Positions 1-64,000 of a stretch of DNA of 64,000 nt are shown here, one piece after another (the stretch's first letter is position 1; each line of letters begins with the position of its first letter). The notes beneath the pieces are model-generated. The model did not search any database. It had not been told where the DNA came from and saw nothing but the letters and a program-made list of their open reading frames with translations. The DNA lies in assembly GCA_963844965.1 (NCBI GenBank), contig CAWJQC010000009.1, forward strand, positions 62,037 to 126,036, in the 5' to 3' direction. The stretch is from an uncultured bacterium (lineage in GTDB: Bacteria > Patescibacteriota > Minisyncoccia > UBA6257 > 2-01-FULL-56-20). The translations under genes were made by a program, and so were the position numbers.

Positions 1-1487
1 TCGTCTTTTTTCCCTCAAAATTCAAGCGTGCAACGACTTCCGCCGCGCACTCGGCAAATTCCCTTACCTCGTTCCATTGGGGCAAAATAAAGTCATTCTG
101 GCGCTCTCCCGCCTCTGGCGGCTTTGGCATCCTGCTTTCCAGTAAAGCAACCCGTGCCCGTAAATCGCTCTTGTATTCCTTCAGCTTCTCCATGCCTATC
201 AGCCCCGCCCCGTATGCCCTGTCATAGCGAGCTTCCTCGTCTTTCAACTTCTCAACGTCCCTTTTGAAATTGAAAATGGATATATCGGGGCGCGCCGCGC
301 TTTCTTTCTTTTTCCCGATAAACTTCTGCGCGTTTTTCATCATCAGTTCCGGCGAAGTCATAATCCCTGCCGTCTTTTTCCATACGAGCGCATCGGCTAT
401 CCTCGCGTTTATTCCCCGCTCGGCGCACTTCGGAGGCAAGGGGAAGCTGTGAACCCTATCCGTGCAGCGATAATAAAGATGTTTCCCGCGCTGCGGGCCT
501 TCTCCGGCCCGCCTTCTCCCGCATCCGCAGTAAATCTTCCCGCTCAAAAGATACTCGTTTTTCCGGTTTCGCTGGCACTCCGCGAAATTTACCGCAAGTT
601 GCCGCGCCGCCCGCTCAAATAATTCTCGGCTGATGAGGGCGGGTGTCGTTATTTTTATCCACTCCTCCTCCGGCCTCACCTTGCGGCTCGTCTTTTTGAT
701 TCTCCGGTAGCCCTCTTTCTTAAACGGATTCTCCGGCACGACGGCATAAGAGCTTCCATAATGCCCTTCGCCTATGTAGGTTTTATTCCTCAAAAGCGTT
801 GAAAGGGTGCTGGTATTCCAAACGCCCCGCGCGCTCCAGCGCGGCGCTATGCCCGCTTTCATAAGCTCCTTCACAACCTGCCGCAAAGTAAGCCCGTCAT
901 CGGCAATCCACGAAAATATCTTTTTAACAACGGTTGCCTCTTGTTCGTTGATTTCATAGCAGCCATGTTTCCCATCCGTTTCTTTTTTCGGCTTAAAAAT
1001 ATAGCCGTAGGGAGCTTCGCTGGTAATAATATGCCCCTCTTTTGCCTTCCGCAGTTTCCCAAGCCGGAAGCGCTCGGCGATTTTCGCCCTCTCATACTCG
1101 GCAAAAAGCCCCCTAACACCGTGCAGGATTTTCTCCTCGCTATTTTTCGGACGGAATGGTAACGAACAATACTTCAACTCCCGCCTCCCGTAGTTCGTCC
1201 ATCACCAATTCCTGATAAGAGTAGCGGCGGGCCAACCTATCTGGGTCATAAATCAAAACCGCTTCCCATATCTTCTTTTTCACGTCCTGCCGGAGCTGGT
1301 CGAGTTGAGGCCGCACGAGCGTGTCCCCGCTCCAGCCGTTATCAATGTATTCCTGCACGATGGTGTAGCCATTTTTCACGGCAAACTCCCGAACGGCGAC
1401 AAGCTGGGTTTCAATAGTGCCTTCATCCGGCGAGGTGCTGACACGGGCGTATATGGCAATCAATTTTATGATGGCGGCTTCGTTCAT
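1..1487 (-). CDS. large serine recombinase (resolvase-type catalytic domain + recombinase domain + Zn ribbon + coiled coil); runs past window start; frame broken at an A5 run near 1140-1160
   Basis: ORF 1140..1487 is a resolvase N-terminal catalytic domain (IAIYARVSTS, catalytic Ser). My manual translation of minus strand 1..1160 in the neighbouring frame is stop-free. It reads ILHGVRGLFAEYERAKIAERFRLGKLRKAKEG...SEAPYGY...GKIYCGCG...HLYYRCTDR, which is a recombinase domain plus Zn ribbon. The frames meet at ccgaaaaatagc; one extra A would fuse them. Confidence 0.8.
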
Positions 1488-1711
1488 CGTTTCGTGTTCT
1501 TATGTTTGCTTAAAAACTTTTGATATTCGCTTTTCGGTATGCGCCAGAGCGCCGTCCCTTTGCCGAGTTTATACCCGACCAACAGCCCCTTTTGAAGCCA
1601 GCGTTGAACTGTGCGGGGATGTATCCGCAGATTTTTAGCGATTTCGTCTTTCGTGAGAAACTCCATGCTTTTAATTCTATTCCCAATAGTCGCAGTTGTC
1701 AAAATTGTCAA
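1484..1711 (-). CDS. excisionase-family helix-turn-helix DNA-binding protein (Xis-like)
   Basis: 75 aa. LTKDEIAKNLRIHPRTVQRWLQKGLL...YKLGKG..WRI fits the excisionase/MerR-like HTH pattern. Its stop overlaps the recombinase start as ATGA. Confidence 0.6.
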   Translation of the reverse strand: MTILTTATIGNRIKSMEFLTKDEIAKNLRIHPRTVQRWLQKGLLVGYKLGKGTALWRIPKSEYQKFLSKHKNTKR

Positions 1712-1771
1712 AAGTGGACATCTTACCCCACCACCCCACTCACTATATCGTAGGCGTAAAACAATAGTGAG

Positions 1772-3298
1772 TTAGAGGGTGGGGTAAATGAGCATCCTCC
1801 TTCTATCGTCAGGGTCTGCTTCTTGGGCTATCAGTCCGGCATTTTCCAGCATCGGGATAATCTGTTGTCGCAAAAGCCAATCTGGGAGCGGCCGTCCATA
1901 CACTTGGAAGTGTTTTTGCGTTATTTCCCGTCTTGTAAGCCCGCATGGGGCGCTCGCCATACCATCATCATTCCTGCTTTGGTTCTTCTCCTCCCATAGA
2001 GGAATAATCACTTCGTTGAAAATCTGGTATACATACGGCGGCAGGTTCAGCTCTTGGCTTTCAGATATAGCGTCCCACACTTTAAAGGCATTTTTGATGT
2101 CATCCTCATTCGCCACGATGGTTGAGCCGTCTCTCTCCCTGAACCAAACATTCAACAAGGCAAATGCCTTAATAAGTGATAAAATACGTCCGATGTCTCG
2201 CTGGTGGCGCGGCTTCAACCTCTTGTTTGCGCTGAAAAATCCCTCCCCCACTTTTTCCGGCGTGCCTATTTTTATGTCGCTTATATGCGCCTGCCTAATT
2301 GCCAGTATCCGCTCTTTAAGAAGTTTGCGCTCCGGCTTTTCGTCCAACGCCAGTTGGTATGCTTCATTGTCGGCTTCTTTTCGTATTTTCTCATAAATTG
2401 CCTCCCGTATCTTTTCTTGGTCTGTCTGGGGACTTAACAATATAAATCTCGTCGTTTCCTGCTCGTCTGCTTTTAGTCCCGCCGTGCAAAAAATAACGGA
2501 GGGAAACCCCCTTAAAAATATATTTTTCGTTTTTAGCCCGCCTCGCTGTGTCTTATCGGTAATCTTGAGCTTTATCTCTTTTCTATCGTGCGAAAGTAGC
2601 GGGCGGAGATGTTGGAGAAGCAAGGTATGTGGCTGGTCAAGAAAAATGAGAATCTTACGGGACAAATCAACGACAAGTTCATTCGTCTCTTTTCTATACT
2701 CTTTTGCCTTATCGTGGAAAAATGCCGTTGGTGAGCAGTAGCCAAGTTCAATAATATCTTCTTGCGGAAATAATTGAGCAATTTCTGTTGGGATATAAGA
2801 TTTACCAGTTGAAGAGGGGGCATTAAAACTGATATTGAGTTGTGCGTTCTCGGTATAGGCGGAAAGCTCGCAAAGGAAAGTAATGAGCTTATTCTCTTCG
2901 TCTTTTTTGATGGTTATGCCAAGTATTTTAAGAATCTCTTCGGATGAAAGCGGCTTGAATTGCGAGGTGTCAATCGGCATTTCCGGCGCTGGTTCGGAGT
3001 TTGTGTCCGCCAAAGGAGGTGTTTCGGCTGCATCTGCTATCGCCCTTCTCTCTTTAGGAATGGTCTCTTGGGTTTCCTCAATTCCCATTTCCTTCAGGAT
3101 TTCGGTCAGTTCTGCTTCTTTTCTACAAAACCAACAAGTGCCACGCCCAGTTTCTGTATTGATATGTAGCGCATCCTTCGTGCCAGAGACAGCATCGGCG
3201 CAATAAGGACAGCCGATTCTTAAGAAGTTGCCCACGACTTCATACTCTATCTTATTTTTGTTGAGTAGTTTCTTTAGGTCTATTAGATTTATTTTCAT
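1772..3298 (-). CDS. primase/replication-like protein with N-terminal CxxC...CxxC zinc finger and P-loop NTPase motif
   Basis: 508 aa. GCPYCAD...CWFCRK is a zinc-binding motif; NAPSSTGKSY is a Walker-A-like motif. This architecture is typical of plasmid/phage primase-helicase-like replication proteins. Confidence 0.45.
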   Translation of the reverse strand: MKINLIDLKKLLNKNKIEYEVVGNFLRIGCPYCADAVSGTKDALHINTETGRGTCWFCRKEAELTEILKEMGIEETQETIPKERRAIADAAETPPLADTNSEPAPEMPIDTSQFKPLSSEEILKILGITIKKDEENKLITFLCELSAYTENAQLNISFNAPSSTGKSYIPTEIAQLFPQEDIIELGYCSPTAFFHDKAKEYRKETNELVVDLSRKILIFLDQPHTLLLQHLRPLLSHDRKEIKLKITDKTQRGGLKTKNIFLRGFPSVIFCTAGLKADEQETTRFILLSPQTDQEKIREAIYEKIRKEADNEAYQLALDEKPERKLLKERILAIRQAHISDIKIGTPEKVGEGFFSANKRLKPRHQRDIGRILSLIKAFALLNVWFRERDGSTIVANEDDIKNAFKVWDAISESQELNLPPYVYQIFNEVIIPLWEEKNQSRNDDGMASAPCGLTRREITQKHFQVYGRPLPDWLLRQQIIPMLENAGLIAQEADPDDRRRMLIYPTL

Positions 3299-3466
3299 CT
3301 TAATTTTTGATTATTTTGTTAAAATCTTTCATCTTTCGCGCCCGCCACAACTCTAACGCCTTCTCAAACACCCGATTATAGGCCCGCTCCACTCTGCATC
3401 TGCGCTCCATATCCTCATCCTCCGTCATCCCTGCGGGCTCGTGATAAAATATTTTCAATGGCGTTC
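3299..3466 (-). CDS. small hypothetical protein (56 aa), translationally coupled on both sides
   Basis: Found by manual translation: MRTPLKIFYHEPAGMTEDEDMERRCRVERAYNRVFEKALELWRARKMKDFNKIIKN. Its ATG overlaps the upstream stop as ATGA, and its stop abuts the ATG of the primase-like gene. It is below the 60-aa cutoff of the ORF track. Confidence 0.35.
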
Positions 3467-3718
3467 TCATTGGCTTTCGTAGAGCCGCCCCTTAATAATC
3501 CGCATCGCGTTGAAGTAGGCCGCCGGCTCGACCTTTAGCTCCCCGCGCCAGTAGCCCGTAATCAGTTCGTCCAATTTGGCATCCCGCTTGAAAATGAACT
3601 GCGCCTTGCGTGGATTCTCGCGGTCTATTGCTTCGAGCGGATAGAAAAGCGAAAGTGCCGTCGCGAGGGCGAGGTCTTGTGTCTTTACCAAATCATTTTC
3701 GTTTAATCGCGGAATCAT
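3467..3718 (-). CDS. small conserved mobile-element-associated protein (DUF5659-like, recalled from memory)
   Basis: 83 aa. VKTQDLALATALSLFYPLEAIDRENPRKAQFIFKRD...YWRGELKV resembles small proteins often found beside integrases. Confidence 0.35.
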   Translation of the reverse strand: MIPRLNENDLVKTQDLALATALSLFYPLEAIDRENPRKAQFIFKRDAKLDELITGYWRGELKVEPAAYFNAMRIIKGRLYESQ

Positions 3719-3819
3719 TCATGGCGATGACTCCGGCGAAATTAAAAAGCCGAAGCTCATCATGCTTCGACTTTACTAAATCGTCAGGTGAGTCAATTAC
3801 GACTCAATTGCTTCACATC

Positions 3820-4596
3820 TTAATAATTCCGTTTTATTGTTTTTTCTTGCCAAGTAAATAATTCGTCATCTGTGTTGCACACTTCTTTTATCCGTTTGTT
3901 CAGGGCATCCATAGCGTCATAAACCACTCGCCAGTTTTCTCTGGTTGCTGGCGGTTTCCCGAAAAATGCTTTGTAATATCCGACTATTCCCTCATAAATT
4001 TTAGACCAATCTATGGGTTCGCTCGCTCTATACTCATACATCGCACGACAAAGAAAATGCTCATTTTTATAGGGTGGAATTTGGCAATTTTGAGTTCCAA
4101 TGTACAACAGCGCCTTATCATCGTCATATTTTATCCCCATAGATTTTAGGCTAATTTTTGGTTTTGTGGTATTTTCTATCGTTTCTTTTTCATCGCCATC
4201 CGGTTTTGGAGCGATGGCATCAAATTTTTCCGTGTCAATCTCCAAAATATAAACCGGCTTATCGTAATCCTTATCTGGAGAAGAAACGAAGTTTGGCCGC
4301 TTTGGATAGGTGGGTTGCGGCGCATGAGGCGCAAACATGTGTATCTTTTTAAGAACAACGCGACCTTGCGCCATCCTCTCAAATCCTAATTTTATATCTT
4401 GGTCATCTAAACCCTCACTTAAGAGTTTCTCATGATATATCGGAATGTGAAGCGTTTTAATGCCAAACGGCCTCCGGTATTCCAGCGCATCATCTATTAC
4501 TCCTAAAAGTATTTCATATTTATTCTTCATTTTCATTGTCATTATTGCCTTTATTTTACCACCTTTTCCGCGCTCCGGCAACATAAAATCAGACAA
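3820..4596 (-). CDS. hypothetical protein (element cargo)
   Basis: 258-aa ORF with no recognisable motifs. The start may be the internal MKMKNKYEI. Confidence 0.4.
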   Translation of the reverse strand: MSDFMLPERGKGGKIKAIMTMKMKNKYEILLGVIDDALEYRRPFGIKTLHIPIYHEKLLSEGLDDQDIKLGFERMAQGRVVLKKIHMFAPHAPQPTYPKRPNFVSSPDKDYDKPVYILEIDTEKFDAIAPKPDGDEKETIENTTKPKISLKSMGIKYDDDKALLYIGTQNCQIPPYKNEHFLCRAMYEYRASEPIDWSKIYEGIVGYYKAFFGKPPATRENWRVVYDAMDALNKRIKEVCNTDDELFTWQEKTIKRNY

Positions 4597-4791
4597 AAAA
4601 CCGCCCCTTGCCGGCGGAAAATTCTCCCATTACGGATTACAGAAGGGGGTGGCAGGAGGGGCTGGAGATACCCTTTTTAGCGCCCCCATCATATCACTGG
4701 TGCTCATACGCACGCATCCCCTTAATATCGGGGGCATTGATACATACCCGATCCGATACCTGACCCTATGCTGTTTCCTTATAAAACCGCA

Positions 4792-5067
4792 CTAACGCCA
4801 AACGAGGGGAAAAACCGCCATCGCGCCCTTTGAGGCCTGCTTTTTCTTTGGCTTTTTTCGCTCCTCCTTCGGAAGTTCGGGAATCCCATGCTCATCCGCC
4901 AGCATCACCTCGCTATGGTATATGCGCCATTTCCTGCCTATCTTAAAGCCCCGCAACTGCCCTCTTTCAAGGAAGCGGCGAATAGTTTTGATACTCACGG
5001 CCCAATGCCGCGCTAAATTTCTGGTCGTCCAAGAGCGTTGGACAATAAGCGCTTCGTCTCTGTCCAT
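4792..5067 (-). CDS. excisionase-family HTH DNA-binding protein
   Basis: WTTRNLARHWAVSIKTIRRFLERGQLRGFKIGRKWRI matches the helix-turn-helix / excisionase pattern. Confidence 0.5.
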   Translation of the reverse strand: MDRDEALIVQRSWTTRNLARHWAVSIKTIRRFLERGQLRGFKIGRKWRIYHSEVMLADEHGIPELPKEERKKPKKKQASKGAMAVFPLVWR

Positions 5068-5297
5068 GGATTGACTTCCTCCTTTGGGGCTTCGGCCAAG
5101 CCCTCGCGGGTTAATCGTAGCGCCTCCTCGTAGGGTATGCGGCGCAATTTTCCGAGCTTCACGCTTCTTATCTTCTGGCTTTTAATCCACCGGTTAATGG
5201 TCGCTATGCTGACGGAAAGCTGACGGGCGAGTTCCTTTGTTTTCCACGCGCGCTCCACAAAGTATTCGTTGTAGCTCATGGTATAATTATACTCCAT
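5013..5297 (-). CDS. excisionase-family HTH DNA-binding protein (second copy)
   Basis: WKTKELARQLSVSIATINRWIKSQKIRSVKLGKLRRI. It overlaps the previous ORF by 55 nt, so the downstream gene probably uses a later start. Confidence 0.5.
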   Translation of the reverse strand: MEYNYTMSYNEYFVERAWKTKELARQLSVSIATINRWIKSQKIRSVKLGKLRRIPYEEALRLTREGLAEAPKEEVNPWTETKRLLSNALGRPEI

Positions 5298-5369
5298 GCG
5301 AGCATCATCTTATCCCCATCCACATCCACAACGCTTTACTTTAGCCCACAGATTGCTATTATTCAAATC

Positions 5370-5957
5370 ATGGCAGAGCCAATATCGCAGGAGAAGGAGG
5401 TTGTTTACATCAATTATTTTGACGGAATTGATATGGAAAGGGTGCGCCTCTTGATGGGCGTTTGCACACAAATTTTAGGCCAACTCAAACCAAAAACTTT
5501 ATATTTTCTTTTCGCATCTCCTGGGGGACAGGTGGATGCAGGTATCGCTTTGTATAATTTTCTTAAAGCCATTCCTCCAAAAATCGTGATGCACAATATG
5601 AGTTCGGTGGATTCAATTGGAACTGTAGTTTTTCTTGCTGGGGATGAACGATACGCCTCTCCAAACACCACTTTCCTTTTCCATGGTGTGAGTACTCAAT
5701 TCCAGAAAGAAGCTGCCCTTAATTTAAGTCAAATCAAAGAAATAGAAAGCCGGCTCTCGGAAGACCAAAATAAAATAGCTGGTATCATTGCTGACAACAG
5801 CCAAATTACAAAAGAAGAGGTGCAAAGGTTATTCGCTCAAGGAGAAACTAAATCCTTGGACTTCGCCAAGCAAAAAGGGTTCATCACTGACATTAAATCC
5901 CTCCGCCTCTCTCACGAGGATGTTCTTATCAATGTTGGTTTCCAAAGTAAGGGATAG
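5370..5957 (+). CDS. ClpP-family (S14) serine peptidase-like protein
   Basis: 195 aa. LYFLFASPGGQVDAGIALYNFLKAIPPKIVMHNMSSVDSIGTVVFLAGDERYASPNTTFLFHGVS parallels the ClpP core (NSPGG...catalytic Ser...His). It is divergently transcribed from the HTH genes. Confidence 0.6.
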   Translation: MAEPISQEKEVVYINYFDGIDMERVRLLMGVCTQILGQLKPKTLYFLFASPGGQVDAGIALYNFLKAIPPKIVMHNMSSVDSIGTVVFLAGDERYASPNTTFLFHGVSTQFQKEAALNLSQIKEIESRLSEDQNKIAGIIADNSQITKEEVQRLFAQGETKSLDFAKQKGFITDIKSLRLSHEDVLINVGFQSKG

Positions 5958-6300
5958 CTTTTCCCGTTCTAAATAGGGAAATCCCGCATAGAAGTAATTG
6001 GTGTCAGACAACTTTTTTTCTTTTTCCGGCATAGTCATGTACCCAGTATACCAAATCTCCACAACGGTGCAAATGCGTCCACGGTTTTAATTTAATTGCG
6101 CTAATTACTGAAAAAACGATAGCAAACTCCATGTATTGTCTGGATACTTATCGTCTCGTTATATATGTTATTATCCCCTATACTGGCGCAATCTACCTCC
6201 TCAAATATGCCCGTAGAATAAGTCCCATTATTATCGTGAATGGTATTATACATAATTGTGTTTGCATCAAAAATACCATCGCCATTATTTTGAATATTGT

Positions 6301-8118
6301 TTAGCAGTACCTTGTCGCCGTCAAAAATTCCCGCATAATGGCGGCCTGTCCCACCGGACCCATCGGGAGCTTGCCATATACATACCCGCCTTTAGCTGAA
6401 TTTTGAATTGTTAAATATTGAATTGTGCTGTTTTTTGCCCCCACTACTGTATTCCCGGTATTACTACCGTCTATTATTGTTTTATTTTCATCTTCTCCGT
6501 AAATACTAACTCCATCTTTTAGCACAACATTTTCATAATAAGTACCGTCGGCTATTTTAATATTATCTCCGCTTTGAGCGGCGTTTATTGCCGCTTGAAT
6601 TGTTGGATAATCGGCTGGCACATTAATGACATTTTGCAATTGCGTAGAAAAAGATTTTTGATCGCTCGTAGCCGTATTACCACTTTTATCAGAAGCGTTT
6701 ATTTTATAATTATAAATTGTCCCCGGTAATAATCCTGTAACAGAAATACTGTGGCTCGTTGAAAGCGTGGAATCAGATAATACTAATACGTCATAATCTC
6801 CAAAGGGAGAATATGATAATTGGATGGTACTGGGTTCGTCTGTTGTGAGTGAAATCACCGCAGAATTTGTGGTTGTATTAGATGATTGGATATTAGATAT
6901 TACGGGTGGCATGCTATCGCAAGAGGTCGTCTCGTCAGGTTTTCCAGTAGTAATTCCACAATGCATCAAATCGTTGCAGGTTCGTGTTTGTTGAGAATTT
7001 GCACAAGTGCTCCATGAGCCACATTGCCAGTTAGGAGTACACGTACATGATTGCGTCAAAGCCGGTTCTCCGGTTGAAACGCCGCAACTGTTTGAATCGT
7101 TGCAGGTTCGTGTTTGCATAGAATTCAAGCAGGTGTTCCAATTTGTGCATTGCCAATTTGGGGTACAATTAACCGTTGTTGAACAACTGGTAGTTTGAGT
7201 TTGCCCGCCAAAATTAACAGTAAGATTGGCTGTTTTAGTACCTGCTTGAGAAAAAGAATTTGAACAGCTTGATTTAGACCCAACACAATCACCAGTCCAA
7301 GAATAAATATAAGTACCAGTTCCTCCTAAAATTGCGACAGAGGAAGAAAATGTTACCGATTGGTTTGTTTGGTATGAGTTTGAATTTGCCGAACAAGAAA
7401 CGGAAAGCGTTGCTGTGGGCGGAGTGCACGATTGAGTTAAAATTGGCTCTCCGGTTGCAACTCCACAATTATTTGAATTGCTACAAGTCCTCATTTGTTG
7501 GGAATTTGCACAAGTGCTCCATGAGCCACATTGCCAATTTGGAGTACATGCTGGTGGCGTAGTATTTTGTTGAATTTGCTGAAGCGTTTGATTTGTTTGC
7601 TGTTGGGCCGCTAACTGTTTTTGCAACAAGGCAACCTGCTGCAGAAGTGCGCTCAATTGCGACTGCAGTGAATTATTAATGTCATTCGTAGTTGCGGGCG
7701 GCGTTGGAGTTGGCGGCGTTGAACTGGTTTCCGCAATCGCCTGCGCGTTGGATGCCGAAAGCTGTTGCGACAATATCGCGTTTGCTGCCGTTCTTGTGAG
7801 CGGCCCGAAATATCCCGCGGGTGGCGTTATGTCTTGAGTAGTTTGGAATTGCTTGACCCCCGCGAGCGTCAAAGAAAAGAAATTGCCGCTGATTGGGCCG
7901 GAATATACGCCTTGAGATGTAAGAAATTCTTGGAGCTTGGTAACGTCGGAATCGCCCTGTATGCCGAAATATAAATCTTTTGTGAATAAGGTTTGCGCCT
8001 TGACCACTGGAATACCAAAGGAAGCCACGAGAAGAACTGCGATAACAAATTTTTTCATATTCATTTTCATTGTTTTCATGGCACTCTTTTTTCTAACGAA
8101 CAACATTAACCATCGCAC
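6301..8118 (-). CDS. secreted cell-surface protein: signal peptide, peptidoglycan-binding-like domain, Q-rich coiled coil, 4 tandem Cys-rich modules, right-handed beta-helix C-terminus; C-terminus probably extends to about 6060 through a frameshift
   Basis: The likely start is the internal MKKFVIAVLLVASF signal peptide. LQEFLTSQGVYSGPISGNFFSLTLAGVKQFQ is a PG-binding-like motif. CTPNWQC(G/T)(S/N)W(S/N)TC.NS.Q.RTC repeats four times. In another frame, rc of 6060..6300 reads NNIQNNGDGIFDANTIMYNTIHDNNGTYSTGIF, which is more beta-helix repeats. The N-terminal 200 aa are paralogous to 42233..44319. Confidence 0.6.
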   Translation of the reverse strand: MRWLMLFVRKKSAMKTMKMNMKKFVIAVLLVASFGIPVVKAQTLFTKDLYFGIQGDSDVTKLQEFLTSQGVYSGPISGNFFSLTLAGVKQFQTTQDITPPAGYFGPLTRTAANAILSQQLSASNAQAIAETSSTPPTPTPPATTNDINNSLQSQLSALLQQVALLQKQLAAQQQTNQTLQQIQQNTTPPACTPNWQCGSWSTCANSQQMRTCSNSNNCGVATGEPILTQSCTPPTATLSVSCSANSNSYQTNQSVTFSSSVAILGGTGTYIYSWTGDCVGSKSSCSNSFSQAGTKTANLTVNFGGQTQTTSCSTTVNCTPNWQCTNWNTCLNSMQTRTCNDSNSCGVSTGEPALTQSCTCTPNWQCGSWSTCANSQQTRTCNDLMHCGITTGKPDETTSCDSMPPVISNIQSSNTTTNSAVISLTTDEPSTIQLSYSPFGDYDVLVLSDSTLSTSHSISVTGLLPGTIYNYKINASDKSGNTATSDQKSFSTQLQNVINVPADYPTIQAAINAAQSGDNIKIADGTYYENVVLKDGVSIYGEDENKTIIDGSNTGNTVVGAKNSTIQYLTIQNSAKGGYVYGKLPMGPVGQAAIMREFLTATRYC

Positions 8119-8296
8119 AATCTCCTTCGTAACACTTTAGAAGGTCTAATATACTGCCTGCAGGGTTGTTGCTGTAAATATCGGATGTTGTTTTATAAAT
8201 CTTTTCCAACTGCGAGGAAATGCGAAACAGTAAAACAATCGCCACTATCAGCAAAGCGACTATTACCCATAGGGGGCTCGTAGATTTTAAATCCAT
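8093..8296 (-). CDS. small hypothetical membrane protein
   Basis: 67 aa with one hydrophobic helix (WVIVALLIVAIVLLF). Weak call. Confidence 0.25.
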   Translation of the reverse strand: MDLKSTSPLWVIVALLIVAIVLLFRISSQLEKIYKTTSDIYSNNPAGSILDLLKCYEGDCAMVNVVR

Positions 8297-8302
8297 AAAA
8301 AT

Positions 8303-8518
8303 TTATTTTTTATCAGCCCAAAGTTTGTAAAGAATGAAGGTAATAATTCCAAAGAAAATAAAGAAGAATGGAACAGTGATTAAGCTCCCAATTATAACTG
8401 TATAGCCGTTGAGAGAATATCTCCCATCAAGAACGCCCAGAAAATATGAAGAATAGAACCCAACAATCGGAGATAAAATTAAATAAATAGTGATGATTAT
8501 TTTTTGAGATTTATTCAT
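8303..8518 (-). CDS. small hypothetical membrane protein
   Basis: 71 aa with two hydrophobic helices. Weak call. Confidence 0.25.
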   Translation of the reverse strand: MNKSQKIIITIYLILSPIVGFYSSYFLGVLDGRYSLNGYTVIIGSLITVPFFFIFFGIITFILYKLWADKK

Positions 8519-8544
8519 ATAATTTTATTTTTCCATATTTTAAA

Positions 8545-8930
8545 TCTAACCAAAAAGGGACTAACCGCACCACCTTGCGTCCCACAGTTTCAGACACCAC
8601 GAGGGCATCTTTAGTGGAAGATGGGCGATTAGCCCCTTCCTGCACTAAAGAAAAACCCTCTGGCGACACAAAACCGTAGGACGCACCTTTACTATACCAC
8701 GATAGCCCCGCAAGGCAACAAAAGCAACCGCCCGTTCGTGGGGCGATGTCCCACTCTTTTTTGAAACTCCAAAGAAAACTAACCCTATGGGGTTAAATCA
8801 AAAAGCCGGCGCGGACTTTCCCGCCGGCCCGAAACCGCGCCGAAATTGAATCACCGCCCCGCCCCCGCCGTGCCGCTCAAAGCCGGTCTGCGCCCTCTCG
8901 CTGGAAACGGCATCCTAATCGTAAATTCAA
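8545..8930 (-). ncRNA. rnpB: candidate RNase P RNA (bacterial type)
   Basis: The minus strand reads ...GGCGGGAAAGUCCGCGCCGGC...ACCCCAUAGGGUUAG... This matches the universal P4 5'-strand GGAAAGUCCGGGC and the downstream CCAUAGGG motif. Near the 3' end, GGUGCGGUUAG can pair back to GUCCGCGCC as a P4 3' strand. The stretch is a 390-nt non-coding gap between genes. The only ORFs there, 8846..9049 on both strands, look spurious. Confidence 0.45.
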
Positions 8931-9059
8931 ATGGAATCAGTTTTAATCTGCCTTCGCTCTCAACCCCGTGTCGTGTTGTGTTCGCTCCATACCTATGGAT
9001 AGTTTCATTTGTGTTAATATTAAAGAAAAGTCGCGTAATTAACAAATAGTATAAACGAT

Positions 9060-10328
9060 ATGAATAAAAAAATTGTTTTTACGGCCGCTTCGGCCGCATT
9101 TCTGCTCGTAGTTTTATTGGCAAACGCCCAAATGCCGGTTCCTGCCGCTAATAACGCAGAAGCGTCTGGTGTCGGCACGGTGGCATCGAGCGCAACCGCA
9201 ACGGTTGTTCCTGGAGCCATGAATCCAACTTTTATCATCAACCCGGTATCTCCAACGCTTGGCGGAAGTAATTCTTCGGGAACACCGGTCATGAATCCGC
9301 CGATTATAGCAAGACCCATATTGCCGCCGACGCAGGGCAATAATATTATCCAATTCAACAACCTAACCGTACAAAGCGTTTCGGCAACCACCCCGCCGGC
9401 AGAAATTGTAGCCAATGGCGGTATCTATAACATTCAGAGCGGCGGCACAACACCGCCAACGATGCAGCCGATGAATGCGCAAGTTTTCCCGCAAGCCACG
9501 CAGACATCTTCAATGAATTATTTGCAATCCAAATGTTTGAGGTATGAAAGTTTAGAGTCAAATTCCCCGATGGTAATCGCCTGCCCTGTTCCTCAAACTT
9601 CCGCTCCCGCGAGTTCAACCGTCACTGTCTCGCCCGGAGCAACCGCAATAATGCCAGTAGTGCCACCGATATATCGCGGCGGACAATATCGTCTTGAGGT
9701 ATCCACAACGACCCACCTCATGTTTAATGACCGTACATCGGCGGCATTAACCGATTTCTCGCCCGGCGATCAAATAAACGTTTACGGCATATACAATGAG
9801 GACGGAACCGTAGACGCGCTTATCGTTCGCAATCTTTCCAAGCCGTTCACAAAGCAGTTTGTCCAGCTCAACAACGTTAATTTGGTTTCGGTCTCGGCGA
9901 CAACCACTCCGGCAACGCTTGTGGTCGCGCAGCAAATCGCCAATCCCTGTTACGGTTTCGGCACCGATGGTAACACTAGGCAGGGAGCCATAGCCTGCCC
10001 CACGGGACTGCAATCGTTATCCGACAATGCCGCGTCGCAGAATGTCACGGTGCCGCAAGCCATAATGCCCATTTTCAACCAATCGCGGAAGTATGTGATA
10101 CAAATCGACACGCAAACAATACTGATGGACCGTGAGCGGGGTACACTCGCGCTTGGTGATCTCAAGATTGGTGATCAATTGAATATTTACGGCGCGACGC
10201 TGGACACAAACGGCGCGACGATTAATGCGGATATCGTCCGCGACCTCACGCAACCTCCGGTGGCGCAGAACTACAGTGGCCGCGTTACTCAGGTGAACGC
10301 CGACGGCTCGTTCGTGATTCAGAACTGA
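9060..10328 (+). CDS. secreted repetitive protein with signal peptide; probably continues to about 10448 after a +1 frameshift
   Basis: It starts MNKKIVFTAASAAFLLVVLLANA. The second half shows internal repeats, for example QINVYGIYNEDGTVDALIVRNL and QLNIYGATLDTNGATINADIVRDL. After the stop, the +1 frame reads TDGGETYTVQNPIQVGATVQLKGLL. Confidence 0.5.
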   Translation: MNKKIVFTAASAAFLLVVLLANAQMPVPAANNAEASGVGTVASSATATVVPGAMNPTFIINPVSPTLGGSNSSGTPVMNPPIIARPILPPTQGNNIIQFNNLTVQSVSATTPPAEIVANGGIYNIQSGGTTPPTMQPMNAQVFPQATQTSSMNYLQSKCLRYESLESNSPMVIACPVPQTSAPASSTVTVSPGATAIMPVVPPIYRGGQYRLEVSTTTHLMFNDRTSAALTDFSPGDQINVYGIYNEDGTVDALIVRNLSKPFTKQFVQLNNVNLVSVSATTTPATLVVAQQIANPCYGFGTDGNTRQGAIACPTGLQSLSDNAASQNVTVPQAIMPIFNQSRKYVIQIDTQTILMDRERGTLALGDLKIGDQLNIYGATLDTNGATINADIVRDLTQPPVAQNYSGRVTQVNADGSFVIQN

Positions 10329-10515
10329 CGGCGGCGAAACGTACACGGTGCAAAATCCGATACAAGTCGGCGCGACGGTCCAGCTCAAGGGGTTATTGGA
10401 CCAGCTGCAAAAAATTATATCGCAGGTTTCTCAGATTATATTGCAGTGAATAACGGGCGAGAATCACCCAACCAAAAAAGAAGGCGGAAACTAGGCAACG
10501 TTTCCGCCTTTTGGC

Positions 10516-10683
10516 TTACACCGCCCAGCCATAGCCATCTTCCCATTGTTCACTGCCGTCTTCGAGCGGATTTATCACCCCGGTTTCTTCCGCTTCCAGC
10601 TTCTTCGTTTCTGGAGTTTCATTTTTTGGCCGTACTTCAACCGTCTTTCCATTCGATGTCGACTGATCGTAAGGTCTTGACAT
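10516..10683 (-). CDS. small acidic hypothetical protein (55 aa) with canonical Shine-Dalgarno
   Basis: Manual translation gives MSRPYDQSTSNGKTVEVRPKNETPETKKLEAEETGVINPLEDGSEQWEDGYGWAV. It is preceded by GGGAGGTGAACAATG. It is not in the ORF track because it is under 60 aa. Confidence 0.35.
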   Translation of the reverse strand: MSRPYDQSTSNGKTVEVRPKNETPETKKLEAEETGVINPLEDGSEQWEDGYGWAV

Positions 10684-11013
10684 TGTTCACCTCCCAAAGA
10701 GCTATCTGCGATTCAGACCGTTTTCTGGTCTGAAAATTGATTATTTTCCAAACAATCAATTTTCAGGCCGGCATTGATTTAAAAAACCTCCTTTGGCGGG
10801 GAGGTCTTTTGCATTTTGATTTTGATATTTTATCGGTTTTTTACATATATGCAAGACCCCCTCGCCGTTTTCGGAGAATAAGTACAAGCAGAAGGCCAAG
10901 AAGACTCCGGGAGGACAAGGGCAAACTTTGAATTGCGAGATATGGCGTGTTCATTGTCATTTAGGTTCAGTTTATAGTGTTTGTCGGCTATGTCAAGAGC
11001 GCCCTGTGGAAAA

Positions 11014-11379
11014 TTAAATGCCGCTGTTTTTCTTTACGCCTCGCGCCATTTCAAAAAGCGCGAGCGCTCCCATCAAAAGCCCGACGTCCCTGAACGTGAT
11101 GTCCAAGATGTTCAAATTCAGAACAACTATCGCCGCGAGCGTTATGGCGGCGAGGAGCGAAACCCAAACGAGCTTGCGGCCCCAGAAAAGAAAAGCTGCG
11201 AGTATTATCTCATAAACGGAAAATGCGGCGGAGAGTAAGTTTGAGAACGGCATGTTCTGCAAAAACTGGGGAAAATATCCGGCCCAGTCGTCGGATTTAA
11301 TAAGTCCGGCTATGGCGGCGTAGAAGAAAACAAATGCCAGTCCCCAGCGCAAAATAATCTCGGCGGAATTTCTGTTCAT
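11014..11379 (-). CDS. DoxX-family membrane protein
   Basis: 121 aa with 3-4 TM helices. The WGLAFVFFYAAIAGL...DWAGYF pattern matches DoxX-like proteins. Confidence 0.5.
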   Translation of the reverse strand: MNRNSAEIILRWGLAFVFFYAAIAGLIKSDDWAGYFPQFLQNMPFSNLLSAAFSVYEIILAAFLFWGRKLVWVSLLAAITLAAIVVLNLNILDITFRDVGLLMGALALFEMARGVKKNSGI

Positions 11380-11389
11380 CCGTTTGTAT

Positions 11390-12397
11390 TTACATTATAC
11401 CTTTCGGGGTCTTACTTATTCGCACCTCCGAACCTGGCACGGTCACCCACTCGTCGTTAACCAATTCCTGGGTTGCCTTGAAAGATACGACCGCTTCCTC
11501 TTTGGGATGAACTCGGTCTTCTCCTTTTACCATTCTACTAAAAATTACGTCGCGCAGTTCCCGTTTCTGGTCGTCTTCGTACTTGTGTAATATCTCGCAA
11601 TCGCTCAAGAAAATTTTATGCCAGCTGCCACTGGGGTAGCCTGGCTCCCCGATAATTTCTTCCTCAACTTCTTCAACGTCGTGTTCAGCTGGATTCGCGG
11701 GGGTGGAAGATATTTCCCTTATAAGACGACGTCGCTTATCGCCCTCACGCCATTCCCTGATGACTTGATATTCTTCTTTTTTCGGTTCATCCACGCCTGC
11801 TTGTTCCATGTTTTTTATTATCTTTGATACAGCCCGACAAGATACCGCTTGTGCAAGTAAATACCTATTTATCTCCGCCTCAAGAGATTTTTTGTCCGAA
11901 CCCGACTTTAAGTCAATTACAGCGCTTAGCGCGTAAATTGTAAAGTGATAGTGGTGAACTCCGGATGGCGGGCAGGGACCGACGTAAGAAATCGTACCCG
12001 AACCATTTTTCCCTTCAATACTGCCGGCCGGCAAATCGCCATCCTCAATAACGGACGTCTTCGGGTCAATGTTCCAAACCAGCCAGTGCGTGAAGCCGCC
12101 GGCCATCGGCGCGTCCGGATCGTGCATTATGAGCGCCAAGCTTTTTGCTCCGGCCGGCACGCCGGAAATATCCAACTCGGGAATTGTATTTTCCCCGTCG
12201 CAGGTGAATCTCCTTGGAATATAGCCGTTATTTTCAAATGAGGTGCTTGTGATAGTCATAGAATTATTTATTGGGTTATTGTTGATGGTTGATGTTGCTG
12301 GAGTCGTCGTTATCCGAGACGCACGAAAAATATAAGCCGATACGAAGATTATAGCAAAAATTATGAATATTACGGTAATTCTCCGCGTTTTAGACAT
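11390..12397 (-). CDS. membrane-anchored PEBP/YbhB-YbcL family (Raf-kinase-inhibitor-like) protein fused to an acidic C-terminal domain
   Basis: It has an N-terminal TM helix. FTCDGENTIPEL...ALIMHDPDAP..GGFTHWLVWNI...GPCPPSGVHHYHFTIYAL are PEBP hallmark motifs. The C-terminal 150 aa are of unknown function. Confidence 0.7.
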   Translation of the reverse strand: MSKTRRITVIFIIFAIIFVSAYIFRASRITTTPATSTINNNPINNSMTITSTSFENNGYIPRRFTCDGENTIPELDISGVPAGAKSLALIMHDPDAPMAGGFTHWLVWNIDPKTSVIEDGDLPAGSIEGKNGSGTISYVGPCPPSGVHHYHFTIYALSAVIDLKSGSDKKSLEAEINRYLLAQAVSCRAVSKIIKNMEQAGVDEPKKEEYQVIREWREGDKRRRLIREISSTPANPAEHDVEEVEEEIIGEPGYPSGSWHKIFLSDCEILHKYEDDQKRELRDVIFSRMVKGEDRVHPKEEAVVSFKATQELVNDEWVTVPGSEVRISKTPKGIM

Positions 12398-12486
12398 TGT
12401 TTTAGACTATCAATTTATCAGTATATTACCTTCAAAATTAATGTTAAGTGCCGAAAAATTCAGTAAAATCAGGAAAAAATCGGCTG

Positions 12487-12514
12487 TTGACAAATATATA
12501 GAATCTGCTACAAT
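12487..12514 (+). promoter_or_regulatory. sigma70-like promoter TTGACA-16nt-TACAAT
   Basis: TTGACAaatatatagaatctgcTACAAT, 85 nt upstream of the small ORF at 12600. Confidence 0.35.
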
Positions 12515-12599
12515 ATGAGCAGCACCACCGAGAAGATTCCGGTGGGCCAAAATCTGTAAACCGTCGCTTATCAAAGGCGACGGGACGAAGGAGGATGCC

Positions 12600-12806
12600 A
12601 TGGCGGCAAAAAAGGGAGTACCTGCTTTTCTGATTTCTTACGGCCAAGCTGGACGGGAACGGAACAATATCCGGACCGCAGAGGTTGTGGTGTGCGTGTT
12701 GGGTCGTTCCACTACCCACCACCTTGAACTTCGGGGTGGAAAGTGGCTTGGCAAGAACGGTGTGGAATACAAAATCAACGACCGCATCAGAAATCGTAAG
12801 AACTGA
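12600..12806 (+). CDS. small basic hypothetical protein (68 aa) with good SD; alternatively part of a structured non-coding transcript
   Basis: AGGAGGatgccATG precedes it. The protein is MAAKKGVPAFLISYGQAGRERNNIRTAEVVVCVLGRSTTHHLELRGGKWLGKNGVEYKINDRIRNRKN. It lies inside a promoter-to-terminator unit, 12487..13092. Confidence 0.3.
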   Translation: MAAKKGVPAFLISYGQAGRERNNIRTAEVVVCVLGRSTTHHLELRGGKWLGKNGVEYKINDRIRNRKN

Positions 12807-13063
12807 GAGGGTCCAAAAGCCCACCACCCAGGACCCTAATCGAGGAGAGTGAGCTGTGCCAAGTAGGTAGACCCGCCGCCGAGGCCTAAGTCGGGGGGTT
12901 GAGAGACCAAAAATTCAGTCAAAATAAAAACAAATCCCGCGCTGACCCCAGCCGGTTGTATCCAGGGTGATACCGGTCAAACAAAAATCCACACTGGCTC
13001 CGCGAAAGCGAGGCGAAGTCTGTAGAAGATAGCACTCTACAGAAGGCAGGGCGGCAGTGCCCC

Positions 13064-13092
13064 AGGAGAGTTGGAAGACTCTCCTTTTTTTA
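13064..13092 (+). terminator. rho-independent terminator
   Basis: The stem is GGAGAGT..ACTCTCC with loop TGGAAG, followed by TTTTTTT. Confidence 0.55.
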
Positions 13093-13165
13093 TTGTTCAC
13101 TCGCAAGAATACCCTATACCTTCTTGCAACGTGATGAGAAGGTGTAGGGATGAATTGCGATGTGT

Positions 13166-13350
13166 GAATAATAAACCCCTCCCCATTTGTGGCAGGGGTT
13201 TGGTGATAACACCCAGCGAGAGCCGTAAGGCGACTTCGTCTTTGTATGTCGTGTGCGCATAGTTTTTGCGGCAAATGGAGAGGGGTGAATAACCGCAAGA
13301 CCGCAGAGCGGCTTGGATACCGCACCGCTCTGCGGTGCGGTTATTCATTT
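13166..13350. repeat. structured intergenic repeat, family 1, copy A (about 185 nt, two long imperfect hairpins)
   Basis: gaataataaacccctccccatttg...caaatggagaggggtgaataaccgc...accgctctgcggtgcggttattcattt. Copy B is at 39175..39358. The hairpin arms are conserved and the interior has diverged. Confidence 0.6.
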
Positions 13351-13394
13351 TCTTTTCGGGAAAAAGGTGGCGATAGCAGGTTTAGTGGCCCAAA

Positions 13395-13730
13395 CTACGC
13401 CGCCGTTTTCATGTAATCGTTGTATGCCTGCCTGATCAAGTCGGTCGCAATCTCGCTCCTCGGTTTTGTCCGGCCCGGATACCGCCAGGCGCTGATAATC
13501 CTGCGGCGGGTTTTCGCGTCCTGGATCATCGTCCAGAGTTCATAGGGATGCTTTTTGCTGCCTCTGACCTGCATATAGGCGACCGTTCTCGGCGCGATCC
13601 CCTCTTCCACGCGCGCCGGTGAGTGGAGAATATTTTTCACCCGCTGTTCCGACAGACCGTAAAACCGCATCTTGGAACGCACGTGATTGGTCCAGTACAA
13701 AATTCTCGGCTTATTGATTATAAGCGGCAT
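13395..13730 (-). CDS. hypothetical protein; weak resemblance to BrnT/RelE-like toxin C-terminus (RRIISAWR)
   Basis: 111-aa ORF. The assignment is tentative and rests on memory of BrnT ...RIISAR.... Confidence 0.3.
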   Translation of the reverse strand: MPLIINKPRILYWTNHVRSKMRFYGLSEQRVKNILHSPARVEEGIAPRTVAYMQVRGSKKHPYELWTMIQDAKTRRRIISAWRYPGRTKPRSEIATDLIRQAYNDYMKTAA

Positions 13731-14165
13731 GGAGGGTTAGAAGTATTACCGCTTATTCATATTAACCTCAAATCCGCATCTTGGAAAACAAATAACTGCG
13801 GACATAAAAATGCCTGATGATTATGGATAGGCCCCCATAAGAATGGGGGCTGGGCCGCACCCGGAGGCGACTTATCGCGGCATATCTCCATTTTCAACTC
13901 TTCTGATCGCTGGTTGTTGGGCGCGGCGGCTGGGTCGCTACTCCACTTTTTCATTTTCATTAAATTTATTTGACTTGTTTGCTTGGCTGACCTTTGTTTT
14001 TGTTATTATTGCTTTCTTGACGAACTGGTTCTCATAAATTGTCGGCGATTTGTTTTTTATTATTATCATGAAAGAATTTTAGAATGCTGGCAGTGAATAT
14101 TGGATGAAAACACAAAAAAGGACCCCGTGATTGGATCCTTTTTTGATTTCCGATTTCCCGCACAA

Positions 14166-15254
14166 CTATGCGGCGTGCGGGAAAGTGACACGCACGATTG
14201 TGCCCTTATTAAGCTTGCTTTTTATGTTTATGCGCCCGCGGTGCAGTCGCACGATTTCGTTCACGAGCGCCAGGCCCAAGCCGGCGTGACCAGTGACTTT
14301 CGCGTCTTCTTTTTCGCTGCCTTCGCCCGTTCGGCCGGCGCGATAAAACGGTTCCATAATTTTGGGAAGGTCTTCGGGACTTATGCCCCTGCCGTTGTCT
14401 TTGACCGTCAATTCAACTTCGCCCTGATTATTTTTAACCACGGAAACCATGACGGAACCGCCGGCGGGAGTGTAAGAAATGGCGTTATCCAGTAGATTTT
14501 TGACCATTTGTTCCAGCGCTGCGGGATTCCCCCAGATCTGCACCCAGTCGTATTTCGCGGACGCCAGCCTTATTCTTTTCTCCTTTATCGTTTTTGACCA
14601 CTCCGTTTCTCTTTTTACCATCAACGAAACAAGCTCCGAAAAATTCAGCTTATAAAAAGGCGTCTGCGAGCGATTCGCGTATCTGGCGATGAACAGGAGA
14701 TTCTCAATGATCTTCGCCATCCTGTCCACTTCCTCCACGTTGCTCTTTACAAGCTTTACGGCGTCAGCAAGCGTCTCATCTGACGCGCCGCCGCGCAAAA
14801 AAATTTCCGAACTTGTTTTAATGATGCTGAGGGGCGTGCGGAGCTCGTGCGCGGCGTCCGCCATAAACCTTTTTTGGTCCTCCATCGTCTTTTTTACCGG
14901 CCGCAGAACCACGTTCGTGGCGAAATACAGGAGAACACTCGCTGCCGCACCGATAAAAACTTCAATGTAATTTTCCCTCCTGTCGATTTCGTTGAATTCC
15001 GCGGCCAACAGGCCCCTTTCTTCCTGACTGAGAGCGCGCGAATTTTCTATGGTTACCAGCGCCTGCTGCCTTTCGTAGCCGAACACGGCGTCCACGACGA
15101 GCGTGAAGACGATTATGCTCAAAATCGCCGCTATGACCAGCTTAAATCTTGCGGATTGCAAAACTTCTTCCCTGAAAAACCGCTCGCTCCCCCTCCAAGT
15201 CCTATCCTTTGAACTTGTAGCCCACGCCGTGAATTGTTTCCAGTAGGTCCTCAT
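14166..15254 (-). CDS. two-component sensor histidine kinase
   Basis: TM region. The HisKA motif is AAHELRTPL. The HATPase motifs are NLLDNAISYT...DNGRGI...GLGLALV. Confidence 0.85.
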   Translation of the reverse strand: MRTYWKQFTAWATSSKDRTWRGSERFFREEVLQSARFKLVIAAILSIIVFTLVVDAVFGYERQQALVTIENSRALSQEERGLLAAEFNEIDRRENYIEVFIGAAASVLLYFATNVVLRPVKKTMEDQKRFMADAAHELRTPLSIIKTSSEIFLRGGASDETLADAVKLVKSNVEEVDRMAKIIENLLFIARYANRSQTPFYKLNFSELVSLMVKRETEWSKTIKEKRIRLASAKYDWVQIWGNPAALEQMVKNLLDNAISYTPAGGSVMVSVVKNNQGEVELTVKDNGRGISPEDLPKIMEPFYRAGRTGEGSEKEDAKVTGHAGLGLALVNEIVRLHRGRINIKSKLNKGTIVRVTFPHAA

Positions 15255-15873
15255 GCCCCGCGAGTTTTTTCCTCAAATTTTTTATATGCACGTCTATCAC
15301 ATTGCTGAATGAACTGTCGGCGAAATCCCAAATATGGTCGTGAAGCTCCTCGCGATTTATCACGCGGTTAGGATTTCTCATAAAATATTCCAGAAGCGAA
15401 AATTCCTTGAGCGTCAGGGAAATTTTCTTCCCGCCCAGAACCACGTCGCGAGTCGCCGTGTTCAAGGCAAGGTCGCCCGCCGTAAGGGTCGTGGGCAGGA
15501 GAGATTTCTTCGGCCTGCGCAGAAGCGCTCTCACTCTCGCCACCAGCTCTTCAAAGGCGAACGGCTTCACGAGGTAATCGTCCGCGCCGCTATCAAGGGC
15601 AGTGGTCTTGTCCTCCACTGAGGGCCGCGCGGTAAGGACAAGAATGGGAATAGTTATCTCGCGTTCACGAATGCTCTTGCACACGGCAAACCCATCTTTT
15701 TTTGGAAGCATTAGGTCAAGAAGCACGAGGTCGTAATCATTGTGCGAAACGAGTATCCGCCGTTCCGCGGTTTGCCCGTCCGTCACGTAATCGGCCGCGT
15801 ATCCCTCTTTCTCCAAACCGCTTTTAATGGCTTGAGCTAATTTTTCTTCGTCCTCAACTATCAATATACGCAT
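15202..15873 (-). CDS. OmpR-family response regulator (REC + winged helix)
   Basis: MRILIVEDEEKLA...LVLLDLMLPKKDG...DDYLVKPF..LVARV.ALLRR is followed by a trans_reg_C-like C-terminus. Confidence 0.9.
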   Translation of the reverse strand: MRILIVEDEEKLAQAIKSGLEKEGYAADYVTDGQTAERRILVSHNDYDLVLLDLMLPKKDGFAVCKSIREREITIPILVLTARPSVEDKTTALDSGADDYLVKPFAFEELVARVRALLRRPKKSLLPTTLTAGDLALNTATRDVVLGGKKISLTLKEFSLLEYFMRNPNRVINREELHDHIWDFADSSFSNVIDVHIKNLRKKLAGHEDLLETIHGVGYKFKG

Positions 15874-15895
15874 GTTTTTTTCTGATGGATATATT

Positions 15896-15923
15896 TTAAT
15901 ATAATTTAAACCAATTGTGTCAA
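15896..15923 (-). promoter_or_regulatory. candidate promoter for the response regulator/kinase operon (TTGACA-16-TATTAA on minus strand)
   Basis: rc reads TTGACAcaattggtttaaattaTATTAA, about 22 nt upstream of the regulator ATG. Confidence 0.3.
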
Positions 15924-16013
15924 GGAGGGGGCCGTGCCGTAAACCACCCCATATTATTGCCCCAGCTCCACCTTAAATCAATTATGTAAAATAATCATGA
16001 ATTAATCATGAAT

Positions 16014-16082
16014 CCCACACCTAATTGAGGAGCAACGCCTTATGTGTTGTTACCAATACTCCTCGTTAGGTGTGGGGATAAA
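16014..16082. repeat. hairpin repeat family 3, copy 1 (CCCACACCTAA..N40..TTAGGTGTGGGG ATAAA), 40 nt 3' of pgi-like gene
   Basis: cccacacctaattgaggag...ctcctcgttaggtgtggggataaa. Copy 2 is at 33606..33665, 3' of uvrA. Confidence 0.5.
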
Positions 16083-16121
16083 TCTCTGCTTGGGGTCAGG
16101 AAGCTGATGGCTTCGCAACAT

Positions 16122-17123
16122 CTACCGCCCCGCAATTAATTTTTTGAATTCTTCCACCATCGGCACCTCCTCGGGTTCAACCCCATAAAGCTTGGCGGTA
16201 TAATACGCCGTCCAATCCGCCAAACTCAGGGACGAAAAGATTTTTTCCCAGACGTTTCCGCCACGCAGAGGCAGGATTTCTGACTTGAATCCGCGCTTGG
16301 CAAAGATTTTTCGCATCACACTCATCCTTTTCGCGATTCGCGGCCCATCTTCCTTATCTGTTAGAAATATAAAATGGAAATTCCGCGAGAGCCGCGCCGT
16401 GCTCCGTTTGGCGTCCCCGCCAGAGGCGGGTCCGCCTCTGGCGGAAAAGCCGGTCATCTCGTTGTGATTCGCCTCCGGCAAGACATTGCAAAACGCCGGA
16501 ATTTTCCCTGTCTCGTTGAATTTTATCTTCCAGTTGTAAGCGATCGCGCGGTTGCGGAAAGAGGCATAAATCACGGGCACGTTGCCCCTTAATCTCCTCG
16601 CAAGTTTTTTTCCTTCCTGCTCGCGGCGGGACGGATGAAACGTTTCGGCAAGCTCGCTCAAATCCGCGAGCGCCTTTTTCTCACCCATTATTTTCAAAAT
16701 TGCTTTCAAGCTGTAGCCAAGCGCCATTCTCGGCTGCATGTGCGAAGGCACGACAATGTGCGGCACTTTGAGCATATGCGCCATTGTTATCAATTTCCCG
16801 CCCGAAGCAACCGCGGCAACGTTCAGTTTCTTTTTTATCGCCATCTCAAACGCGTCAATCGTTTCTTCCGTGTTCCCCGAGTAAGAACTCGCTATAATCA
16901 AACGCTCTTTCAACTCCTTGAGCGACAATGGTGGCAAACCATAATTTGACCAGACAATCACATCAAAATCGGGCCGCCAGGTTTGTATTAAATCAGCCGC
17001 CAAATGCGACCCGCCCATACCGGCGACGATGAATTTTTTATACCCGCTCAATTTCTCGACGTTCTCAACCTGCGGTTCCCAAGCGAATTGCTTACTAAAA
17101 TTTTTTATGTCGTCGTAGATCAT
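16122..17123 (-). CDS. bifunctional phosphoglucose/phosphomannose isomerase-like SIS-domain protein
   Basis: FIVAGMGGSHLAAD...IIASSYSGNTEET are SIS-domain motifs of archaeal-type PGI/PMI. Confidence 0.55.
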   Translation of the reverse strand: MIYDDIKNFSKQFAWEPQVENVEKLSGYKKFIVAGMGGSHLAADLIQTWRPDFDVIVWSNYGLPPLSLKELKERLIIASSYSGNTEETIDAFEMAIKKKLNVAAVASGGKLITMAHMLKVPHIVVPSHMQPRMALGYSLKAILKIMGEKKALADLSELAETFHPSRREQEGKKLARRLRGNVPVIYASFRNRAIAYNWKIKFNETGKIPAFCNVLPEANHNEMTGFSARGGPASGGDAKRSTARLSRNFHFIFLTDKEDGPRIAKRMSVMRKIFAKRGFKSEILPLRGGNVWEKIFSSLSLADWTAYYTAKLYGVEPEEVPMVEEFKKLIAGR

Positions 17124-17161
17124 GGCTGCGGTTCAGATAAATTATAACAAAACTATGCGAA

Positions 17162-18361
17162 TCAGAAAACCGTTTTTCTTTTTCCAGAAGCTTTCAAAAC
17201 TTTTTCTTTCGCGATTTCCATTGCCACTTCGCGCGGATTTCTTTTGTCGGCCAGGCTCTTTTTCATCACTTTGCGAGTCGCTTTCGTCACTTTCTCTTCC
17301 ACCAACTCAAACATTTTTTCCGGCGAATAGCCTATATATTCAGCGTAGGAAGATATCACGCCGCCAGCGTTAGCGACGAAATCAGGTACGATAATAATCC
17401 CCTTCCTGAACAATTCGTCTTCAATATTTTCACGCATTGGAATATTCGCGCCTTCAACTATGATTTTCGCCCTTATCTTGTCTTTGTTTTTCTCGTTTAT
17501 AACATCGGTCACGGCCGCCGGTATCAGAATATCCACAGGTAGGGCGAACATTTCATCGCTCGTCAGTTTTTTCGCCTGTCCCGAGCCTTGTCGAGGGACG
17601 CCCTGATAATCGGCCACGGATTTTTTCCTTGCTTTCAGGTCATGTAGAACTTTTTCATCCAATCCAGATTCCAAATACGCCGCGCCGCGGCTGTCGGATA
17701 CCGCCACTATTCTCGCACCCATTTCCTTCAAGTACTTGAACGCAAAACTGCCGACATTGCCGAAACCTTCAATGGCGACGGTCGCTTGCCCTGAGCCTGT
17801 CGAATGGGCGCCTTTCATATTCACGCCCGCGAGTTCCGCGGCTATCTTCACCGAGTGCGCGACGCCAAAGCCGGTGCTGCCGAGTTCGTGGGGTAAGCCG
17901 CAACTCCTCGTCTCTCCTCCGCCGGTCACAACGCAAAAATTGGCCGGCTTTCCAGTTGCGGCACGCCTGTCACCCACCGCTTCGGCGAACCATTGCATTT
18001 CACGCTCGCCGGAATTGACGTCAGGTCCGGCAATATATTTTGACGGGATCAACGGTTTCAACGCACGCGCGAAACTCTGCACATGAAGCTTTTTTTCTTC
18101 ATCCGATTTCCACTTCGCGACCAGTCCCGCCTTTGCTCCGCCGAAGGGAATATCGGCAAGCGCGTTTTTCCACGTCATCGTTCTAGCGAGACGCCGCACT
18201 TCATCAATCGTAACGTTCGGCGTCATGCGAATGCCGCCTTTTCCCGGTCCGAGTGCGGTGTTGTCAATGACCAAAAAGCCCTCCATACCAACCTCCGCAT
18301 CGTACACATGAATCAAATACTCCGGCCCAAATTCGTCGTTTTTGCCCAAATTGGCGCTCAT
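17162..18361 (-). CDS. Glu/Leu/Phe/Val dehydrogenase family, probably glutamate dehydrogenase
   Basis: The protein is 399 aa. GPGKGGIRMTP is the ELFV dehydrogenase signature. A Rossmann motif, GFGNVG, is also present. Confidence 0.85.
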   Translation of the reverse strand: MSANLGKNDEFGPEYLIHVYDAEVGMEGFLVIDNTALGPGKGGIRMTPNVTIDEVRRLARTMTWKNALADIPFGGAKAGLVAKWKSDEEKKLHVQSFARALKPLIPSKYIAGPDVNSGEREMQWFAEAVGDRRAATGKPANFCVVTGGGETRSCGLPHELGSTGFGVAHSVKIAAELAGVNMKGAHSTGSGQATVAIEGFGNVGSFAFKYLKEMGARIVAVSDSRGAAYLESGLDEKVLHDLKARKKSVADYQGVPRQGSGQAKKLTSDEMFALPVDILIPAAVTDVINEKNKDKIRAKIIVEGANIPMRENIEDELFRKGIIIVPDFVANAGGVISSYAEYIGYSPEKMFELVEEKVTKATRKVMKKSLADKRNPREVAMEIAKEKVLKASGKRKTVF

Positions 18362-18484
18362 TTGGTTAATTATATACCAAACCTAATTCGCCCGAAACCC
18401 TACCGAAACCGTGTTTATACATCAATTTATGTGCACCTTTTGTAAACTTTACGCCGTATATATGTTAAAATCTAATAAGAAAAC

Positions 18485-19653
18485 ATGGCAGAGACCAAGA
18501 AGTCAAGAACGGTCAAGAAGAGGGTTGCGACAAGATCAAAGCGAAAGTCCCGAGTTTCCTCTGCGGCGAAGAGAACAAAAAAAACGGCTGGACGCCGACG
18601 TGTTTTGCCGCGCAAACATATTGAACATATCCTGGAGAGATTCCCCGGCAATCCGATCATTCAGCCAAACGCCGAGAACCAGTGGGAAAGCAAAGCGACC
18701 TTCAACCCGGCGGCTCTCCACGACAAAGGAAAAATCCACATCGTCTACAGAGCGATAGGCGACAATGACGTGTCCGTCCTGGGCTACGCCACAAGCACCG
18801 ACGGCACGAACATAGAAGAAAGATTGCCTCATCCAATTTACGCCAAAAAAGTGAGCGCCGCGGACAATTCGGAGCGGTGTCTTCGGGATTTACAATCGCC
18901 GATCTTTTACATTTCGGGGGGCGGCTGGAACGGCGGCTGCGAAGATCCGCGCCTCACGCGCATAGGTGACACCGTCTATATGCTCTACACGGCTTTTGAC
19001 GGCTGGGGGTCGCTCCGAATAGCGCTGACCTCAATAAAGACGAATGACTTCCGCAACAGAATTTGGAAATGGAAAGAACCGGTCCTGATTTCCCCGCCCG
19101 GAGAAATACACAAGAACTGGGTGATTTTCCCGGAGAAAATAAACGGCAAGTTCGCCATCCTGCACAGCATATCGCCGAAAATCATGATTGACTATTTTGA
19201 CGGTTTGGACGACTTAGATAACGGGATTTTCATTCGCAGCCGTTACGGCGGGGAAATGCGAAAAAATAAATGGGACAGCCACCCGCGAGGAGCCGGTCCC
19301 CGCCGATAAAAACGGGATATGGCTGGCTTCTCCTCTATCACGCGATAGACCATAAAGACCCCGGCAAATACAAGCTTGGGGCTATGATTTTAGACCTCAA
19401 AGATCCGACAAAAATCCTTTATCGCTCGAAAAAACCGGTTTTGGAACCGGATGAATATTATGAAAACGAAGGGTTCAAAGCCGGCGTGATATATTCCTGC
19501 GGCGCAGTCGTCGTCAACGGCCGGCTTATCGTTTACTACGGCGGAGCCGACTCGGTAAGCTGCGTGGCCACCGCCAAACTTGACGAATTCCTGAAAGGGC
19601 TCATTTCCGACAAAGAACCGAAACTTACGCGCCTGCAGCGATTAAAAAGCTAA
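18485..19653 (+). CDS. GH130-family glycoside phosphorylase-like protein (single domain) with K/R-rich N-terminal 50 aa; frameshift near 19270-19310
   Basis: PGNPIIQPNAENQWESKATFNPAA...CEDPRLTRIGDTVYMLYTAFDG in ORF 18485..19309 continues as PPIKTGYGWLLLYHAID...YYGGADSV in ORF 19270..19653. Confidence 0.7.
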
Positions 19654-19688
19654 GACCCCGCTTAATTTGTGCCTTCTCTAATTCCAAG

Positions 19689-21613
19689 ATGTTCGTCTTC
19701 AAACGTTCGGAGGAAAATCCGATATTAATACCGCAAACCGAAAATTTATGGGAAGCTGAGGCAACCTTCAACGGTTGCCCTGTTCCCGACGGGAAAAAAA
19801 CTCATCTCCTCTACCGGGCGGTTTCCTCGGGGCAAATAGTGGACGGAAAAGAAATCAAAATATCTTCCATCGGCTGCGCCCTGTCCGATGACGGCGTGCA
19901 TTTCAAAAACCGCAGGCAGTTTATCAAGCCGGAATACGAATGGGAACGCTTCGGCTGCGAAATCTGCGCGTGACCAAGCTCGGCGACAAATATTATATTT
20001 TCTACACAGCACTTTCCCAGTATCCCTTCAGGGCGGATGGGATAAAGATAGGCGTAGCGATAACGAAGGACTTCAAGAAAATAGACGCGAAGTACCCGGT
20101 GACAACTTTCAATTCAAAAGCGATGGCGCTTTTCCCCGAAAAAATCGGCGGGAAGATCACGGCGGTGCTCACAGTGAACACCGATAAGCCACCGGCCAGA
20201 ATTTGCCTTGCGCAATTCGACAGAGAAGAACAAATCTGGTCCAGCGAATACTGGGAAGAATGGTATGGTAAGCTTGATTACCATGTATTGCCGCTCGCGC
20301 GGAAGTCAACCGACCACACCGAAGTCGGCGCGCCGCCCATTAAAACCAAATATGGATGGCTTCTGATTCTACCATATATTTCCAACTATTTCTTGCCGCC
20401 GCCCATATTCGGCATAGAGGCGGCGCTTCTGGACCTGAAAAATCCGAGAAACATAATTGCCGCAACGACCAGCGCGCTGCTCTACTCGCGCGAAGAATAC
20501 GAGAAATTCGGGAACGTGCCCAATGTCATCTTTCCGTCGGGAGCTCTTGTCAGTCACGGCAATCTCAACTTATATTATGGCGCGGCGGACACAACTTGCG
20601 CTTTAGCCACCGGAAAATTAAACGAGCTGCTGGAAGACCTGCGCTCGAAGCGGCCGCGCGCGGCGCGGCTCAAACGCTTTGCCGGCAACCCGATAATCAA
20701 ACCGAAACCGGAAAGCGCGTGGCAGTCAAAAGCAACTTTCAATCCCGGAGCCATATACGCCGGTGACAAAATACACCTTCTCTACAGAGCCATGGACAAA
20801 GACAACACTTCAACCTTCGGATACGCGGCAAGTTCGGATGGTTACACGATGGATTACCGGCTGCCGCAACCGGTTTACACGCCGCAAGCCGATTTTGAAA
20901 AAAAACTGGTTCCCGGAGCGAATTCCGGCTGCGAAGACCCGCGACTCACGCTCATCGATAAAACGATCTATGTGTGTTACACCGCTTTTGACGGCAAAAA
21001 TCCATGGCGTATAGCTCTGACCTCCATATCGTTGGACGATTTCCTGAGCAGGCGCTGGAACTGGAAACGCCCGGTTCTCATTTCTCCGCCGGGAATTGAC
21101 GACAAAGACGCCGTTCTATTTCCCAAAAAAATTGGCGGCAAATATGTGTTTCTGCACCGCCTTGGCGCGGACATCTGGATAGATTTTGTTGACTCACTGG
21201 AATTTGACGGCAAGAGATGGCTGCAGGGGAAAATAATATTGACGCCGCAATCCGGACCACAGGCCTCAAAAAAAATAGGCACCGGCGGGCCGCCCATAGA
21301 AACAAAGTATGGCTGGCTTCTCATATACCACGGCATATCCAGAGATGAGGACAATCATTACCACCTCCGCGCCGCTCTTTTAGATAAAAAGGATCCTGCC
21401 AAGATTATCGCGAGGACCCACGAACCCATTCTGGAAACCACGGAATATTATGAAAAAGGCGGTAATGTGAACAACGTTGTCTTCACCTGCGGTTCCGTCG
21501 TCGTCAACAACACTCTTTTTGTCTATTACGGCGGCGCGGATACGGTCGTCGGCGTCGCCACGGCGAATTTTGATGATTTTATGAAAAAATTATCCCGCGA
21601 GAAATATGCTTAG
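19689..21613 (+). CDS. tandem double GH130-domain protein; single-nucleotide frameshift near 19945
   Basis: ORF 19689..19973 ends ...EWERFGCEICA*. The next frame continues LRVTKLGDKYYIFYTA. Restoring one nt gives the GH130 motif FGCEDLRVT. Two complete GH130 modules follow, each with GGPPI(K/E)TKYGWLLI and YYGGADT. Confidence 0.7.
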
Positions 21614-21666
21614 GGCCGGTTCCCCCAACCTACCTTGTTTCAAAATCAGTGAAGTTCTTAACTTCG

Positions 21667-21900
21667 TCACCGAACTCTTTTTCTAATCTTTCCACGTTGG
21701 CAAGCGCCGGTCCTTTGCGGCACCATCCCAAAAATTTCTCCAGTATCTTTTTCCTCGCCTTCGGCTTCAATATAAACCGAGCCGTCGGCCTCGTTGCGCA
21801 CAAATCCTTTTACGCCAAGTTTGTCGGCCGTAAGTTTCGCCTCAAAACGGAAGTTGACACCCTGCACATCGCCATAGATTTTGATTATCAGATTTTTCAT
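21667..21900 (-). CDS. acylphosphatase
   Basis: The start is the internal MKNLIIKIYGDVQGVNFRFEAKLTADKLGVKGFVRNEADGSVYIEAEGEE, which is the acylphosphatase signature. The ATG overlaps the stop of the upstream nuclease gene. The C-terminal tail looks odd and may be frameshifted. Confidence 0.55.
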   Translation of the reverse strand: MKNLIIKIYGDVQGVNFRFEAKLTADKLGVKGFVRNEADGSVYIEAEGEEKDTGEIFGMVPQRTGACQRGKIRKRVR

Positions 21901-22481
21901 TTCAAAGTTGATGTCGCCGGTGCTCCGAAAAACGGACAGGAGCCCCACAATCCCTTTTTGGCTTCGCGCGCTTCCTTCTCCGCAGTCACGAACTCTGCCG
22001 CATATTTTACATCCGGCGGAAAAGTTAACGCCGCCGCGTATCCTTCTTTGACCAATTCCAAATTAACGAAAGTGTCGTCTTGAAGGTAAACGTATCGCAG
22101 AAGCCGGCCATATTCGTCGCGTTCGCTCACATCTTTTACCAAGCGAACCGACCTTCCTTCCACCAATTCCTTGTTTCGCCGCGACGCCTCGGCTCCAAAA
22201 CATTCAACTGGCTTCCGAGGGTCAACGGTTTCCGGCGCGTCCATGCCGATGTAACGAACACGCTCGCCGCCCGCGAGTTCAATTGTGTCGCCGTCAATCA
22301 CGCGGGTAACCAAAGATAATGTTTGTTGACCGACTGCCGGCTCGGCAATTGAAACCGTGCTGCTCGCGCCCGATACAAAAACAGCGGATTGCGGCGCGCT
22401 CTTTGGCGATAAGAACCTTCCGGCAAAGAACCCGGCGATCGCCACGCCCGCGAACAACAGAAAAAATGGAACGCGCTTCAT
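21897..22481 (-). CDS. secreted thermonuclease (SNase / micrococcal nuclease family)
   Basis: It has a signal/TM N-terminus. VIDGDTIEL.GGERVRYIGMDAPE...FG.EA...LVEGRSVRL...RDEYGRLLRYVY are SNase motifs. Confidence 0.8.
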   Translation of the reverse strand: MKRVPFFLLFAGVAIAGFFAGRFLSPKSAPQSAVFVSGASSTVSIAEPAVGQQTLSLVTRVIDGDTIELAGGERVRYIGMDAPETVDPRKPVECFGAEASRRNKELVEGRSVRLVKDVSERDEYGRLLRYVYLQDDTFVNLELVKEGYAAALTFPPDVKYAAEFVTAEKEAREAKKGLWGSCPFFGAPATSTLK

Positions 22482-22749
22482 CTACCAGATTGTAAGCGAT
22501 TCAAACCACATTTCAAGTTTCCGCCAACCTTTTTACAAAGAAGGGTCTCGTGGCGAACAGAGAGCTATTGTGGGATTGAATGGGCCGGCGCGAGGGACGG
22601 AGAATATTTTTCTCGTAACTTCTGCCCAGATTTTACGTTTTCTCTGTTATAGAAATATTGCAAGCGACCATGGAGGTAAAAATTAAAAGTCGAGCCTCCT
22701 AAAGTCGTTGAGATAAACCGCCGAAAGGCAAAAATATCTCATCGGTTGT

Positions 22750-22914
22750 ATGTCTACACAATTATTTGGTCCGGAATTTGCCGCCGCCTTTATGAAGGCT
22801 ACTTGGGATGGTGTGCGGCTTGGTTTCGGTCTCGTTTGGCAAATCTTCGCTGCCGCCTGGCCGCTATGGCTAATCCTTATCGTCGTCACTGCCGTTGCTT
22901 ATCGTCTTAGGTAA
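22750..22914 (+). CDS. small hypothetical membrane protein (54 aa)
   Basis: Manual translation gives MSTQLFGPEFAAAFMKATWDGVRLGFGLVWQIFAAAWPLWLILIVVTAVAYRLR. A terminator follows at 23009. Confidence 0.3.
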   Translation: MSTQLFGPEFAAAFMKATWDGVRLGFGLVWQIFAAAWPLWLILIVVTAVAYRLR

Positions 22915-23008
22915 TTATTGAGCTTGGCACTATGCGAACTTGTCGAAAAAAGGTCGGGGAAAAATCTTGTTCGTGATAGACGATAATGAAATCTCTTGAG
23001 CGAAATTA

Positions 23009-23051
23009 GCCGCCAACGAAAATAAAAAACTGTTGGCGGCTTTTCGTTTTT
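23009..23051 (+). terminator. rho-independent terminator (also lies 3' of the minus-strand defense operon)
   Basis: GCCGCCAAC gaaaataaaaaactg TTGGCGGC TTTTCGTTTTT. Confidence 0.5.
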
Positions 23052-23071
23052 ATAAGGCGGGGAGGCGCGCT

Positions 23072-23461
23072 TTATTCTTTGGGAAAAGATTCCTTCACGA
23101 TAATGTCGTTCTTCTCGTATGGCCCAGAACTGGGCGGCTCAATTTCATTGCAGAGCTTAGTCTTGCCATGATTATTATACAAACCAAACTCTATATCCAA
23201 TCTATTGTTCTCATCTGAAACCTTGGCGTATCTATAATATGGCGACCTGCCACTTTTAAAAACCTTGTCTTTTATGCACTTATTGTTTTTATAATGATCT
23301 GATAATCTGTCCTTTATTAAGTCCTGACCGACATAAACAGGGAATCTCTTGTCTGTTTCTAGATTGCGGTAGCCAATCAAATAAACTCCATCAAAATTTA
23401 GATTGGCAAAATTGTCATCATTAAATTTTTTTGGACCAGACCAAGTAACGGTGAACTCCAT
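23072..23461 (-). CDS. hypothetical protein with GIY-YIG-like motif, last gene of the lexA-hsd operon
   Basis: DGVYLIGYRNLETDKRFPVYVGQDLIKDRLSDH fits GIY-(10-11)-YIG followed by R and H. It is separated from hsdS by 1 nt. Confidence 0.4.
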   Translation of the reverse strand: MEFTVTWSGPKKFNDDNFANLNFDGVYLIGYRNLETDKRFPVYVGQDLIKDRLSDHYKNNKCIKDKVFKSGRSPYYRYAKVSDENNRLDIEFGLYNNHGKTKLCNEIEPPSSGPYEKNDIIVKESFPKE

Positions 23462-23462
23462 C

Positions 23463-24833
23463 TTATTTTTTACTCTCTATCATTTCTTCGACCTTTAGCT
23501 TGGCTTCTTCTAATAATTCTTTTGCTTTTTTGCGGGCGGCGTGAGATTCGCGAATAAGTTCGGCGATTTTTTGCTGGGTTGGTTTGGGCAAAATTGGAAT
23601 TACAATATTCTCAACATCTTGATCGGTAATAGTTGGATAAGATGTGCCCGTTGTTGGTTTTTCCATTTGCAACTTACCGATGACGGACCGCAAAACAACC
23701 TGTAGATATTCGCGCGTCGGAGACGGGACTTCAAAAACCGAGAAGGCGCCACTCGCAACAAAGTTTTTGCTCCAGCTATCGGGCACGATTGCGATGGCAC
23801 CACGAGTGGGTCGAACTTTTGAAATCAACAGCTCGCCCCCGACAATTTTAATCTTGGCATTTGCGGGCAACTCTTTACCCAAGATCAAGTTACTAGAAAT
23901 TGCTCCGTTTCCAACGTTAACGTCGCTAATCTCGATATATTCGTATTGGACATCGGGCGCAAGCCCTGCCCGCCTTGCTGTTCGCTTAGCAATTTTGCCA
24001 AGAGGTTTTACATTTTCCCCCAAGAGTTTTATTAACTTTTGATACTTCGGCTGGAAAAATTCGGCGTCAATGCGATTCGCTTTTTTTGCTTCGGACAAAT
24101 TAACCACGCTCCATAATTCATTTTCCGATTCAAAATTCTTAAGCCCCAATTCTTCCAAAAGTAAATTTTCTGCTTGAGAGTATAGGGCATTTGCTTGATC
24201 CAAAGTGTTCTTGGCCCCAATCACCACATTGTTGATATCTTTGACGAATGCTTCTGATGGAATCGGATAAATCAAATCATAAACATCCTGGACATTTAAT
24301 TTGGGTTGAGCGTTCCCGCTAATTCTCCTCATAATCTGAGCAAAACCAAACCTAGAATTTAGAAAGGTTAACAGAAATATTTTTTGCTCCGGCATCACTT
24401 TCGAGTTTTTGAACTTGATACCGATGTTATTCTCACTTATATTACAAACTTCAAATTCTTCTGGCACGGCAGATACAATACCAATCGTGTTGCCAACTTT
24501 AGACATTATCAAGTCGAAGGGAGAAAGCTGAGATTGCTTTAGTCGGTCATTGTCCTTTTTTGAAATATATATGAGCTCGGTTTTATCAAGAAAAAAGTTT
24601 TGCAAATCAGAAATTCTCAAAAAAGGAATACCACTACTTACATAGGCACTACTTTTTAACGAGGAGCCGAAAGGGCCACTAACAACAACAGCGCTTTCTT
24701 TTAAGGTTTGTGTTCCGCCAGAAAATGATTTTATTTCGTTTATTAATTTCAAATACTCCGGCTGATAATATTCCGCATCCAGCCGGTACGCACCCTCCAG
24801 TTGAGATTTTTGGATGATAGAATAACTAACCAT
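23463..24833 (-). CDS. hsdS: type I restriction-modification specificity subunit HsdS (two target-recognition domains)
   Basis: 456 aa. The conserved RLDAEYYQPEY and IDAEFFQPKYQ repeats flank two variable TRDs. Confidence 0.85.
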   Translation of the reverse strand: MVSYSIIQKSQLEGAYRLDAEYYQPEYLKLINEIKSFSGGTQTLKESAVVVSGPFGSSLKSSAYVSSGIPFLRISDLQNFFLDKTELIYISKKDNDRLKQSQLSPFDLIMSKVGNTIGIVSAVPEEFEVCNISENNIGIKFKNSKVMPEQKIFLLTFLNSRFGFAQIMRRISGNAQPKLNVQDVYDLIYPIPSEAFVKDINNVVIGAKNTLDQANALYSQAENLLLEELGLKNFESENELWSVVNLSEAKKANRIDAEFFQPKYQKLIKLLGENVKPLGKIAKRTARRAGLAPDVQYEYIEISDVNVGNGAISSNLILGKELPANAKIKIVGGELLISKVRPTRGAIAIVPDSWSKNFVASGAFSVFEVPSPTREYLQVVLRSVIGKLQMEKPTTGTSYPTITDQDVENIVIPILPKPTQQKIAELIRESHAARKKAKELLEEAKLKVEEMIESKK

Positions 24834-25487
24834 TTATTTTCTATTCTCTTTTTTGAATTTAACCAGCTTGGCCATTATTGAATCATTTAAAACTATAGCT
24901 TTTTCAATAAATCTTTCGCAAAGCCTTATCTCTTTTCGCATTGTTTCCAGCCACGTCTTTTTGGTTAAAGATTTTTTTGATATTGGCCTAAAACTCCTGT
25001 CATAACCAGAAACAGCGGTGTCATAATAAATACGGTGAGTTAACATCTTTCGCTTTACTAATATCTCATGCATAACTTTGTCTTCGTTGAATTTCTCTAG
25101 ATCTTTTTTAACCGAAGATTTTCTGACCATAGAATCTTCAGTAAGTTTATTGAATAAAGAAGCTTTTTCTGAAAATTGCAGATCAAGAGAGGCGTTTATA
25201 AGTTGGCAAATTTTTTCCCTATACGAAAACGCTCTCAACCAAAAATTTTCCAGGTGGTAGCCCAGGGATTCAAAATCAGTTTCCTGATGAATCGGTGATA
25301 GCCAGCCCTTGCCTGTCATAATTATTTTCGCAGTCCTTTCACAAAGCAGGTACGTCCTGGCTGCCCTACTATAAACGTCAATCAAATCGGATATTTCTTG
25401 ACGGACCTCATTGTGATAGGCTTTCGCTTTCTTGGGAAACAATCGCCTATCAAAATCAAAAAATGGTTGCCCTTTTGTTTTTTTCAT
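24834..25487 (-). CDS. hypothetical protein inserted between hsdM and hsdS; HEPN-like Rx4H motif (candidate Abi-type effector)
   Basis: 217 aa. KRKMLTHRIYYD contains R-x4-H. Its position between hsdM and hsdS is typical of embedded defense genes such as PrrC or Abi. No protein-level match is recognised. Confidence 0.4.
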   Translation of the reverse strand: MKKTKGQPFFDFDRRLFPKKAKAYHNEVRQEISDLIDVYSRAARTYLLCERTAKIIMTGKGWLSPIHQETDFESLGYHLENFWLRAFSYREKICQLINASLDLQFSEKASLFNKLTEDSMVRKSSVKKDLEKFNEDKVMHEILVKRKMLTHRIYYDTAVSGYDRSFRPISKKSLTKKTWLETMRKEIRLCERFIEKAIVLNDSIMAKLVKFKKENRK

Positions 25488-25498
25488 TATTTTTTATC

Positions 25499-26806
25499 TC
25501 AAAAATCGAATTTTTGTTCCTTGGTAAATTTCACGAATGCCTCGGCGATTTCGTCCAAGTCGTGGTCAAGCACCTTACGGCCTTTAGAGCCGTGCACATA
25601 ACTACCGTTCGCGTCTTTTTTATAAATATAGTCACCAGAATTATCTTTGCTACCTTTTTTAGAGACCGCCATGAAAATTGGATAATCCTTTTGCGGTTTG
25701 CCAGTGTCGCCGCCCCATTTTTGTAAAAAGAGCACGCTTGTTTTTGTGCCGGTATGCGGCTTGAACGTGTTACCGTGAAGCCCGACGACGGCAAGAATAC
25801 GCGCTTTTTCAAAAAGCCACTCACGGATATATTCCATGTTGGTGTTGTTAAGCACGCCTTGCGGCAGAACGATTGCCAAGCGGCCGCCGGGACGGAGCAT
25901 GTCCAATGCGCGTTCAATAAATAAAATGTGTCGCTCAACGTTATTGCGAAGCTTACCTCCTTCTTTTTTTGCCAGTTCGTACTGGCGCAGAAGTCCCTGC
26001 TCCGGATTTTCTCCGGCGAAGGGCGGATTCGTGAGCAATATATCAAAATTCAAATGCCGATAGGTCAGATGATTTTCCTTGTCGCTTTCGCTATTATCCA
26101 AGGTTTGCAACAGAGGTTTAAGCGCCACGCGTGCTTCTTCCGCCTCCGGACCAGTCCACTCCCGCGAATCCAACGAATCACGTTTGAAAATATGGTGCTT
26201 GCCATCGCCAGCGATAAGCATTAATGCCTGCGATATCCGGCGCATGTTGTCGTCAAAGTCAATGCCAAAAAGATATTTTGCGGCGTAGGATTTTTTCGCC
26301 GCTTCGGTTTTTGAAAAATTGTCCCAGACATGATACATCGCGTGAAGGAGGAATCCGCCAGAGCCGCATGCCGGATCTACCACGTATTCGTTTTCTTTCG
26401 GGCTGAGCATCTTTACGCACATTTTAATGACATGCCGCGGCGTGAAATACTGCCCCTTTTTTCCCTTAGAAACTTCGGTGATGAGATGCTCAAACGCTCC
26501 ATCCACAATCTCGTATTCGCCCTGCCCAAGCTCAAATAAGCGAATATTTTCCACGAACGGCACGCAGATGTTAAGGCGTGCGGCGGTAAGCTTGATTTTA
26601 TCCGATGGTTCGAATGTGTCGGGCCACTCCTTGACCGCTTCCTTAAAAAGCCCGTTTACAACCTCGTAGGTTTTTTCGGCGTCTTTATATCTTCTAAACA
26701 ACACCTCCCTACTTTCCCTTTCTCGGATAGCCATTTGCTCATCGTAGAGCTTGGCGTAAATAAGCTTGAAGATTCTCTTCAAAAACATTACCGCCGGAGC
26801 CGGCAA
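25499..26806 (-). CDS. hsdM: type I restriction-modification N6-adenine DNA methyltransferase HsdM
   Basis: The protein is 435 aa. It has the AdoMet motif VVDPACGSGGFL and the catalytic motif LLTNPPFAG. Confidence 0.9.
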   Translation of the reverse strand: MPAPAVMFLKRIFKLIYAKLYDEQMAIRERESREVLFRRYKDAEKTYEVVNGLFKEAVKEWPDTFEPSDKIKLTAARLNICVPFVENIRLFELGQGEYEIVDGAFEHLITEVSKGKKGQYFTPRHVIKMCVKMLSPKENEYVVDPACGSGGFLLHAMYHVWDNFSKTEAAKKSYAAKYLFGIDFDDNMRRISQALMLIAGDGKHHIFKRDSLDSREWTGPEAEEARVALKPLLQTLDNSESDKENHLTYRHLNFDILLTNPPFAGENPEQGLLRQYELAKKEGGKLRNNVERHILFIERALDMLRPGGRLAIVLPQGVLNNTNMEYIREWLFEKARILAVVGLHGNTFKPHTGTKTSVLFLQKWGGDTGKPQKDYPIFMAVSKKGSKDNSGDYIYKKDANGSYVHGSKGRKVLDHDLDEIAEAFVKFTKEQKFDF

Positions 26807-27452
26807 GCGCTAATTCTTCTATACGCTTGACGACTTTTATGAAGTCAAACTTCGGGGTCAAATCGCTCCACGTTTTCTTAATTTCAAACAAATCGTCCAC
26901 TGTTTGATCGGCCGTTGGAATCTCGCTCAATGATTCATATTCTTTCGGATAGGGACGATATAAAATTACTTTATCCGTGCCGTTAGACCAGATGCCGATC
27001 TCCGACCCCTCCGCGCTCAAATACGCTTTTAATTGTTCCTGCCCTTTCTTTTCGCTGGGCGCCTTAACTTCGACAATAATGTACGGTGTGATTTTATCTT
27101 TCTTGTAAACAACGATGTCCGCGGCCTTTGCGTGAATTTCTCGTCCAAAGTGGATGCTTTTTTCTGTTTCCATTCGCTCAAACGGATATTTGTAGTTGGT
27201 GTGAAGTTTATATAACCAGAGTTGGCGGACGATTTCCTCCGGCCTGCCTGCGTTTTTCTTGGCATCAAAAACTAAACGTTTTTTACCGCTTTTCAGGTCG
27301 GCGATGAAAAAACGGCTTGGTTCGTCTTCGGTAATTTCGAGCGCCGCGTTAAATTCTACGCCCTCAAACTCTTTGAGACCGTAGAGCAGCTCGGTATCCT
27401 TAAAAATCTTTCCAATTATTTCCTCTGCTTTGTTTTGTTTTTTGGTGGGCAT
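26739..27452 (-). CDS. stand-alone HsdR N-terminal-like PD-(D/E)xK nuclease domain protein (HSDR_N family)
   Basis: 237 aa. KAADIVVYKKDKITPYIIVEVKAPS...QLKAYLSAEGSEIGIWSNGTDKV matches the HSDR_N pattern D..v...iivEvK...Q...Y...G..tNG. It overlaps the hsdM start. No helicase-type HsdR is present in the window. Confidence 0.6.
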   Translation of the reverse strand: MPTKKQNKAEEIIGKIFKDTELLYGLKEFEGVEFNAALEITEDEPSRFFIADLKSGKKRLVFDAKKNAGRPEEIVRQLWLYKLHTNYKYPFERMETEKSIHFGREIHAKAADIVVYKKDKITPYIIVEVKAPSEKKGQEQLKAYLSAEGSEIGIWSNGTDKVILYRPYPKEYESLSEIPTADQTVDDLFEIKKTWSDLTPKFDFIKVVKRIEELALAGSGGNVFEENLQAYLRQALR

Positions 27453-27453
27453 A

Positions 27454-28095
27454 TTATCTTATCGGTTGCCAATAGTTATTTTTAAGCACCGAGATAATTT
27501 TTCCTTTGAGTTCCATCTCGTGGGTAAAAGGAATCAGCTCGTACTTTGGGTTTTCGGGCTTAAGGTACACGTATGGCGGTTTGTCGTCGGACATGAATCG
27601 CTTTATCGTGCCCTCGTCGCCGATTTGGGCATAGACTATTTCACCGGATACGAATTCTTTTTTTGTTTGAACTAGCACGGCGTCGCCGTCGTCAATACCC
27701 GCGTTTATCATCGAATCGCCGGAGACTTTGAGCATAAACACCTCTTCCGCCAATCTGGAAATCTCTTGAGAAACTGGCTGCCATTCACCGGAAATTTCTA
27801 TCGACTGAATCGGAGCCCCGGCGCTTGTTATGCCAAGAAAGGCCGCGAGGGGCGGTCTACCGAGCATCTCATACCCCAAAGGCAATATGGCTAATCCTCT
27901 AGCAGCTCCTTCTTTTCTTTGTATTATTTTATTTTTCTCAAGCTTATTGAGAAGATCTAAAACTGATTGATTTGAGGAAACGCCTAGACTTTCTCGCATT
28001 TCATCAAAAGTCGGTGGATGGCCATCGCTCTTAATATATGAGTAAATAACCTCTAAAAGCTGCTTTTGTCTTGGTGTTGTTATATTTTTCATCAC
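27454..28095 (-). CDS. lexA: LexA repressor (S24 peptidase)
   Basis: N-terminal winged HTH. An AG site lies in the linker (TSAGAP). The C-terminus has GDSMINAGIDDGDAVLV...GTIKRF, which is the Ser-Lys dyad. Its stop is 1 nt from the next gene's ATG. Confidence 0.85.
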   Translation of the reverse strand: MMKNITTPRQKQLLEVIYSYIKSDGHPPTFDEMRESLGVSSNQSVLDLLNKLEKNKIIQRKEGAARGLAILPLGYEMLGRPPLAAFLGITSAGAPIQSIEISGEWQPVSQEISRLAEEVFMLKVSGDSMINAGIDDGDAVLVQTKKEFVSGEIVYAQIGDEGTIKRFMSDDKPPYVYLKPENPKYELIPFTHEMELKGKIISVLKNNYWQPIR

Positions 28096-28099
28096 TTAC

Positions 28100-28128
28100 A
28101 TTATACCCGACTATATATTCAGTTACAA
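28100..28128 (-). promoter_or_regulatory. candidate lexA promoter (TTGTAA-17-TATAAT) with near-palindromic AACTGAATATATAGTCG between the hexamers
   Basis: rc reads attgTAACtgaatatatagtcgggTATAATgtaagtgATG. The -10 ends only about 7 nt before the ATG. Confidence 0.35.
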
Positions 28129-28265
28129 TGCGGGTTTATGCACAACCCCTTTTTGGCTGTTTTTTCCAGTAACTCCCACTTTTCCGCGGATTTTTCCGGA
28201 GTAGTAGAAACTCGACAGGCTGGCGCTGGAAGAAAAAGTCGAGTTTCACCACCCCGCATAGCACC

Positions 28266-29006
28266 CTAGCGCACCCTTACCGCACCTTTGCGCAAAATTT
28301 TCAGATGCCCGTCATTAATCGCCACGAGCGTTGAGGGTTCGGAAACGCACCGGCCGGTGTCAATATAAAAATCCACCTTGTCTCCGAAATAGCGCCGTGC
28401 TTCGCGAACCGTCCGCGCCGGCTTCTCACCTTCCCAATTGGCACTCGGAGCCACAAGTGGCCCGACATTAACCAATAGTCGTCTTAGCCAATAGGGCTTA
28501 GGCAGACGGAATGCCAGAGTTTTAGTCCCGCGATGAAGGTATTTAAATTTTTTAATTTTTAATTTTGAATTTCCAATTTTCAATATCACGCTTACCTTGT
28601 TGGGCCAAACCCGATTCAAAATTTTCCTCTCTTTAGCTCCGATTTTCACGCCGAATTTTTTTGGGTCGGCCAGCGAAGCGATAAGAACGATCATCGGCTT
28701 CCGCGGATTCCGCCGCCTCAACTTGTAAATCCTTTCAACCGTTTTCTTGTTCAAGGCCGAGCCGACGATGCCATAAATGGTGTCGGTAGGCAAAATTCCC
28801 ACGCCGCCGGCAAGCAGTATATCTTTTGTTTTTTTATCTTTATCTAATGAACGGCTGATCTTGGGCATATTAGCTCTTGACCCGCAAAATTGCGGTTTGC
28901 TTGAAATTATCGTACAATACAAAGATGCAAAACACAAAACAAACGATAACCATTGCGGTCGTTTTGATAGTGGTCGTCGCGGTTCTCTGGTGGGTGTTCG
29001 GGACAC
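28266..29006 (-). CDS. tsaC: L-threonylcarbamoyladenylate synthase (Sua5/YrdC/TsaC family)
   Basis: LLAGGVGILPTDTIYGIVGSAL is the YrdC signature. The real start is probably the internal MPKISRS. Confidence 0.8.
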   Translation of the reverse strand: MSRTPTREPRRPLSKRPQWLSFVLCFASLYCTIISSKPQFCGSRANMPKISRSLDKDKKTKDILLAGGVGILPTDTIYGIVGSALNKKTVERIYKLRRRNPRKPMIVLIASLADPKKFGVKIGAKERKILNRVWPNKVSVILKIGNSKLKIKKFKYLHRGTKTLAFRLPKPYWLRRLLVNVGPLVAPSANWEGEKPARTVREARRYFGDKVDFYIDTGRCVSEPSTLVAINDGHLKILRKGAVRVR

Positions 29007-29752
29007 AGAACGGTGCCCAAAATACAGCCGCTCCGCCCGGAAACGGCTTGCCTACAGCCGGCGTTACCGTGGAAAGCTCGTCTACCGCCTCTTCTACGTC
29101 GCCGTCAGTACCAACGACGGCGACCCAACCGAAATCCCCGACTACAGCCGCACAACCCAAATCGTCAGCGTCAATTGCCATAATTCATCCCGCCTCCGGA
29201 GAAAAATTCGTCGTAGGCCAGAATAATCTCATCCAATGGAGCAAAGAGGGCGGGGTCAGCGGCAGTATCTACCTTGTGAACAGCGCCGACAAATCAACCG
29301 TTGGCTGGATAAATTCCGAAATTGCCGTACACCAGACATCGTATACTTGGGACACACGCGACGTTTTTTTGAGCCGTTCCAATCCGTCCAAGAAAGATAT
29401 CGTCCCGGGCACATATATAATAAAACTTCAGTTTGATTCCGCTCGTCTCGCCACGGTATCGAGCGCGCCCTTCCAGATAATTTATCCGAGCCAAGTGCAA
29501 ACGCCGTCTTACGCAATCAGCATCAAAAACTTCACATTTTCGCCGGACAATATCACCGTAACCAAGGGAACGCTCCTCGTTTTCACGAACAACGACGCGG
29601 TTACCCACCGGATAATTCTGCAAGGATTCAGTCCCTTCACCGTCACGCCCGGCGCAACTTTAACCTTTGACACCTCGGTTCTCGCGCCGAGCCCCTACAG
29701 TTTTTACTCCGACGTTTACTCCACGATGCGGCTCACGGTTACGGTGCAGTAA
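28877..29752 (+). CDS. membrane-anchored Ser/Thr/Pro-rich protein with C-terminal cupredoxin-like fold (no Cys ligand)
   Basis: The likely start is MQNTKQTITIAVVLIVVVAVLWW. The C-terminus ISIKNFTFSPDNITVTKGTLLVFTNNDAVTHRI resembles a plastocyanin-like domain. Confidence 0.45.
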   Translation: MTRKIAVCLKLSYNTKMQNTKQTITIAVVLIVVVAVLWWVFGTQNGAQNTAAPPGNGLPTAGVTVESSSTASSTSPSVPTTATQPKSPTTAAQPKSSASIAIIHPASGEKFVVGQNNLIQWSKEGGVSGSIYLVNSADKSTVGWINSEIAVHQTSYTWDTRDVFLSRSNPSKKDIVPGTYIIKLQFDSARLATVSSAPFQIIYPSQVQTPSYAISIKNFTFSPDNITVTKGTLLVFTNNDAVTHRIILQGFSPFTVTPGATLTFDTSVLAPSPYSFYSDVYSTMRLTVTVQ

Positions 29753-29767
29753 ATTATTTTCGTAAAA

Positions 29768-30370
29768 GTGAAATTACTGAAGAGGGTTGATTCGCTGGAA
29801 GTCAAACGCTGTTTTGTCGTATCGCAATACGGAAGGGGCAGGAAAGATAAAAGGGACATACCGACGTTCACCAAGCGAGCGTTCGCAAGAAGACTGAGTC
29901 GGGCGAAAAATTGGGCCAAAAAACTTTCCCAAAAACAACTGGATCGCATCATCGCCTCCGATTGGAAGCGCCGCCTCCGCGCTTACGATAGCGCCAGCTG
30001 GTGGCTAGGACAAGTAAATATAAACGAAGTCGGAGTATGGAGACGTGCCGGCGGCCTGCCGCTCTCCTGGACTAATTGCTCGCTTCAAGAAACGGCGAAA
30101 AAAGTCGCGAAAGCCCTTCCGGCTGGAGGCCGCTCAAGCGCCTTAAAAACGATACCAAAAATTTTGAAAACCTCAATTGGCTTCGTGCAAAAAGAAAAAT
30201 TACTGTTTCCGATCGTTTTTCAGGGTGGCACTGGCACGCGAGGCAGAAAGGGGTTGAAAAAAATGCGCGGCGACATTGATAACGGCTGCATGAGGGCTAT
30301 CGCGCTCGCTATGACGGGCAAAAAATCTTTTAAGGCGTATATCGGTGTCAAGCTTCAACCTCACAACTAA
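29768..30370 (+). CDS. hypothetical basic protein
   Basis: 200-aa ORF with no motif recognised. Confidence 0.35.
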   Translation: MKLLKRVDSLEVKRCFVVSQYGRGRKDKRDIPTFTKRAFARRLSRAKNWAKKLSQKQLDRIIASDWKRRLRAYDSASWWLGQVNINEVGVWRRAGGLPLSWTNCSLQETAKKVAKALPAGGRSSALKTIPKILKTSIGFVQKEKLLFPIVFQGGTGTRGRKGLKKMRGDIDNGCMRAIALAMTGKKSFKAYIGVKLQPHN

Positions 30371-31665
30371 AATCTGTCCCCGATAAACGCTCTGCCGCGC
30401 AGTTTTTTGTGATAGCTTATCGCAAAGCGGTGGGCTTCGTTCCTGACTCTTACGAGCGTGTTTTTGCTTACGCCGCGCGGGATTTCGCCGATTATGTCGT
30501 TGCGCTTGCGCTCTGGGCCCTTGGCGATGCCAACTATAGGAATTTTCAGTCCGAATTCCGCGAGCACGCTCTTCGCGGCGTTCACCTGTCCCCTGCCGCC
30601 GTCAATTAAAATCAAGGCGGGCAATGGCCAATTATTATGGAAGCGCCGGCGCAAAATTTCTTTGAGCATGCCAACATCGTCGGATTGAGTTATGGTTCTG
30701 ATTCTGAATTTACGGTATTCGTTACTGTCGGGTTCATTTCTGCTGAACACAACCATAGAGCCGACGGCCGAAGTGCCGGAGATATTGGAGATGTCATAAC
30801 CCTCGACTCTCGTGGGTGGTAGGTGGCGAGTAGTAGGTAGTAGGTCGGAATCAGAGATCAGGGCAACGTCGCGGATGTGCTGCAACGCGAAAATCTGGCG
30901 ACGGAATTTTTCGGCTTTTTCAAATTCAAGGTTTTTGCTTGCGGCGGTCATCTCTTTTTCCAGATTCCGCAGAATCTGTTTTTTCTTGCCCCCGAACAAC
31001 AATTTGAGATTTCTGATGTTTTTCATATAATCCCCGCGGCTTATCGCGCCGATGCACGTGCCAGGGCAAAGCCCCAGTTCGTATTCAAAACATGGACGCC
31101 TGCGGCTCAACCAACCCGAAGCAACAAATTTATCCGAATGCTCCGAATTTTTATTTGTAGATTCGGATGTAATCCGTAGTTTCGGATCGCACGCATCGGC
31201 ATGAGTGCTCCACGGAAAAATCCGCCGCAGGATTCGTAACGCCTCGCGGATGCTTGACGCCGAAGTAAACGGACCATACTGCTTCGCCGCTGACTTACGC
31301 GGACTAGACGCAGACTTAACTTCTCGTCCACGGACGAGCAGCACACGCGGGAATTTTTCTTTTGTAATTTCCACGTACAAAAAACTTTTATCATCCCGTT
31401 CGCGCACATTGAAGGGCGGCGAGTATTTTCTTATAAGCTCCGCCTCCAAAATCAACGCTTCAAGCGCCGTATCGGTTTTTCTATGGTCAATTTTTTTGAT
31501 TTTTCCGACCAATGTTTCAATGCGCGTGTCGTGCGCCCGCATGAAATAACTTGAAACCCGCCGGCGCAAATTTCCAGCCTTGCCGACATAGAGAATATGG
31601 CCGCCTCCGTCCCTGAACAAATAAACGCCCGGCTCGTCGGGCAGGTTTTTATACGAATTATCCAT
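30367..31665 (-). CDS. uvrC: excinuclease ABC subunit C (UvrC), short form lacking C-terminal HhH pair
   Basis: GIY-YIG N-terminus GVYLFRDGGGHILYVGKAGNLRRRVSSYF, then the UvrC homology region and the endonuclease region ...NEAHRFAISYH. Confidence 0.85.
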   Translation of the reverse strand: MDNSYKNLPDEPGVYLFRDGGGHILYVGKAGNLRRRVSSYFMRAHDTRIETLVGKIKKIDHRKTDTALEALILEAELIRKYSPPFNVRERDDKSFLYVEITKEKFPRVLLVRGREVKSASSPRKSAAKQYGPFTSASSIREALRILRRIFPWSTHADACDPKLRITSESTNKNSEHSDKFVASGWLSRRRPCFEYELGLCPGTCIGAISRGDYMKNIRNLKLLFGGKKKQILRNLEKEMTAASKNLEFEKAEKFRRQIFALQHIRDVALISDSDLLPTTRHLPPTRVEGYDISNISGTSAVGSMVVFSRNEPDSNEYRKFRIRTITQSDDVGMLKEILRRRFHNNWPLPALILIDGGRGQVNAAKSVLAEFGLKIPIVGIAKGPERKRNDIIGEIPRGVSKNTLVRVRNEAHRFAISYHKKLRGRAFIGDRF

Positions 31666-31674
31666 TAATTTATT

Positions 31675-32733
31675 TTAATCCTCTTTCTCGCTGTGAAACA
31701 GGAAATCCAGAAACTTTTCGCCAAACGTCTTGGGAAGTTCAGGGTAACCGGTCGCCCTCCTTATCTCGCGCAGATGCAGTCTTGTCTCTTCGGCCCCGAT
31801 GCCGATGATCTCCCGCGCGCTGCCGAAGCTGAAGGTGCCAAAACCAAAGATCTGCGGCTTAATGACCACGTCCGCCTGCTTCAGTATGTTCTTGGCGAGC
31901 TGATACTCAACGATGCCCAGCGAGCTTGAGATAGCGGCATACATGCTTTTTGTATCTATCGCCTCGTCCGGCGAATCAGCCCATCGCGAAGAAACGTCAA
32001 CGGCTATAACATATTCAGCACCCATTTCCCTCACAATGTCCGCCGGCACCGGATTCACGAGGCCGCCATCCATCAGTAATTTGCCGCCGGCTTCAACTGG
32101 ACTGAAAATCAACGGCAGGGCGATGCTCGCATCCACGGCATCCATCAACTTACCGCTCTTCAAGATCACCTCATCCCCATTTCTCGCGTCAGTGGCCACG
32201 GCCACGAAAGGAACTTTACAATCCTTAAAACTAAGGTTATGGAATGACGATTTCAGCAAGTGGCTCACGGAATCGCCCTTAAAGAGCGCGCCTTTTTTAT
32301 GCCTCAGCATCTCCGTAACCGGGAAAATCTCGCGTGGCTTGATCTTTAAAAACAAATCTTCCAGAAATTCTATGTCTTCCGTGGCTGCGTACCAGGCGCC
32401 AACGAGCGCGCCCATGCTGGTTCCCGCAATAAAATCAATGGAGATGCCGGCGTTTTTTAAAACCTTAATAACGCCGATGTGCGCCAGACCCTTGGCTCCG
32501 CCGCCGCCGAGAGCGAGCCCCGTAGTGAGCCGAGCACCTCTTTTTTCTTTGCGCACCCGCGACAAGTTCATGATTTTTTTATAGGAATACGCACGACACA
32601 AATTCCAAATAGAACAAAACTGGCCAGTGCTCGGTCTACTACGGGGCGAGACCGATTTTTTTCGTTTTGGGTGCTTTGGCCATGCCGACCGATGTTCAAT
32701 CGCCCAGAAGCACGTATACCGCGCATTTGCCAA
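31675..32733 (-). CDS. patatin-like phospholipase
   Basis: GLALGGGGAKGLAHIGV is the oxyanion motif. AGTSMG is the GxSxG motif. MDGGLVNPVP is the DGG motif. The likely start is the internal MNLSRVRKEK. Confidence 0.8.
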   Translation of the reverse strand: MANARYTCFWAIEHRSAWPKHPKRKKSVSPRSRPSTGQFCSIWNLCRAYSYKKIMNLSRVRKEKRGARLTTGLALGGGGAKGLAHIGVIKVLKNAGISIDFIAGTSMGALVGAWYAATEDIEFLEDLFLKIKPREIFPVTEMLRHKKGALFKGDSVSHLLKSSFHNLSFKDCKVPFVAVATDARNGDEVILKSGKLMDAVDASIALPLIFSPVEAGGKLLMDGGLVNPVPADIVREMGAEYVIAVDVSSRWADSPDEAIDTKSMYAAISSSLGIVEYQLAKNILKQADVVIKPQIFGFGTFSFGSAREIIGIGAEETRLHLREIRRATGYPELPKTFGEKFLDFLFHSEKED

Positions 32734-32977
32734 TCATGGGAAGCACGCCGCCTTCAATCTCCTCATCAACCTTATCCAGGGGAACGCTCACGCTGCCGCC
32801 GGCGGAAAATAAATGGTCGCCCACGATATAAGCAGTCTTATGCCCGTCTCTGTCGTAAATGAAATTTCCCGCAAAGTAGCCGAGTTTTTTGTCGTCGTGG
32901 GCGCGGATGTGGCTTCCATCAATCCAGCCGACTTTTTCCCCGCCCCGCCAGATATCCCTGCCAACTATTTTAAGCAT
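32696..32977 (-). CDS. hypothetical protein with 3 short internal repeats
   Basis: 93 aa. The repeats are KVGWIDGSHIR, KLGYFAGNFIY and KTAYIVGDHLF. Confidence 0.3.
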   Translation of the reverse strand: MLKIVGRDIWRGGEKVGWIDGSHIRAHDDKKLGYFAGNFIYDRDGHKTAYIVGDHLFSAGGSVSVPLDKVDEEIEGGVLPMIGKCAVYVLLGD

Positions 32978-33058
32978 GTCTTTTATGATTATTATAACAA
33001 AATCCTTTTAGAAAACAAGGCCGCGGTAAAATACTCCGCGGCCTGCGCATTTCGCGCG

Positions 33059-33481
33059 CTAAGACGTTTCAAGCCGGTTCTGGTCGTCAACAAGCGCGAG
33101 AAGAACTTTGTTGAGGCTTTTGCTAATGCCACGCTTGTTTTCACTCTCAACAACCCTTTCAATCTCGGCGCGATTTACGAGAACGATCCTCTTTACCCTA
33201 TTCATCAAGAAAAATACAGCAAATGCCATGCCAAATCTGAATCTTGAATCTTCAGAACCGATAACCGGCAAAATGTGGACTTCATCCGACCGGGCTATGT
33301 CGCCCAACTCATTCATGTAATTCTGCAAGCCAACCGGATCGTCCTGTTTCATGTCGCGCGCTGGCCAATAAACCTCATGACCGTCGCGTTCCAATTCATC
33401 AACGTGCTCCCTTGCGGCTGTATGTTCGAGACCTCTATCACAAATCAGAAAGATTTTTTTCTTTCTTTTCTCGTTTTTCAT
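33059..33481 (-). CDS. hypothetical protein, possibly nucleoside 2-deoxyribosyltransferase-like Rossmann fold
   Basis: KIFLICDRG...DGHEVYWPARD...GSEDSRFRFGMA is a weak pattern match. Confidence 0.3.
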   Translation of the reverse strand: MKNEKRKKKIFLICDRGLEHTAAREHVDELERDGHEVYWPARDMKQDDPVGLQNYMNELGDIARSDEVHILPVIGSEDSRFRFGMAFAVFFLMNRVKRIVLVNRAEIERVVESENKRGISKSLNKVLLALVDDQNRLETS

Positions 33482-33605
33482 AAGCTCCCAGCGGTAACTT
33501 TAAAACGGCTGAATATAATATAGGTTACCGCGGGAATTTTTGCAAATAAACAAAAGCGTTTCCCTACGCTATACCAGCACCTTCCTCAAATATTGCCCGG
33601 TAAAT

Positions 33606-33665
33606 CCCCACACCTAACAGCGAGCAGGTTTTACTCTGTTACTCGCCATTAGGTGTGGGGATAAA
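33606..33665. repeat. hairpin repeat family 3, copy 2, immediately 3' of uvrA
   Basis: ccccacacctaacagcgagc...gctcgccattaggtgtggggataaa. Confidence 0.5.
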
Positions 33666-33676
33666 ACTTCCCATCA

Positions 33677-36200
33677 TTAAACCAATACCTTCCTAAGATA
33701 CTGTCCGGTGAAGCTCCCTGCCCTGCGGCTGATTTGCTCCGGCGTGCCTAGGGCGACAATCTTGCCGCCCTTCTCGCCGCCTTCGGGACCGAGATCAACC
33801 ACCCAGTCGGCGCATTTAATAACGTCCAAGTTATGTTCAATCACAACGACCGTGTTGCCGCGGTCAACAAGCTTTTGCAGAACCAAAAGCAGTTTATCCA
33901 CGTCGTCAAAATGTAGGCCGGTCGTCGGCTCGTCCAAAAGATAAAGGGTGCGGCGCGTGTCACGTTTACCGAGCTCCGCCGACAAGTTTCATCCGCTGTG
34001 CCTCGCCGCCGGACAATGTCGTTGCCGACTGGCCAAGCGTCAAGATAGTCCCAAGCCGACCTCTTCCAAAATCAAGAGCTTGTCGTGGAGCCACGGGATA
34101 TCATTGAAGAAATCCACCGCTTCTTCAATCGTCATCTTTAAAATGTCATAAATATTTTTCCCTTTATATTCACACTTCCAGCGTTTCGCGGTCAAACGTT
34201 TTCCCTTGCAAACATCGCAGGTGACGATAGACCGTCGGCAGGAAATGCATTTCAATCGCAATCGTGCCGTGCCCTTCGCAATTTTCACACCGCCCGCCCG
34301 GCACGTTGAAACTGAACCGGCCCGGTTTATATCCGCGGACTCGAGCATCCTCCGTGGCCGCAAAAGATCGCGGATATAAGTCCACGCGCCTACATAAGTC
34401 GCGGGATTTGAACGCGGCGTCCTGCCGATCGGCGACTGGTCAATGTTGATAACACGATTAACATATTCCACGCCCGAGATCGCTTTTATGCCACCCGCTT
34501 TGTAATTGCGCGTGATAAAATTTATCGGCCAGATTTTTATAAAGCACGTCGTATACCAAGCTGATTTACCCGAACCGGAAACGCCGGTGACCGCCGTAAA
34601 ACGCCGGAGCGGGATATCCACGTCAATATTTTTCAGGTTATTCGCGCGTCGCGCCACGAATCTTCAGGAATTCATGCGCTTCGGAGATATTTCCGCTTCG
34701 CGTTTCTGGAACTTCAATGAATTTTTTGCCGCGAAGATATTGCAGCGTGAGCGAATCTTCTTCTTTATCCTTTATGATGTCTGGCAATCGGCCTGTCGGC
34801 TACGATTTTTCCGCCATGAATGCCCGCCCCCGGACCGATATCCACCAAATAATCCGATTCGCTGATTGTTTCCTCGTCGTGCTCAACGACGATGATCGTA
34901 TTCCCCAAATCGCGCAGATTGTGCAGGGTCGCGATCAATTTGGCGTTGTCCCGCTGATGGAGACCGATTGTCGGCTCGTCCAAAATATAGAGCGTGCCTA
35001 CGAGCCGCGAGCCGATCTGCGACGCCAAGCCGAATTCTCTGCGCCTCGCCGCCAGACAGCGTGCCCGCTTTCCTGTCAAGCGTCAGATAATCCAAACCGA
35101 CGTCCATCATGAATTTCAGCCGGCTTTTGATCTCGCGAAGCGGTGCTTCGGCAACGGCCTTCCGCTTTCGCTTTTCAGACTTAAACCTCCGAAAAAATTC
35201 ATAGTGCTTCGTCGATGGAGAAGCGCAGTGACGGAGTTAATATTTTTGTCGTTTACGAGTACGTTCAAGCTTTCTTCCTTGAGCCGCTTGCCTAGGCAGA
35301 CCGGACAGATTTCCTCCGACCAAATATCCTTCGTTCCCAAACCGTGGCAGGCGGGACAAGCGCCGTACGGGCTATTGAACGAAAAAAGTCGCGGCTCAAT
35401 TTCCGGGAAAGAAAAGCCGTCGTGCGGACAGGTGAATTGGGCGGAAAGCGAGACTTCCTTGTCGGTGATAACCGTAACGACGTCGTTGCCGTATTTGAGC
35501 GCCGATTCGATCGCTTCGGCAAGACGCAAACGATTATCCTTATCGCTGAAATCTATTTCCGCCGGCAACCGGTCGACGACAAGCTCAATCGTGTGCTGCT
35601 TATAGCGGCTGAGTTCAATGCGATCGCGCAGTGATTGAAATTTGCCATCTATGCGCACTTCGGAAAAACCGGCGTTCAGAAAATCGTAAAGCATTTGGTA
35701 ATATTCCCCTTTCCTGCCACGCACGACCGGCGCCAAAATCACCAGATTTTTCCCTTCTTTGTCGTTTTTCGCGATATCGATCGCCACATCAACGATTTCC
35801 TCGTTCGTAAGTTTCTTGATTTCCCTGCCGCAGCGCGGGCAGAAAGGTTTGCCGACACGCGCGAAAAGAACACGGAGATAATCATAGATCTCGGTGATGG
35901 TTGCTACCGTGGAGCGTGGATTGGAGGAATGGCTTTTCTGGTCAATGGAAATCGCCGGCGAAAGTCCCTCAATCTCGTCCACGTCAGGTTTGTCCAGACG
36001 TCCCAAAAACTGCCGCGCGTAGGCGGAAAGCGACTCAATGTAGCGCCTTTGTCCTTCGGCGAAAATCGTGTCAAAGGCCAAACTGGACTTGCCGGACCCG
36101 AAAGACCGGTGAAAACTATCATTTTGTCGCGCGGGAGCTCAAGATTAATATTCTTAAGGTTGTGTTCCCGCGCACCTTTTATGATAATTTTGTCATGCAT
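33677..36200 (-). CDS. uvrA: excinuclease ABC subunit A (UvrA), split into at least 5 ORFs by single-nucleotide frameshifts
   Basis: The five ORFs (35904..36200, 35116..36081, 34765..35110, 34040..34657, 33677..33985) together give a colinear UvrA with Walker A, CxxC Zn modules, ABC signature and the second ATPase domain. At Walker A, gggtccgg reads GLSGPAS; adding one t restores [23 protein letters not shown], so this is a homopolymer indel. Confidence 0.85.
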
Positions 36201-36363
36201 AGTAATGTAAATAAGAAAATTGCCCCCGTTCCCAGCTTGCAGGGGGGTCTATAGAGTCAAGTTTAATCTAATCTAATTGACCGAAAAAATCAAATTATCT
36301 ATACTAAGGGCGGCACATTAGCAACAGAAAAGTGGATTACCACCGTGCCAAAGGAGGCAATTT

Positions 36364-36888
36364 ATGGGTAAGAACGAAAAAAACACGGACGGATCTTGCG
36401 GATGGAGTTATCACAGAAAACTGGGTCAAATCGCAAAATTTATGAAAATTCTGGGTGTCCTGCTCCTTCTGACTCTGAGAACTATCCCCGCATGGGCAGC
36501 GCTCGGTCAGTACGAGTCGTCAGTAAGTGTGGACCAGCAGTATCTGCGCAGCGAGGACCGCGTCCAGAACTTCCAGGGTTACAAAATTCACCAGCTAACG
36601 ACTGCGAACGGCACAATAATTCGAGAGTACGTCTCGCCGAAAGGTCTGGTCTTTGGAGTCGCCTGGCAGGCGCCCTTTATGCCCAACATGCAGCAGTTGT
36701 TGGGGTCATACGTTACGAACCTCCAGACAGCCTCGCGAACTCAGACCCAGGTCCGGCACCTCAGGGGACTGATCGTGAAAATGAATGATTTCGTGTTCGT
36801 CAGCGGCGGTCACATGCGGTTTTGGAAGGGAAGCGCCTACGTGCCCAGCCTAGTTCCCAACAACGTCTCCGTGGAGGTGGTGCGATGA
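36364..36888 (+). CDS. secreted hypothetical protein (DUF2844-like, recalled), partner of the downstream lipoprotein
   Basis: The probable start is MKILGVLLLLTLRTIPAWA, a signal peptide. The GC content is visibly higher than the flanks. Its stop overlaps the next ATG as ATGA. Confidence 0.45.
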   Translation: MGKNEKNTDGSCGWSYHRKLGQIAKFMKILGVLLLLTLRTIPAWAALGQYESSVSVDQQYLRSEDRVQNFQGYKIHQLTTANGTIIREYVSPKGLVFGVAWQAPFMPNMQQLLGSYVTNLQTASRTQTQVRHLRGLIVKMNDFVFVSGGHMRFWKGSAYVPSLVPNNVSVEVVR

Positions 36889-38224
36889 CTCTGGTAAATT
36901 GTTCGAAAGCAACATTAGCCTGCTTTCTTGCAGTAGTCACGGGACTGATCCTTTTGGATGGTTGCGGCAACAATAATAGCAACAGCAACATTATCAGTAC
37001 ACCTCCTCCGCCTACGAGTAATACAGCGCCAGTAACGGTCGGCTTTGGGGTCTTGGGACCGTCGGGTGGATATGTGAATGGGATTTGGACGACGGTGACC
37101 ATCTGTGCACCCAGCAGTACCACCAATTGCCAGACGGTCAATGATGTACTCGTGGACACAGGTTCCTTCGGCCTACGCGTTCTCAACTCAGCGCTCACCA
37201 CCGTTCCAGCGAGCTCGCTGGGAACGATTACGAGCAACGGCAGTCAGTTGCAGGAATGTGTCCAGTATGGGGACACAGCCTATACTTGGGGACCTGTGAT
37301 GCTGGCGGATGTTGGGATTGAGGGAGAGAAGGCCTCCTCAATTCCTATTCAGGTCATTGGAGGCAATTCATTCGATGTCCCTGGTGCTTGCACCGCAATC
37401 CCAATTAACCCCGGTCTTCCAAATGCGGGCAACGACGATACCTTAGACGCGCTTGGCGCCAACGGGATCCTGGGTGTCGGCGGTTACGCATGGGACTGCG
37501 GCCCTACTGCGAGAACGTTGTTGCTGGTGACCCCTATTACCTTTGTCCCAGCGGCCAATGCGAGCAAGTCGGGGTTCCACTCCAGTATCAAGTCACAAGC
37601 CCGGTCGCAGCGTTTTCCTCGTCGGATAACAATGGAGTGTTAATCACCCTGACGTCCATTTCGGCGAGCGGAGCTGCCGATGGGACGGTTTCTGGCTCGT
37701 TGATTTTTGGAATCGGAACCCAAACTGACAACGCCCTCGCTGGTAGCGCCACGGTTTATGGGGTCGACGAGTACGGCAACATTCCAGAGATTACCTACAA
37801 CGATTTCCAATACACCCCTCCCAACAACACGAACATCTTAGATACCGGATCGAATGCGATCTATTTTCTGGACGCCAACACCCTGGCCTCGGCTGGAATT
37901 ATCGAGTGCGCGGATGCCCCGGGTTTCTATTGTCCAAACAATACTATTCCGTTCACTACAACCTTTTCGGGCGCGAACGGCACATCGGGGGCGATAACGT
38001 TCAGCATTGCGGATGCGAATATATTGTTCGCAAGCGGCAACGCGGCGTTCAACGACTTGGGAGGCGATGGTGGCACCAGCCCTTCTAATGATAGTTTGGA
38101 CTTCGGATTGCCATTTTTCTTCGGTAAGAGCGTGTACGTCGGAATGATGCCGGGATTGTTCACGGGTGAGAGCGCTGCGCCAAGCGCCGCGACAAGCGCG
38201 ACGTACGGATATTACGCGTTTTAG
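36885..38224 (+). CDS. pepsin-like (A1-type) aspartic peptidase lipoprotein; frameshift near 37500
   Basis: Lipobox LILLDGC. The first catalytic motif is VLVDTGSFGLRV. The flap is ECVQYGDTAY (Tyr-Gly). The second motif is NILDTGSNAIYF, found in ORF 37490..38224. The two ORFs join colinearly. Confidence 0.55.
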
Positions 38225-38328
38225 CACCTGCACCGGAATACCCTACTCGCTTCGGACTGACGGTAGAACAAGAAACTCTACTTTTCCGTTTCCGCCAAAC
38301 CAAGCACGCAGACAACTGCGTGCTTTTT

Positions 38329-38682
38329 CTATTTCAAATACAGCGCAACCAAGCCGAATTTCTTGATTTTTTCGCGGTAGCTGGAATAACCGAAATAAAT
38401 TTTTTCCGCGCCAGAGGTAGATTTAAGTAACGGAAATATTTTCCGATATGGAATGGCGCGGAGCATTGAGGCAATACTTCTGAAGTGTCTCACCCGCTTC
38501 ACGCGCTTCACAATAACCGCCCCGCCGCAGACGATGCGCAGCACATCTCCTGCTTTGATATTTTTATATTTCTCGGTTGCCGCGCGCGTTTCAACGGTTT
38601 TAACGCCATTTTTAATCAAATTAAAATTCGTCTTGTCTTTCGCACGGAAGCGGAGCGTCAAAACTTTCCGTGGCGTGTACAT
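38329..38682 (-). CDS. ASCH-domain protein
   Basis: LTLRFRAKDKTNFNLIKNGVKTVETRA...IKAGDVLRI shows the ASCH / PUA-like pattern. Confidence 0.55.
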   Translation of the reverse strand: MYTPRKVLTLRFRAKDKTNFNLIKNGVKTVETRAATEKYKNIKAGDVLRIVCGGAVIVKRVKRVRHFRSIASMLRAIPYRKIFPLLKSTSGAEKIYFGYSSYREKIKKFGLVALYLK

Positions 38683-39117
38683 TTAGCGTGAAAATTTCAC
38701 CGGTATCCGCACCTCCCTGTCATTTTGCGGCAAACCGGAAGGATTGTCGTTATGGAGAACAAGCGTGCCGGCCTCGGTTGTCGGCGCGGTGAAGGTCAGT
38801 GTCGCCTTGAACGGCACGAAGTCGTTAGTCGTCCATTCCGATTGGGCCTGCGCCTGCGCGCGCGCAATTTCGTTGCCGTTGCCATCCAAAAGCCACACCG
38901 GAAAAACCGCTTCAAAGTACCAGCTGCCACGCGCCTCGCCGACGACTTCCAGCGGACTTTCCACAACACCACCGATGAGTAGCGAAGTAATCTTTATTGT
39001 GTCGGAGACATACAGCTGGCCATCCGATCTTTCAACAAGAGGATTGTACTTCAAGGCGAAGATCGCAGCCGCGACCACTATCAACAAGACGACAATGATG
39101 ATTATGATCTTCTTCAT
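38683..39117 (-). CDS. membrane-anchored Gmad2 immunoglobulin-like domain protein
   Basis: N-terminal TM helix. VGEARGSWYFEAVFPVWLLDGNGNEI...FVPFKATLTF...GTLVLHNDNPSGLPQNDREVRIPV matches the Gmad2 pattern. Confidence 0.55.
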   Translation of the reverse strand: MKKIIIIIVVLLIVVAAAIFALKYNPLVERSDGQLYVSDTIKITSLLIGGVVESPLEVVGEARGSWYFEAVFPVWLLDGNGNEIARAQAQAQSEWTTNDFVPFKATLTFTAPTTEAGTLVLHNDNPSGLPQNDREVRIPVKFSR

Positions 39118-39174
39118 ATTATTATTTCTCCGCAGAATACCTCGCCGCTTTGCGGCGAGGATAAATGTGGCTAA

Positions 39175-39358
39175 GAAATAATAAACCCCTCCTCATTTGT
39201 GGCAAAAATTGCGCCATCGCAATATCAGAGCCGTAGGGCGACTTCGTCTTCGTATGGTGCATATGCATAGATTTTACAGCAAATGGGGAGGGGTGAATAA
39301 CCGCTTGACCACAGGGCGTTGCGGATATCACACCGCTCTGCGGTGCGGTTATTCATTT
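39175..39358. repeat. structured intergenic repeat, family 1, copy B
   Basis: gaaataataaacccctcctcatttg...caaatggggaggggtgaataaccgc...caccgctctgcggtgcggttattcattt, same orientation as copy A. Confidence 0.6.
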
Positions 39359-39475
39359 GTGTTTCCGCATTGCGTTCCTCGCTCCGGAGATCTTCAGATA
39401 TTTCCTGTAACGGAAACTGGACGGCGTGCGATATGCCGGTTTCCCTTGGCGATTCCCAACTTTGGCGTAATTTTT

Positions 39476-39596
39476 CATCCCGTTAGAAGCAGGTCACGGT
39501 CATACCGCTCCCGCATAAATTTGCTATTTTACCAAGTTTTATATAAAGCATCAGATAATCTCTTGCCGCAACGCGACCGCGGCTTCTAACGGGATT
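39476..39596. repeat. MITE-like element, family 2, copy 1 (about 121 bp, about 20-bp terminal inverted repeats ATCCCGTTAGAAGC...)
   Basis: catcccgttagaagcaggtcac ... gaccgcggcttctaacgggatt. Copy 2 is at 57419..57542. Confidence 0.55.
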
Positions 39597-39733
39597 TTGC
39601 TTTCAAATGTTTAAAGAATTCTATTTGTTTTAGGCGTTTTTTCGCCTCATCCAGCGTTTTGTATGTTCCGAATTTCCGGCTGGTTGTTTCCGACAACACT
39701 ACATATTTACCTTTAATTTTTTTAATCATTTAT

Positions 39734-39958
39734 CTAATGATATGCTATCTCAAAAATTTTATCACGCGATTTGTGGCCGGAAACGATGGCCACGCGGGAG
39801 AGCGAAATATGCAAATATTCGGCGATTTTCTTTCTTATGGCATAGTTGGCGCGACCTTCGCGCGGCGGCTCTTTTACCGCCACGACAAAGTGTGCTTCAT
39901 CAATTTTATGAATAAATTCTCCCCTTGCGCCTGGTTTTACTCTAACAGATATACGCAT
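39734..39958 (-). CDS. YggU/DUF167-family protein
   Basis: MRISVRVKPGARGEFIHKID...EPPREGRANYAIRKKIAEYLHISLSRVAIVSGHKSRDKI matches the UPF0235 pattern. Confidence 0.65.
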   Translation of the reverse strand: MRISVRVKPGARGEFIHKIDEAHFVVAVKEPPREGRANYAIRKKIAEYLHISLSRVAIVSGHKSRDKIFEIAYH

Positions 39959-39967
39959 CCGCGCGTT

Positions 39968-41100
39968 TTACTTCGCTTTTGGCAGATAATTTCTTAACGT
40001 CCGAATCGTATTATCATAAGTCGAGCGGTCAATCGGGTACGGCGTGGCGTCCTTACCGCCGAAGGCGAAACTATAGCGCGCCGGGTCTTCGTAGGACGGC
40101 TTCGCTCCATAAATCATTTCCGCGACGAGAGCCAAAGCACGCACCGTTTTCGGACCGACTCCTTCCGTTGCCAGAAACTTTTCGTAATTTTCCGGTTTCC
40201 CATCGCAAAGCTGCCAAAATATTTTCTGGAGATATTTGCTCTTCGCGAAATCCTCCGTCACAACCGGATGGGAATAAAATTCCTTATTTTCCAGATTCAA
40301 AAGCGAAAGTTGTCTACCATTTATGTCCCGTAAGCGGGCCATCTGTGAAACAGGCGTGTAATATTTTTCCAGCAATAAAATATCTTTCATCAGCGTTTTC
40401 CAGCCCTGCGACAGCAGGTCCACGCTGACTTCGCGCGTTTTACCGCTTTTCGCGGCGGTAAGATTCAAAACCGACGGCATTTTGAGCTGGCTCATGATCC
40501 CGGAGTGCGGTTCGTTTATCAAATCTTTGGAACTTGCGGAATGCCAGTGGTAGCGCCGCGCCGTCTGATTATTTTGATTCATCCCCTGCTGCACGACAGT
40601 CCAGGCACCACCACGAGTGAAAATAAAACTGTGATGGTAAATCTGAAATCCGTCCTGGATGAGCGAACTGTCAACCTTGGCCGTCATCCGCGAATTATAG
40701 ACCAGGTGCTCGGCTTGCGGCGCAGGCAGTCCCAGCCGGTCGCCCCACAAAAGAATTTCGTCGGGTGTTTTGCGCGACGTCTTTCCCTTGCCGCCGCAGA
40801 TAAAAATTCCCAAATCACGCTCCTCGCCGCGAATCGCTTCCTTGAGCGCCGCCGTGAGCACTGTCGTGAGCCCCGAGGCGTTCCAGTCAAATGCCAGAAC
40901 GGTTCCCAATGACTGGAACCAAACCGGGTCGCCGAGCCGCCGGACTAGCGCCTCCGTTCCTCTTCGGCAACAATCGCTCGCACCATAATCCGTCCCAGTT
41001 TCACCATCCGCTCAAAAAGCCAGCGGGGGCATTTGCCGTAATCAAGAGTAAAGGTTGCTATACCGCGATGAATCATAACTATATTCTAACAATTGTCCCC
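39968..41100 (-). CDS. DUF763-like protein; frameshift near 40960
   Basis: ORF 39968..40909 contains ATEGVGPKTVRALALVAEMIYGAKPSYEDPARYSFAFGGKDATPYPIDR. Manual translation upstream gives MIHRGIATFTLDYGKCPRWLFERMVKLGRIMVRAIVAEE in another frame. Confidence 0.5.
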
Positions 41101-41157
41101 GATAAAAAAAGTGGGCTTTCAAAAATAAAACGGCTGCGGTAAGGTTCGCGCAACCGT

Positions 41158-41427
41158 TTATTTATCGGCGTCTTTCTCCAAATCTTCCGGGTTTAAGTTT
41201 TCAACAAATTCGCGCATAGCTTCACATAAAGCAATTGCGCGTTCTCCTCTCGGCCAACCAAGACATTCAACGAATATATTTATAAGATTGCGCGTCTTTT
41301 TCCTTCTGAGTTCTTCCAATTTTTCCTGCGCATGCTTCTCGTTCTGACACCGCATCATCAGATCGACTTGCTCATCAGTAAAATGGTGCTCTTTAATCCC
41401 TCCCACCTTCAGGGTTTCTTTCCACAT
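41158..41427 (-). CDS. hypothetical protein (reading frame stays open upstream to about 41520)
   Basis: 89-aa ORF. The same frame continues upstream as WGPFWEDDECPDWETPEIEIVNLSIPDDDSL with no in-frame ATG. Confidence 0.3.
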   Translation of the reverse strand: MWKETLKVGGIKEHHFTDEQVDLMMRCQNEKHAQEKLEELRRKKTRNLINIFVECLGWPRGERAIALCEAMREFVENLNPEDLEKDADK

Positions 41428-41716
41428 GAGCGAATCGTCGTCGGGTATGCTGAGATTGACTATTTCTATCTCCGGCGTTTCCCAATCGGGACATTCGTCG
41501 TCTTCCCAAAAAGGACCCCATAGACCCGCCTCCTTGAAAATTGTTCTGAATTAATTTTAACGCCTACAACTCGTTTTGGCAAAAAAGCAAACAAAAACGC
41601 TTTTCGTCATTCCGAACTCTGTGAGGAATCTCATCGGACTCATATAGAATCGCTACCCAAGAGATCCTTCGCAAGCTCAGGATAACATTCCGAACAGTGT
41701 CAACAGTAAGGTCAAA

Positions 41717-42139
41717 TTACTTCTCCACCGCGCCGCCTATGGCTTGCCAATTAGCGAGTCCGCCGAGGTTAGTGACGTTGGTATATCCGTTTTGTTCCAG
41801 AATTGTTTTTGCCTGGCCGGCCCGGATGCCGGTGCGGCAGTAAACGTAAATCGCCGCATCTTTCGGAATGGGCGGCAATTCGCCGCTTTGGAGTTTTGCC
41901 AATTCAAAATGTATGGCGCCTAAAGCGTGGCCAGCGTTCCACTCATCGTCCGTGCGCACGTCAATCAGAACCGCCTTGCCTTCTCCCACCAACTCCACCG
42001 CCGATTGCGTGTTTTTTTCGTTCATTAAAATTTGTGCCGTGCTTGGCTGGGAAATTCCGCTGCCGAAGCTTAATATTGCCGCGCAAACCGCCGCCGCGAC
42101 AGTAATAATCGCCAAACCGATTGCTTCGCGCGATTTCAT
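41717..42139 (-). CDS. secreted rhodanese-domain protein
   Basis: Signal peptide, then VRTDDEWNAGHALGAIHFEL...IYVYCRTGIRAG, which carries the active-site Cys. Confidence 0.8.
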   Translation of the reverse strand: MKSREAIGLAIITVAAAVCAAILSFGSGISQPSTAQILMNEKNTQSAVELVGEGKAVLIDVRTDDEWNAGHALGAIHFELAKLQSGELPPIPKDAAIYVYCRTGIRAGQAKTILEQNGYTNVTNLGGLANWQAIGGAVEK

Positions 42140-42232
42140 AAGTTAATTTTATTTGTTTCCAGTATAATTACAAATCACCATCCATATTAATCAAAAAGAT
42201 GGCTACCCAACAGTGCGAAAGACAAAAAAGAA

Positions 42233-44319
42233 TTACTGACTCGCTGTGAGCGTGAGTACGTTTCCCGTCGCACCGCCCGATGAGGCTGACGTGCTCGAGG
42301 TCAGGCCCTGCAAGTTCGCCGTGCTCTCGGCGACAAGAGCGCCGACGACAGAAACGAAGCTGGCAGTTGACTTGATGTCGGCCTTAAGCGAGAGAACGCG
42401 GGTCGTGTTCGCCGGGAGTATGTAGTTGATCGGCGAAGTGTTCGTACCGAAACAGTCAACATAGACACCGCTCGTCGCGCCCGAAGCGCCGTTCGTCGTA
42501 CAAGTGTTGCCACTCGGAGGCGTATTGATGGTCGTGCCGAACTGGCCGCCAGCGTCGTCGATTATGGCGACGTTGCCGATCTGATAGGGCAACATCGCGC
42601 TCGTAAGCGTTGAGGAGCCGAAGGTGAGCTTGAAGTCAAGGAATTTGACTTTCACCGCTTCGCCGCCGGCGTAGAACGCGAACTTGGCGATAGTCACACC
42701 GGACTGACCCGGACCAAGTTTCCGGTCGGGGTGTCACCGGACTGCGAAATGGAAACCTGAAGAGCGAGCGGTCCGGCAATCGTGATGTTCTGACCGGAAA
42801 CCGCATTTGTGATTGCGATTATGCCAGAAGATATCGCGCCTATTCCCGAAAGGCCCGTAAGAATCGTCGCCGGAGAAACCGATGTGCTCATCGGTGCCGA
42901 GGATGAAATGTCCGCGTAAACATTCACGTAAACGGTACCACCAGCAGGAACCGTGAATGGCGTGCCTGAAAATGTATAACTCGTTCCCACGGCCACCGTA
43001 CCTTGCGTTAAACCAAACTGGACACCATTAACCGTAATCTTCAAGTTCTGAAACAGCGACCCAGAAAATACATTGGAATTGCCAGCTTGGATGCTCACAT
43101 TATTTATCTTTACGCTCTCAACAGAAGATGCCGTCAAAGCATATGAACCGATTTTAGCGTTAAATGATCCGGGGACGACGGTCAGCGACCCAAGACCGTT
43201 GTTCTGCGCAACCGTCAAGCTGCCAATTGGTGCGGCCTGCGTCGTGAACGAATACTCAACGCTTACCCCCTCGTTGCCGTTGTTGTCCGTTGAAGCGACT
43301 TTAAAGTAGTAGGTCGTGCTAAAGTTCAAATTCGATAGCGCAACGCTGTGCGTGTAGCTGCCGCCACTGGAAACCGTCCCCGCGTTACTGACCGGAGCGA
43401 AGTAAGACCCGGATATCGTTCCAAAATACACCTCGCTGTTCCCGTATTCATTTGTCGTCCACGTGATGGTTGCCGCATTTTGGGTGACATTTATCGCCTG
43501 CACATTTGTTATGACAGGCTGGTTGTTGCCCGTAGAAACAGGTTGCGTAACCGAGACGTTCACGGTTACGCTCGCCGACACGGAACCGCCCGCACCGGAA
43601 CACGAGAGGGAATATGTTTGCGAGGTAGTAAGATTGCCGGTGCTTTGATTACCCGAAGTGCCTGACCATCCAGAAGGAGAGACATTGCAGTAATTGGCGC
43701 TTGTCGAACTCCATGTGATTATAGCAGCGGTGTCATAGGGAATGGCGACCGAGCCTGCGGAGCTGTTCGCCATAATACTCGCCGTAGGTACTGGCGTCGA
43801 TTGCGGAGACGGCGTTGTATTCTGCTGAATCTGCTGGAGGGTCTGATTTGCCTGCTGTTGTGCCGCTAACTGCTTCTGTAATAGGGCGACTTGTTGCAGG
43901 AGCAAATTCAGTTGCGCCTGCAGAGAATTATTAATGTCATTCGTAGTTGCGGGCGGCGTTGGAGTTGGCGGCGTTGAACTGGTTTCCGAAATCGCCTGCG
44001 CGTTGGATGCCTGAAGCTGTTGCGACAATATCGCGTTCGCTTTTGCTCTTGTAAGCGGGCCGAAATATCCCGCGGCCGGGGTTATGCCTTGGGCAACCTG
44101 AAACTGTTTGACTCCCGCGAGCGTCAGGGAAAAGAAATTGCCGCTGATTGGTCCGGAGTATACGCCTTGAGACGTTAGAAATTCCTGGAGTTGCTTAACG
44201 TCCGAATCTCCTTGGATTCCATAGTAGAGGTCATAGTCAAATGTTTGCGCAAAAACCCGAACGCCGCCGCACAGAAAGAGTGTGACAGCCAACACCAAAA
44301 CCAAGTATCTTTTTTTCAT
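42233..44319 (-). CDS. secreted cell-surface protein, paralog of 6301..8118 (shared N-terminal 200 aa), Fn3/Ig-like Thr/Ser-rich repeats; two ORFs joined at a GTGA overlap
   Basis: MKKRYLVLVLAVTLFL signal peptide, the same PG-binding-like and Q-rich coiled-coil region, then a variable C-terminus. ORF 42233..42697 starts at a GTG that overlaps the TGA of 42694..44319. Confidence 0.6.
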
Positions 44320-44420
44320 TATAATTTTTGGGTTTAGTTCGGCTTTGACTGGAAGCTATTTTTTCAGTATAACATTTCAATCTCAGTAATTCAATCCCCC
44401 ATTAAACTACTTCAGTTCAA

Positions 44421-45504
44421 TTACCACGATTTCCGATTTGTTCCGAAGCGCGTTGGCGGGCCCCATGTTCCCGCGCCGCTTGAAGTGTAAATAGTCATAT
44501 CTCCGGACTTTCCGAAACCGTGATAATGCTTTCCGTATATCAGACGCGAAATAAGATTTATCGGAAACATCTGGCCCTGGTGCGTGTGCCCCGAAAGCGC
44601 GAACGAAATTCCCGCGCGCTCCGCGATATCCAGCTTTGTCGGCTCGTGCTTCAGTAAAATACTCGGCCGCGTTTTGTCTATTCCCAAATTATTCAAGATC
44701 CCCTCAAATCTCTTCCTATTCGTTGCATCCATATAATCCACGCCTACAAGCTCTAACCCGTCAAGCTCAACCTTTTCGTTGTACAGAACCCTGATTCCGG
44801 CGCGCCTCACCGCCTCTATATATTTTGTTTTATCGCTAAACTCCTCGTGATTGCCGGTAATGAAATAAATCCCCCGCGCAACAAGGACATCTCGAAGCGG
44901 CGAAATCAAATCGTCCAAGTCCGCAGCCACGCCGTCATAGAGATCGCCGCCGATTAAAACCGTCTCCGGCTTTAATGTCTGAATCAAGCTGGAAATTTTC
45001 CCGGCAAATTTTTTCCCGCGCACGTTACCAAGATGCAAGTCGCTCATAAAAACCACATGTTTTCCCTTCCAGAGGTCGGGTAAATTCTGAAGTTTAACGG
45101 AAAATCTGGTAATTTCCACATCATGCGCATGAAAAACGCCGTACAGATAAACAATGATCGAAATGCCGAAAACAATCGCGCCCCAGATTCTCACTGAAAT
45201 AGAACGCGAACAATCGGCTGACAGCGACGCCAGAAAAGAAAACCAGCGCGCCCAAAAACAGAAAATACGCCGCCGCAAGCCAATAAGCGCTCGCGGCGTA
45301 AAATTTCCGCACAAATGAATTTGAATATCTGGAAGCCAGGACAGACGCCGGCACAAAGGTGAGGGACAAAACCATGAACAATATCCTGAGCGGAGCCACG
45401 TTCTCCAAGGCGAAAGCTGAAGCCAGCGCGTTCCAAACAAAAAGATGCACCAAGCTCAGAAATATCTGCACTATGACAACGATTATAACGAAAATAACGG
45501 CCAT
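44421..45504 (-). CDS. membrane-anchored metallophosphoesterase (calcineurin-like); frameshift near 45150-45200
   Basis: FMSDLHLGN...LIGGDLYDG...ITGNHEE...SGHTHQGQ. The multi-TM N-terminus is in ORF 45121..45504 in another frame. Confidence 0.75.
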
Positions 45505-45542
45505 ATATTAAACATTTTAACACAAGGAGCGCGGAAAATCGC

Positions 45543-46088
45543 CTATCTTTTCTTCGCAAAACGCTGATGTTTTTTCCGCTCGTGATCCAAAAGCCCGAGC
45601 TGGATGAGATTGTGCCATCTGCCTTTGTAAAATATCCTCTCGCGTTTCACTCCCTCAATCTTAAAACCTAACTTCCTACACATCGCCAAAGAGCGCGGGT
45701 TATATTCAAACACGTCGGCCTCAATGCGGTGAAGTTTAAGCTTACCGAATCCAAAATTCAAGACACTTATCATGACGTCTGTGCCATAACCCTTACTCCA
45801 ATATTTCTTGTCGCCTATAAAAATGCCAGCGACCATATTCTTATCCCGCAGATTCTTCTCTCTTAAACCAACGCTTCCGATATGAATTCCGTCTTTGGTA
45901 TCAATGGCAAAATGATGCGCGCTCTTATCCTTGCGCAAACCGTGAATCCACTTCTTTTCTTCTTTCATAGAAATGCTCTTGCGCGTGGTAAATTTGTTGA
46001 CGTCGGGGTCGTTAAGCCACCGCGCAAAACGCGGCGCGTCGCTCATTCGTATAGGCCTCAAAATTGTTTTTTGACCGCGAAGTATCAC
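45543..46088 (-). CDS. GNAT-family N-acetyltransferase (RimJ/RimL-like)
   Basis: MVAGIFIGDKKYWSKGYGTDVMISVLNFGFGKLKLHRIEADVFEYNPRSLAMCRKLGF. Confidence 0.8.
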   Translation of the reverse strand: MILRGQKTILRPIRMSDAPRFARWLNDPDVNKFTTRKSISMKEEKKWIHGLRKDKSAHHFAIDTKDGIHIGSVGLREKNLRDKNMVAGIFIGDKKYWSKGYGTDVMISVLNFGFGKLKLHRIEADVFEYNPRSLAMCRKLGFKIEGVKRERIFYKGRWHNLIQLGLLDHERKKHQRFAKKR

Positions 46089-46155
46089 TTTATTATCTTA
46101 CCAGATTTCTTTGATAATTCCTTTATCTCGTCCCTCAGAAGCGCCGCCAATGTGC
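46084..46155 (-). repeat. uvrB 3'-end remnant copy 3 (encodes LAALLRDEIKELSKKSGKIIK* out of context)
   Basis: It shares the 27-bp direct repeat atctcgtccctcagaagcgccgccaat with 46689..46715. Confidence 0.55.
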
Positions 46156-46160
46156 AAATA

Positions 46161-46190
46161 TTGACAAAACAAGAACCGCTATGGTAGAAT
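46161..46190 (+). promoter_or_regulatory. sigma70-like promoter TTGACA-18-TAGAAT, with GAGGAGG SD before the ATG at 46221
   Basis: TTGACAaaacaagaaccgctatggTAGAAT. Confidence 0.4.
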
Positions 46191-46220
46191 AACCGCAGTT
46201 GCAGATGAGGAGGAATTGAC

Positions 46221-46619
46221 ATGCTATTTCTGGTAAAAGTTGAATTATTTTATAAGCCGTGTGTTTGCCCAATTAGTGGCTCGACTTCAAGGACTATTGG
46301 CATGATAAACGCCGACTCGGAAGAAGATGCTGCGCGACAGTTAGGGTTGACTCGTTGGCCGGGATGGGAAAGAATTCTGGCCGCAAATAAGGACAACCGG
46401 GAAAAGAAAAAGGGGGAATATTTTTTCCTGAAGGAAGATACCGAAAAAATTGACGCCAACCCGCAGATGCTCTGGGAAAAGAGGGGCGGCAGGCCGAACC
46501 TGCGCGGCGTTACTTTCGAACTGGTCGAGATGATCACAAAGTTAGACCCGACAAAAACTTTCATGGCAGATCTGGCAGACATTCCACTTCCACTTCCGCC
46601 AGCATGGCGCTCATCGTGA
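46221..46619 (+). CDS. hypothetical protein carried between duplicated uvrB 3' ends
   Basis: 132-aa ORF with its own promoter and SD. No motif recognised. Confidence 0.4.
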   Translation: MLFLVKVELFYKPCVCPISGSTSRTIGMINADSEEDAARQLGLTRWPGWERILAANKDNREKKKGEYFFLKEDTEKIDANPQMLWEKRGGRPNLRGVTFELVEMITKLDPTKTFMADLADIPLPLPPAWRSS

Positions 46620-46630
46620 GCGCCGTTTTT

Positions 46631-46760
46631 TTATCCACGTCTGTCCACAAATTTCTTCTTTTCGCCAGAACTCTTGGACAATTCACGCATCTCGTCCCTC
46701 AGAAGCGCCGCCAATTCAAAATCTAAGCGCTTGGCCGCCTCGCGCGTCGTCGCTTCGCTC
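46631..46760 (-). repeat. uvrB 3'-end remnant copy 2 ([37 protein letters not shown])
   Basis: This is a second UVR-motif coding remnant. It shares gccgccaattcaaaatctaagcgctt with the intact uvrB end at 46889..46914. Confidence 0.55.
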
Positions 46761-46780
46761 CTCCTTAAAACCCAGCGGTT

Positions 46781-48926
46781 TTAACTCGCGCTTTGCGCTT
46801 TTCCGCCACGGGAAAACTCCCGTTTTCCCGACCCCTTTCCCGCGCGAGTTAGCAGTAATTTCAATGATTTTATCTCATCGCGAAGGATTGCCGCCAATTC
46901 AAAATCTAAGCGCTTTGCCGCTTCGCGCATTTCCTTTTCTTTTTCGGCAATCAGTTTCTGCAACGCGGTCTTGGACTTCGGTATCGGCTTCAGTTCCAAC
47001 GCCAGCATCTCATCAACATTCGGCAGAATATCGGAGATTTTTTTCTCTATCGTCTTCGGCGTAATATGGTGTTTTTTATTGTATTCAAACTGAAGTTTGC
47101 GCCGGCGTTCGGTTTCGGCCACCGCGCGTTTGATTGAACCGGTGATGTAATCGGCATAGATCAAAACTTCGCCGTTAACATTACGCGACGCTCTGCCAAT
47201 CGTCTGTATAAGCGACGTTTCACTTCGCAAAAATCCTTCTTTGTCGGCGTCCAAAATCGCCACAAGCGAGACCTCCGGCAGGTCCAACCCTTCGCGCAGG
47301 AGGTTGACGCCTACGAGCACATCAAATCCGCCGCGCACGCCGGAACCTTTGCGCAAATTAGTCAGAATCCTTATACGGTCAAGCGTTTTTACGTCGCTAT
47401 GCAAGTAAGTCACGTTGATTTTCTTTTCCTCCAGATAGGCCGCGAGGTCTTCCGCCATTCTTTTGGTTAGTGTGGTCACGAGAACTCGTTCCTTGTTCCT
47501 AACCCGTTCCTCCATGCGCGGGATTAAGTCATCAATCTGTCCGCGCGCCGGCCGCATGGTAATTTTGGGGTCAACCAAACCGGTGGGACGGATGATTTGC
47601 TCCACCGTTTGCGCGCTTTTTTTGCGCTCGTCAGCGGTCCGGCGTCGCCGAAGTATAAACGACCTGCCTGACTTTCGCTTCAAATTCCGGGAATTTCAGC
47701 GGCCTGTTATCTATCGCGGACGGCAGGCGAAAACCGTATTCAACCAGCGTCTTTTTGCGCGATGCGTCGCCCTCGTACATCCCTTGAATTTGCGGAACGG
47801 TCATGTGCGATTCATCAATAACCGTCAAAAAGTCCGGCGCGCCCGAATCGGTCCGCGGAAAGTAGTCCAAAAGAGTGTCCGGCGGCTCGCCCGCGGCGCG
47901 GCCCGACAAATGCCGCGAATAATTTTCAATCCCGTGGCAGTAGCCGACTTCCCGCATCATGGCGATGTCAAACTTCGTGCGCCGTTCAAGACGCTCGGCT
48001 TCAAGCAATTTGCCGCTCTTTTCAAAATATGCGAGCCGTCCCTTCAATTCTTCCAAAATCGCGGCAATTGCCCGTTCACGTTCCGGCGCCTCGGTTATGA
48101 AGTGCTTTGCCGGCGCTACGTAAATCTCGCGCAGTGTCGGCATTTTGTCCGGCTGAAACCCTACGACGGGGTCAACTTCGTAGATTTTTTTGATTATTTT
48201 TTCGCTGGCCGATCCGGATTTTACCGAAGAATGTTCTAGTTCAAAATTGTAAACTACTTCCTTGTCCGGCGGCATAATTTCCCAGTTATCGCCGCGCAAA
48301 CGGTATGTCCCGCGTTTCAGGTCGGAATTAGTCCGCGTAAACTGAAGCGAAACGAGTTTCCGCGCGAACTCTTCGCGTTTTATTTTGTCGCCGACTTTAA
48401 AGTGAAAAATGTTCTGTGCGTAAACTTCGGGCGCGCCCAAGCCATAGATACAGGAAACAGAAGCGACAACAATCACATCGCGCCGCGTTAGGAGCGCTGT
48501 TGTCGCCGCGTGGCGGAGCTTGTCTATCTCGTCGTTAATCAGCGCCTCCTTGTCTATGTAGGTGTCGCTAGACGGAATATACGCTTCCGGCTGGTAATAA
48601 TCGTAATAGGAAACGAAATAATTGACGGAATTTTTCGGAAAAAGTTCACGGAATTCGTTCGTAAGCTGCGCCGCCAGGGTTTTGTTGTGAGCGATAACGA
48701 GCGTCGGCTTCTGGATTTCCGCGATAACGTTCGCCACGGTAAATGTCTTACCGCTCCCCGTAACACCCAAAAGCGTCTGGTCTCTGTACCCTCTTTGCAG
48801 ACCGGAAACAAGCGACTTAATCGCCTTTGGCTGGTCGCCTGACGACTTGTATTTGGATATGATTTGAAAATTGTTCATTGAAAATTGTGCGGTCTGAAAC
48901 CCAAACGCCCCTCGGTCCGTAGCCAT
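46781..48926 (-). CDS. uvrB: excinuclease ABC subunit B (UvrB); frameshift near 47631-47683
   Basis: ORF 47631..48926 holds the N-terminal helicase domain ([15 protein letters not shown]). ORF 46781..47683 holds helicase C and the UVR motif ([16 protein letters not shown]). They are colinear. Confidence 0.9.
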
Positions 48927-49062
48927 AGGGGTATCTCGTCAAGGAAATTCTATGTTTAAAAATGCCGTGTGTCAAAAAAAACGAGCCCGGGGCCCATCGT
49001 GCAAACCGTAGTTTGTAGAGAATGGGCCGCGAGCCGCGTTATGGGCCGTGTGGCCGCCGGTG

Positions 49063-49482
49063 TCAGTTATTAGATACCGAGATACCAAAGCTGGCCGCGA
49101 GCTCAGCCACTCTGGCATCCGCCTCTTTCTCGGCAGCGATACACTTCTCGGCTTCCGCGATGGAGTTCCGGAGTCTCAGAATCTCTTGCTCCCGGTACGC
49201 CATCTCCGCAGCGTGTTCACTGCGCTCCGTCGCAACCTCTTGGTGTAGAGTGAACGGGACCTTCAGGATCCCACAGAGAACCTGCGCAGTCCTTCCGTCC
49301 GTGCTAGTAAGTGTTCCCAGGGCTTCCCTGAGAGCATAGGCTGCACTCTTGCCGAACTTCGGCGGTAGCGGCGGCGCCACCGGTGGAGGCGGGGGCGGCA
49401 CAGATTCCACGCCAGCTTGGAAAGCGCTTGTCGCAGTTTTCTTGTTAATCAAGTAGGCCCCGATGACCACCGTGGCCAGCAA
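49063..49482 (-). CDS. membrane-anchored proline-rich coiled-coil protein, high GC, non-ATG start likely
   Basis: TM helix LLATVVIGAYLI, then PPPPPPVAPPLPP, then an alanine/glutamate-rich helix. The GC content is clearly above the neighbours. Confidence 0.4.
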   Translation of the reverse strand: MLATVVIGAYLINKKTATSAFQAGVESVPPPPPPVAPPLPPKFGKSAAYALREALGTLTSTDGRTAQVLCGILKVPFTLHQEVATERSEHAAEMAYREQEILRLRNSIAEAEKCIAAEKEADARVAELAASFGISVSNN

Positions 49483-49549
49483 AAATATCAGGATACCAAT
49501 ATGGTGTTACTCCTTCTCTTGGATTTACTACAACCGCGCATCCCGGGAC

Positions 49550-49608
49550 GCGCAGCGTTTTGGGGCCCGCTAATTAATTATTTTTAATTAGGCCCCAAAA
49601 CGCTGCGC
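49550..49608. repeat. perfect 59-nt palindrome (18-bp GC-rich stem, AT-palindromic loop), preceded by a second hairpin
   Basis: gcgcagcgttttggggcc cgctaattaattatttttaattag gccccaaaacgctgcgc. gcgcatcccgggacgcgc lies just upstream. Confidence 0.6.
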
Positions 49609-49762
49609 ACCTCAAAATCAACAAACTAAGATACATTATACACCTAGTTTAATATCATGTCAAGAGCACGTTTGGTAGCGGAAAAACCAGTGTTTTAGGC
49701 GCCCAAATGCTTAATAAAAACCCCGGCGCGCAATAATCGCCGGAGGCCGAAAAGAGCTATAC

Positions 49763-50188
49763 TCAAGCAGATACTTTCACTCTCATCTCAGCCAAAAAAT
49801 CTTTATCGTCCTGTGTGAGGCTCGCATCGTATTTTCTCGCTGGGTCAACGGGGGCAATAATTCCCATCCGCCCAACCAGATCATTGAATGTCACGCGATG
49901 GTCTACTTTGGAATGATTGCAGCTGCGCGGAAGGATTTCATTTGGAAATTCCATACCAAGTTCAATCAGTCGCCGACAAATAGCCGACTCATCACGCCCC
50001 ACAATGGAATAAAGAAGTTGGCGTTGCTTCTGCAGTAAGCTCAGTAAATTCCGCAACCGCTCTACCTCGTAGCCATATTTATACTCCATTTCCTCTATAG
50101 CGTTAACTATGTAGGGCTCGGGCGAATCAAAAATGCAAATAAGAAGGCAAATTACATCCTGCGTCAGTTTAATTGCGGAATTATCCAC
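49763..50188 (-). CDS. hypothetical protein
   Basis: 141-aa ORF with no motif recognised. Confidence 0.35.
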   Translation of the reverse strand: MDNSAIKLTQDVICLLICIFDSPEPYIVNAIEEMEYKYGYEVERLRNLLSLLQKQRQLLYSIVGRDESAICRRLIELGMEFPNEILPRSCNHSKVDHRVTFNDLVGRMGIIAPVDPARKYDASLTQDDKDFLAEMRVKVSA

Positions 50189-50270
50189 ACCGCCTCCTAC
50201 AGCCGACAGTTCAGTACAATTTTCTTAGAGCATTATAGCGAATCTAGAAAGCTTTGTAAATGCCGGGTGT

Positions 50271-50912
50271 TTACTTTTCAAGTCCAGAAAGTGGGCACAG
50301 ATTGTGCCTGTGAGGACGAGCCTGACAAAACTTTCTTCCATAATCGATCAGGAGATAGGTAAATTTGAACCAGTCCTTTTTGGGAATGATTTGCATAAGG
50401 TCACGCTCGATTTTAACCGGATCGTTGTGGCGCGTAAGGCCGAGCTGGCGAGACAAGCGCCGCACATGAGTGTCAACCGCTATCCCCTCTACCACGCCAT
50501 AGGCATTGCCCAAAATAACGTTCGCGCTTTTCCTGCCAATGCCGGGAATCGTGAGCATATCGGCCATTGTCCGCGGTAGTTTGCCGCCGAATTTCTCTTT
50601 CACGACTTTCGCCGCCCCCAGAATATTTTTTGCCTTCGCACGGTAGAATCCCGCTGATTTTATATCTTGCTCAAACTCGCGCGGTTTCGCACGGACGTAA
50701 TCCTCAAGCTTCCGGTATTTTTTGAAAAGACGCGCTGTTACCTCGTTAACTTTTTTGTCCGTGCACTGCGCCGAAAGCACAACGGCGACCAAAAGCTCCC
50801 AGTTGTTGCCGTAGTTCAAAACGATTTTCGCGTCCGGAAAAAGTTTCTTAAGGATTTTAATGATTCTCGCCGCGCGCTTTTTCAATTTTGGCAGTTCTTG
50901 TGGAGAAATCAT
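50271..50912 (-). CDS. nth: endonuclease III (HhH-GPD glycosylase with 4Fe-4S cluster)
   Basis: LTIPGIGRKSANVILGNAYG is the HhH-GPD motif. The C-terminus has C-x6-C-x2-C-x5-C (CQARPHRHNLCPL). Confidence 0.85.
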   Translation of the reverse strand: MISPQELPKLKKRAARIIKILKKLFPDAKIVLNYGNNWELLVAVVLSAQCTDKKVNEVTARLFKKYRKLEDYVRAKPREFEQDIKSAGFYRAKAKNILGAAKVVKEKFGGKLPRTMADMLTIPGIGRKSANVILGNAYGVVEGIAVDTHVRRLSRQLGLTRHNDPVKIERDLMQIIPKKDWFKFTYLLIDYGRKFCQARPHRHNLCPLSGLEK

Positions 50913-50941
50913 CGCATTATAACTATAATAAATAATAAACG

Positions 50942-51517
50942 ATGACGGAAGTGCTTTCTTCGTCCTTCTTTAATCGGCCGACGATTGCGGTAGCGCGCGA
51001 CCTGCTCGGGAAATTTATCGTACGCCGATGGCGCAGCCGTGACATTGCGCTTATGCTCACCGAAGTTGAGGCCTACGACGGGCCGAACGATCTGGCGTCA
51101 CACGCGAGCCACGGCAAAACGGAGCGAACAAAAATCATGTTCGGCGAAGCTGGACGGTTTTATGTCTATTTCACCTATGGAATGCACTGGCTTGCAAATG
51201 TCGTAACAGGCCCTAAAGGATACCCGGCGGCAATTCTGTTGCGAGCCGGACGAACCGCCGACAACAGGAATATTGTCGGCCCTGCGCGGCTGACGAAATA
51301 TTTGAAGATAAACGGGAAGTTCAACGGAAAAACAGCCGGCCGGAATACCGGTCTTTGGTTTGAAGACCGCGGCGTAAAAATAAAACCGCGGGATATTATC
51401 CGCGGCAAACGAATCGGCGTGGATTACGCCGGTGCGTGGGCGAATAAGTTATATAACTTTAAATTCGTCAAAGTTAAAGATAAAAATGCCGCCCGTTTGC
51501 GAGCGGCTATGAAGTGA
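50942..51517 (+). CDS. mpg: DNA-3-methyladenine glycosylase (Mpg/AAG family)
   Basis: ARDLLGKFIVRR...TEVEAYDGPNDLASHASHGKTERTKIMFGEAGRFYVYFTYGMHWLANVV is the Pur_DNA_glyco signature. Confidence 0.85.
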   Translation: MTEVLSSSFFNRPTIAVARDLLGKFIVRRWRSRDIALMLTEVEAYDGPNDLASHASHGKTERTKIMFGEAGRFYVYFTYGMHWLANVVTGPKGYPAAILLRAGRTADNRNIVGPARLTKYLKINGKFNGKTAGRNTGLWFEDRGVKIKPRDIIRGKRIGVDYAGAWANKLYNFKFVKVKDKNAARLRAAMK

Positions 51518-51528
51518 AACTTATTCGC

Positions 51529-51789
51529 TTAATCGCCGGTTACGCTCAAGAAATCTTCGGGGGCCTTGTCCCACTTCGGCAAAAAAATCCAAAACAGAAT
51601 ATATAATGGCACCAGCACATCAGGTAACCACAGTAAGCACAAAACCATAAAAATGAGTCTTAATACCCAGCAGGGCACCCCTAGATAGTATGCGAAACCG
51701 CTTAAAACACCGCCGAGCCAACATTCCGGAAATGGTATCTTTCTCAATTTCCGATCAAAATCCTCGAGTAAACCAAGCCCTCTCTGCAT
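51529..51789 (-). CDS. PspC-domain membrane protein
   Basis: CWLGGVLSGFAYYLGVPCWVLRLIFMVLCL matches the PspC pattern. Confidence 0.55.
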   Translation of the reverse strand: MQRGLGLLEDFDRKLRKIPFPECWLGGVLSGFAYYLGVPCWVLRLIFMVLCLLWLPDVLVPLYILFWIFLPKWDKAPEDFLSVTGD

Positions 51790-51844
51790 GGCAAAACCCC
51801 CTTTTCAATTCGTACTGTCGTGCTAAATAAATTCAAGCAAAAAC

Positions 51845-52336
51845 TTATGCTTTTTGCAAGCCTTCAAAGTCGGCGAAAACAGTTTCCACCTTGACCGAGC
51901 GCGGAAGCTTACCGCGCAGGAATTTTTTCGCGGCGCGGAGATATTTGGCGTGTTGTTTTCTTTCAATTTTCGGGTCGTTTTCAAACGCTTTAAGCCCTCC
52001 GTAGGCGCCGCAGTCGCTGTGGGTCATAAGAATAATTCGTCTTGTCGCGTGAACTTCGATCGATACCAAAATCTGCCTCAACACAAATTCGCGATCGACT
52101 TCATCGCCCCGAGGCCCGAGGGTCTTAGCCCCACCGGCGCATTTTATCTCATCAACCCGTTTGTATCCTCTCGCCTTCACCAAGCGGACAAGTACCGGTC
52201 TCCAACCATCGTCAAAACACCAAACAACGGCTGCGTTGGCCACGTAATGCTCGCCCAATTTCCGCGATGGCTTCGCTTTCAAGATAACTTTAGGCATTGC
52301 TCGTTCCCCCTTCTTCAATAATGAATTTCGCGTCAT
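51845..52336 (-). CDS. hypothetical protein
   Basis: 163-aa ORF. The weak, non-canonical beta-carbonic-anhydrase-like residues (WCFDDGWR, HSDCGAYGG) are not assigned. Confidence 0.3.
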   Translation of the reverse strand: MTRNSLLKKGERAMPKVILKAKPSRKLGEHYVANAAVVWCFDDGWRPVLVRLVKARGYKRVDEIKCAGGAKTLGPRGDEVDREFVLRQILVSIEVHATRRIILMTHSDCGAYGGLKAFENDPKIERKQHAKYLRAAKKFLRGKLPRSVKVETVFADFEGLQKA

Positions 52337-52547
52337 TCAAACGGACCTCCAAAAATCCGGAGCTTACAGGAATATAATGCTCTTTCCCCGAATTATCAAT
52401 GATTTTCATAATCCCCTCTTTCAAAACCGAAACCAGCGGCTCGTGGTCGTCCAAAACAGTGATCTCGCCGCTCTCGGTCTTGCAGTTCACTGACTGCGCT
52501 TCACCTTGGAAGAGAATCTTTTTTAAGGAATAAATGCCCAAACGCAT
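52290..52547 (-). CDS. atpC: F-type ATP synthase epsilon subunit
   Basis: 85 aa. LDDHEPLVSVLKEGIMKI...VSSGFLEV has the beta-sandwich pattern of epsilon. It sits directly downstream of atpD. Confidence 0.75.
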   Translation of the reverse strand: MRLGIYSLKKILFQGEAQSVNCKTESGEITVLDDHEPLVSVLKEGIMKIIDNSGKEHYIPVSSGFLEVRLNDAKFIIEEGGTSNA

Positions 52548-52636
52548 AAGAATTTCTAATATCTAATTTCTAATTGACCCAATCAAATCCGGTTGGCTAT
52601 TAATTAGAAATTAGGTTAATTAGGTTAATTAAAAAT

Positions 52637-54987
<2,351 letters not shown>

Positions 54988-55025
54988 AAAAAAATAATTT
55001 ACTAATTTACCAAGTTGTGCGAATG

Positions 55026-55502
55026 CTATTTTTTCTTAGTGATAAATCCATAAAGATTTCTAAGATATCCTCGATCTTGCCCAAAGGACATCTTTTTGCT
55101 TAATCCAAGAAACTTTATTATTTCCTTATCAGATTTGCCAGCTTCGCGCATTTTCCTTGTAATCTTAATTATATTTATCTGATCATATTTAGATTTCTTA
55201 TAAAGATTTACAATTCCCAAAATCACACAACCCATTCCGGAATGTTTAATTAGATTGCACATTCCACAAATTGTCTGCAGGTTTTTTTGTTTGTTATTAT
55301 TGGGATTGCCATCAATATGATCAACGATTTGCCCTTTGAAACTTTGGAAGCCGCAATACTGGCAGGTATACTCATCGCGATCTAAGATTTTCAACCGTAA
55401 AGATTTCCATTCCTTAAAATTCAATTTTTTCTTCTCTTCTTGATTGCGCCACGTTCTCGGAGGTGCAAATGAAGGAAAAAAGTTTTTGTTATTACTCGCC
55501 AT
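55026..55502 (-). CDS. HNH endonuclease inserted between atpA and atpG
   Basis: CQYCG...IVDHIDGNPNNN..NLQTICGMCNLIKH is the HNH motif set. Same strand as the operon, and 13 and 38 nt from the neighbouring genes. Confidence 0.8.
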   Translation of the reverse strand: MASNNKNFFPSFAPPRTWRNQEEKKKLNFKEWKSLRLKILDRDEYTCQYCGFQSFKGQIVDHIDGNPNNNKQKNLQTICGMCNLIKHSGMGCVILGIVNLYKKSKYDQINIIKITRKMREAGKSDKEIIKFLGLSKKMSFGQDRGYLRNLYGFITKKK

Positions 55503-55516
55503 AGCGCCTTTTAAAT

Positions 55517-57040
55517 TTATTTCAAAAAGTGCGTGATTGCCGCTTTTAGTTTTTCTTCTATCTCCGGCGTCAGTTCCCCTTTTGTTTTTATCGGATTCAA
55601 AACGTCTTCGGCGTGGAATTTCTTCATATATTCAAGAAAGTCGGCTTCCGTTTTTTTCACCTCGTCCGCGGAAAATTTCTCAAAGTAGCCGTTCAAAACA
55701 GCGTAGAAAACGACGACCTGTTCCTCTACCGGCAACGGCGCTTGGTCCTCCTGTTTCAGGATTTCCATGATTATCTGCCCCTCGTGGATGCGCTTCTTCG
55801 TCGCTTCATCAACGTCGGAAGCGAATTGCACGAAAGCCCGCAGTTCGCGGAATTGCGCGAGTGATAGCCGCAATTTGCCGGCGACTTTTTTCATCGCTTT
55901 TGTCTGTGCCGCCGAGCCCACGCGCGAAACGGAAAGTCCGACATTCACCGCCGGCCGGATACCTTGATAGAACAGATCGGACTCCAGATATATTTGGCCA
56001 TCGGTGATTGAAATGATATTTGTAGGAATATACGCCGTGACGTCGCCGAGCTGAGTTTCCACGATGGGCAGTGCCGTGAGCGAGCCGCCGCCTTTTTCCT
56101 TGGACATTTTCGCGGCACGTTCCAAAAGACGGGAGTGCAGGTAGAAAATATCTCCAGGATACGCCTCACGGCCTGGTGGACGGCGCAAGAGCAAGGAAAT
56201 CTGTCTGTAAGCCCAAGCATGCTTTGATAAATCGTCATAAATCACAAGCGCGTCATCGCCTTTATCCCGAAAATATTCCCCTATTGCCGCTCCGGCGAAA
56301 GGCGCGAGATACCACAACGCCGCCGGCGACGAAGCGGACGCGGAAACGACAATTGTATATTTCAAAGAATCAAATTTTTTCAGCGTCTCCACGATCTTCG
56401 CCACCTTGGATTCCTTCTGGCCGACAGCGACGTAAATGCAAACCGGCAATTTTCTGGCTTTGTCAGAACCTTGGTTGATAATTGCGTCAAGCGCGAGGGC
56501 AGTTTTACCGGTCTGCCTGTCGCCAATGATAAGCTCGCGCTGGCCGCGGCCGATGGGAATCATGGAATCAATGGATTTCAAGCCAGTGTGAAGCGGCGTG
56601 GAAACCGGCTCGCGCTCAAGAACCGACGGCGCTCTGTTTTCAAGAAATACCCGCGTGGACTTTGAGCCAGCCGAGAAGATAGGGCCGCGGCCGTCAAGCG
56701 GATTGCCCAAGGGATCAACAACTCTTCCAAAAAGTCCGTCACCGACCTCAAGAGAAAGCACCTGTCCCGTTCCCTTCACCACGTCGCCGCTCGCGACCGC
56801 GCCAGCGTCATCCAACACCAAGGCACCCACGGTGTCTTCCTCAAGATTCAGAACAAGAGCCCGGCGTTCGCCTTCCGTAGTTTCTATAGTCAATATCTCC
56901 TGGCTAAGCGCTTTCGCGAGACCGGTAATTTTCACGATGCCGTCTCCCGCCTCGGTCACGCGGCCAATATCTTCCCACTTCGCGGAGTCCTTGTAACCCT
57001 CAATTTCCTTTTTTAATTTTTCTATAATATCAAAACTCAT
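55517..57040 (-). CDS. atpA: F-type ATP synthase alpha subunit
   Basis: The protein is 507 aa. The Walker A motif is GDRQTGKTAL. The sequence is typical of alpha subunits throughout. Confidence 0.95.
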   Translation of the reverse strand: MSFDIIEKLKKEIEGYKDSAKWEDIGRVTEAGDGIVKITGLAKALSQEILTIETTEGERRALVLNLEEDTVGALVLDDAGAVASGDVVKGTGQVLSLEVGDGLFGRVVDPLGNPLDGRGPIFSAGSKSTRVFLENRAPSVLEREPVSTPLHTGLKSIDSMIPIGRGQRELIIGDRQTGKTALALDAIINQGSDKARKLPVCIYVAVGQKESKVAKIVETLKKFDSLKYTIVVSASASSPAALWYLAPFAGAAIGEYFRDKGDDALVIYDDLSKHAWAYRQISLLLRRPPGREAYPGDIFYLHSRLLERAAKMSKEKGGGSLTALPIVETQLGDVTAYIPTNIISITDGQIYLESDLFYQGIRPAVNVGLSVSRVGSAAQTKAMKKVAGKLRLSLAQFRELRAFVQFASDVDEATKKRIHEGQIIMEILKQEDQAPLPVEEQVVVFYAVLNGYFEKFSADEVKKTEADFLEYMKKFHAEDVLNPIKTKGELTPEIEEKLKAAITHFLK

Positions 57041-57046
57041 ATGAGA

Positions 57047-57421
57047 TTACGCGAATATTTTTTGAAGCTTGCACGCGAGCGAACCGTCGTATTGCCGTTC
57101 GCCATCCTTTATAATTTTCACGCCCGCAACCACCGAGGATATTATCTTCTCTTCCAGAACATCCGTGGACCCCACAAGATTGTTGAACAAGCCACGCGCG
57201 TCTTTGAGCGGCCTAGCCGACTCAAACGTCCATTTGCTGCGGCTGCTCTGCTTCAGCAAAAATTTTTCGGCGAGGACCGAAATCTTCCCGATTTGGCGCA
57301 TGTCGCCGTTTTTCGCGATAAGCGCGAGAAAATTTTTTATCACAAACTCCTCGCGCTCTTCCGGAGTCCGCGCGGCTACCTCGGCGAATGCTTTGGCATA
57401 TGTTTGTGGGGAATATTTCAT
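57047..57421 (-). CDS. atpH: F-type ATP synthase delta (OSCP) subunit, short
   Basis: MKYSPQTYAKAFAEVAAR is a typical delta N-terminus. The C-terminal pattern is ...GVKIIKDGERQYDGSL. Its ATG is formed by the terminal GGGATG of the MITE-like element. Confidence 0.7.
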   Translation of the reverse strand: MKYSPQTYAKAFAEVAARTPEEREEFVIKNFLALIAKNGDMRQIGKISVLAEKFLLKQSSRSKWTFESARPLKDARGLFNNLVGSTDVLEEKIISSVVAGVKIIKDGERQYDGSLACKLQKIFA

Positions 57422-57542
57422 CCCGTTAGAAGCAGATCGCAATCGGCGACCTGCACAAAAATTTGTTTGATTTGCGATGATTGTTTATTCATTTATAAAA
57501 ATTTCATAATTATTCTAAGCGATCGCGGCTTCTAACGGGATT
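57419..57542. repeat. MITE-like element, family 2, copy 2, inserted exactly between atpF stop and atpH start
   Basis: catcccgttagaagcagatcgc ... gatcgcggcttctaacgggatt. The last nt is the first nt of the atpF TGA, and the first three nt are the complement of the atpH ATG. Confidence 0.6.
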
Positions 57543-58036
57543 CATATGACTTCTTTGATTGCCTTTTGTATCAAAGCATCATCAATCTTATCCGGTGAGA
57601 GTTCCACGGTCTTTATAATCGCGTCTTTCACTAGTTTTGCCGCTTCTTTTTTCATCAAGAGCCGCGACTCCTCCTCTTTACTCCGTAAAAGCACTTCGGT
57701 TCGCTTCAGCTCTTCGGTCTCCTTTCTCTTGGCTTCGGCCAGAAGTTCCGCCTCCGTTTTTTTCGCCCTTTCCTCCGTGGCACGGAGGATATTCGTGGCC
57801 TCTCCCTCGGCCTCCTTCAATTTCTCCTTGCCGATCTCTTCTATCTGGTTCAGCCGCTCGTCCGCTTCCTTGGCTTTGGCCAACCCTTCTTCAACCTTTG
57901 CCTTGCGCTCCTTCAGGATTCGAACAACCGGTTTATAAACGAAGAAACGTAAAATCAGAAGAAGTATCAAAAAATTGACCGCCTGGCTCGCAAGCGATCG
58001 CCAATCAATACCAAGTTGACTGATAAGATCACTCAT
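57542..58036 (-). CDS. atpF: F-type ATP synthase b subunit
   Basis: N-terminal TM helix followed by a long charged E/K-rich coiled coil. It sits between atpE and atpH. Confidence 0.8.
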   Translation of the reverse strand: MSDLISQLGIDWRSLASQAVNFLILLLILRFFVYKPVVRILKERKAKVEEGLAKAKEADERLNQIEEIGKEKLKEAEGEATNILRATEERAKKTEAELLAEAKRKETEELKRTEVLLRSKEEESRLLMKKEAAKLVKDAIIKTVELSPDKIDDALIQKAIKEVI

Positions 58037-58136
58037 TAGAACGCGATCCGAAACTACGAATATATCCTAATGCTCCGAATTGGTTTTTGGAATTTTATTC
58101 GGGTCATTCGGATGAAATTCGGATTTTTCGGATTGC

Positions 58137-58367
58137 TTACTTTACGAACTTGATAATCAGAGCGACGACCAGGGCATAAATGGCGATGGCTTCCGCGAAG
58201 GCGATTGCCAGAATCATCGCTGTCTGGATTTTCGGCGCCGCTTCTGGATTCCTGCCGATGGCGTCGGCCGACTTGGGACCGATGAGTCCGATCGCGACAG
58301 CCGGGGCGATCGTGCCCACAGTGATCACGGCCATCGTGGCCAGCAATCTTATTGATTCAATATCCAT
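58137..58367 (-). CDS. atpE: F-type ATP synthase c subunit
   Basis: 76-aa two-helix hairpin. GRNPEA loop. The proton-carrying E is in FAEAIAIYALVVAL. Confidence 0.9.
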   Translation of the reverse strand: MDIESIRLLATMAVITVGTIAPAVAIGLIGPKSADAIGRNPEAAPKIQTAMILAIAFAEAIAIYALVVALIIKFVK

Positions 58368-58599
58368 ACTTTAATTAATTTCTAATTTCTAACATCTAAA
58401 CGACCCTACGACCTTTTGTATTTAATCCTAATTTTCTATTTTCTGCTTAGTGCGCCGCCTCGTGCCCAGTAGTAGACCGAGCACTGCAACGCTCCCACGC
58501 TTTCTTCTGCTACAAACTTGGCACTGGCAAATTCTTTGTTATTTCTCATAATTATTGGTTTTGCCCTGTAGCGTTGTAGAAAATGATGTGCTCGGCTCA

Positions 58600-59331
58600 C
58601 TACTGGGCGTGTTCCGTCGTCGCTATCGCCACGAATACAAGCGCGAGCATTGAAAATATAAATGCCTGAATGAAACCAACAAAAATCTCCAGAAACAAAA
58701 ATGGCAGGGGTACAACGAACGGGACGAGAAAGGCGATGATCGTAAGAAGTACCTCGCCGGCAAACACATTCCCAAACAACCTGAACGAGAACGATATAAT
58801 CTTAGCAAATTCGGAAATAAGCTCAAGTATGCCGATGAAGAATTCGATCGGCCCTTTAAAGTTGAAAAATTTGGAAAGGTGCGCTTTCGCACCCACGACC
58901 GCTATGCCGATGATATTCACGGTGAAAACCGTTATTAGCGCCAAAGCCAGCGTGAAGTTCAGGTCGCTAGCCGGAGAACGCAGAAACGGCACGAATTCAC
59001 CATTTTCCCGCAATCCCAGGGACCCCACGCCGGGCAGAAGACCCAACCAGTTGGATGTGATAATGAAGAGAAAAATCGTGGCAATAAGCGGCAGGTACCT
59101 CTCCGATTTTTCGCGTTTTATGAGCACCGAATCCATAATGCCGAGCATTCCCTCTATGATCATTTCAACAACGTTCTGCATTTTGCCGGGAACCAGCGCG
59201 AGGCGACGCCGCAAGGAAACGGAAATAACGGTCAAAAGCAGAACTGCGAGCATGGCCATGAAGACCGTGTTCGTGACCGGAAAACTACCTATATGAAAAA
59301 TTGGCTCGGCGCGCAATGAAATGTGGAGCAT
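58600..59331 (-). CDS. atpB: F-type ATP synthase a subunit
   Basis: 243 aa, polytopic. The conserved Arg region is ...SFSFRLFGNVFAGEVLL. It is the first gene of the operon. Confidence 0.8.
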   Translation of the reverse strand: MLHISLRAEPIFHIGSFPVTNTVFMAMLAVLLLTVISVSLRRRLALVPGKMQNVVEMIIEGMLGIMDSVLIKREKSERYLPLIATIFLFIITSNWLGLLPGVGSLGLRENGEFVPFLRSPASDLNFTLALALITVFTVNIIGIAVVGAKAHLSKFFNFKGPIEFFIGILELISEFAKIISFSFRLFGNVFAGEVLLTIIAFLVPFVVPLPFLFLEIFVGFIQAFIFSMLALVFVAIATTEHAQ

Positions 59332-59370
59332 CAGGTATAGGTTTAATTTAGAAAAAACGCTATATTCACT

Positions 59371-59800
59371 TTAAGCAATTGCGGCCAAATTTCCGTTTAG
59401 GCAAACAGCGTCCATGGCCTCGATCTCTTCCATATAAGGAAGCCCTGCGGGCATTCCATTCAATAAAAATATCTTTTTGTGATTTACGTATGCCTGCCCC
59501 ATTTCCATAAGAACGTTGCCGCCGATATAATTTTTGACGCCATTCTTGTTGTGGTTAACGATAAGAACTGCGTCGCTTGCCAGGATGTTTTTGTAATGGT
59601 CGTGAAAATAATTCCTTTCTCTCTTAATGGCGGCTTCTTCGCCCTTGCGCCAGCGGTCAATGATATCCGCTTTGTCGCCGCGGGCGAACGCTTCATAGTC
59701 TGGATGAATCCAGCCGTCATAACCCAGAGCGCACAATTGATCTTTACAATTGACCATTTCCTTATAGAAATGACTGCTGCCGAGAACATAGATTCTTCAT
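59371..59800 (-). CDS. hypothetical Rossmann-like protein (nucleoside 2-deoxyribosyltransferase-like?); start region frameshifted
   Basis: ORF 59371..59757, with upstream frame RIYVLGSSHFYKEM. Deleting one A from atgaagaatc gives ATG AGA ATC = MRIYVLGSS. Confidence 0.35.
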
Positions 59801-59966
59801 GGTTCATATCTTATAATATTTTTTTACATAAAACAATTGCGTGACGAATTGATTTTTATTTTACGGCTGCAATATGTCCGCTGTTCGGCCGTTTATGGAA
59901 ATCACGGTGTCTTTGACGCTCGGAAATTGCTTTAACGTGTTCACTTTTTGCCAACGTAATTAGCAA

Positions 59967-60224
59967 TTATTTCCGTATAGCGCCTTCTCTTTTGAGTATC
60001 TCGGCTTTTCGCCGCGTGCCTCGATTATAACCGCCGGGGCTTCCATCCGCGCGTATTACTCTATGGCAAGGAATTTGCGGGTTCCGATTTTTATTCAAAA
60101 TATTGCCAACGGCGCGGCAGGCGCGCGGATTACCGGTGCGTTTGGCAACTTCTTTGTAGGTCAAAACCCTCCCTTTTGGGATCGTCTCTACAATTTTCAA
60201 AACTTTTTCGGAAAAATTATTCAT
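59967..60224 (-). CDS. methylated-DNA-protein-cysteine methyltransferase DNA-binding domain protein (Ogt/MGMT C-terminal domain, active-site Cys present)
   Basis: The likely start is the internal MNNFSEKVLKIVETIPKGRVLTYKEVAKRTGNPRACRAVGNILNKNRNPQIPCHRVIRADGSPGGY, which carries the PCHRV motif. Confidence 0.75.
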   Translation of the reverse strand: MNNFSEKVLKIVETIPKGRVLTYKEVAKRTGNPRACRAVGNILNKNRNPQIPCHRVIRADGSPGGYNRGTRRKAEILKREGAIRK

Positions 60225-61109
60225 TGAGGCATTGGTTGAACGCGGCAACTTCGCCGTTATACGCCGATACATCATCCTTAACCTGGACCACAAGCGTATT
60301 GTAACTGGCAACCAGTTGATTGTATTGGTCAACATCTTGATCATAAGTTGTGCGTTCCCCGGACGTCTGGAGATTAATGTTATCAATCTCCGCTTTCAGC
60401 GTTTGTAAATTATTCTGCATACTTTGCAGCTCGTTTTGTCCGGCATCAATCTTCGCTTTGAGCGTATCGTCAACCGCCGGACAGGAAGACGCCGGCTTGC
60501 CGAAGATCCGCACCCGATCCAGGCGGAGTGGCCCGCGTAGTTTCCTTCCTTTACGGCCACACCGATTTCTTGATACTTAGTATTCAAGATGTTGGCGCGG
60601 TGGCCGGGACTGTTCATCCACGCCGTCACAAGGTCTTCGTCGCCGGAAAAATCGCCGAGCGCCAAATTCTCCCCGAGGGCGATATAATCATAGCCAACTT
60701 CTTTCGCAACGCTCTCGGCGCTGGAACCAGTCGGAGAAACGTGGGCGAAGTACTGGTTCTTGAACATATCGGCAAGCCGCAAAGCGGCGATCTCGTCCAG
60801 CTCCGAATTTTCGGCGAGCGGCGGCAGGGCTCCGTTATTTCTCCTCTCCGTGTTCGTCCACTTTATTGTTCCCGCAATCGTCAGCTTTGCCGCGACCGTC
60901 GCGGTCGACGTGGAAGTTTTCTTTGGGACAACAAGCGGAGGCGGTGTGTTTACCTGCTTCCTGACCTCTTCAACCGCAGTGTTAACGGCCGTTTTTTCAA
61001 AACTCGCGAGCCGCGGAGAAAAATAATTGAAAATGCTCGCGCGGTAGAAAAAAATGAGCGCGATTGCGAGAAGAAGCGACAAATAAAAAATAAACTTGAA
61101 CTTTTTCAT
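60217..61109 (-). CDS. secreted CAP/SCP/PR1-like (YkwD-type) protein with C-terminal coiled-coil extension; frameshift near 60400-60510
   Basis: Signal peptide. DEIAALRLADMFKNQYFAHVSP...GENLALG...WMNSPGHRANIL...EIGVAV are CAP-domain motifs. ORF 60217..60513 continues colinearly. Confidence 0.6.
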
Positions 61110-61147
61110 ACTCTAAAAGTATAGCACCATGACTTGCATTATTTTAT

Positions 61148-61176
61148 TTGACAGGATGCTGATAATGCGATATGCT
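61148..61176 (+). promoter_or_regulatory. sigma70-like promoter TTGACA-17-TATGCT
   Basis: TTGACAggatgctgataatgcgaTATGCT, 39 nt upstream of the ATG at 61215. Confidence 0.4.
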
Positions 61177-61214
61177 AACGAGTAGTTCTATCATCAATCC
61201 GGGAGGCGAAACAA

Positions 61215-61655
61215 GTGCTAAATTGGCTATTGAGGTTGTTACGGATAAAGCCGAATACGAATAAATGGCTCGGACTAGGGGGCGAGACATACGAGATAGA
61301 GGACCTTGGACGTTCTGCCATATTTCTGCTTCCATTAAACAAATTAGGGATAATGGTTGGCGGCGAAACGATTGAGAAAAATCTGCATCGTTTTCTTGAT
61401 GAAAAGTTCGGCGCATTCACAGCAATGACATCATCCAAGGCGGCTATGACGATAATGGGACCGTGTTTCGGATTTTGGCGCAATTCCCTTGCAGAACTCG
61501 TTTACGATGAATGCCGCCTCTACGAGGTATCATTTGCCGGCAAGGAAAGAATTCCCCTACTTTTAGAAAAACTTACTGAAGTCATGCGTGCCATCGGCGA
61601 GAAATGCATCTACTTCAAGGCCGGGCAATACGCCTGTTTAGTGTACCCAAAGTAA
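61215..61655 (+). CDS. hypothetical protein
   Basis: 146-aa ORF with a promoter upstream. No motif recognised. Confidence 0.4.
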   Translation: MLNWLLRLLRIKPNTNKWLGLGGETYEIEDLGRSAIFLLPLNKLGIMVGGETIEKNLHRFLDEKFGAFTAMTSSKAAMTIMGPCFGFWRNSLAELVYDECRLYEVSFAGKERIPLLLEKLTEVMRAIGEKCIYFKAGQYACLVYPK

Positions 61656-61720
61656 CGGCCTACAGGATACTCGCCGTTTTCAATAGCCTTCGGCATAAAA
61701 CCGGAGGTTTTTTTCGCAAA

Positions 61721-62771
61721 TTAAATCTTCACAACTTCCTCCCACGGCAGACCCGGTTTGCCGAAATGGCCGTAAGCGGCCGTTTGCAAATATATCGGTC
61801 TGCGCAGATTCAACCGTTCAATGATCGCCGCTGGACGAAAATCAAAATTTTTCTTAACGACGACGGCCAGGCTCTCCCCTTTCTCGTTCACCGCCTCCAC
61901 CATCAACGGCTCTGCTCTGCCGATGGCGTAAGCAACCGAAATCATGCATTCCTTCGCCAAACCGTTCGCCACGACATTTTTCGCGGCGAACCGCGCCATA
62001 TAGGCCGCCGAGCGGTCAACTTTTGTCGGGTCTTTGCCGGAAAAACAGCCGCCGCCGTGCGGAATCAGACCGCCGTAGGTGTCAACCATGATTTTCCTGC
62101 CAGTTAAGCCGGTATCGGCGTCAAAGCCGCCCTGCACGAAGCGTCCGGTGGGATTCACCAGTATTTCAATGCCGGAAATGTCTCCAACCGCCGGCGCTAT
62201 AAGGCCGCGGGTAAGTTCGTTTTTTATAAAGTCATGGCTAACCGACTCGTCGTGTTGAGCACCTACCAAAATCGTTCTGAACCGGCCATTCTCAACCGTC
62301 ACCTGGGTTTTTCCGTCCGGCCGCAACCAGGAGAATTTTTTGTCGGTTCTGCGCAATTTTTCCAGACCGGATGCGAGCTTATGAACGAGCACGACCGCTT
62401 TAGGCAGAAACTCCGGCGTCTCCTCGGTCGCATAGCCATACATTATTCCCTGGTCGCCGGTCTCCGCCAGTGTCAACTCCCATAGCGATATCGGGTGATT
62501 GCTTCGCGATATTCACTATGAATCTCAAAGCGCTTTCATAGCCGATATCGCGATACAATTTTTTTGCGATTGCCTCGGCGTTGAAATCCGCCGCGGTTGT
62601 CACCTCGCCTCCCACAACGAGCAAGCCGTGCGAGCCGAAAGATTCCACGGCGACGCGGGATTTCGGGTCCTGCCGCAGGCATTCATCCAGCACGGCGTCC
62701 GAAATCTGATCGCAAACTTTGTCCGGATGGCCGGAAGTAACGCTTTCCACCGTATATGTTTTGGAAGTCAT
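61721..62771 (-). CDS. metK: S-adenosylmethionine synthetase; frameshift near 62400-62476
   Basis: The N-terminus MTSKTYTVESVTSGHPDKVCDQISDAVLD is in ORF 62400..62876. ORF 61721..62476 carries GDQGIMYGYA...GGGCFSGKDPTKVDRSAAY... Confidence 0.9.
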
Positions 62772-63103
62772 GTCTTTATAATGGATCAATAATAATTTAT
62801 AACCGGGCGCCTGGTCAAGAGATAATCCCCAGAGAACAAAACTCCTTCCGTAAAGGAAAGAGCTCTGTCTTGACACTTATCTCTCCCCTTACAGGGCTGG
62901 ATTTGGCACCTTGCCCGCGTTCTCTTACCTCACATAAGAAAACCGGATAGGTTGTCGCCGGATTATGGGCCGGTTCCCTCCTGCTCCGCAAAAAATAAAC
63001 ATTTAATGATTCGGAGCCGCACCCGGACTCTTGATAGGTTATTTACTTGTCAAAAACAATTATAGCAAAAAACCGACGGACTGCAAATGTCACGGCCTGT
63101 GGA

Positions 63104-63613
63104 TTACTTACTGGTGGAAGAAGCGTTGACGGATAAGAGCTCCACCGTGAATTTCAACGTGGAATTCGGCGGAATAGCCGCCGAGTTCTGGTTGCCATAG
63201 CCAAGTTCGGGGATCACAATCGTCCGCTTGCCGCCGACTTTCATTCCCACAAGGCCCAAATCAAAACCAGGAATGACGTTGCCCGCGCCCAGCGTGAATT
63301 CAAACGGCTGGTTGCGTTTGTAGGAATTATCAAATTCTTTGCCGTCGTTCGTGCCGCCGACGAGCGTGCCGATATAGTTGATACTCACCACGTCCCCGTT
63401 TTTCGCCTCGGCTCCGCTGCCGACGGTAATGTCGGTTATTTTTAATTTCGCCATTTCATCCGAAATTAATTTTTGCTGCGCATCCGCCTGTTCTTGTCCT
63501 GCCAAAGCCGCTTCATGCTGCGATTGTTCGTCCATGCGCTGATTGTACCAAACACCGCCGCCTATGAGAGCAGCCACAATGACAATGAAAATCACTATTC
63601 TCACTATGCTCAT
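63104..63613 (-). CDS. membrane-anchored FKBP-type peptidyl-prolyl cis-trans isomerase
   Basis: TM helix, then VVSINYIGTLVGGTNDGKEFDNSYKRNQPFEFTLGAGNVIPGFDLGLVGMKVGGKRTIVIP. Confidence 0.85.
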   Translation of the reverse strand: MSIVRIVIFIVIVAALIGGGVWYNQRMDEQSQHEAALAGQEQADAQQKLISDEMAKLKITDITVGSGAEAKNGDVVSINYIGTLVGGTNDGKEFDNSYKRNQPFEFTLGAGNVIPGFDLGLVGMKVGGKRTIVIPELGYGNQNSAAIPPNSTLKFTVELLSVNASSTSK

Positions 63614-63656
63614 GTTTTTATTATGAAGATACCTATTAATACTTATCCGCGCCGCT

Positions 63657-63975
63657 TCATGTTATCCGCGAGCCGGGAGGAACTTCCCGTTCAACCGTCA
63701 GAACCACGGGCTTGCCGTCTTCATCGTGCGCCGCGAGCAGCATACCATTGGATTCCAGACCCATCAGCGCGCGCGGTTCCATGTTCGCCACGATTGCGAT
63801 TTCCTTTCCAACCAGCGCCTCCGGCTCGTAAACTTTGCCCACGCCGGCAACAAGCTGCCGCGTCTCGTCGCCCAAACTTATCTGGAGTTTAAGCAACTTT
63901 TCCACCCAGCTATGCGCTCCGCCGCGAGAACCTTCGCGACCCGCAGCTCAATTTTGTCAAAATCATCTATGGTCA
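63657..63975 (-). CDS. stand-alone tRNA-binding domain protein (CsaA / MetRS C-terminal OB-fold like); frameshift near 63905
   Basis: Manual translation from 63975 gives MTIDDFDKIELRVAKVLAAERIAGW. ORF 63657..63905 continues with VGKEIAIVANMEPRALMGLESNGMLLAA. Confidence 0.5.
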
Positions 63976-64000
63976 TATGATTATTATTTAAATCTATTTT

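Follow-up and report, generated by a model that had tools for sequence, protein, structure and literature searches.

An apparent single-base split in a Type IIB-like nuclease–methyltransferase fusion gene of a lexA-led Patescibacteria operon

The 64-kb stretch of Patescibacteria DNA analysed here, which we call the window, carries a compact series of genes on its reverse (-) strand. The series begins with lexA (27454..28095), which encodes 213 aa, and continues with an open reading frame (ORF) of 237 aa bearing an HSDR_N_2 nuclease domain (26739..27452), an N6_Mtase ORF with a TTG 'start' (25499..26806), a HEPN gene of the Cthe_2314-like kind (24834..25487), a gene for an HsdS-like specificity (S) subunit of 456 aa (23463..24833) and an ORF of 129 aa that adjoins the S gene (23072..23461). 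The 237-aa ORF lacks a helicase and overlaps its methylase neighbor, and the original prediction took it for a stand-alone nuclease that had replaced HsdR, possibly in a helicase-independent restriction–modification (RM) variant.

Much of what had been read from the ORF itself holds. PF13588 (HSDR_N_2) covers residues 71–179 over its full profile (1–110 of 110) with E=2.8e-23, scoring 82.5 bits where the cutoff is 25 (Pfam), and the motifs quoted as an HsdR-N-type PD-(D/E)xK core lie at residues 111–116 (ADIVVY), 126–132 (IVEVKAP) and Q140..Y144. The domain is not degenerate: catalytic E97, D112, E128 and K130 are intact and invariant across 37 to 121 homologs, and D112, E128, K130, Q140 and Y144 show no variation among 121 aligned sequences. 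There is, as predicted, no helicase domain in the 237 aa. An AlphaFold2 model of a close homolog, P0001, reached a mean pLDDT of 60 and a pTM of 0.39, with the catalytic core below 50; these values are low because the input, a 37-sequence alignment whose members are at least 73% identical, is shallow. Searched alone against the PDB with phmmer, the 237-aa ORF gave no meaningful match.

The overlap of 68 nt with the N6_Mtase ORF (26739-26806) is likewise real, and it is the signature of a frameshift rather than of two overlapping genes; the TTG from which the N6_Mtase ORF appears to start is only the first start codon past a stop in the other frame. At 26773..26776 (-), the DNA alignment places an extra base, with GAAGA(G/A)AATC in the window where homologs have GAGGA-AAT, and in the alignment with eight homologous genes this single 1-nt insertion is carried by the window alone. 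Past residue 226, the nuclease ORF consists of 11 out-of-frame codons before its stop at 26739. Deleting one base at 26773-26776 brings the two ORFs into frame as a protein of 650 aa, with the junction GGNVFEEIFKLIYAKLYDEQ that is also found in the closest homologs. The 5' part of the gene (26775..27452, (-)) then comprises the N-terminal region and the HSDR_N_2 nuclease, matched by tblastn at 100% over residues 1-226. The 3' part (25499..26782, (-); residues ~224-650) is matched at 99% over residues 224-650 at 26782..25502 and encodes, by its Pfam domains (N6_Mtase 2.2e-38, Eco57I 4.5e-12) and its motifs, a gamma-type N6-adenine DNA methyltransferase that terminates in a C-terminal helix. Its motif I (DPACGSGGF) and motif IV (NPPFAG) are invariant in the aligned homologs. 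Overlapping ORFs could also be joined as a regulatory device, by programmed +1 ribosomal frameshifting or by transcriptional slippage, and a +1 shift at GAG-AAT would rebuild the full protein; we regard this as extremely improbable, however, since the extra base is present in no homolog, the site is not conserved and it has neither a known slippery or shifty motif nor a homopolymer run.

The homologs of the repaired protein point in the same direction. The top 120 in the database measure 611-775 aa, nearly all of them ~650 aa, and share 73-90% identity with it over 94-100% coverage. PF13588, PF02384 and PF07669 occur in every one, and nuclease and N6-adenine methylase share a single chain, nuclease first, in 120/120 listed homologs, as they do in the window after removal of one base. 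The complete fusion gene is a single ORF at all 26 genome loci that have one, and 38 copies at metagenome loci are full length in a single frame; thus, every one of the 64 complete homologous copies that were examined is a fusion. One locus, L072, was considered as a natural two-gene arrangement with nuclease and methylase in different frames and was set aside because the gene there has decayed, with a deletion as well as additional breaks.

Comparison with HSDR_N-only proteins had been suggested as a check on the stand-alone reading. A search of a representative library with the nuclease ORF returned many short matches, and the six that were inspected read through the junction and are truncations of fusions, by contig ends or by frameshifts. 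An independently evolved HSDR_N-only subunit that replaces HsdR, giving a helicase-free Type I variant of three separate proteins, would agree with a domain that is intact and catalytically competent by motif and with the lack of an hsdR nearby. It is nonetheless very improbable: one base removed lets the frame run on into the methylase through the junction peptide of the closest homologs, the last 11 residues of the ORF are out of frame, full-length copies are fusions in 64 cases of 64 and the short database relatives inspected are truncated fusions. The claim of a stand-alone protein is, therefore, not borne out. We are instead confident that the 237-aa ORF is the nuclease end, its N-terminal ~226 residues, of one RM fusion gene of ~650 aa that is Type IIB-like, split by a single extra base and part of a lexA-led operon.

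The extra base at 26773-26776 probably stems from an indel made in assembly; that it is a mutation which inactivated the gene very recently is less likely. Elsewhere in the window, uvrA (33680-36248) can be read through only with 11 or more changes of frame, yet it keeps its motifs, and single breaks divide uvrB and a DUF3443 gene. Together, these three conserved genes add at least 13 frame breaks within the 64 kb while their protein motifs are preserved, a pattern that indicates technical indels. These errors are not uniform, as most other long ORFs of the window are intact, and the extra base lies outside any long homopolymer; both observations leave some room for a real and recent mutation, as do two halves that are otherwise open and 99-100% self-consistent and the natural occurrence of decayed copies (L072, and L127 with its frame break). 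Such a mutation would leave a truncated nuclease fragment of 226 native and 11 out-of-frame residues and perhaps a methylase too, giving a restriction-minus, modification-plus variant in which re-initiation at ATG 26788 or TTG 26806 might produce a methylase that lacks the nuclease but remains functional with S. Besides the frame breaks in other genes of the window, it speaks against this that the exact 237-aa product is unrecorded in the protein collection searched and that the internal starts, when the sequence is read directly, have no obvious ribosome-binding site at proper spacing. We consider a real mutation unlikely, though far from negligible.

Read as one protein, the fusion most closely resembles the Type IIB enzymes. 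Its top match in the PDB is RM.BsaXI (8w0p_A), which covers both domains and is hit at E=3.4e-32 when the single sequence is searched and at 3.8e-42 when the profile is used, whereas HsdM chains in the PDB score 1e-21 or worse. The match is collinear, with the methylase region starting at ~227-233 in BsaXI and ~219-222 in the window protein. The nuclease domain of BsaXI is matched only modestly (21.5 bits, independent E=6.5e-4), and this match emerged only with the family profile, not with the 237-aa ORF alone. In this profile, E97, D112, E128 and K130 align with E73, D90, E105 and K107 of BsaXI, where alanine at each position abolishes cleavage (PMC11997821). BsaXI and BcgI exemplify the Type IIB architecture, in which a nuclease fused to a methylase acts with a separate S subunit independently of a helicase (PMC11997821). 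The window protein shares with them an N-terminal PD-(D/E)xK nuclease joined in one chain to a gamma-type N6-adenine methylase, a separate HsdS-like subunit and the lack of an ATPase or translocase. At 650 aa and with its C-terminal helix, it resembles the BcgI-type RM+S group (PMC11997821) and is shorter than BsaXI (916 aa), so that there is no room for the knob and paddle of BsaXI, which are presumably absent. It also differs from BsaXI in its S subunit, whose nearest matches are HsdS chains of Type I, and from BcgI and BsaXI as described in PMC11997821 in its setting, a lexA operon that includes a variable toxin slot.

A separate motor was not found either. We detected no HsdR-type protein (REase_I/HsdR model) among the 65 other ORFs of the 64-kb window or among the 43 large ORFs that flank 26 homologous loci, and the only SF2 proteins seen were UvrB in the window and, in L001, a DEAD-box helicase of 413 aa at a distance of 8 kb. 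The prediction of a helicase-independent system, thus, stands insofar as no HsdR-type helicase was found for it in the window or beside the homologous loci, but the system is not a new variant, since its architecture is that of Type IIB. Given the homology to BsaXI, the HsdS-like gene and the lack of HsdR nearby, the fusion and its S gene are, as judged from sequence, a BcgI/BsaXI-like RM+S system, a known kind that is uncharacterised in Patescibacteria.

Several features nevertheless recall Type I systems. PF13588, the family of the nuclease domain, is that of HsdR N termini, the methylase matches N6_Mtase and HsdM, the S subunit resembles HsdS, M and S are separated by additional genes and PADLOC (2023) places the fusion protein in its 'MTase_I' / 'Type I methyltransferase' model (PDLC03034, 550 bits) and not in Type IIB or IIG. 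Unlike in Type I, the nuclease is fused to M, with no HsdR or SF2 motor in the window or beside the 26 homologous loci, and the score against TIGR00497 hsdM is 50.6 bits, with a cutoff of 242.75 (NCBIfam).

The best NCBIfam matches are to the MADS system of Pseudomonas aeruginosa, in which self is marked by the mad2 methylase at a bipartite site and the operon opens with the regulator gene mad1 (bioRxiv 10.1101/2023.03.30.534895). MAD2 matches the fusion over residues 67-622 (profile 15-615 of 654), spanning the nuclease and methylase regions, with 304 bits, and MAD5 matches the S subunit over its full length (5.1e-48, 164 bits). Both scores fall far below their cutoffs of 720 and 400, and MAD6, MAD7 and MAD8, which are mandatory in the detection model of the MADS authors, are found neither in the operon genes nor among the window ORFs; hence, we rejected membership in MADS. 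A single mad3 match occurs elsewhere among the window ORFs.

The genes downstream of the fusion vary more. The S subunit is recognized by Pfam Methylase_S (3e-9) and, over its full length, by PADLOC Specificity_I (9.5e-42), and its best PDB matches are the HsdS chains 3okg and 5ybb. An S gene follows the RM gene at every homologous locus with sufficient sequence, and S subunits are highly variable among loci (31-51% identity). The HEPN gene (PF18730, E=1.8e-11), whose translation contains an Rx4H motif (RKMLTH), occupies a variable slot between the RM and S genes that at other loci holds 0-2 differing genes. The 129-aa ORF, a doubtful member of the operon, has no match in Pfam, NCBIfam or PADLOC and no homolog at the other loci. 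Just ~1-2 nt separate lexA from the RM gene, and lexA, RM, HEPN and S apparently form one operon with a single LexA-operated promoter.

The first gene of this operon encodes a full LexA (LexA_DNA_bind 2.9e-14, Peptidase_S24 6.3e-24; Pfam). An alignment of 28 homologs shows no variation at its Ala-Gly cleavage site, at the Ser of GDSM or at the Lys of KRF. Upstream lies its predicted promoter, TTGTAA-17-TATAAT (28100..28128, (-)), the best promoter-like site in 22800-28300 with 10/12 matches, and between -35 and -10 it holds a putative LexA operator, a partly palindromic TTGAC..GTCGGGTATAAT region with the core ATAGTCGGGTA at 28104..28114. The element TTGACnnCnGAmyAwATrGTCGGGTAtaAT stands 5' of lexA in 83/98 related loci. 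Within the window, the core occurs exactly only at lexA, not near uvrA, uvrB or elsewhere, and matches with up to two mismatches are at chance level; consequently, a wider SOS regulon with this motif is not demonstrable within the window.

Linkage between lexA and RM genes is tight. At 27 genome loci, lexA lies directly 5' of the fusion gene, and an RM module directly follows an autocleavable-type LexA with a near-invariant promoter and operator in 72/72 assessable LexA loci. At nine loci, the slot after lexA holds Type II RM pairs (TdeIII, Tsp45I) or another M+S pair. Viral contigs yielded only distant relatives, at 37-43% identity and with no adjacent LexA, and our literature search found no paper joining LexA, restriction–modification and Patescibacteria/CPR. 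From its position and the conservation of the motif, LexA/SOS control of the RM operon is probable. The layout recalls RM systems controlled by C proteins, with a small repressor gene immediately 5' of the RM genes, co-transcribed with them and with its operator within its own promoter. In contrast to C-protein systems, however, the part of the regulator is taken by a full LexA whose S24 autoprotease is conserved, and RecA and DNA damage, not just regulator dosage, would govern expression.

We envision that the intact enzyme may consist of two RM chains and one HsdS-like subunit, (RM)2S, with the latter reading a bipartite DNA site. The methylase domains would protect host sites, and the flexible N-terminal nuclease domains would cleave unmodified DNA close to the site with no need for ATP-driven translocation, as in BsaXI and BcgI, presumably on both sides of the site in a Type IIB-like manner. 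LexA would repress the operon, and expression would rise upon RecA-stimulated self-cleavage of LexA.

Alternatively, the intact family may not be a classical defense enzyme at all but a LexA-controlled methylase whose nuclease domain has another role, linked to DNA damage, for example in handling DNA that is damaged or has been taken up. Such a role would explain the very high conservation, 59-90% identity across many Patescibacteria lineages, and the fixed place behind lexA, a linkage that is invariable. We think it improbable. The nine loci with ordinary Type II RM pairs or another M+S pair behind lexA imply that the slot carries RM systems in general, the divergence of the S subunits fits diversification of specificity and toxin-like cargo (HEPN, NYN, RnlA, DUF4145) with neighboring defense genes is typical of defense loci. 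Moreover, in Type I-like families, the R and M subunits are highly conserved and the S subunit is variable, so conserved R and M with variable S is normal there.

A broader possibility, which we put forward tentatively and at somewhat less than even odds, is that, in a large Patescibacteria clade, lexA serves as the dedicated lead gene and repressor of the RM module behind it. Such a cassette would be damage-induced and SOS-gated with an exchangeable payload, usually the nuclease::methylase fusion and S and sometimes TdeIII, Tsp45I or another M+S pair. Restriction, modification and embedded toxin genes would then be induced through RecA-triggered self-cleavage of LexA, unlike in systems that are constitutive or of the C-protein type.

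For annotation, the locus is a caution: in a draft genome, an 'orphan nuclease overlapping hsdM' is a frameshift signature, of which this window has many, and the gene is best annotated as a disrupted RM fusion and not as a new restriction subunit. The family to which it belongs appears, from the sequences compared, to be BcgI/BsaXI-like, widespread in Patescibacteria and highly conserved, with intact copies common. It is a possible source of new specificities because specificity resides in a separate, highly variable S subunit. Patescibacteria genomes are tiny, and restriction–modification is among the few defenses found at these loci. If LexA control is true, the fixed arrangement of lexA and RM genes behind a near-invariant operator would tie the SOS response to the control of restriction–modification in these bacteria.

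The nuclease ORF (26739..27452, minus strand; 237 aa) carries the D...EVK core of the HsdR N-terminal type that was originally predicted. HSDR_N_2 (PF13588) matches residues 71–179 over all 110 profile positions (Pfam; E=2.8e-23, 82.5 bits against a cutoff of 25), and the quoted motifs lie at 111–116 (ADIVVY), 126–132 (IVEVKAP) and Q140..Y144. Across 121 aligned sequences, D112, E128, K130, Q140 and Y144 are invariant; the nuclease domain is real and, judged from sequence, probably catalytic. The predicted 68-nt overlap with the downstream methylase ORF (25499..26806, minus strand; N6_Mtase/Eco57I-type, Pfam E=2.2e-38) was also confirmed. The proposal of a stand-alone nuclease that replaces HsdR did not hold up: the two ORFs are one gene, a nuclease::methylase fusion (RM) divided by a single-base frameshift.

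The nuclease ORF ends in ...GSGGNVFEE-NLQAYLRQALR followed by a stop, and the other frame reads ...MFLKR-IFKLIYAKLYDEQ...; an unbroken 650-aa protein with the junction GGNVFEEIFKLIYAKLYDEQ results when GAAGAGAATC (26780..26771) is shortened by one base. The TTG at 26806, assigned as the start of 'hsdM', is merely the first start codon past a stop in its frame. When the repaired 650-aa sequence was searched against 5.8 billion proteins, the best 120 matches, mainly from Patescibacteria bins, were 611–775 aa long (nearly all ~650 aa), with 73–90% identity and 94–100% coverage, and all of them contained PF13588, PF02384 and PF07669; the closest homologs share the same junction peptide. A DNA alignment pairs GAGGA-AAT of eight homologous genes with GAAGAGAAT in the window, a 1-nt insertion that the window alone has. 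The complete RM gene is a single ORF in 26 of 26 genome loci, and metagenomes supply 38 single-frame, full-length copies; frame breaks occur only in loci L072, a decayed copy with a deletion, and L127. An exact look-up recorded no gene for the 237-aa product in the collection searched. Queried alone against 1.84 billion representative proteins, the nuclease ORF returned many short matches, and the six that we inspected as possible HSDR_N-only relatives were all rejected as stand-alone proteins: some cross the junction (VF.E.FK.IY) and then end, others end before it, so they are truncated fusions.

Programmed frameshifting that joins the nuclease and methylase ORFs is unlikely, because all homologs lack the extra base and a slippery motif is absent from the site. 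A recent mutation inactivating the RM gene is possible, in keeping with a site that is not a long homopolymer and a window in which most long ORFs are intact, but the window's uvrA, uvrB and DUF3443 genes are frame-broken as well. uvrB (46781..48926, minus strand) is split into two overlapping ORFs, the DUF3443 gene (36822..38224, plus strand) is split at profile position ~155, and uvrA (33680..36248, minus strand) is traceable only with at least 11 frame changes and nevertheless keeps its Walker and signature (ATPase) motifs, a pattern suggestive of either a cluster of indel errors or a pseudogene of a very unusual kind. The indels in the window are numerous and unaccompanied by substitutional decay, as expected of technical errors rather than of old pseudogenes, and we therefore favor an assembly indel over a mutation as the more probable source of the extra base in the RM gene.

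In the methylase part of the intact enzyme, the invariant motifs I (DPACGSGGF) and IV (NPPFAG) occur in that order. Among PDB sequences, the best match of the RM protein is RM.BsaXI (8w0p_A; E=3.4e-32), with Type I HsdM chains well behind (best ~1e-17). A family profile gives E=3.8e-42 for BsaXI and adds a nuclease-domain stretch (query 65–135 versus BsaXI 41–112; 21.5 bits, independent E=6.5e-4), and the RM-family invariant residues E97, D112, E128 and K130 align onto BsaXI E73, D90, E105 and K107. RM.BsaXI is a Type IIB enzyme, and a cryo-EM study found that alanine substitution of these four N-terminal residues, conserved across the Type IIB enzymes analysed there, abolishes cleavage (PMC11997821). 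Among the Type IIB enzymes, the same study recognises an 'RM + S' group, BcgI included, with an EcoKI-like methylase whose terminal lone helix packs against the S subunit (PMC11997821); the RM protein is like this BcgI-type group in its 650-aa length and its predicted C-terminal helix. The S gene (23463..24833, minus strand) encodes a 456-aa HsdS-like specificity subunit (Pfam Methylase_S) that matches PADLOC Specificity_I over its full length (E=9.5e-42), and in the PDB it is closest to the HsdS chains 3okg and 5ybb.

HsdR-type models matched none of the 65 other window ORFs and none of 43 large ORFs in the flanks of 26 homologous loci, where no family recurs, in agreement with the expectation that no separate HsdR accompanies the system. 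The original prediction of a helicase-independent restriction-modification variant is thus right about the missing helicase, but a design of this kind is already known from the Type IIB RM+S enzymes. What we describe is a new, uncharacterised Patescibacteria member family of Type IIB RM+S, not a new kind of system. It also differs from the methylation-associated defence system (MADS): the nearest NCBIfam models, MAD2 (304 bits; cutoff 720) and MAD5 (164 bits; cutoff 400), score far under their cutoffs, and the mandatory MAD6-8 are absent. PADLOC places the RM protein in a 672-position 'Type I methyltransferase' model (550 bits), so family members are already catalogued among defence genes as M subunits, their nuclease domain unremarked.

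Homology with BsaXI and BcgI suggests a complex of two RM chains with a single S subunit that would bind a bipartite site and methylate host sites, and whose tethered N-terminal nucleases would cut unmodified DNA near the site without ATP-driven translocation. Of this mechanism, our data establish the parts list and the conservation of the catalytic residues; we infer the RM2-S stoichiometry and the cut positions by analogy.

The gene cluster runs on the minus strand in the order lexA (27454..28095, just upstream of RM), RM, a HEPN gene (24834..25487; Cthe_2314-like, E=1.8e-11, with an Rx4H motif), S and a 129-aa ORF abutting S (23072..23461), with intergenic gaps of 0–11 nt. The 129-aa ORF has no family match and no homolog in the other loci; by eye, its GVYLIGY...YVGQ...R...H faintly recalls GIY-YIG nucleases. 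Across the numbered homologous loci L001–L035, the RM–S interval holds 0–2 genes that vary by locus, including DUF3800 (four), NYN (three), RnlA-toxin (two), Trypsin_2, DUF6602, CHAP and DUF4145, with HEPN_Cthe2314 in the window, and looks like a slot for exchangeable toxin or abortive-infection-type cargo. S subunits are 31–51% identical among homologous loci, versus 59–90% for RM. In one sublineage, a 123-aa ORF without a Pfam match lies between lexA and RM (L001, 9628..9999; equivalents in L062, L067, L098, L117 and L134).

Cassette neighbors differ in every locus (flanks of L001–L033). MzaA, SduA (Shedu), a UG29 reverse transcriptase, LmuA and mad3- and mad8-like genes each flank single loci, and the cassette is therefore often within defence islands. 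Outside the operon, PADLOC matches one of 65 scanned window ORFs to mad3 (E=2.8e-11), our guess for its source being the histidine kinase at 14166..15254. Other defence-type matches in the window are an SNase (C3a212), a patatin phospholipase and an HNH protein, and a Resolvase N-terminal (serine-recombinase) ORF lies near the window start (1140..1487, minus strand; E=1.6e-23).

In each of the 27 genome loci with upstream sequence, the RM gene is directly preceded by a LexA homolog 59–80% identical to that of the window. In the reciprocal test, which started from LexA in metagenome contigs, a restriction-modification module stands directly 3' of lexA in 72 of 72 loci with assessable downstream DNA. 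This module is the RM fusion in 63, five of which have the 123-aa ORF in between, and a non-fusion type in nine: a different 600-aa N6_Mtase + Methylase_S gene (four), N6_N4_Mtase + RE_TdeIII (three) or an Eco57I-type methylase + Tsp45I (two). The fusion is still found downstream of LexA homologs only 43–48% identical; on viral contigs, the distant homologs of the fusion lack a neighboring LexA. The LexA proteins retain the Ala-Gly cleavage site and the Ser/Lys dyad. In the literature that we searched, no paper joins LexA, restriction-modification and Patescibacteria/CPR; Sanchez-Osuna et al. 2017 is likely to bear on the linkage.

Just 5' of lexA lies the region's best promoter-like site, TTGTAA-17-TATAAT (28128..28100, minus strand), and 83 of 98 related loci, non-fusion types included, carry the near-invariant element TTGACnnCnGAmyAwATrGTCGGGTAtaAT at this position. 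Between the -35 and -10 boxes is a putative operator, which in some loci is the perfect palindrome CCCGACTAnnTAGTCGGG; the window's own copy of the operator (28104..28114) is the sole exact match in 64 kb. The element is similar to LexA boxes of the GAAC-N4-GTTC type. Many loci (for example, L008, L009, L012, L014, L016, L018, L019, L023, L031 and L032) also have GTTATCCACAG, with the DnaA-box consensus TTATCCACA inside it, ~5–25 nt 5' of the lexA -35 box, where the window has just TTATGCACA (28136..28144, plus strand). The part worth follow-up is this lexA-restriction-modification operon with its conserved operator. Read most simply, the lexA promoter would be autoregulated and would drive the restriction-modification genes as well, an arrangement that, judging from position and conservation, would make their expression subject to RecA/LexA control.

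Follow-up and report, generated by a model that had tools for sequence, protein, structure and literature searches.

Indels that remain in the consensus of long-read assemblies fragment genes, and do so more at low coverage (PMC9262707; PMC12007338; PMC8812927). For Nanopore and PacBio assemblies and MAGs, the IDEEL test gives a measure of this fragmentation, and tools such as Kastor or proovframe correct it (PMC9262707, PMC12007338). Errors that persist after short-read polishing were described in the Polypolish paper as lying in repeats where short reads mis-map (PMC8812927). We analyzed a stretch of 64,000 nucleotides from a bacterial contig, referred to here as the window, in which about 30 events break reading frames, each by exactly ±1 nt (Table 1). 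Very probably, the genes are intact, and the breaks are single-base errors that an error-prone metagenome assembly left in its consensus. The assembly would most likely be a long-read, Flye-type product from a Parcubacteria (Liptonbacteria/Wolfebacteria-like) population, and the organism's own uvrA, uvrB, metK, and other genes would be unbroken.

The most heavily affected gene is uvrA, which is made up of at least eight ORF pieces spread over all three frames. A public protein search was run with the longest UvrA piece (321 aa, positions 35116-36081), which matches PF17760. The best matches have 79%–87% identity and carry names such as Liptonbacteria, Wolfebacteria, and Parcubacteria; judging from these matches, the host is a Patescibacteria/Parcubacteria bacterium. 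Frame changes were counted using a custom protein-to-DNA aligner that permits one- and two-base skips, with the intact UvrA proteins of four short-read MAG relatives (L002, L003, L004, and L005) as references. Between 666 and 686 residues are identical among the 832–845 aligned, and each reference requires 12–14 frame changes, with 14–15 in the union of all four (9–11 one-base insertions versus 4–5 one-base deletions). The earlier note was right that the gene is broken, but its count of at least four breaks is therefore a large underestimate. Frameshift-aware alignment with the four references produced no in-frame stops in the corrected protein. Both Walker A motifs are present (GL(S)GSGKSS and GVSGSGK(S)S), the TLSGGEAQR motif occurs twice, and there are CPxC/CxxC clusters. 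The corrected protein has the composition of a UvrA, with two ABC ATPase modules (Walker A and LSGGE in each), an interaction domain, and zinc-binding Cys clusters.

Table 1. Frame changes and affected genes in the window (positions are those of the window)
Feature	Positions	Strand	Change	Evidence
uvrA (excinuclease ABC subunit A)	33683..36200	minus	about 845 codons, one gene after frame correction	
Error-dense patch in uvrA	33982..35222	minus	13–14 frame changes of one base each over 1.24 kb (indel rate about 1.1%)	alignment and scoring
uvrA event 1	36100..36101	minus	1-nt deletion, first Walker A (GL-S-GSGKSS; GGGTCCGG)	all four references
uvrA event 2	35220..35222	minus	1-nt insertion (CTTCTCC; TT or single C)	alignment and restoration scoring
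uvrA event 3	35204..35205	minus	1-nt insertion, non-repeated base (GCACTAT)	alignment and restoration scoring
uvrA event 4	35026..35031	minus	1-nt insertion directly past first LSGGE signature (between QRIR and LASQ)	alignment and scoring
uvrA event 5	34794..34799 (about 34796)	minus	1-nt insertion, variable linker, base placement uncertain	alignment and scoring
uvrA event 6	34646..34650 (about 34647)	minus	1-nt insertion within CGCGCG, no homopolymer	alignment and scoring
uvrA event 7	34563..34564	minus	1-nt deletion, second Walker A (GSGK-S-SL)	alignment
uvrA event 8	34508..34520 (about 34511)	minus	1-nt insertion, variable segment, placed to about 12 nt	alignment and scoring
uvrA event 9	34365..34366	minus	1-nt deletion adjoining T4 run (GATCTTTTGCGG)	alignment
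uvrA event 10	34226..34227	minus	1-nt insertion, non-repeated base (TATCGTC)	alignment and scoring; restoration gives family consensus PTVYVTCD
uvrA event 11	34197..34198	minus	1-nt deletion, T run (CGTTTGACC, T4 expected)	L004 and L005 references; frame of ORF 34170-34385
uvrA event 12	34172..34173	minus	1-nt insertion in GTGTG, no homopolymer	alignment and scoring
uvrA events 13-14	34038..34048	minus	two 1-nt insertions, non-repeated bases (GGA[C]TAT, GAC[G]CTT), or one deletion	two insertions (34048, 34038) by L002 alignment; one deletion by L003, L004, and L005
uvrA event 15	33982..33986 (about 33985)	minus	1-nt insertion directly past second LSGGE signature (between QRMK and LSAE)	alignment and scoring
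Large serine recombinase	1139..1151	minus	1-nt insertion, A5 run (A4 expected)	Resolvase HMM 1-100 (ORF 1143-1499) and 106-144 (ORF 2-1201); frames
Secreted repeat protein	10320..10329	plus	probable 1-nt insertion (CAGAACTGAC)	frame reading only
GH130 gene 1	19295..19305	plus	1-nt deletion, C run (C4 here, C5 expected; GAGPPPIKT)	GH130 HMM 29-175 and 220-316; frames
GH130 gene 2	19957..19968	plus	1-nt deletion (GCGAAATCTGCG)	frames; N fragment matches GH130 domain start, E=4e-12
HSDR_N_2 + N6_Mtase methylase	26768..26780	minus	probable 1-nt insertion (about 26778)	Pfam on adjacent overlapping ORFs; junction frames NVFEE, then IFKLIYAKLYDE; split rests on domains and frame reading
DUF3443 protein (earlier called aspartic protease)	37500..37510	plus	1-nt deletion (GGCCCTACTGC)	DUF3443 HMM 3-157 and 154-353; frames
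DUF763 protein	40954..40965	minus	1-nt deletion (GAAGAGGAACGG, G3 expected)	DUF763 HMM 1-36 and 35-319; L005 orthologue alignment
Large secreted PG_binding/fn3 protein	42704..42715	minus	probable 1-nt deletion (about 42710)	frame reading only
Metallophosphoesterase	44443..45237	minus	insertion at about 45237 (T runs) and deletion at about 44444 (A run)	intact 390-aa L083 orthologue; Metallophos HMM 2-190
uvrB	47630..47642	minus	single 1-nt insertion near 47637 (CCGGACCGCTGAC)	three intact UvrB orthologues (494–542 identical among 662–671 aligned)
Rossmann-like gene	59787..59800	minus	1-nt insertion directly past start codon (ATGAAGAATCTATG)	frame reading only; no Pfam match
CAP-domain protein	60508..60520	minus	1-nt deletion, G run, near domain end	CAP HMM 5-108 of 117 (ORF 60399-61112); frames
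metK	62453..62468	minus	1-nt insertion directly before GDQG motif	S-AdoMet_synt_N (ORF 62403-62876), then M and C domains (ORF 61724-62512); frames
tRNA-binding-domain protein	63897..63910	minus	1-nt deletion near N terminus	motif search and frame reading

Indels aside, the uvrA coding sequence carries the marks of normal purifying selection. Between the corrected protein and its four closest relatives, identity is 78%–85%, and among those relatives it is 77%–82% over the same segments; for the error-dense C-terminal part the corresponding values are 78%–80% and 77%–79%. When aligned with 68 intact UvrAs, it deviates at one of the 253 columns conserved at 95% or more, and the four closest relatives deviate at 1–2. 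The deviation falls in the dense patch (1 of 154 columns; 0–2 in the relatives), with none among the 99 columns of the N-terminal part. Residues unique to the window's UvrA number 10 of 823, versus 6–17 in intact relatives, and those within the patch 10 of 503, versus 4–12. No substitution excess was detectable in the patch using the family alignment. With 252 of the 253 near-invariant positions kept, no stops, and unique residues as in the orthologues, the earlier advice to read the split genes as intact is well founded.

These values bear on whether uvrA and a dozen others, including metK, have truly been inactivated in a bacterium with a reduced genome. Reduced genomes are typical of Patescibacteria, and uvrA bears many independent lesions, like an old pseudogene. 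However, drift sufficient for 14–15 indels should also bring many substitutions and stops, and the corrected UvrA shows no excess; neither an excess of nonsynonymous changes nor the nonsense codons of relaxed constraint were found. Indels in bacterial pseudogenes are reportedly varied in length and biased toward deletion (Mira, Ochman and Moran 2001 are said to have found this), whereas every event here is 1 nt and those in uvrA are mostly insertions. Relatives retain an intact uvrA, and related error-prone contigs are damaged at different sites. Genuine pseudogenization is thus very improbable. It is also very improbable that the uvrA patch is real and represents a very recent, insertion-biased burst of frameshifts, with nucleotide excision repair lost before substitutions had accumulated.

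Species-representative genomes yielded 80 uvrA loci when scanned. Seven relatives were checked, four of them the closest short-read MAGs and another the complete genome of Minisyncoccus, and each encodes UvrA in a single unbroken ORF of 857–920 codons. No conspecific genome was identified in the collections searched, in which uvrA relatives have at most about 76%–78% DNA identity. ENA assemblies ERZ25039472 and ERZ25039521 contributed three related contigs, all with Flye-style names (contig_NNNNN). Two of the three contain ±1 shifts at positions other than those in the window: one (L001) has a uvrB with seven deletions and one stop and a uvrA with two insertions, and the other (L083) has a uvrA with one insertion and one deletion. 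Independent relatives therefore lack the lesions, with seven intact copies of uvrA on one side and error-prone sister contigs damaged at other residues on the other. The earlier preference for a sequencing artifact over decay is borne out by the restriction to ±1-nt events, the involvement of metK, uvrA, and uvrB, the intact short-read relatives, and the damage elsewhere in the sister contigs. The broken 321-aa UvrA piece has already been deposited in public collections as a protein from a 126-kb contig in NCBI and ENA; the breaks therefore stand in the public record.

Events are unevenly spread, a pattern that had not been noticed in the earlier note. The uvrA gene makes up 3.9% of the window, yet it contains 14–15 of the roughly 30 events (Poisson P = 1.9e-12 for at least 15 events in uvrA, given about 29 in the window). 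Most are confined to a patch in the C-terminal two thirds of the gene, where they are about 25 times as dense as elsewhere in the contig, and an event-free gap of 880 nt separates this patch from the Walker A deletion at 36101. No event was found in six conserved neighbor genes (4.9 kb aligned) or in the ATP synthase a, b, alpha, gamma, and beta genes of the window. Outside uvrA there are about 15 events over 61.5 kb, with insertions about as frequent as deletions, and at least 14 genes have one or two each. Two error regimes are superimposed: a scattered background of about 15 events per 61.5 kb, balanced in sign and mostly in runs of 2–5 identical bases, and a patch regime of 13–14 events in 1.24 kb, consisting mainly of insertions, many at non-repeated bases. 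The simplest cause of the patch would be a consensus built from very few reads, or one that polishing missed.

A different origin for the patch, which we regard as possible but doubtful, is a consensus of mixed populations, in which reads from related, co-occurring Parcubacteria were recruited to the conserved uvrA and the polisher or partial-order consensus converted allelic differences into spurious one-base insertions. This would itself be a form of assembly error, alternative to simple low depth. Dense patches occur in very conserved genes (uvrA in the window, uvrB in L001), several related populations are present in the same ENA assemblies, and the absence of a substitution excess is unlike a consensus at the level of raw reads. 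However, uvrB and the ATP synthase genes of the window are just as conserved and almost free of events, and a near-identical second sequence was not found in the collections searched. Most insertions outside homopolymers can be interpreted as the base of a third codon position accompanied by an alternative synonymous base, but this doublet reading is largely forced by the aligner, and a rough chance rate of 0.4–0.7 per event makes five of seven unremarkable. A reading in which each insertion records the two alleles of a synonymous SNP was considered and judged to be largely an artifact of where the aligner places its skips.

Homopolymer length was considered separately for the two sets of events. 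Scattered events lie mostly in runs of 2–5 identical bases, such as C5 to C4 in the first GH130 gene, G4 to G3 in the CAP-domain gene, and G3 to G2 in the DUF763 gene, with further short-run fits in the recombinase (A4 to A5) and the phosphoesterase (T and A runs). For insertions in uvrA, all single-base restorations were scored against the family alignment, except that 34048 and 34038 were judged by eye. At least 5–7 of the 11 are at bases with no identical neighbor (35204, 34646, about 34511, 34226, and 34172, plus 34048 and 34038 by eye), and no uvrA insertion falls within three or more identical bases. Most scattered events thus alter, or are compatible with altering, a run of identical bases, and those in uvrA do not do so consistently. 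The run-length spectrum of the window shows no homopolymer compression: counted per 10 kb, it does not differ from those of Illumina MAG relatives with comparable G+C. The earlier attribution to homopolymer indels holds for most scattered events; given the insertions at non-repeated bases and the uncompressed spectrum, it therefore describes the background and not uvrA. The first Walker A motif, cited earlier as a demonstrable homopolymer case, has indeed lost one base, but the site fits either TT to T or GGGG to GGG and is compatible with a short run without lying demonstrably in one. The insertion bias in uvrA, its non-repeated bases, and the lack of a substitution excess run counter to a plain signature of homopolymer deletion.

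Among the genes of the window is one for a type I restriction-modification methylase, and systematic base-calling errors at DNA-modification motifs are a further, unlikely, source of the events. Two or three events can be restored to AGATCT, and GGTCCGG/CCGGACC occurs at three events (13 copies in the window, with about 0.1 expected at events). However, unbroken ORFs hold 10 of the 12 AGAATCT/AGATTCT sites and 10 of the 13 GGTCCGG sites, most uvrA events have no common motif, the restorations are ambiguous, and the motifs were found post hoc. A scan of k-mers near events gave a best 5-mer with an uncorrected P value of 1.8e-4 in 512 tests, and no shared motif survived correction. Enrichment of GGACC/GGTCCGG was rejected as a cause, being post hoc and non-significant once corrected. 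The idea of methylation errors at GATC/AGATCT was likewise dropped, its support being weak because most AGAATCT/AGATTCT sites are in unbroken ORFs.

The earlier count of at least 14 affected genes was confirmed and can be extended with two probable splits that were missing from that list, in the methylase and in the large secreted PG_binding/fn3 protein. Pfam coordinates or orthologues identify colinear splits in uvrA, uvrB, metK, both GH130 genes, and the DUF3443, DUF763, recombinase, and phosphoesterase genes. Colinear continuation in the adjacent frame, earlier claimed for every case, is thus backed by profiles or orthologues for most genes; four splits (the CAP tail, the Rossmann-like start, the tRNA-binding protein, and the secreted protein at 10325) were identified by frame reading only. 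The recombinase had been described as having A5 in place of A6, which is incorrect: the frames need one base removed, and A6 misfits. A whole-window frame map based on codon usage (Viterbi) was abandoned, since the bias was too weak and a third of real genes were called non-coding; homology and profile checks were used. Searches for tRNAs and Rfam families identified no RNA genes in the window that could serve as independent witnesses of damage.

Continuation of the same protein in an adjacent frame also resembles a recoding site, where programmed ribosomal frameshifting or transcriptional slippage would restore the frame in vivo. Tracts of A9–A10 support slippage, but no event is in a run longer than five, and A/T runs in the window reach at most eight, short of that length. 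Recoding would have to act at 14–15 sites within a single gene, in both directions and without a common slippery motif, and the ORFs of orthologues are continuous at all of these sites, with none conserved as a shift site. We consider the probability of recoding to be negligible.

Nothing here is biologically novel, and the value of the result is practical. Genes that almost certainly function will be annotated as fragments or "pseudogenes" on this contig, and probably throughout the MAG and on the sister contigs of the same ENA assemblies. Inferences of gene loss or missing pathways in the lineage, such as "no UvrABC repair" or "no SAM synthetase," would be in error. The errors are patchy and the worst patch is not linked to homopolymers; therefore, a correction limited to homopolymers leaves uvrA unrepaired. 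Its repair needs read-based polishing or reference-guided frame correction.

The window can be compared with four kinds of frameshifted sequence. In endosymbionts, frameshifted genes are reportedly rescued by transcriptional slippage at long poly(A) tracts (an observation said to come from Tamas et al. 2008). Essential genes are apparently frameshifted in the window as well, but its events are outside long A tracts, lack a motif, and are not conserved. As in the true pseudogenes generally known from Mycobacterium leprae and recent endosymbionts, uvrA has multiple frame disruptions; unlike them, it has no stops, substitution excess, or deletion bias, its events are 1 nt only, and its near-invariant residues are kept. 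The residual errors described for Polypolish share the patchiness seen here, with most of the window clean, but they occur in repeats and uvrA is single-copy in the window. Compared with long-read indel errors, the uvrA patch differs in being mostly insertions, largely non-homopolymer, and about 25-fold denser, and the global run-length spectrum is uncompressed. In other respects the window resembles such errors: conserved genes, housekeeping genes included, are split by one-base indels into colinear ORFs, the scattered events are in short homopolymers, and sister contigs with Flye-style names are similarly damaged.

Among the UvrA sequences deposited for Patescibacteria, many cover just a piece of the protein. 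A public protein search was made with a 321-aa piece of the broken uvrA (35116-36081, minus strand), and its best 120 matches were all shorter than 562 aa, whereas UvrA in this clade has ~860-920 aa. Some of these short matches are frameshift fragments on long contigs (L001 and L083, related contigs from ENA assemblies). Others are probably truncated at contig ends, or else the short lengths are a property of the search. On another related contig, L082 (ENA ERZ25039472 contig_69134), the uvrA alignment (5968-7343) ends after residue 275, with ~590 nt left to the contig end. This early end suggests either that the gene is disrupted on a larger scale or that the end of the contig is misassembled.

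Sequence context was compared at the single-nucleotide frame changes that split uvrA and other genes. Three of them (47636, 36092, and 42709) lie at GGTCCGG/CCGGACC, and only 13 copies of GGTCCGG occur in the whole window. This association was found post hoc and may reflect either a context-dependent error or chance. GATC occurs 124 times, compared with ~248 expected from base composition, and CTAG (27) and GTAC (75) are likewise scarce across the window. No tRNA genes and no matches to Rfam families were found in the 64-kb window.

Coordinates of the other features are collected in the table. The second and third GH130 domains share a single 573-codon ORF and are joined by a short linker (…LNELLEDLRSKRPRAARLKRFAGNPII…), with neither a stop nor a start between them. 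Two readings of the shared ORF are a natural fusion of two domains and a further hidden error. A LexA-type repressor (S24 peptidase) adjoins the restriction-modification locus, and the G+C minimum of the window falls within this locus (0.39 at 24-26 kb). G+C is also lower (0.42-0.45) in the two long ORFs that follow the serine recombinase, and an integrated mobile element may account for this stretch, recombinase included. The HNH endonuclease ORF is interposed between atpA and atpG within the ATP synthase operon.

Features of the window (positions in nt)
Feature	Position	Strand
Large serine recombinase at the window start, then a 512-codon ORF and a 611-codon ORF	1-8200	
Three tandem GH130 (mannoside phosphorylase-like) domains	18479-21610	+
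Restriction-modification locus: type I specificity subunit, Cthe_2314-like HEPN protein, HSDR_N_2 + N6_Mtase methylase	23466-28095	-
Between uvrA and uvrB: DUF2844-DUF3443 pair, DUF763, rhodanese-like protein, large secreted protein, phosphoesterase, GNAT acetyltransferase		
F-type ATP synthase operon (a, b, delta, alpha, gamma, beta), intact, otherwise standard	52640-59370	
ORF with HNH endonuclease domain (PF01844)	55029-55631	-

Gene order around uvrA (33683-48881) differs from that in the three closest short-read relatives (L003, L004, and L005). The genes between uvrA and uvrB include a rhodanese-like protein, which was named from its translation only. The gap between uvrA and uvrB is 10.6 kb in the window, whereas in these three relatives uvrB is directly upstream of uvrA.

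Follow-up and report, generated by a model that had tools for sequence, protein, structure and literature searches.

The uvrB locus lies on the minus strand of the window, by which we mean the whole 64-kb stretch of DNA analysed; all coordinates are positions within it and all strands are relative to it. Between the uvrB gene body and a downstream GNAT acetyltransferase gene are three versions of the uvrB 3′ end (copies 1 to 3), separated by a proximal insertion (E2) and a distal insertion (E1). Below, L denotes the terminal coding segment that precedes an insertion and R the second version of that segment beyond it.

47631..48926, minus strand: N-terminal part of uvrB, a 431-aa ORF (Pfam UvrB_inter, ResIII, DEAD)
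46781..47683, minus strand: C-terminal part of uvrB, a 300-aa ORF (Pfam Helicase_C, UvrB, UVR)
46872..46928, minus strand: copy 1, the L copy of E2, with the UVR motif now used by uvrB
46849..46871, minus strand: E2 spacer between the L copy and X, AAAATCATTGAAATTACTGCTAA, AT-rich and non-conserved
46842..46848, minus strand: X, the 5′ strand of closing stem P1, CTCGCGC, inverse complement of the copy 2 start GCGCGAG
46746..46841, minus strand: structured core of E2, 96 nt (covariance model R1: 134 bits, E = 3e-35)
46631..46745, minus strand: copy 2, displaced uvrB 3′ end and R copy of E2
46152..46630, no strand assigned: E1 cargo, the ORF132 gene with promoter and terminator, bounded by a 51-nt repeat
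46221..46619, plus strand: ORF132, 132 aa, of a small uncharacterised family (promoter 46161–46190, terminator 46604–46626)
46085..46151, minus strand: copy 3, encoding LAALLRDEIKELSKKSGKIIK*, the native uvrB 3′ end truncated on its 5′ side
45543..46088, minus strand: GNAT acetyltransferase gene (Pfam Acetyltransf_3, E = 5.7e-27)

Three copies of the uvrB 3′ end

Direct repeats link the three copies in a staircase. Copies 1 and 2 share a 57-nt repeat (46872–46928 and 46689–46745; 84% identity, 183 nt apart) that holds an exact 27-nt block (46890–46916 = 46707–46733), and copies 2 and 3 share a 51-nt repeat (46665–46715 and 46101–46151; 84% identity, 564 nt apart) with an exact 27-nt block of its own (46689–46715 = 46125–46151), the rest of copy 3 having diverged. 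These two repeats were the sole significant blastn matches within the 64-kb window (E = 1e-11 and 3e-9), where the next best match was a 13-mer at E = 0.7. Copy 2 starts 0 nt from the 3′ end of the E2 core, lies in frame after the uvrB stop and has its own stop codon (46633–46631); from 46715 downstream it is also the L copy of E1. The TGA stop of copy 3 (46087–46085) and the GTG start codon of the GNAT gene (46088–46086) overlap in the string GTGA, and because of this overlap we take copy 3 to be the original uvrB end, to which the GNAT gene was once translationally coupled.

The tails of copies 2 and 3 resemble the C-termini of genuine UvrB relatives, for example ...LRDEIKELSKKINKQHQS and ...ALLRDEIKELYKKVGKG, and therefore are not low-complexity chance matches, the outcome against which a prior sequence-only reading of this DNA had cautioned. 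Differences between copies 1 and 2 are mostly synonymous (pS 0.55, pN 0.07), indicating that diverged uvrB lineages, and not local slippage, are the source of the copies. The three 3′-end copies and their direct repeats were thus found where that reading had placed them, as was ORF132, with its own promoter and Shine-Dalgarno sequence, between copies 2 and 3. Its description of uvrB as intact did not hold: relative to its relatives the gene carries a +1-nt frameshift near 47633, which is why the 431-aa ORF terminates at ...YTSATPDR*, and the last ~26 codons of the C-terminal ORF are read-through into the inserted element. The resulting UvrB tail is atypical among 120 relatives, and the same kind was found only in P0003/L081, which carries the same element as the window uvrB. 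Several genes in the assembly are split by apparent frameshifts, so small details of the contig may be erroneous.

The proximal insertion carries a conserved structured core

E2 is a 183-bp unit with no ORF and represents one copy of a structured element family. Its core runs, in order, GGGAAAGGGGUC, P2, GUGGCGGAAAAG, P3, CGAGUU, P4, AAGGAG, P5 and GACGAC. Between the window and the related uvrB locus L081, the core is 86% identical, compared with 70% for uvrB coding DNA and 48% for the spacer. P1 covaries across all 12 loci of the family, with 10 of its 11 pairs altered on both sides and 17 G.U compared with 7 A.C cells. One AU-to-GC compensation is seen in P2 and another in P4, and the P3 and P5 hairpins have unrelated sequences. 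In the structure alignment 91.5% of cells are paired, compared with 35–52% when the partners are slid, and the copy at L093 folds into a clean five-way junction (z = -6.5).

Searches of catalogued families gave no counterpart. Nothing in Rfam 15 reached the gathering score against the element; at E <= 10 the sole overlap was ALIL, at 15.6 bits against a 50-bit threshold, and for four other loci no match fell on the element at E <= 1. Comparison of the element with phage, plasmid and viral contigs likewise returned no match.

The same element occurs at many gene ends

A 21-mer scan yielded 11 element loci, and a six-frame peptide search added L101 and L102. The element (83–161 nt, ORF-less) is present at 12 independent loci of related uncultured bacteria, with covariance model R1 scores of 73–134 bits and a core that is near-identical in the 11 other loci despite their different gene contexts. 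Its targets comprise at least 10 gene ends (uvrB, lepA, secA, pgk, tatD-like, fusA, dinB, GH57-like, HMA and tRNA-Ala, the last at the T-arm), and it was also found in a terminator. It lies in sense orientation at 3′ ends, a tRNA 3′ end among them, and antisense at 5′ ends. Only one copy was found per contig, the 64-kb window included, and the element was rarely encountered in the databases searched. We infer mobility solely from this distribution.

The family shares one layout: gene body, L, a spacer of 0–45 nt, X, core and R, in which X is the inverse complement of the first 7–16 nt of the segment. R begins 0 nt past the core in 10 of 11 loci, and its first bases are GC in five of the 11, or six if the lepA junction is moved by 2 nt. 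The aligned duplications span 34–107 nt (18 nt at the tRNA locus). At L101, in secA, the repeat is a perfect 55 nt that extends 8 nt beyond the stop codon, and just TGTGC separates L from the core; L086, L093, L085 and L102 have a mismatch at repeat position 3–4. At L097 the putative X lies inside duplicated terminator sequence and at L102 X matches L and not R, so the snap-back rule proposed below is not clean everywhere.

At all loci other than secA, with its perfect duplication, L and R differ mostly at synonymous sites (pooled pS 0.61, pN 0.073, ratio 0.12); in the lepA pair, 18 nucleotide differences leave the encoded 33-aa peptide unchanged. Mismatches show a modest gradient, from 13% in the 5′ halves to 24% in the 3′ halves.

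Further arrangements were seen in individual sequences. L088 holds the remnant of a second core, P0122–P0124 are read-through of two to three tandem elements at tRNA genes, and in L082 a strong promoter precedes a distant core relative, much as in an ordinary small-RNA gene.

The distal insertion is of a different kind

E1 is a ~0.5-kb segment made up of a self-contained 132-aa gene and a foreign-type uvrB tail. It has neither core nor X; the covariance model detected no structured core in it with filters off. ORF132 is served by a TTGACA-18-TAGAAT promoter (11 of 12 positions, TG-extended) and a GAGGAGG Shine-Dalgarno sequence, and its terminator consists of a hairpin and a T-run. Five remote homologues were found (E = 2.5e-8 to 3.4e-4), and the family conserves G27, A31, A37, L41, W46, G48, W49, F69, D78 and P81. 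ORF132 had no match in Pfam, PHROG, PADLOC or PDB and no fold match. We considered a homing endonuclease and rejected it, as ORF132 has no GIY-YIG, HNH, LAGLIDADG or PD-(D/E)XK domain and no nuclease fold.

The arrangement of E1 recalls the mobile ORFs of fungal mitochondria (Allomyces atp6, Glomus mORFs), which bring a foreign C-terminal segment and leave the native C-terminus downstream. In both, a gene body is followed by a foreign-type C-terminal segment, an ORF and the displaced native segment, giving a hybrid functional gene. The fungal mORFs, however, can be recognised as GIY-YIG or LAGLIDADG endonucleases and mostly share the orientation of the gene or are fused to it, whereas ORF132 runs convergently from a promoter of its own and shows neither a nuclease domain nor a nuclease fold. 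The mechanism by which E1 was inserted may be unrelated to that of E2.

A probable record of two successive insertions at uvrB

Relatives differ at this site. L098, L099 and L082, whose UvrB is ~81% identical, have a single uvrB end with no insert, and L081/L092 have the proximal step E2 only. The staircase is probably the record of two successive, independent insertions into the last ~20–40 codons of uvrB, of which E1 was the first and E2 the second; each would have displaced the resident 3′ end downstream and left a working replacement upstream.

The core of the sequence-only reading, repeated insertion that regenerates the uvrB end, therefore stands in the form of two successive insertions, with copy 3 marked as native by the GTGA overlap, and the comparison with relatives that it had proposed revealed a polymorphic site. 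Its further claims fared less well. The two steps are not alike, E1 being gene cargo without a core and E2 a structured element, nor does the related uvrB locus conserve what was read as the same 9-nt crossover point. As the element is found at at least 10 other gene ends, its specificity is not for uvrB, and a dedicated uvrB hotspot is not supported. The expected integrase/att system found no support either: a Pfam scan of ~50 ORFs of the window (the ~40 largest and those around the locus) showed no recombinase, transposase or reverse transcriptase.

Discussion

We are highly confident on two points: E2 is a non-coding, structured and mobile element that duplicates its target, and the staircase arose by serial insertion. 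As an overall explanation, serial insertion by a mobile, target-duplicating structured element is the best that we have, with a probability of about 0.65. Serial insertion also appears to recur elsewhere, at L088 and in P0122–P0124.

On this explanation, insertion of the element would generate a long, variable target duplication, and the gene would stay usable only where that duplication spans a gene boundary, so that the element looks 'gene-end restoring'. The intermediate could be RNA or single-stranded DNA with snap-back copying, or else a trans-acting recombinase could be involved. In the former case a single-stranded intermediate, most simply RNA, would be copied from a nick at the target, and X would arise during that step as the primer strand snaps back and is copied. 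Spread between diverged lineages would then follow by ordinary homologous recombination, the left-hand crossover falling in the gene body and the right-hand one within R. Such crossovers would make L and R orthologous versions with synonymous differences, and the spacer the donor's non-coding flank.

A retroposition-like mechanism is a tentative proposal. Slightly more tentative is its specific form, in which the ~100-nt core would be a bacterial SINE-like retroposon: a reverse transcriptase provided in trans would copy its small structured RNA at a nick in the target. Snap-back onto the primer strand would create the target-derived closing stem, and a second nick 35–150 nt away would give the long duplication that preserves gene ends. 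SINEs and retroposed small RNAs are mobilised in trans by target-primed reverse transcription; to our knowledge, SINEs are not known in bacteria. The likenesses are a small, structured, ORF-less unit, target duplications of variable length immediately flanking it, a precise 3′ junction with 2-nt microhomology and a possible promoter-bearing 'master' in L082. Unlike a SINE, the element lacks an A-rich or other simple tail at its 3′ end, makes longer duplications (34–107 nt), has a snap-back inverted target copy and is low in copy number; no reverse transcriptase was found in the window, which is a small part of the genome.

An integrase offers another account, which we consider unlikely. Both steps would be site-specific integration with an attP that carries a surrogate gene end, the small units being non-autonomous, CIME-like elements mobilised in trans, the core a recombinase-binding arm and P1 a means of presenting the target copy as the crossover site. 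Known elements that regenerate the target end include tRNA-gene islands, phage 21/e14 in icd and CIMEs left by ICEs. As in the IGE/CIME class, the flanking repeats run from the junction to the gene end in the manner of tRNA- or icd-type att sites, the upstream copy completes the gene (here uvrB), the downstream repeat is a displaced fragment, and tandem accretion gives a staircase. The function of the target gene is preserved, and one passage in the literature describes integrative genetic elements as usually integrating in a way that preserves it (PMC7192596). A tRNA-Ala T-arm is among the targets and tandem arrays occur at tRNA genes, 10 of 11 loci have a precise junction where the core ends on its 3′ side, and the perfect 55-nt repeat of L101 is equally expected of attL/attR when donor and recipient belong to the same species. 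However, a unit of the E2 type is ~130–250 bp with neither integrase nor cargo, and no integrase was found in or near any unit or among the window ORFs scanned. One conserved core is joined to at least 10 unrelated target sequences, and we know of no tyrosine or serine integrase that serves many unrelated targets with one core. Neither an identity block nor a crossover core stands at a constant position relative to the core, and a target-derived X closes it to form a stem. Each of the 12 loci has a 'mini' form, with no full-size parent seen between L and core. Of the features that mark the IGE/CIME class, the repeats and gene restoration are present and the single target is absent; no recombinase was found among the window ORFs scanned, and ORF132 shows no recombinase domain or fold.

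Less probable again is an origin with no dedicated machinery, in which DNA of a related lineage entered by transformation and was joined by homologous or homology-facilitated illegitimate recombination, or in which small circles excised between L and R recombined in Campbell fashion; the core would be a conserved, possibly useful RNA module that hitch-hikes. L and R do look like synonymously diverged orthologues, and the repeats of the window, L092 and L095 contain exact blocks of 25–30 nt, the minimal size for RecA-type recombination being ~25–30 nt. E1 resembles a piece of another genome, a uvrB tail with a convergent neighbour gene, and the core relative of L082 stands behind a strong promoter like a small-RNA gene. 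Against this, illegitimate joins would hardly fall at the identical core base in 10 of 11 independent contexts, the perfect 55-nt duplication of L101 includes non-coding bases, and the account leaves unexplained both X, a target-derived inverted copy beside the core in each new gene, and the spread to at least 10 unrelated genes.

Local tandem duplication or replication slippage followed by drift, or an assembly artefact joining strain alleles, is very improbable: the repeats are direct, close and in frame, and several apparent frameshifts suggest an imperfect assembly, but the copies differ by multi-step synonymous changes (CGC versus AGG for Arg) at a pN/pS of ~0.1, unlike decaying local duplicates, enclose unique structured or gene-bearing DNA, recur with the same architecture and core in 12 assemblies from JGI, ENA and NCBI projects, and share 27-nt blocks that are short against the k-mer sizes assumed for such assemblies.

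Other known classes were also compared with the element. MITEs and palindromic elements in genes (Rickettsia RPE, Correia, ERIC, and the IS200/IS605-derived PATEs and REPs) are likewise short, ORF-less and hairpin-rich, and lie within or beside coding sequence without loss of the gene. MITE terminal inverted repeats are element-specific and conserved, their target duplications are short and of fixed length, PATEs make none, and the MITE, RPE, Correia, ERIC and PATE families are multi-copy per genome. A MITE was rejected because each locus has its own P1 arms, which match the target there, and because the duplications are variable and 34–107 nt long; an IS200/IS605-derived PATE or REP because long target duplications are present and no Y1_Tnp was found in the window. 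In its rarity and its single copy per contig, the element is unlike typical high-copy non-autonomous elements. We also rejected a diversity-generating retroelement, as the repeat differences are of all types and mostly synonymous and no reverse transcriptase was found among the window ORFs scanned, and an integron cassette or attC site, as the stem arms are target-derived and do not follow the RYYYAAC...GTTRRRY consensus and those ORFs include no integrase.

The element combines a target-derived stem, long variable duplications and no protein, an anatomy shared by no catalogued class of bacterial element. It offers a concrete way to test whether bacteria harbour non-coding retroposons mobilised in trans or else a recombinase that is directed to its target by a presented copy of it. 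In metagenome annotations it produces C-terminal extensions that are not real, gene ends that are split or duplicated, and small false ORFs. Its units also give portable homology for recombination across diverged lineages. In the window, the 3′ end of uvrB has been rewritten twice, and the tail that UvrB now has comes from the element. Should the element be mobile, as its distribution suggests, DNA can insert into essential genes of very small genomes (uvrB, lepA, secA, fusA, pgk) without inactivating them. If the SINE-like reading is true, this would be the first non-autonomous, target-primed retroposon described in bacteria, and its hosts would be the genome-reduced Patescibacteria.

Three copies of the uvrB 3′ end

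In the window, uvrB (Pfam domains UvrB_inter, Helicase_C, UvrB and UVR) lies on the minus strand, and its 3′ end occurs three times, as the sequence-only reading had claimed from direct repeats and translated UVR motifs:

46872–46928, minus strand: copy 1, the UVR motif now used by uvrB
46631–46745, minus strand: copy 2, a complete second UVR end, in frame, directly after the uvrB stop
46085–46151, minus strand: copy 3, a third UVR end, 5′-truncated, reading LAALLRDEIKELSKKSGKIIK to its stop codon

The copies are linked by two direct repeats, repeat A (57 nt, 84% identity, 183-nt spacing) and repeat B (51 nt, 84% identity, 564-nt spacing), each with a 27-nt exact block inside. When the region was compared with the whole window by blastn, these two repeats were the only significant matches (E = 1e-11 and 3e-9).

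Past copy 1 the uvrB reading frame adds 26 atypical codons before it stops at 46783–46781. Among the 120 closest UvrB C-termini in a collection of 5.8 billion proteins, the native tails of relatives (...LRDEIKELSKKINKQHQS, ...LRDEIKELSKKVRVV, ...ALLRDEIKELYKKVGKG) resemble copies 2 and 3, and the tail that uvrB now has in the window is non-native. The copies differ chiefly at synonymous sites (copy 1 versus copy 2, pS 0.55 and pN 0.07; copy 2 versus copy 3, pS 0.29 and pN 0.14), including multi-step changes such as Arg CGC versus AGG. This excess of pS over pN argues that they are orthologous sequences that diverged under purifying selection rather than a decaying local duplicate, and it bears out the view of the remnants as genuine uvrB ends.

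The C-terminus previously taken as intact is not so: besides the non-native tail, a +1-nt frameshift (CCGG) near 47633 splits uvrB relative to relatives, and in L092, a relative's contig, the frame across this site is unbroken. We discounted the idea that split uvrB is common in the clade, as the lengths below 500 aa of all top 120 UvrB matches reflect short contigs, error-prone assemblies and a C-terminal query. Split or fragmentary genes in the window comprise uvrB (47631–47683), a uvrA fragment (35116–36081), DUF3443 (36822–38224), metK (61721–62876) and GH130 (18485–21613); they may reflect an indel-prone assembly or widespread pseudogenisation and are not to be over-read. Elsewhere, the window holds a type I restriction-modification cluster (23463–27452) adjoined by lexA:

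23463–24833: hsdS
24834–25487: Cthe_2314-like HEPN gene, between hsdS and hsdM
25499–26806: hsdM
26739–27452: HSDR_N fragment
27454–28095: lexA

Order of the insertions and variation among relatives

The TGA of copy 3 (46087–46085) overlaps the GTG start of the downstream acetyltransferase (GNAT) gene (46088–46086) as GTGA, a stop/start overlap typical of always-adjacent genes, and copy 3 is therefore the original uvrB end. Copy 3 was replaced by copy 2 on the arrival of E1, the distal ORF132 segment, and copy 2 was replaced by copy 1 on the arrival of E2, the proximal 183-bp unit. Because the copy 3 stop that still overlaps the GNAT start has been displaced, translational coupling of GNAT to uvrB has been lost. 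The divergently oriented promoter region of ORF132 now precedes GNAT.

The arrangement is polymorphic among relatives. Three contigs with UvrB about 80% identical (L098, L099 and L082) have one uninterrupted uvrB end with the next gene directly after it, while in L081/L092 (UvrB 81% identical) the E2 step alone is present, and the genes after it are unrelated. None of 80 more distant genomes scanned with UvrB (52–61% identical relatives) carried another UVR copy immediately behind uvrB. A fixed 9-nt crossover (GCCGCCAAT) common to both steps was rejected, since L081/L092 do not keep it and have their exact block in another place. Downstream of uvrB and the R copy, L092 also carries two tandem paralogous small genes (76–880; 114 and ~100 aa; ...KCDAEGCP..PHGHF...), whose upstream promoter regions are nearly identical; this local tandem duplication has no relation to ORF132.

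The proximal unit contains a conserved folded core

Between copies 1 and 2 the window and L081 are 86% conserved, compared with 70% for uvrB coding DNA; the two uvrB tails traverse this stretch in different frames, and one hairpin carries a compensatory change (GGGAAAAC/GUUUUCCC versus GGGGAAAC/GUUUCCCC). Together these observations indicate that the conserved object is a nucleic acid and not a protein. Scanning a metagenome collection with the most conserved 21-mer returned 15 loci, 11 of them with the same element, and a six-frame peptide search added two further contexts, L101 and L102. A covariance model, R1, built on nine copies, scored all found copies at 73–134 bits and detected no further core in the window or any other contig examined. 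The core is thus single-copy in the window and in each contig examined, which is not the pattern of a high-copy REP or MITE.

The core is 83–161 nt long and reads, in order, GGGAAAGGGGUC, P2 (GGGAAAAC GGGA GUUUUCCC), GUGGCGGAAAAG, P3, CGAGUU, P4 (AAAACC GCUG GGUUUU), AAGGAG, P5 and GACGAC, the whole closed by stem P1. P3 is a hairpin of variable sequence, absent in some copies, and P5 is a variable hairpin. In a 12-sequence alignment, standard pairs occupy 91.5% of pair cells, falling to 35–52% when partners are slid by 1–3 columns. Both sides change in 10 of 11 P1 pairs, and one AU-to-GC compensation is seen in each of P2 and P4. G.U exceeds A.C in P1 (17 versus 7 cells), which argues that the folding strand is the strand as written, uvrB-sense in the window. 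Short guide-like matches of P3 or P5 to the target, judged by eye, occur in two uvrB loci and not in lepA, fusA or dinB, and were treated as chance.

A distant relative of the core (19 bits) lies at 1790–1975 of L082, the Wolfebacteria contig JACPIO010000005.1, with the same hairpin order, a CGCUGG loop in P4 and a perfect 12-bp closing stem (GAGCAGGCAATT/AATTGCCTGCTC). It stands directly downstream of a strong TTGTAG-N17-TATAAT promoter and could be a small-RNA gene with transcription of its own, or else a ‘master’ copy.

A common anatomy at the ends of many genes

On the element strand every locus has the order gene body, L, spacer, X, core, R and flank, where L and R represent the same terminal host-gene segment in two versions. 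X forms the 5′ strand of P1, and its sequence is the inverse complement of the duplicated segment's first 7–16 nt.

Host loci of the element
uvrB: 3′ end, sense (window, L081/L092)
lepA: 3′ end, sense (L087/L095)
secA: 3′ end, sense (L101)
pgk: 3′ end, sense (L085)
tatD-like gene: 3′ end, sense (L096)
fusA: 5′ end, antisense (L086)
dinB: 5′ end, antisense (L093)
GH57-like gene: 5′ end, antisense (L083)
HMA-domain gene: 5′ end, antisense (L102)
tRNA-Ala: T-arm / 3′ end (L084/L088)
Intrinsic terminator after mnmA: intergenic (L097)

R starts exactly at the core 3′ end in 10 of 11 loci. The spacer is 0–45 nt (~100 nt at the tRNA locus) and the duplication 34–107 nt (18 nt aligned at the tRNA locus). 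L–R homology ends at a start or stop codon except in L101, where a perfect 55-nt repeat extends 8 nt beyond the secA stop codon and only TGTGC separates L from the core; this insertion looks recent. Elsewhere L and R share 69–88% identity, and the pooled differences are overwhelmingly synonymous (pS 0.61, pN 0.073, ratio 0.12). At lepA, for example, identical 33-aa peptides are encoded despite 18 nucleotide differences. The mismatch rate roughly doubles from the proximal half of the repeats (13%) to the distal half (24%).

Serial insertion is not peculiar to the window. In L088 the 3′-end remnant of a second core (GAGTCCCGCATAGCGGGACGACGAGG; 395–440, minus strand) lies after the tRNA-Ala terminator, between the tRNA gene and the full element, pointing to nested or serial insertion there. 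Similarly, three database proteins (P0122–P0124) are spurious ORFs that translate the core antisense two or three times, in different frames and ~52 aa apart, adjoining antisense-tRNA translations, read-throughs that indicate tandem arrays at tRNA genes. At the fusA locus, long near-perfect palindromes on either side (L086, 18–98 and 407–535) match miRNA-precursor models on both strands in a lenient Rfam scan and are probably another hairpin repeat family.

The distal insertion carries a gene

The repeat logic of E1 is the same as that of E2, with 27 identical nt, then divergence, and an R that starts abruptly; E1 has neither a core, for which R1 was used, nor an X. Its gene has the expression signals noted earlier, together with a terminator:

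46221–46619, plus strand: ORF132, with an extended −10 promoter close to consensus, a Shine-Dalgarno sequence and an intrinsic terminator

These canonical signals and its homologues identify ORF132 as a real gene. The five remote homologues (93–113 aa; E = 2.5e-8 to 3.4e-4) share the invariant pattern G..A..A..L..W.GW...F...D..P. ORF132 matched no Pfam, PHROG or PADLOC family and no PDB sequence, and its AF2 model (pLDDT 70, pTM 0.61) had no significant structural neighbour. It is thus not a recognisable homing endonuclease or recombinase, and we set aside a role as nuclease or recombinase. E1 may be a cargo-bearing element, or recombination may have imported it from a donor genome, as a uvrB tail together with its convergent neighbour.

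Possible routes of insertion

E2 is a conserved, folded, ORF-less unit with a precise 3′ junction, and its family combines a target-derived closing stem, long and variable target duplications, presence/absence polymorphism and orthologue-like L/R pairs. We propose that insertion would proceed via a single-stranded intermediate, most simply the element RNA, copied from a nick at the base where the duplication is to begin. R begins with GC in 5 of 11 loci (6 of 11 with the lepA junction shifted by 2 nt), suggesting a 2-nt microhomology with the ...GACGAC(GC) 3′ end. Once copying had run to the compact template's 5′ end, the new strand would snap back on the adjacent primer strand and copy 7–16 nt, so that an inverse complement of the duplicated segment's first bases, namely X, would come to lie beside the core 5′ end. 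The duplication would come from a second nick 35–150 nt away. We put the probability of this RNA and reverse-transcription version at roughly 0.3.

Its main rival is a trans-acting recombinase that would have the core as its platform, with the P1 stem displaying a copy of the target to it, making the unit a miniature integrative element. Such an enzyme would explain why the junction is precise, why a tRNA gene is among the targets and why arrays occur, but it would have to be one whose target can be reset freely, and no recombinase gene was found within or beside any unit. What survives of the original proposal is serial insertion that regenerates the gene end; an integrase att hotspot specific to uvrB does not. 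Purely homology-driven capture leaves both the invariant junction and X unexplained. The codon pattern and the recurrence in twelve independent assemblies contradict both slippage and assembly artefact.

Nothing in Rfam 15 matched the element at gathering score or lenient E-values, ARAGORN found no tRNA or tmRNA in the window, and a full-text literature search returned no description of the element. A phage or plasmid origin was rejected, since none of the IMG/VR contigs, INPHARED phages or PLSDB plasmids matched. The copy differences are not adenine-specific and no RT was found among about 50 ORFs scanned in the window, contrary to a DGR TR/VR pair, and the stem arms depart from the R″/R′ consensus of an integron attC, with no intI found in the window. 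By its logic, regenerating the end of the target gene, the E2 unit is like integrative elements, and by its variable flanking duplications it is like a retroposed small RNA; by their defining tests it fell outside IGE/CIME, MITE, PATE/REP, integron cassettes, DGRs and every Rfam family. Conservatively, we class it as a non-autonomous mobile element; there is a substantial, if less than even, chance that it belongs to a class as yet undescribed in bacteria.

In the proposed insertion model, the compact genomes of these bacteria would shape which insertions are seen. A complete gene would remain on the L side only if the duplication straddles a gene boundary, so selection would favour insertions with a ‘gene-end restoring’ appearance. 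Because homology flanks an insertion on both sides, ordinary homologous recombination could then carry it into diverged relatives. A crossover on the right, within R or the near-identical core, would account for the orthologue-like divergence and the 5′-to-3′ mismatch gradient, and also for the unalignable ‘spacer’, which would be the donor’s non-coding part of the original duplication.

Follow-up and report, generated by a model that had tools for sequence, protein, structure and literature searches.

The F1Fo ATP synthase operon studied here carries a gene for a predicted HNH nuclease between atpA and atpG, and we put at about 0.55 the probability that this gene was acquired recently as a passenger, lies in a hot spot for cargo genes that extends across the lineage, is expressed by read-through with the operon and was not placed there by atp-specific homing. 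Unrelated small genes, accessory or selfish, appear to have landed repeatedly in the atpA-atpG junction in this lineage, and the atpG-atpD and atpD-atpC junctions are used in the same way to a lesser extent. Because the junction recurrently receives unrelated small genes, we regard the HNH gene as one cargo among many and not as a product of atp-specific homing. The gene is of an ordinary kind, a stray HNH nuclease gene gained horizontally, and it is conceivable that the HNH nuclease itself opened the break through which its own gene entered.

The window, that is the whole stretch of 64,000 nucleotides that was analysed, contains the complete F1Fo operon with its insertion at positions 52290..59331 of the minus strand according to the ORF list, and tblastn gave the same order in relatives. 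All the genes lie on the minus strand. The ORF list places atpB at 58600..59331, atpE at 58137..58367, atpF at 57542..58036, atpH at 57047..57442 and atpC at 52290..52547. The insertion is flanked upstream by atpA (55517..57040), which encodes F1 alpha and shows the Pfam ATP-synt_ab, _N and _C domains, and downstream by atpG (54010..54987), which encodes F1 gamma (Pfam ATP-synt, 259 bits), followed by atpD (52637..54004), which also has a strong Pfam match. Both flanking ORFs are intact and the insert sits exactly in the intergenic gap, so that the order atpB-E-F-H-A-HNH-G-D-C is canonical apart from the HNH gene. The downstream synteny of atpC, Pro_CA_2-like, Pur_DNA_glyco and EndoIII genes is also common to the window and the relatives. 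Since the gene order within the operon and downstream is that of the relatives, the insertion is not associated with rearrangement, and the suggestion of the first-pass annotation that the HNH gene was the source of mobility for adjacent rearrangements is not supported.

Two observations concern the ends of the flanking genes. The public protein record for AtpG (P0122) has 312 aa and is 13 residues short of the 325-aa ORF (start region 54949-54987); we favour the 325-aa ORF, and with it the 38-nt spacer given below, because all relatives start with MES.Q..K.R. At 39 nt upstream of atpB there is an ORF of 128 aa (59371-59757, minus strand) without a Pfam match, whose homologue (32% identity, E 5e-18) is a cargo ORF at 5106-5564 between atpG and atpD in the relative L025; it belongs to another small gene family tied to atp operons at differing positions.

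The HNH ORF (55026..55502, minus strand) begins with ATG and encodes a protein of 158 aa that matches the Pfam HNH profile and has homologues. It is oriented like the atp operon and is separated by 14 nt from the atpA stop (55503..55516) and by 38 nt from the atpG start (54988..55025). The first-pass annotation had described a co-directional 158-aa HNH gene with these spacers between atpA and atpG, and the ORF, spacer and Pfam data bear this out. The HNH profile PF01844 scores 24.9 bits over residues 47-88 against a gathering cut-off of 21.4 bits, and HNH families of the PHROG collection match residues ~17-90 at E 1.5e-15 to 1e-10. No frameshift and no internal stop are found within the ORF. 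We take it to be a real gene and not a chance ORF because it has more than 200 homologues (E 1e-53 to 1e-61) and keeps 44 invariant columns. An independent Logan assembly of run SRR18214601 contains a contig of 1161 nt that corresponds to window positions 54684..55844 with 99.9% identity and spans both junctions of the HNH gene; therefore the arrangement is not an assembly chimera. A second HNH copy was searched for in the 64-kb window and none was found, so the check for other copies that the first-pass annotation had proposed yielded nothing further within the window.

Compared with the 'empty' junctions of relatives, the extra segment covers positions 54988..55516 (minus strand) and measures 529 nt, consisting of the 14-nt spacer, the 477-nt ORF and the 38-nt spacer; its GC profile is AT-rich. 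The 'empty' atpA-atpG spacers of relatives measure between -1 and 31 nt, which is the usual state in Paceibacteria, so the DNA added here amounts to ~0.5 kb, the ORF plus almost nothing. The HNH ORF has a GC content of 33.5% (GC3 35%), against 45-55% (GC3 55-69%) for the atp genes and 52% for atpA and atpG, and it is the lowest-GC stretch of 477 nt in the window. The difference from its flanks is 15-19 points, whereas 55 family members elsewhere differ from theirs by -0.006 +/- 0.038; the copy in the window is thus a GC outlier within its family, since the other members match their flanks. By composition and spacing, the HNH gene appears to be foreign and recently inserted into a normally tight junction.

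The boundaries of the insert were searched for signs of a mobile element. Direct or inverted flanking repeats and a target-site duplication were represented only by short AT-rich matches at chance level, no transposase or integrase is present in the 529-nt insert, and there is no space in it for a further gene. A transposon, an insertion sequence and an integron cassette were accordingly rejected on the grounds of the chance-level repeats and the lack of a transposase or integrase. An Rfam scan of the insert, its surroundings and the long spacers of relatives gave no structured RNA, intron or riboswitch family at threshold. Between the HNH gene and atpG we found no terminator-like site, and the 3' spacer of the HNH gene has no stable fold (z-score 0.74). 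The search for an internal promoter gave one weak sigma-70-like match inside the ORF, and the region is no richer in promoter-like sites than shuffled sequence. As the HNH gene is co-oriented and no terminator-like site precedes atpG, it is reasonable to infer that atpGDC would be transcribed by read-through across the HNH gene.

Other low-GC stretches occur in the window. A second low-GC island on the minus strand (22960-25500) carries, by sequence reading, an ORF like a type I restriction specificity subunit (23463..24833, 456 aa) and small ORFs at 23072..23461 and 24834..25487, and a methylase-like ORF (25499..26806) adjoins it. The low-GC stretch at ~6060-8260 holds a secreted-looking protein of 605 aa (6301-8118, minus strand), rich in Thr, Ser, Asn and Gln and with repeated Cys-containing modules; here the low GC reflects the compositional bias of the protein and is not obviously a sign of foreign DNA.

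Comparison with the atp operon loci of relatives (L008-L087 and L168-L171) revealed no member of the HNH family in any of ~84 loci, comprising 80 species-representative Paceibacteria/Patescibacteria loci and the nearest metagenomic relatives. The first-pass annotation had proposed comparing the atpA-atpG junction across relatives and had named conservation of the HNH ORF at this position as a domesticated gene as the finding that would speak against it; the HNH gene is missing in all of them. The best AtpG match in the species-representative genome collection is 64% identical, so that the 'empty' sites come from other species. In the closest relative (L168, AtpG 87% identical) the same atpA-atpG gap is occupied by a 132-aa NUDIX gene with a GC content of 37.6% against 54%, and a PDDEXK_3 gene with a GC content of 34% lies between atpD and atpC. 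In the next (L169, AtpG 72%) a LigT-like gene precedes atpG, with a GC content of 37% against 50%, and in L170 (AtpG 69%) the junction is empty, with a spacer of 9 nt. At the start of the L169 contig (1-340) just the last ~30 atpA codons are recognisable before the LigT-like gene and the sequence at the contig start is not atpA-like; this could be a truncated atpA remnant or an assembly problem. No convincing boundary motif was shared among the cargo of the window, L168, L169 and L170, and the sequences of the window and L168 resemble each other only weakly in the ~25 nt that precede atpG. The 5' end of atpG (ATGGAATC..T.CAAAA..TAAAACG.CGC) is near-invariant in DNA among relatives in the junction alignments.

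In the Paceibacteria survey, inserts longer than 300 nt were present at atpA-atpG in 14 of 75 loci, at atpG-atpD in 9 of 79 and at atpD-atpC in 5 of 66, and the four Fo/delta junctions combined gave 5 in 258. A Fisher test of atpA-atpG against the Fo/delta junctions of the same survey gave p about 1e-6, a value that is approximate, as are all these hot-spot statistics, because the survey loci are phylogenetically non-independent. The cargo identified by Pfam is diverse: PDDEXK_3 (one scanned and three by BLASTP similarity), 23S_rRNA_IVP, SET (two), NYN (two), an MNT and HEPN pair, a DUF433 and DUF5615 pair, NUDIX (two), DinB, DUF1653 and a LigT-like protein. Examples are found at L168:561-959, L168:3527-3910, L169:335-943, L015:2649-3964, L014:2997-3488, L059:2065-2457 and L059:6523-7047. 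Most cargo ORFs run in the direction of the operon and the majority of inserts lie below their flanks in GC, and the PDDEXK_3 copies at differing junctions of differing genomes share 55-62% identity with one another. We found nothing in the literature on atp-operon insertions in CPR.

The long spacers between atpA and atpG in Staskawiczbacteria-like loci (L014:2615-4001, L019:3332-4001, L038:3483-4001 and L052:2775-4001) have blocks of 34-122 nt in common, with 74-92% identity; one block occurs twice within L014, and none has an Rfam match. A conserved non-coding RNA and a small repeated element are both possible explanations of these blocks. In two further loci (L035:3886-4001 and L041:3886-4001) the atpA-atpG spacer of 114 nt is 92% conserved and self-complementary, with a palindrome at positions 33-94.

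The HNH protein contains the motif string CQYC...VDHIDGNPNNN...NLQTICGMCNLIKH. Its zinc site is formed by two CxxC pairs (C47 and C50; C79 and C82) and its beta-beta-alpha-Me motif by H62, N74, N83 and H87. In an alignment of 53 sequences C47, C50, H62, N74, C79, C82 and H87 are invariant, and all are present here, while N83 is nearly invariant; an alignment of 14 sequences has 44 invariant columns, and the window protein keeps every invariant column of both alignments. The AF2 model has a pLDDT of 90.3 and a complete two-domain fold, in which strands 59-62 and 75-78 followed by helix 80-86 form the beta-hairpin plus helix. Foldseek matches of this model include the HNH domains of Cas9, Cas5-HNH, Cap5 and McrA, whereas for its C-terminal alpha/beta domain (residues ~95-155) the only similar structure is the corresponding end of DotN. 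We predict from these features that the ORF encodes an intact zinc-finger HNH (beta-beta-alpha-Me) nuclease with a DotN/IcmJ-like architecture.

The homologues are 55-64% identical to the window protein, the closest one being 64% identical, and most have 170-200 aa. Their hosts are DPANN archaea, Bathyarchaeia, Heimdallarchaeota and Parcubacteria. Clustering at 50% leaves ~45 representatives with E <= 1e-30, which indicates that the family is compact and strongly conserved. The window protein ends in GFITKKK and is without the variable C-terminal tail of ~25 aa of most family members, and one complete member (L122, 157 aa) is equally short. No confirmed match to the family was found in IMG/VR contigs, which were searched with a viral origin in mind.

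DotN/IcmJ of Legionella pneumophila, a protein adaptor and subunit of the type IVB secretion coupling complex, is the protein of known structure most like the HNH protein. It gives the best sequence match among solved structures (PDB 5x1h, 5x42 and 6sz9; E 8e-15, residues ~9-87) and, with both domains taken into account, also the best match in fold (Foldseek E 1e-6, TM 0.5-0.59 query-normalised, 25-30% identity). Both proteins have an N-terminal 'A.P..WR' motif and a CxxC zinc site. DotN has VNLDG where the HNH family has the invariant VDHIDG, and because of this replacement it is without the catalytic His. The equivalog IcmJ_DotN_IVB (NF038221) is the top NCBIfam match of the HNH protein, over residues 11-83, but its 57.5 bits are below the cut-off of 100 bits. 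There are no Dot/Icm type IVB secretion genes near the HNH ORF, the neighbours of which are the atp genes. Since the NCBIfam score is below the cut-off, secretion genes are missing and VDHIDG is kept, we consider the HNH protein a cousin of DotN with intact catalytic residues and not DotN itself. Nothing linking DotN with HNH was found in the literature.

A context survey of 83 loci with HNH family members showed no atp genes in any of them. The family genes usually lie in tight co-oriented operons, but their neighbours vary greatly, and 117 of the 156 clusters of neighbouring genes are singletons. Recurrent neighbours are a PolB-exonuclease-like gene (19 loci), SWIM, with a match to the PADLOC candidate PDC-S62 (10), type I restriction HsdR (6), AAA_14/DUF4143 ATPases (6) and ParB_N (6), and AbiEi/AbiEii, WYL and PRiA4_ORF3 also occur. 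Judged by these gene neighbourhoods, the setting of the family elsewhere appears to be defence-island or mobilome-like. In three loci (L090:4998-5552, L100:4998-5564 and L144:2733-3275) the family member lies directly upstream of hsdR in a type I R-M operon, and in the pair L090 and L144 the HNH proteins share 63% identity but the neighbouring HsdR proteins only 29%. A PADLOC-DB search with the HNH protein gave similarity at the level of the HNH core only (ZorE 33.7 bits, PtuB 22 bits), and no partner genes were found in the window. A known anti-phage defence system was rejected, as there is neither a full-length match to a PADLOC component nor an adjacent partner gene.

Among known mobile nucleases, the phage free-standing HNH homing endonucleases (T4 MobE, PMC2790892; I-HmuI, PDB 1u3e) are likewise small, co-oriented, foreign and sporadic genes between conserved genes. 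Unlike them, the gene described here has an essential cellular operon as its host, its family does not recur at the site, and there is no confirmed viral contig; in addition, the fold similarity of the HNH model to I-HmuI is negligible (Foldseek probability 0.08). The terminase-associated HNH protein of GVE2 (PDB 5h0m; PMC5304195) aligns in the HNH core at E 7.5e-6, but for this protein, as for the PHROG HNH families, the catalytic core alone matches, the C-terminal domain differs, and the window has no terminase or phage context at this place. Parallels in arrangement come from the atp junctions of the relatives, where the PDDEXK_3 'GxxExxY' and 23S_rRNA_IVP (23S rRNA intervening sequences) genes are likewise single small low-GC co-oriented ORFs; their proteins differ from HNH in fold. 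At core-gene-flanked integration hot spots, differing accessory genes occupy one site between the same conserved genes in related genomes. The site described here is unlike such hot spots in that it lies inside an essential operon, receives one to three small cargo genes and has no integrase or tRNA.

Four other explanations of the arrangement were weighed. The first-pass annotation had proposed selfish homing into a conserved essential operon, which would make the gene a free-standing homing endonuclease gene in intron-less homing, its HNH product cutting the 3' end of atpA or the 5' end of atpG in genomes without it and repair copying the gene in. We consider this unlikely. The HNH motif is intact, the insert is compact (~0.5 kb), co-oriented and exactly between two conserved genes, its composition is strongly foreign, it occurs sporadically, relatives of other species keeping an intact empty site with a spacer of -1 to 31 nt, the near-invariant atpG 5' DNA would suit as a target, and the family is widespread in archaea and CPR with very variable neighbourhoods. 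The evidence against classical homing is stronger: this is the sole atp-associated case (0 of 83 family loci with atp genes, 0 of ~84 related atp loci with the family), non-nuclease genes fill the same gap in the nearest relatives, members elsewhere match the GC of their hosts and lie in tight operons, and the family has no confirmed match in viral contigs and a negligible fold match to I-HmuI. Its unusual conservation (~60% identity, 30-44 invariant columns) is also atypical of homing endonuclease genes, which decay fast. The proposal thus survives in part: a foreign, recent gene in a normally tight junction is what the GC content and the relatives' spacers indicate, and read-through into atpGDC is a reasonable inference, while site-specific homing finds no support in the 83 family loci, none of which has atp genes, or in the non-nuclease cargo of the same gap.

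According to a second explanation, which seems quite doubtful to us, the gene came in as a fragment, lost its C-terminal tail and usual partners, and survives as a decaying, non-functional remnant heading for deletion. Most relatives are ~25 aa longer and usually lie in operons with partners, whereas this gene stands alone, and its composition shows no drift toward the host. Against this, the ORF has neither frameshift nor internal stop, no invariant or catalytic residue has been lost, the tail that it lacks is variable and of low conservation and is equally missing from the L122 member (157 aa), and AF2 gives a complete two-domain fold at pLDDT 90. An intact ORF that is tightly spaced and oriented like the operon would also be expected of a domesticated gene conserved at this junction in the lineage, with a role tied to ATP synthase. 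This explanation is refuted by the absence of the family from related atp loci, the gene being missing at atpA-atpG in all 75 relatives of the survey, among them the ones whose AtpG is 87%, 72% and 69% identical, and the GC3 of 35% against ~60% for the operon also speaks against it; we give it hardly any credence. The sharp compositional break could suggest an artefact of assembly or binning that joined foreign low-GC DNA into the operon, which we regard as extremely improbable, since the independent Logan contig spans the end of atpA, the HNH gene and the start of atpG at 99.9% identity and the insert is precisely intergenic, with both flanking ORFs intact.

The explanation that we prefer, a passenger gene in a recurrently used junction, may be described as follows. 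A low-GC donor would have supplied a fragment of ~0.5 kb with the HNH gene by horizontal transfer, and the fragment would have lodged as a single-gene passenger at the atpA-atpG junction of a Paceibacteria (Parcubacteria/CPR) F1Fo operon. Entry may have occurred by illegitimate recombination or by recombination aided by the conserved homology of the atpA 3' and atpG 5' ends. The insert could have persisted because, being co-oriented and terminator-less, it would be transcribed with the operon and would not cut off atpGDC. Judging by the settings in which its relatives occur, an action on DNA in genetic conflict or defence is most likely for the protein, and it probably has no role in ATP synthase. 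A more far-reaching reading, which we advance only as a speculation that is probably wrong as a whole, would see in the F1 junctions of Paceibacteria a landing pad dedicated to mobile cassettes of one gene each, in many cases a nuclease gene (DotN-like HNH, PDDEXK_3, NYN and PIN/HEPN modules), which would spread between lineages by nuclease-induced breaks and repair via the conserved atp flanks. The DotN-like HNH would then be both mobile and active as a nuclease, and it would represent the ancestor type, still catalytically live, of Legionella DotN.

Two findings beyond the gene itself bear on the biology of the family and of its hosts. The family is common to DPANN archaea and CPR bacteria, tightly conserved and unstudied, which makes it a candidate conflict or defence nuclease, and as a relative of the Legionella adaptor DotN that retains the catalytic residues it offers a hint at the origin of DotN. 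For the organisms, an essential and normally compact operon repeatedly tolerates foreign genes at its F1 junctions across a genome-reduced lineage, and seems to collect them. This cargo bears on gene uptake and expression in ultrasmall genomes, and the F1 junction could serve as a 'safe harbour' site provided by nature, should these organisms become tractable.
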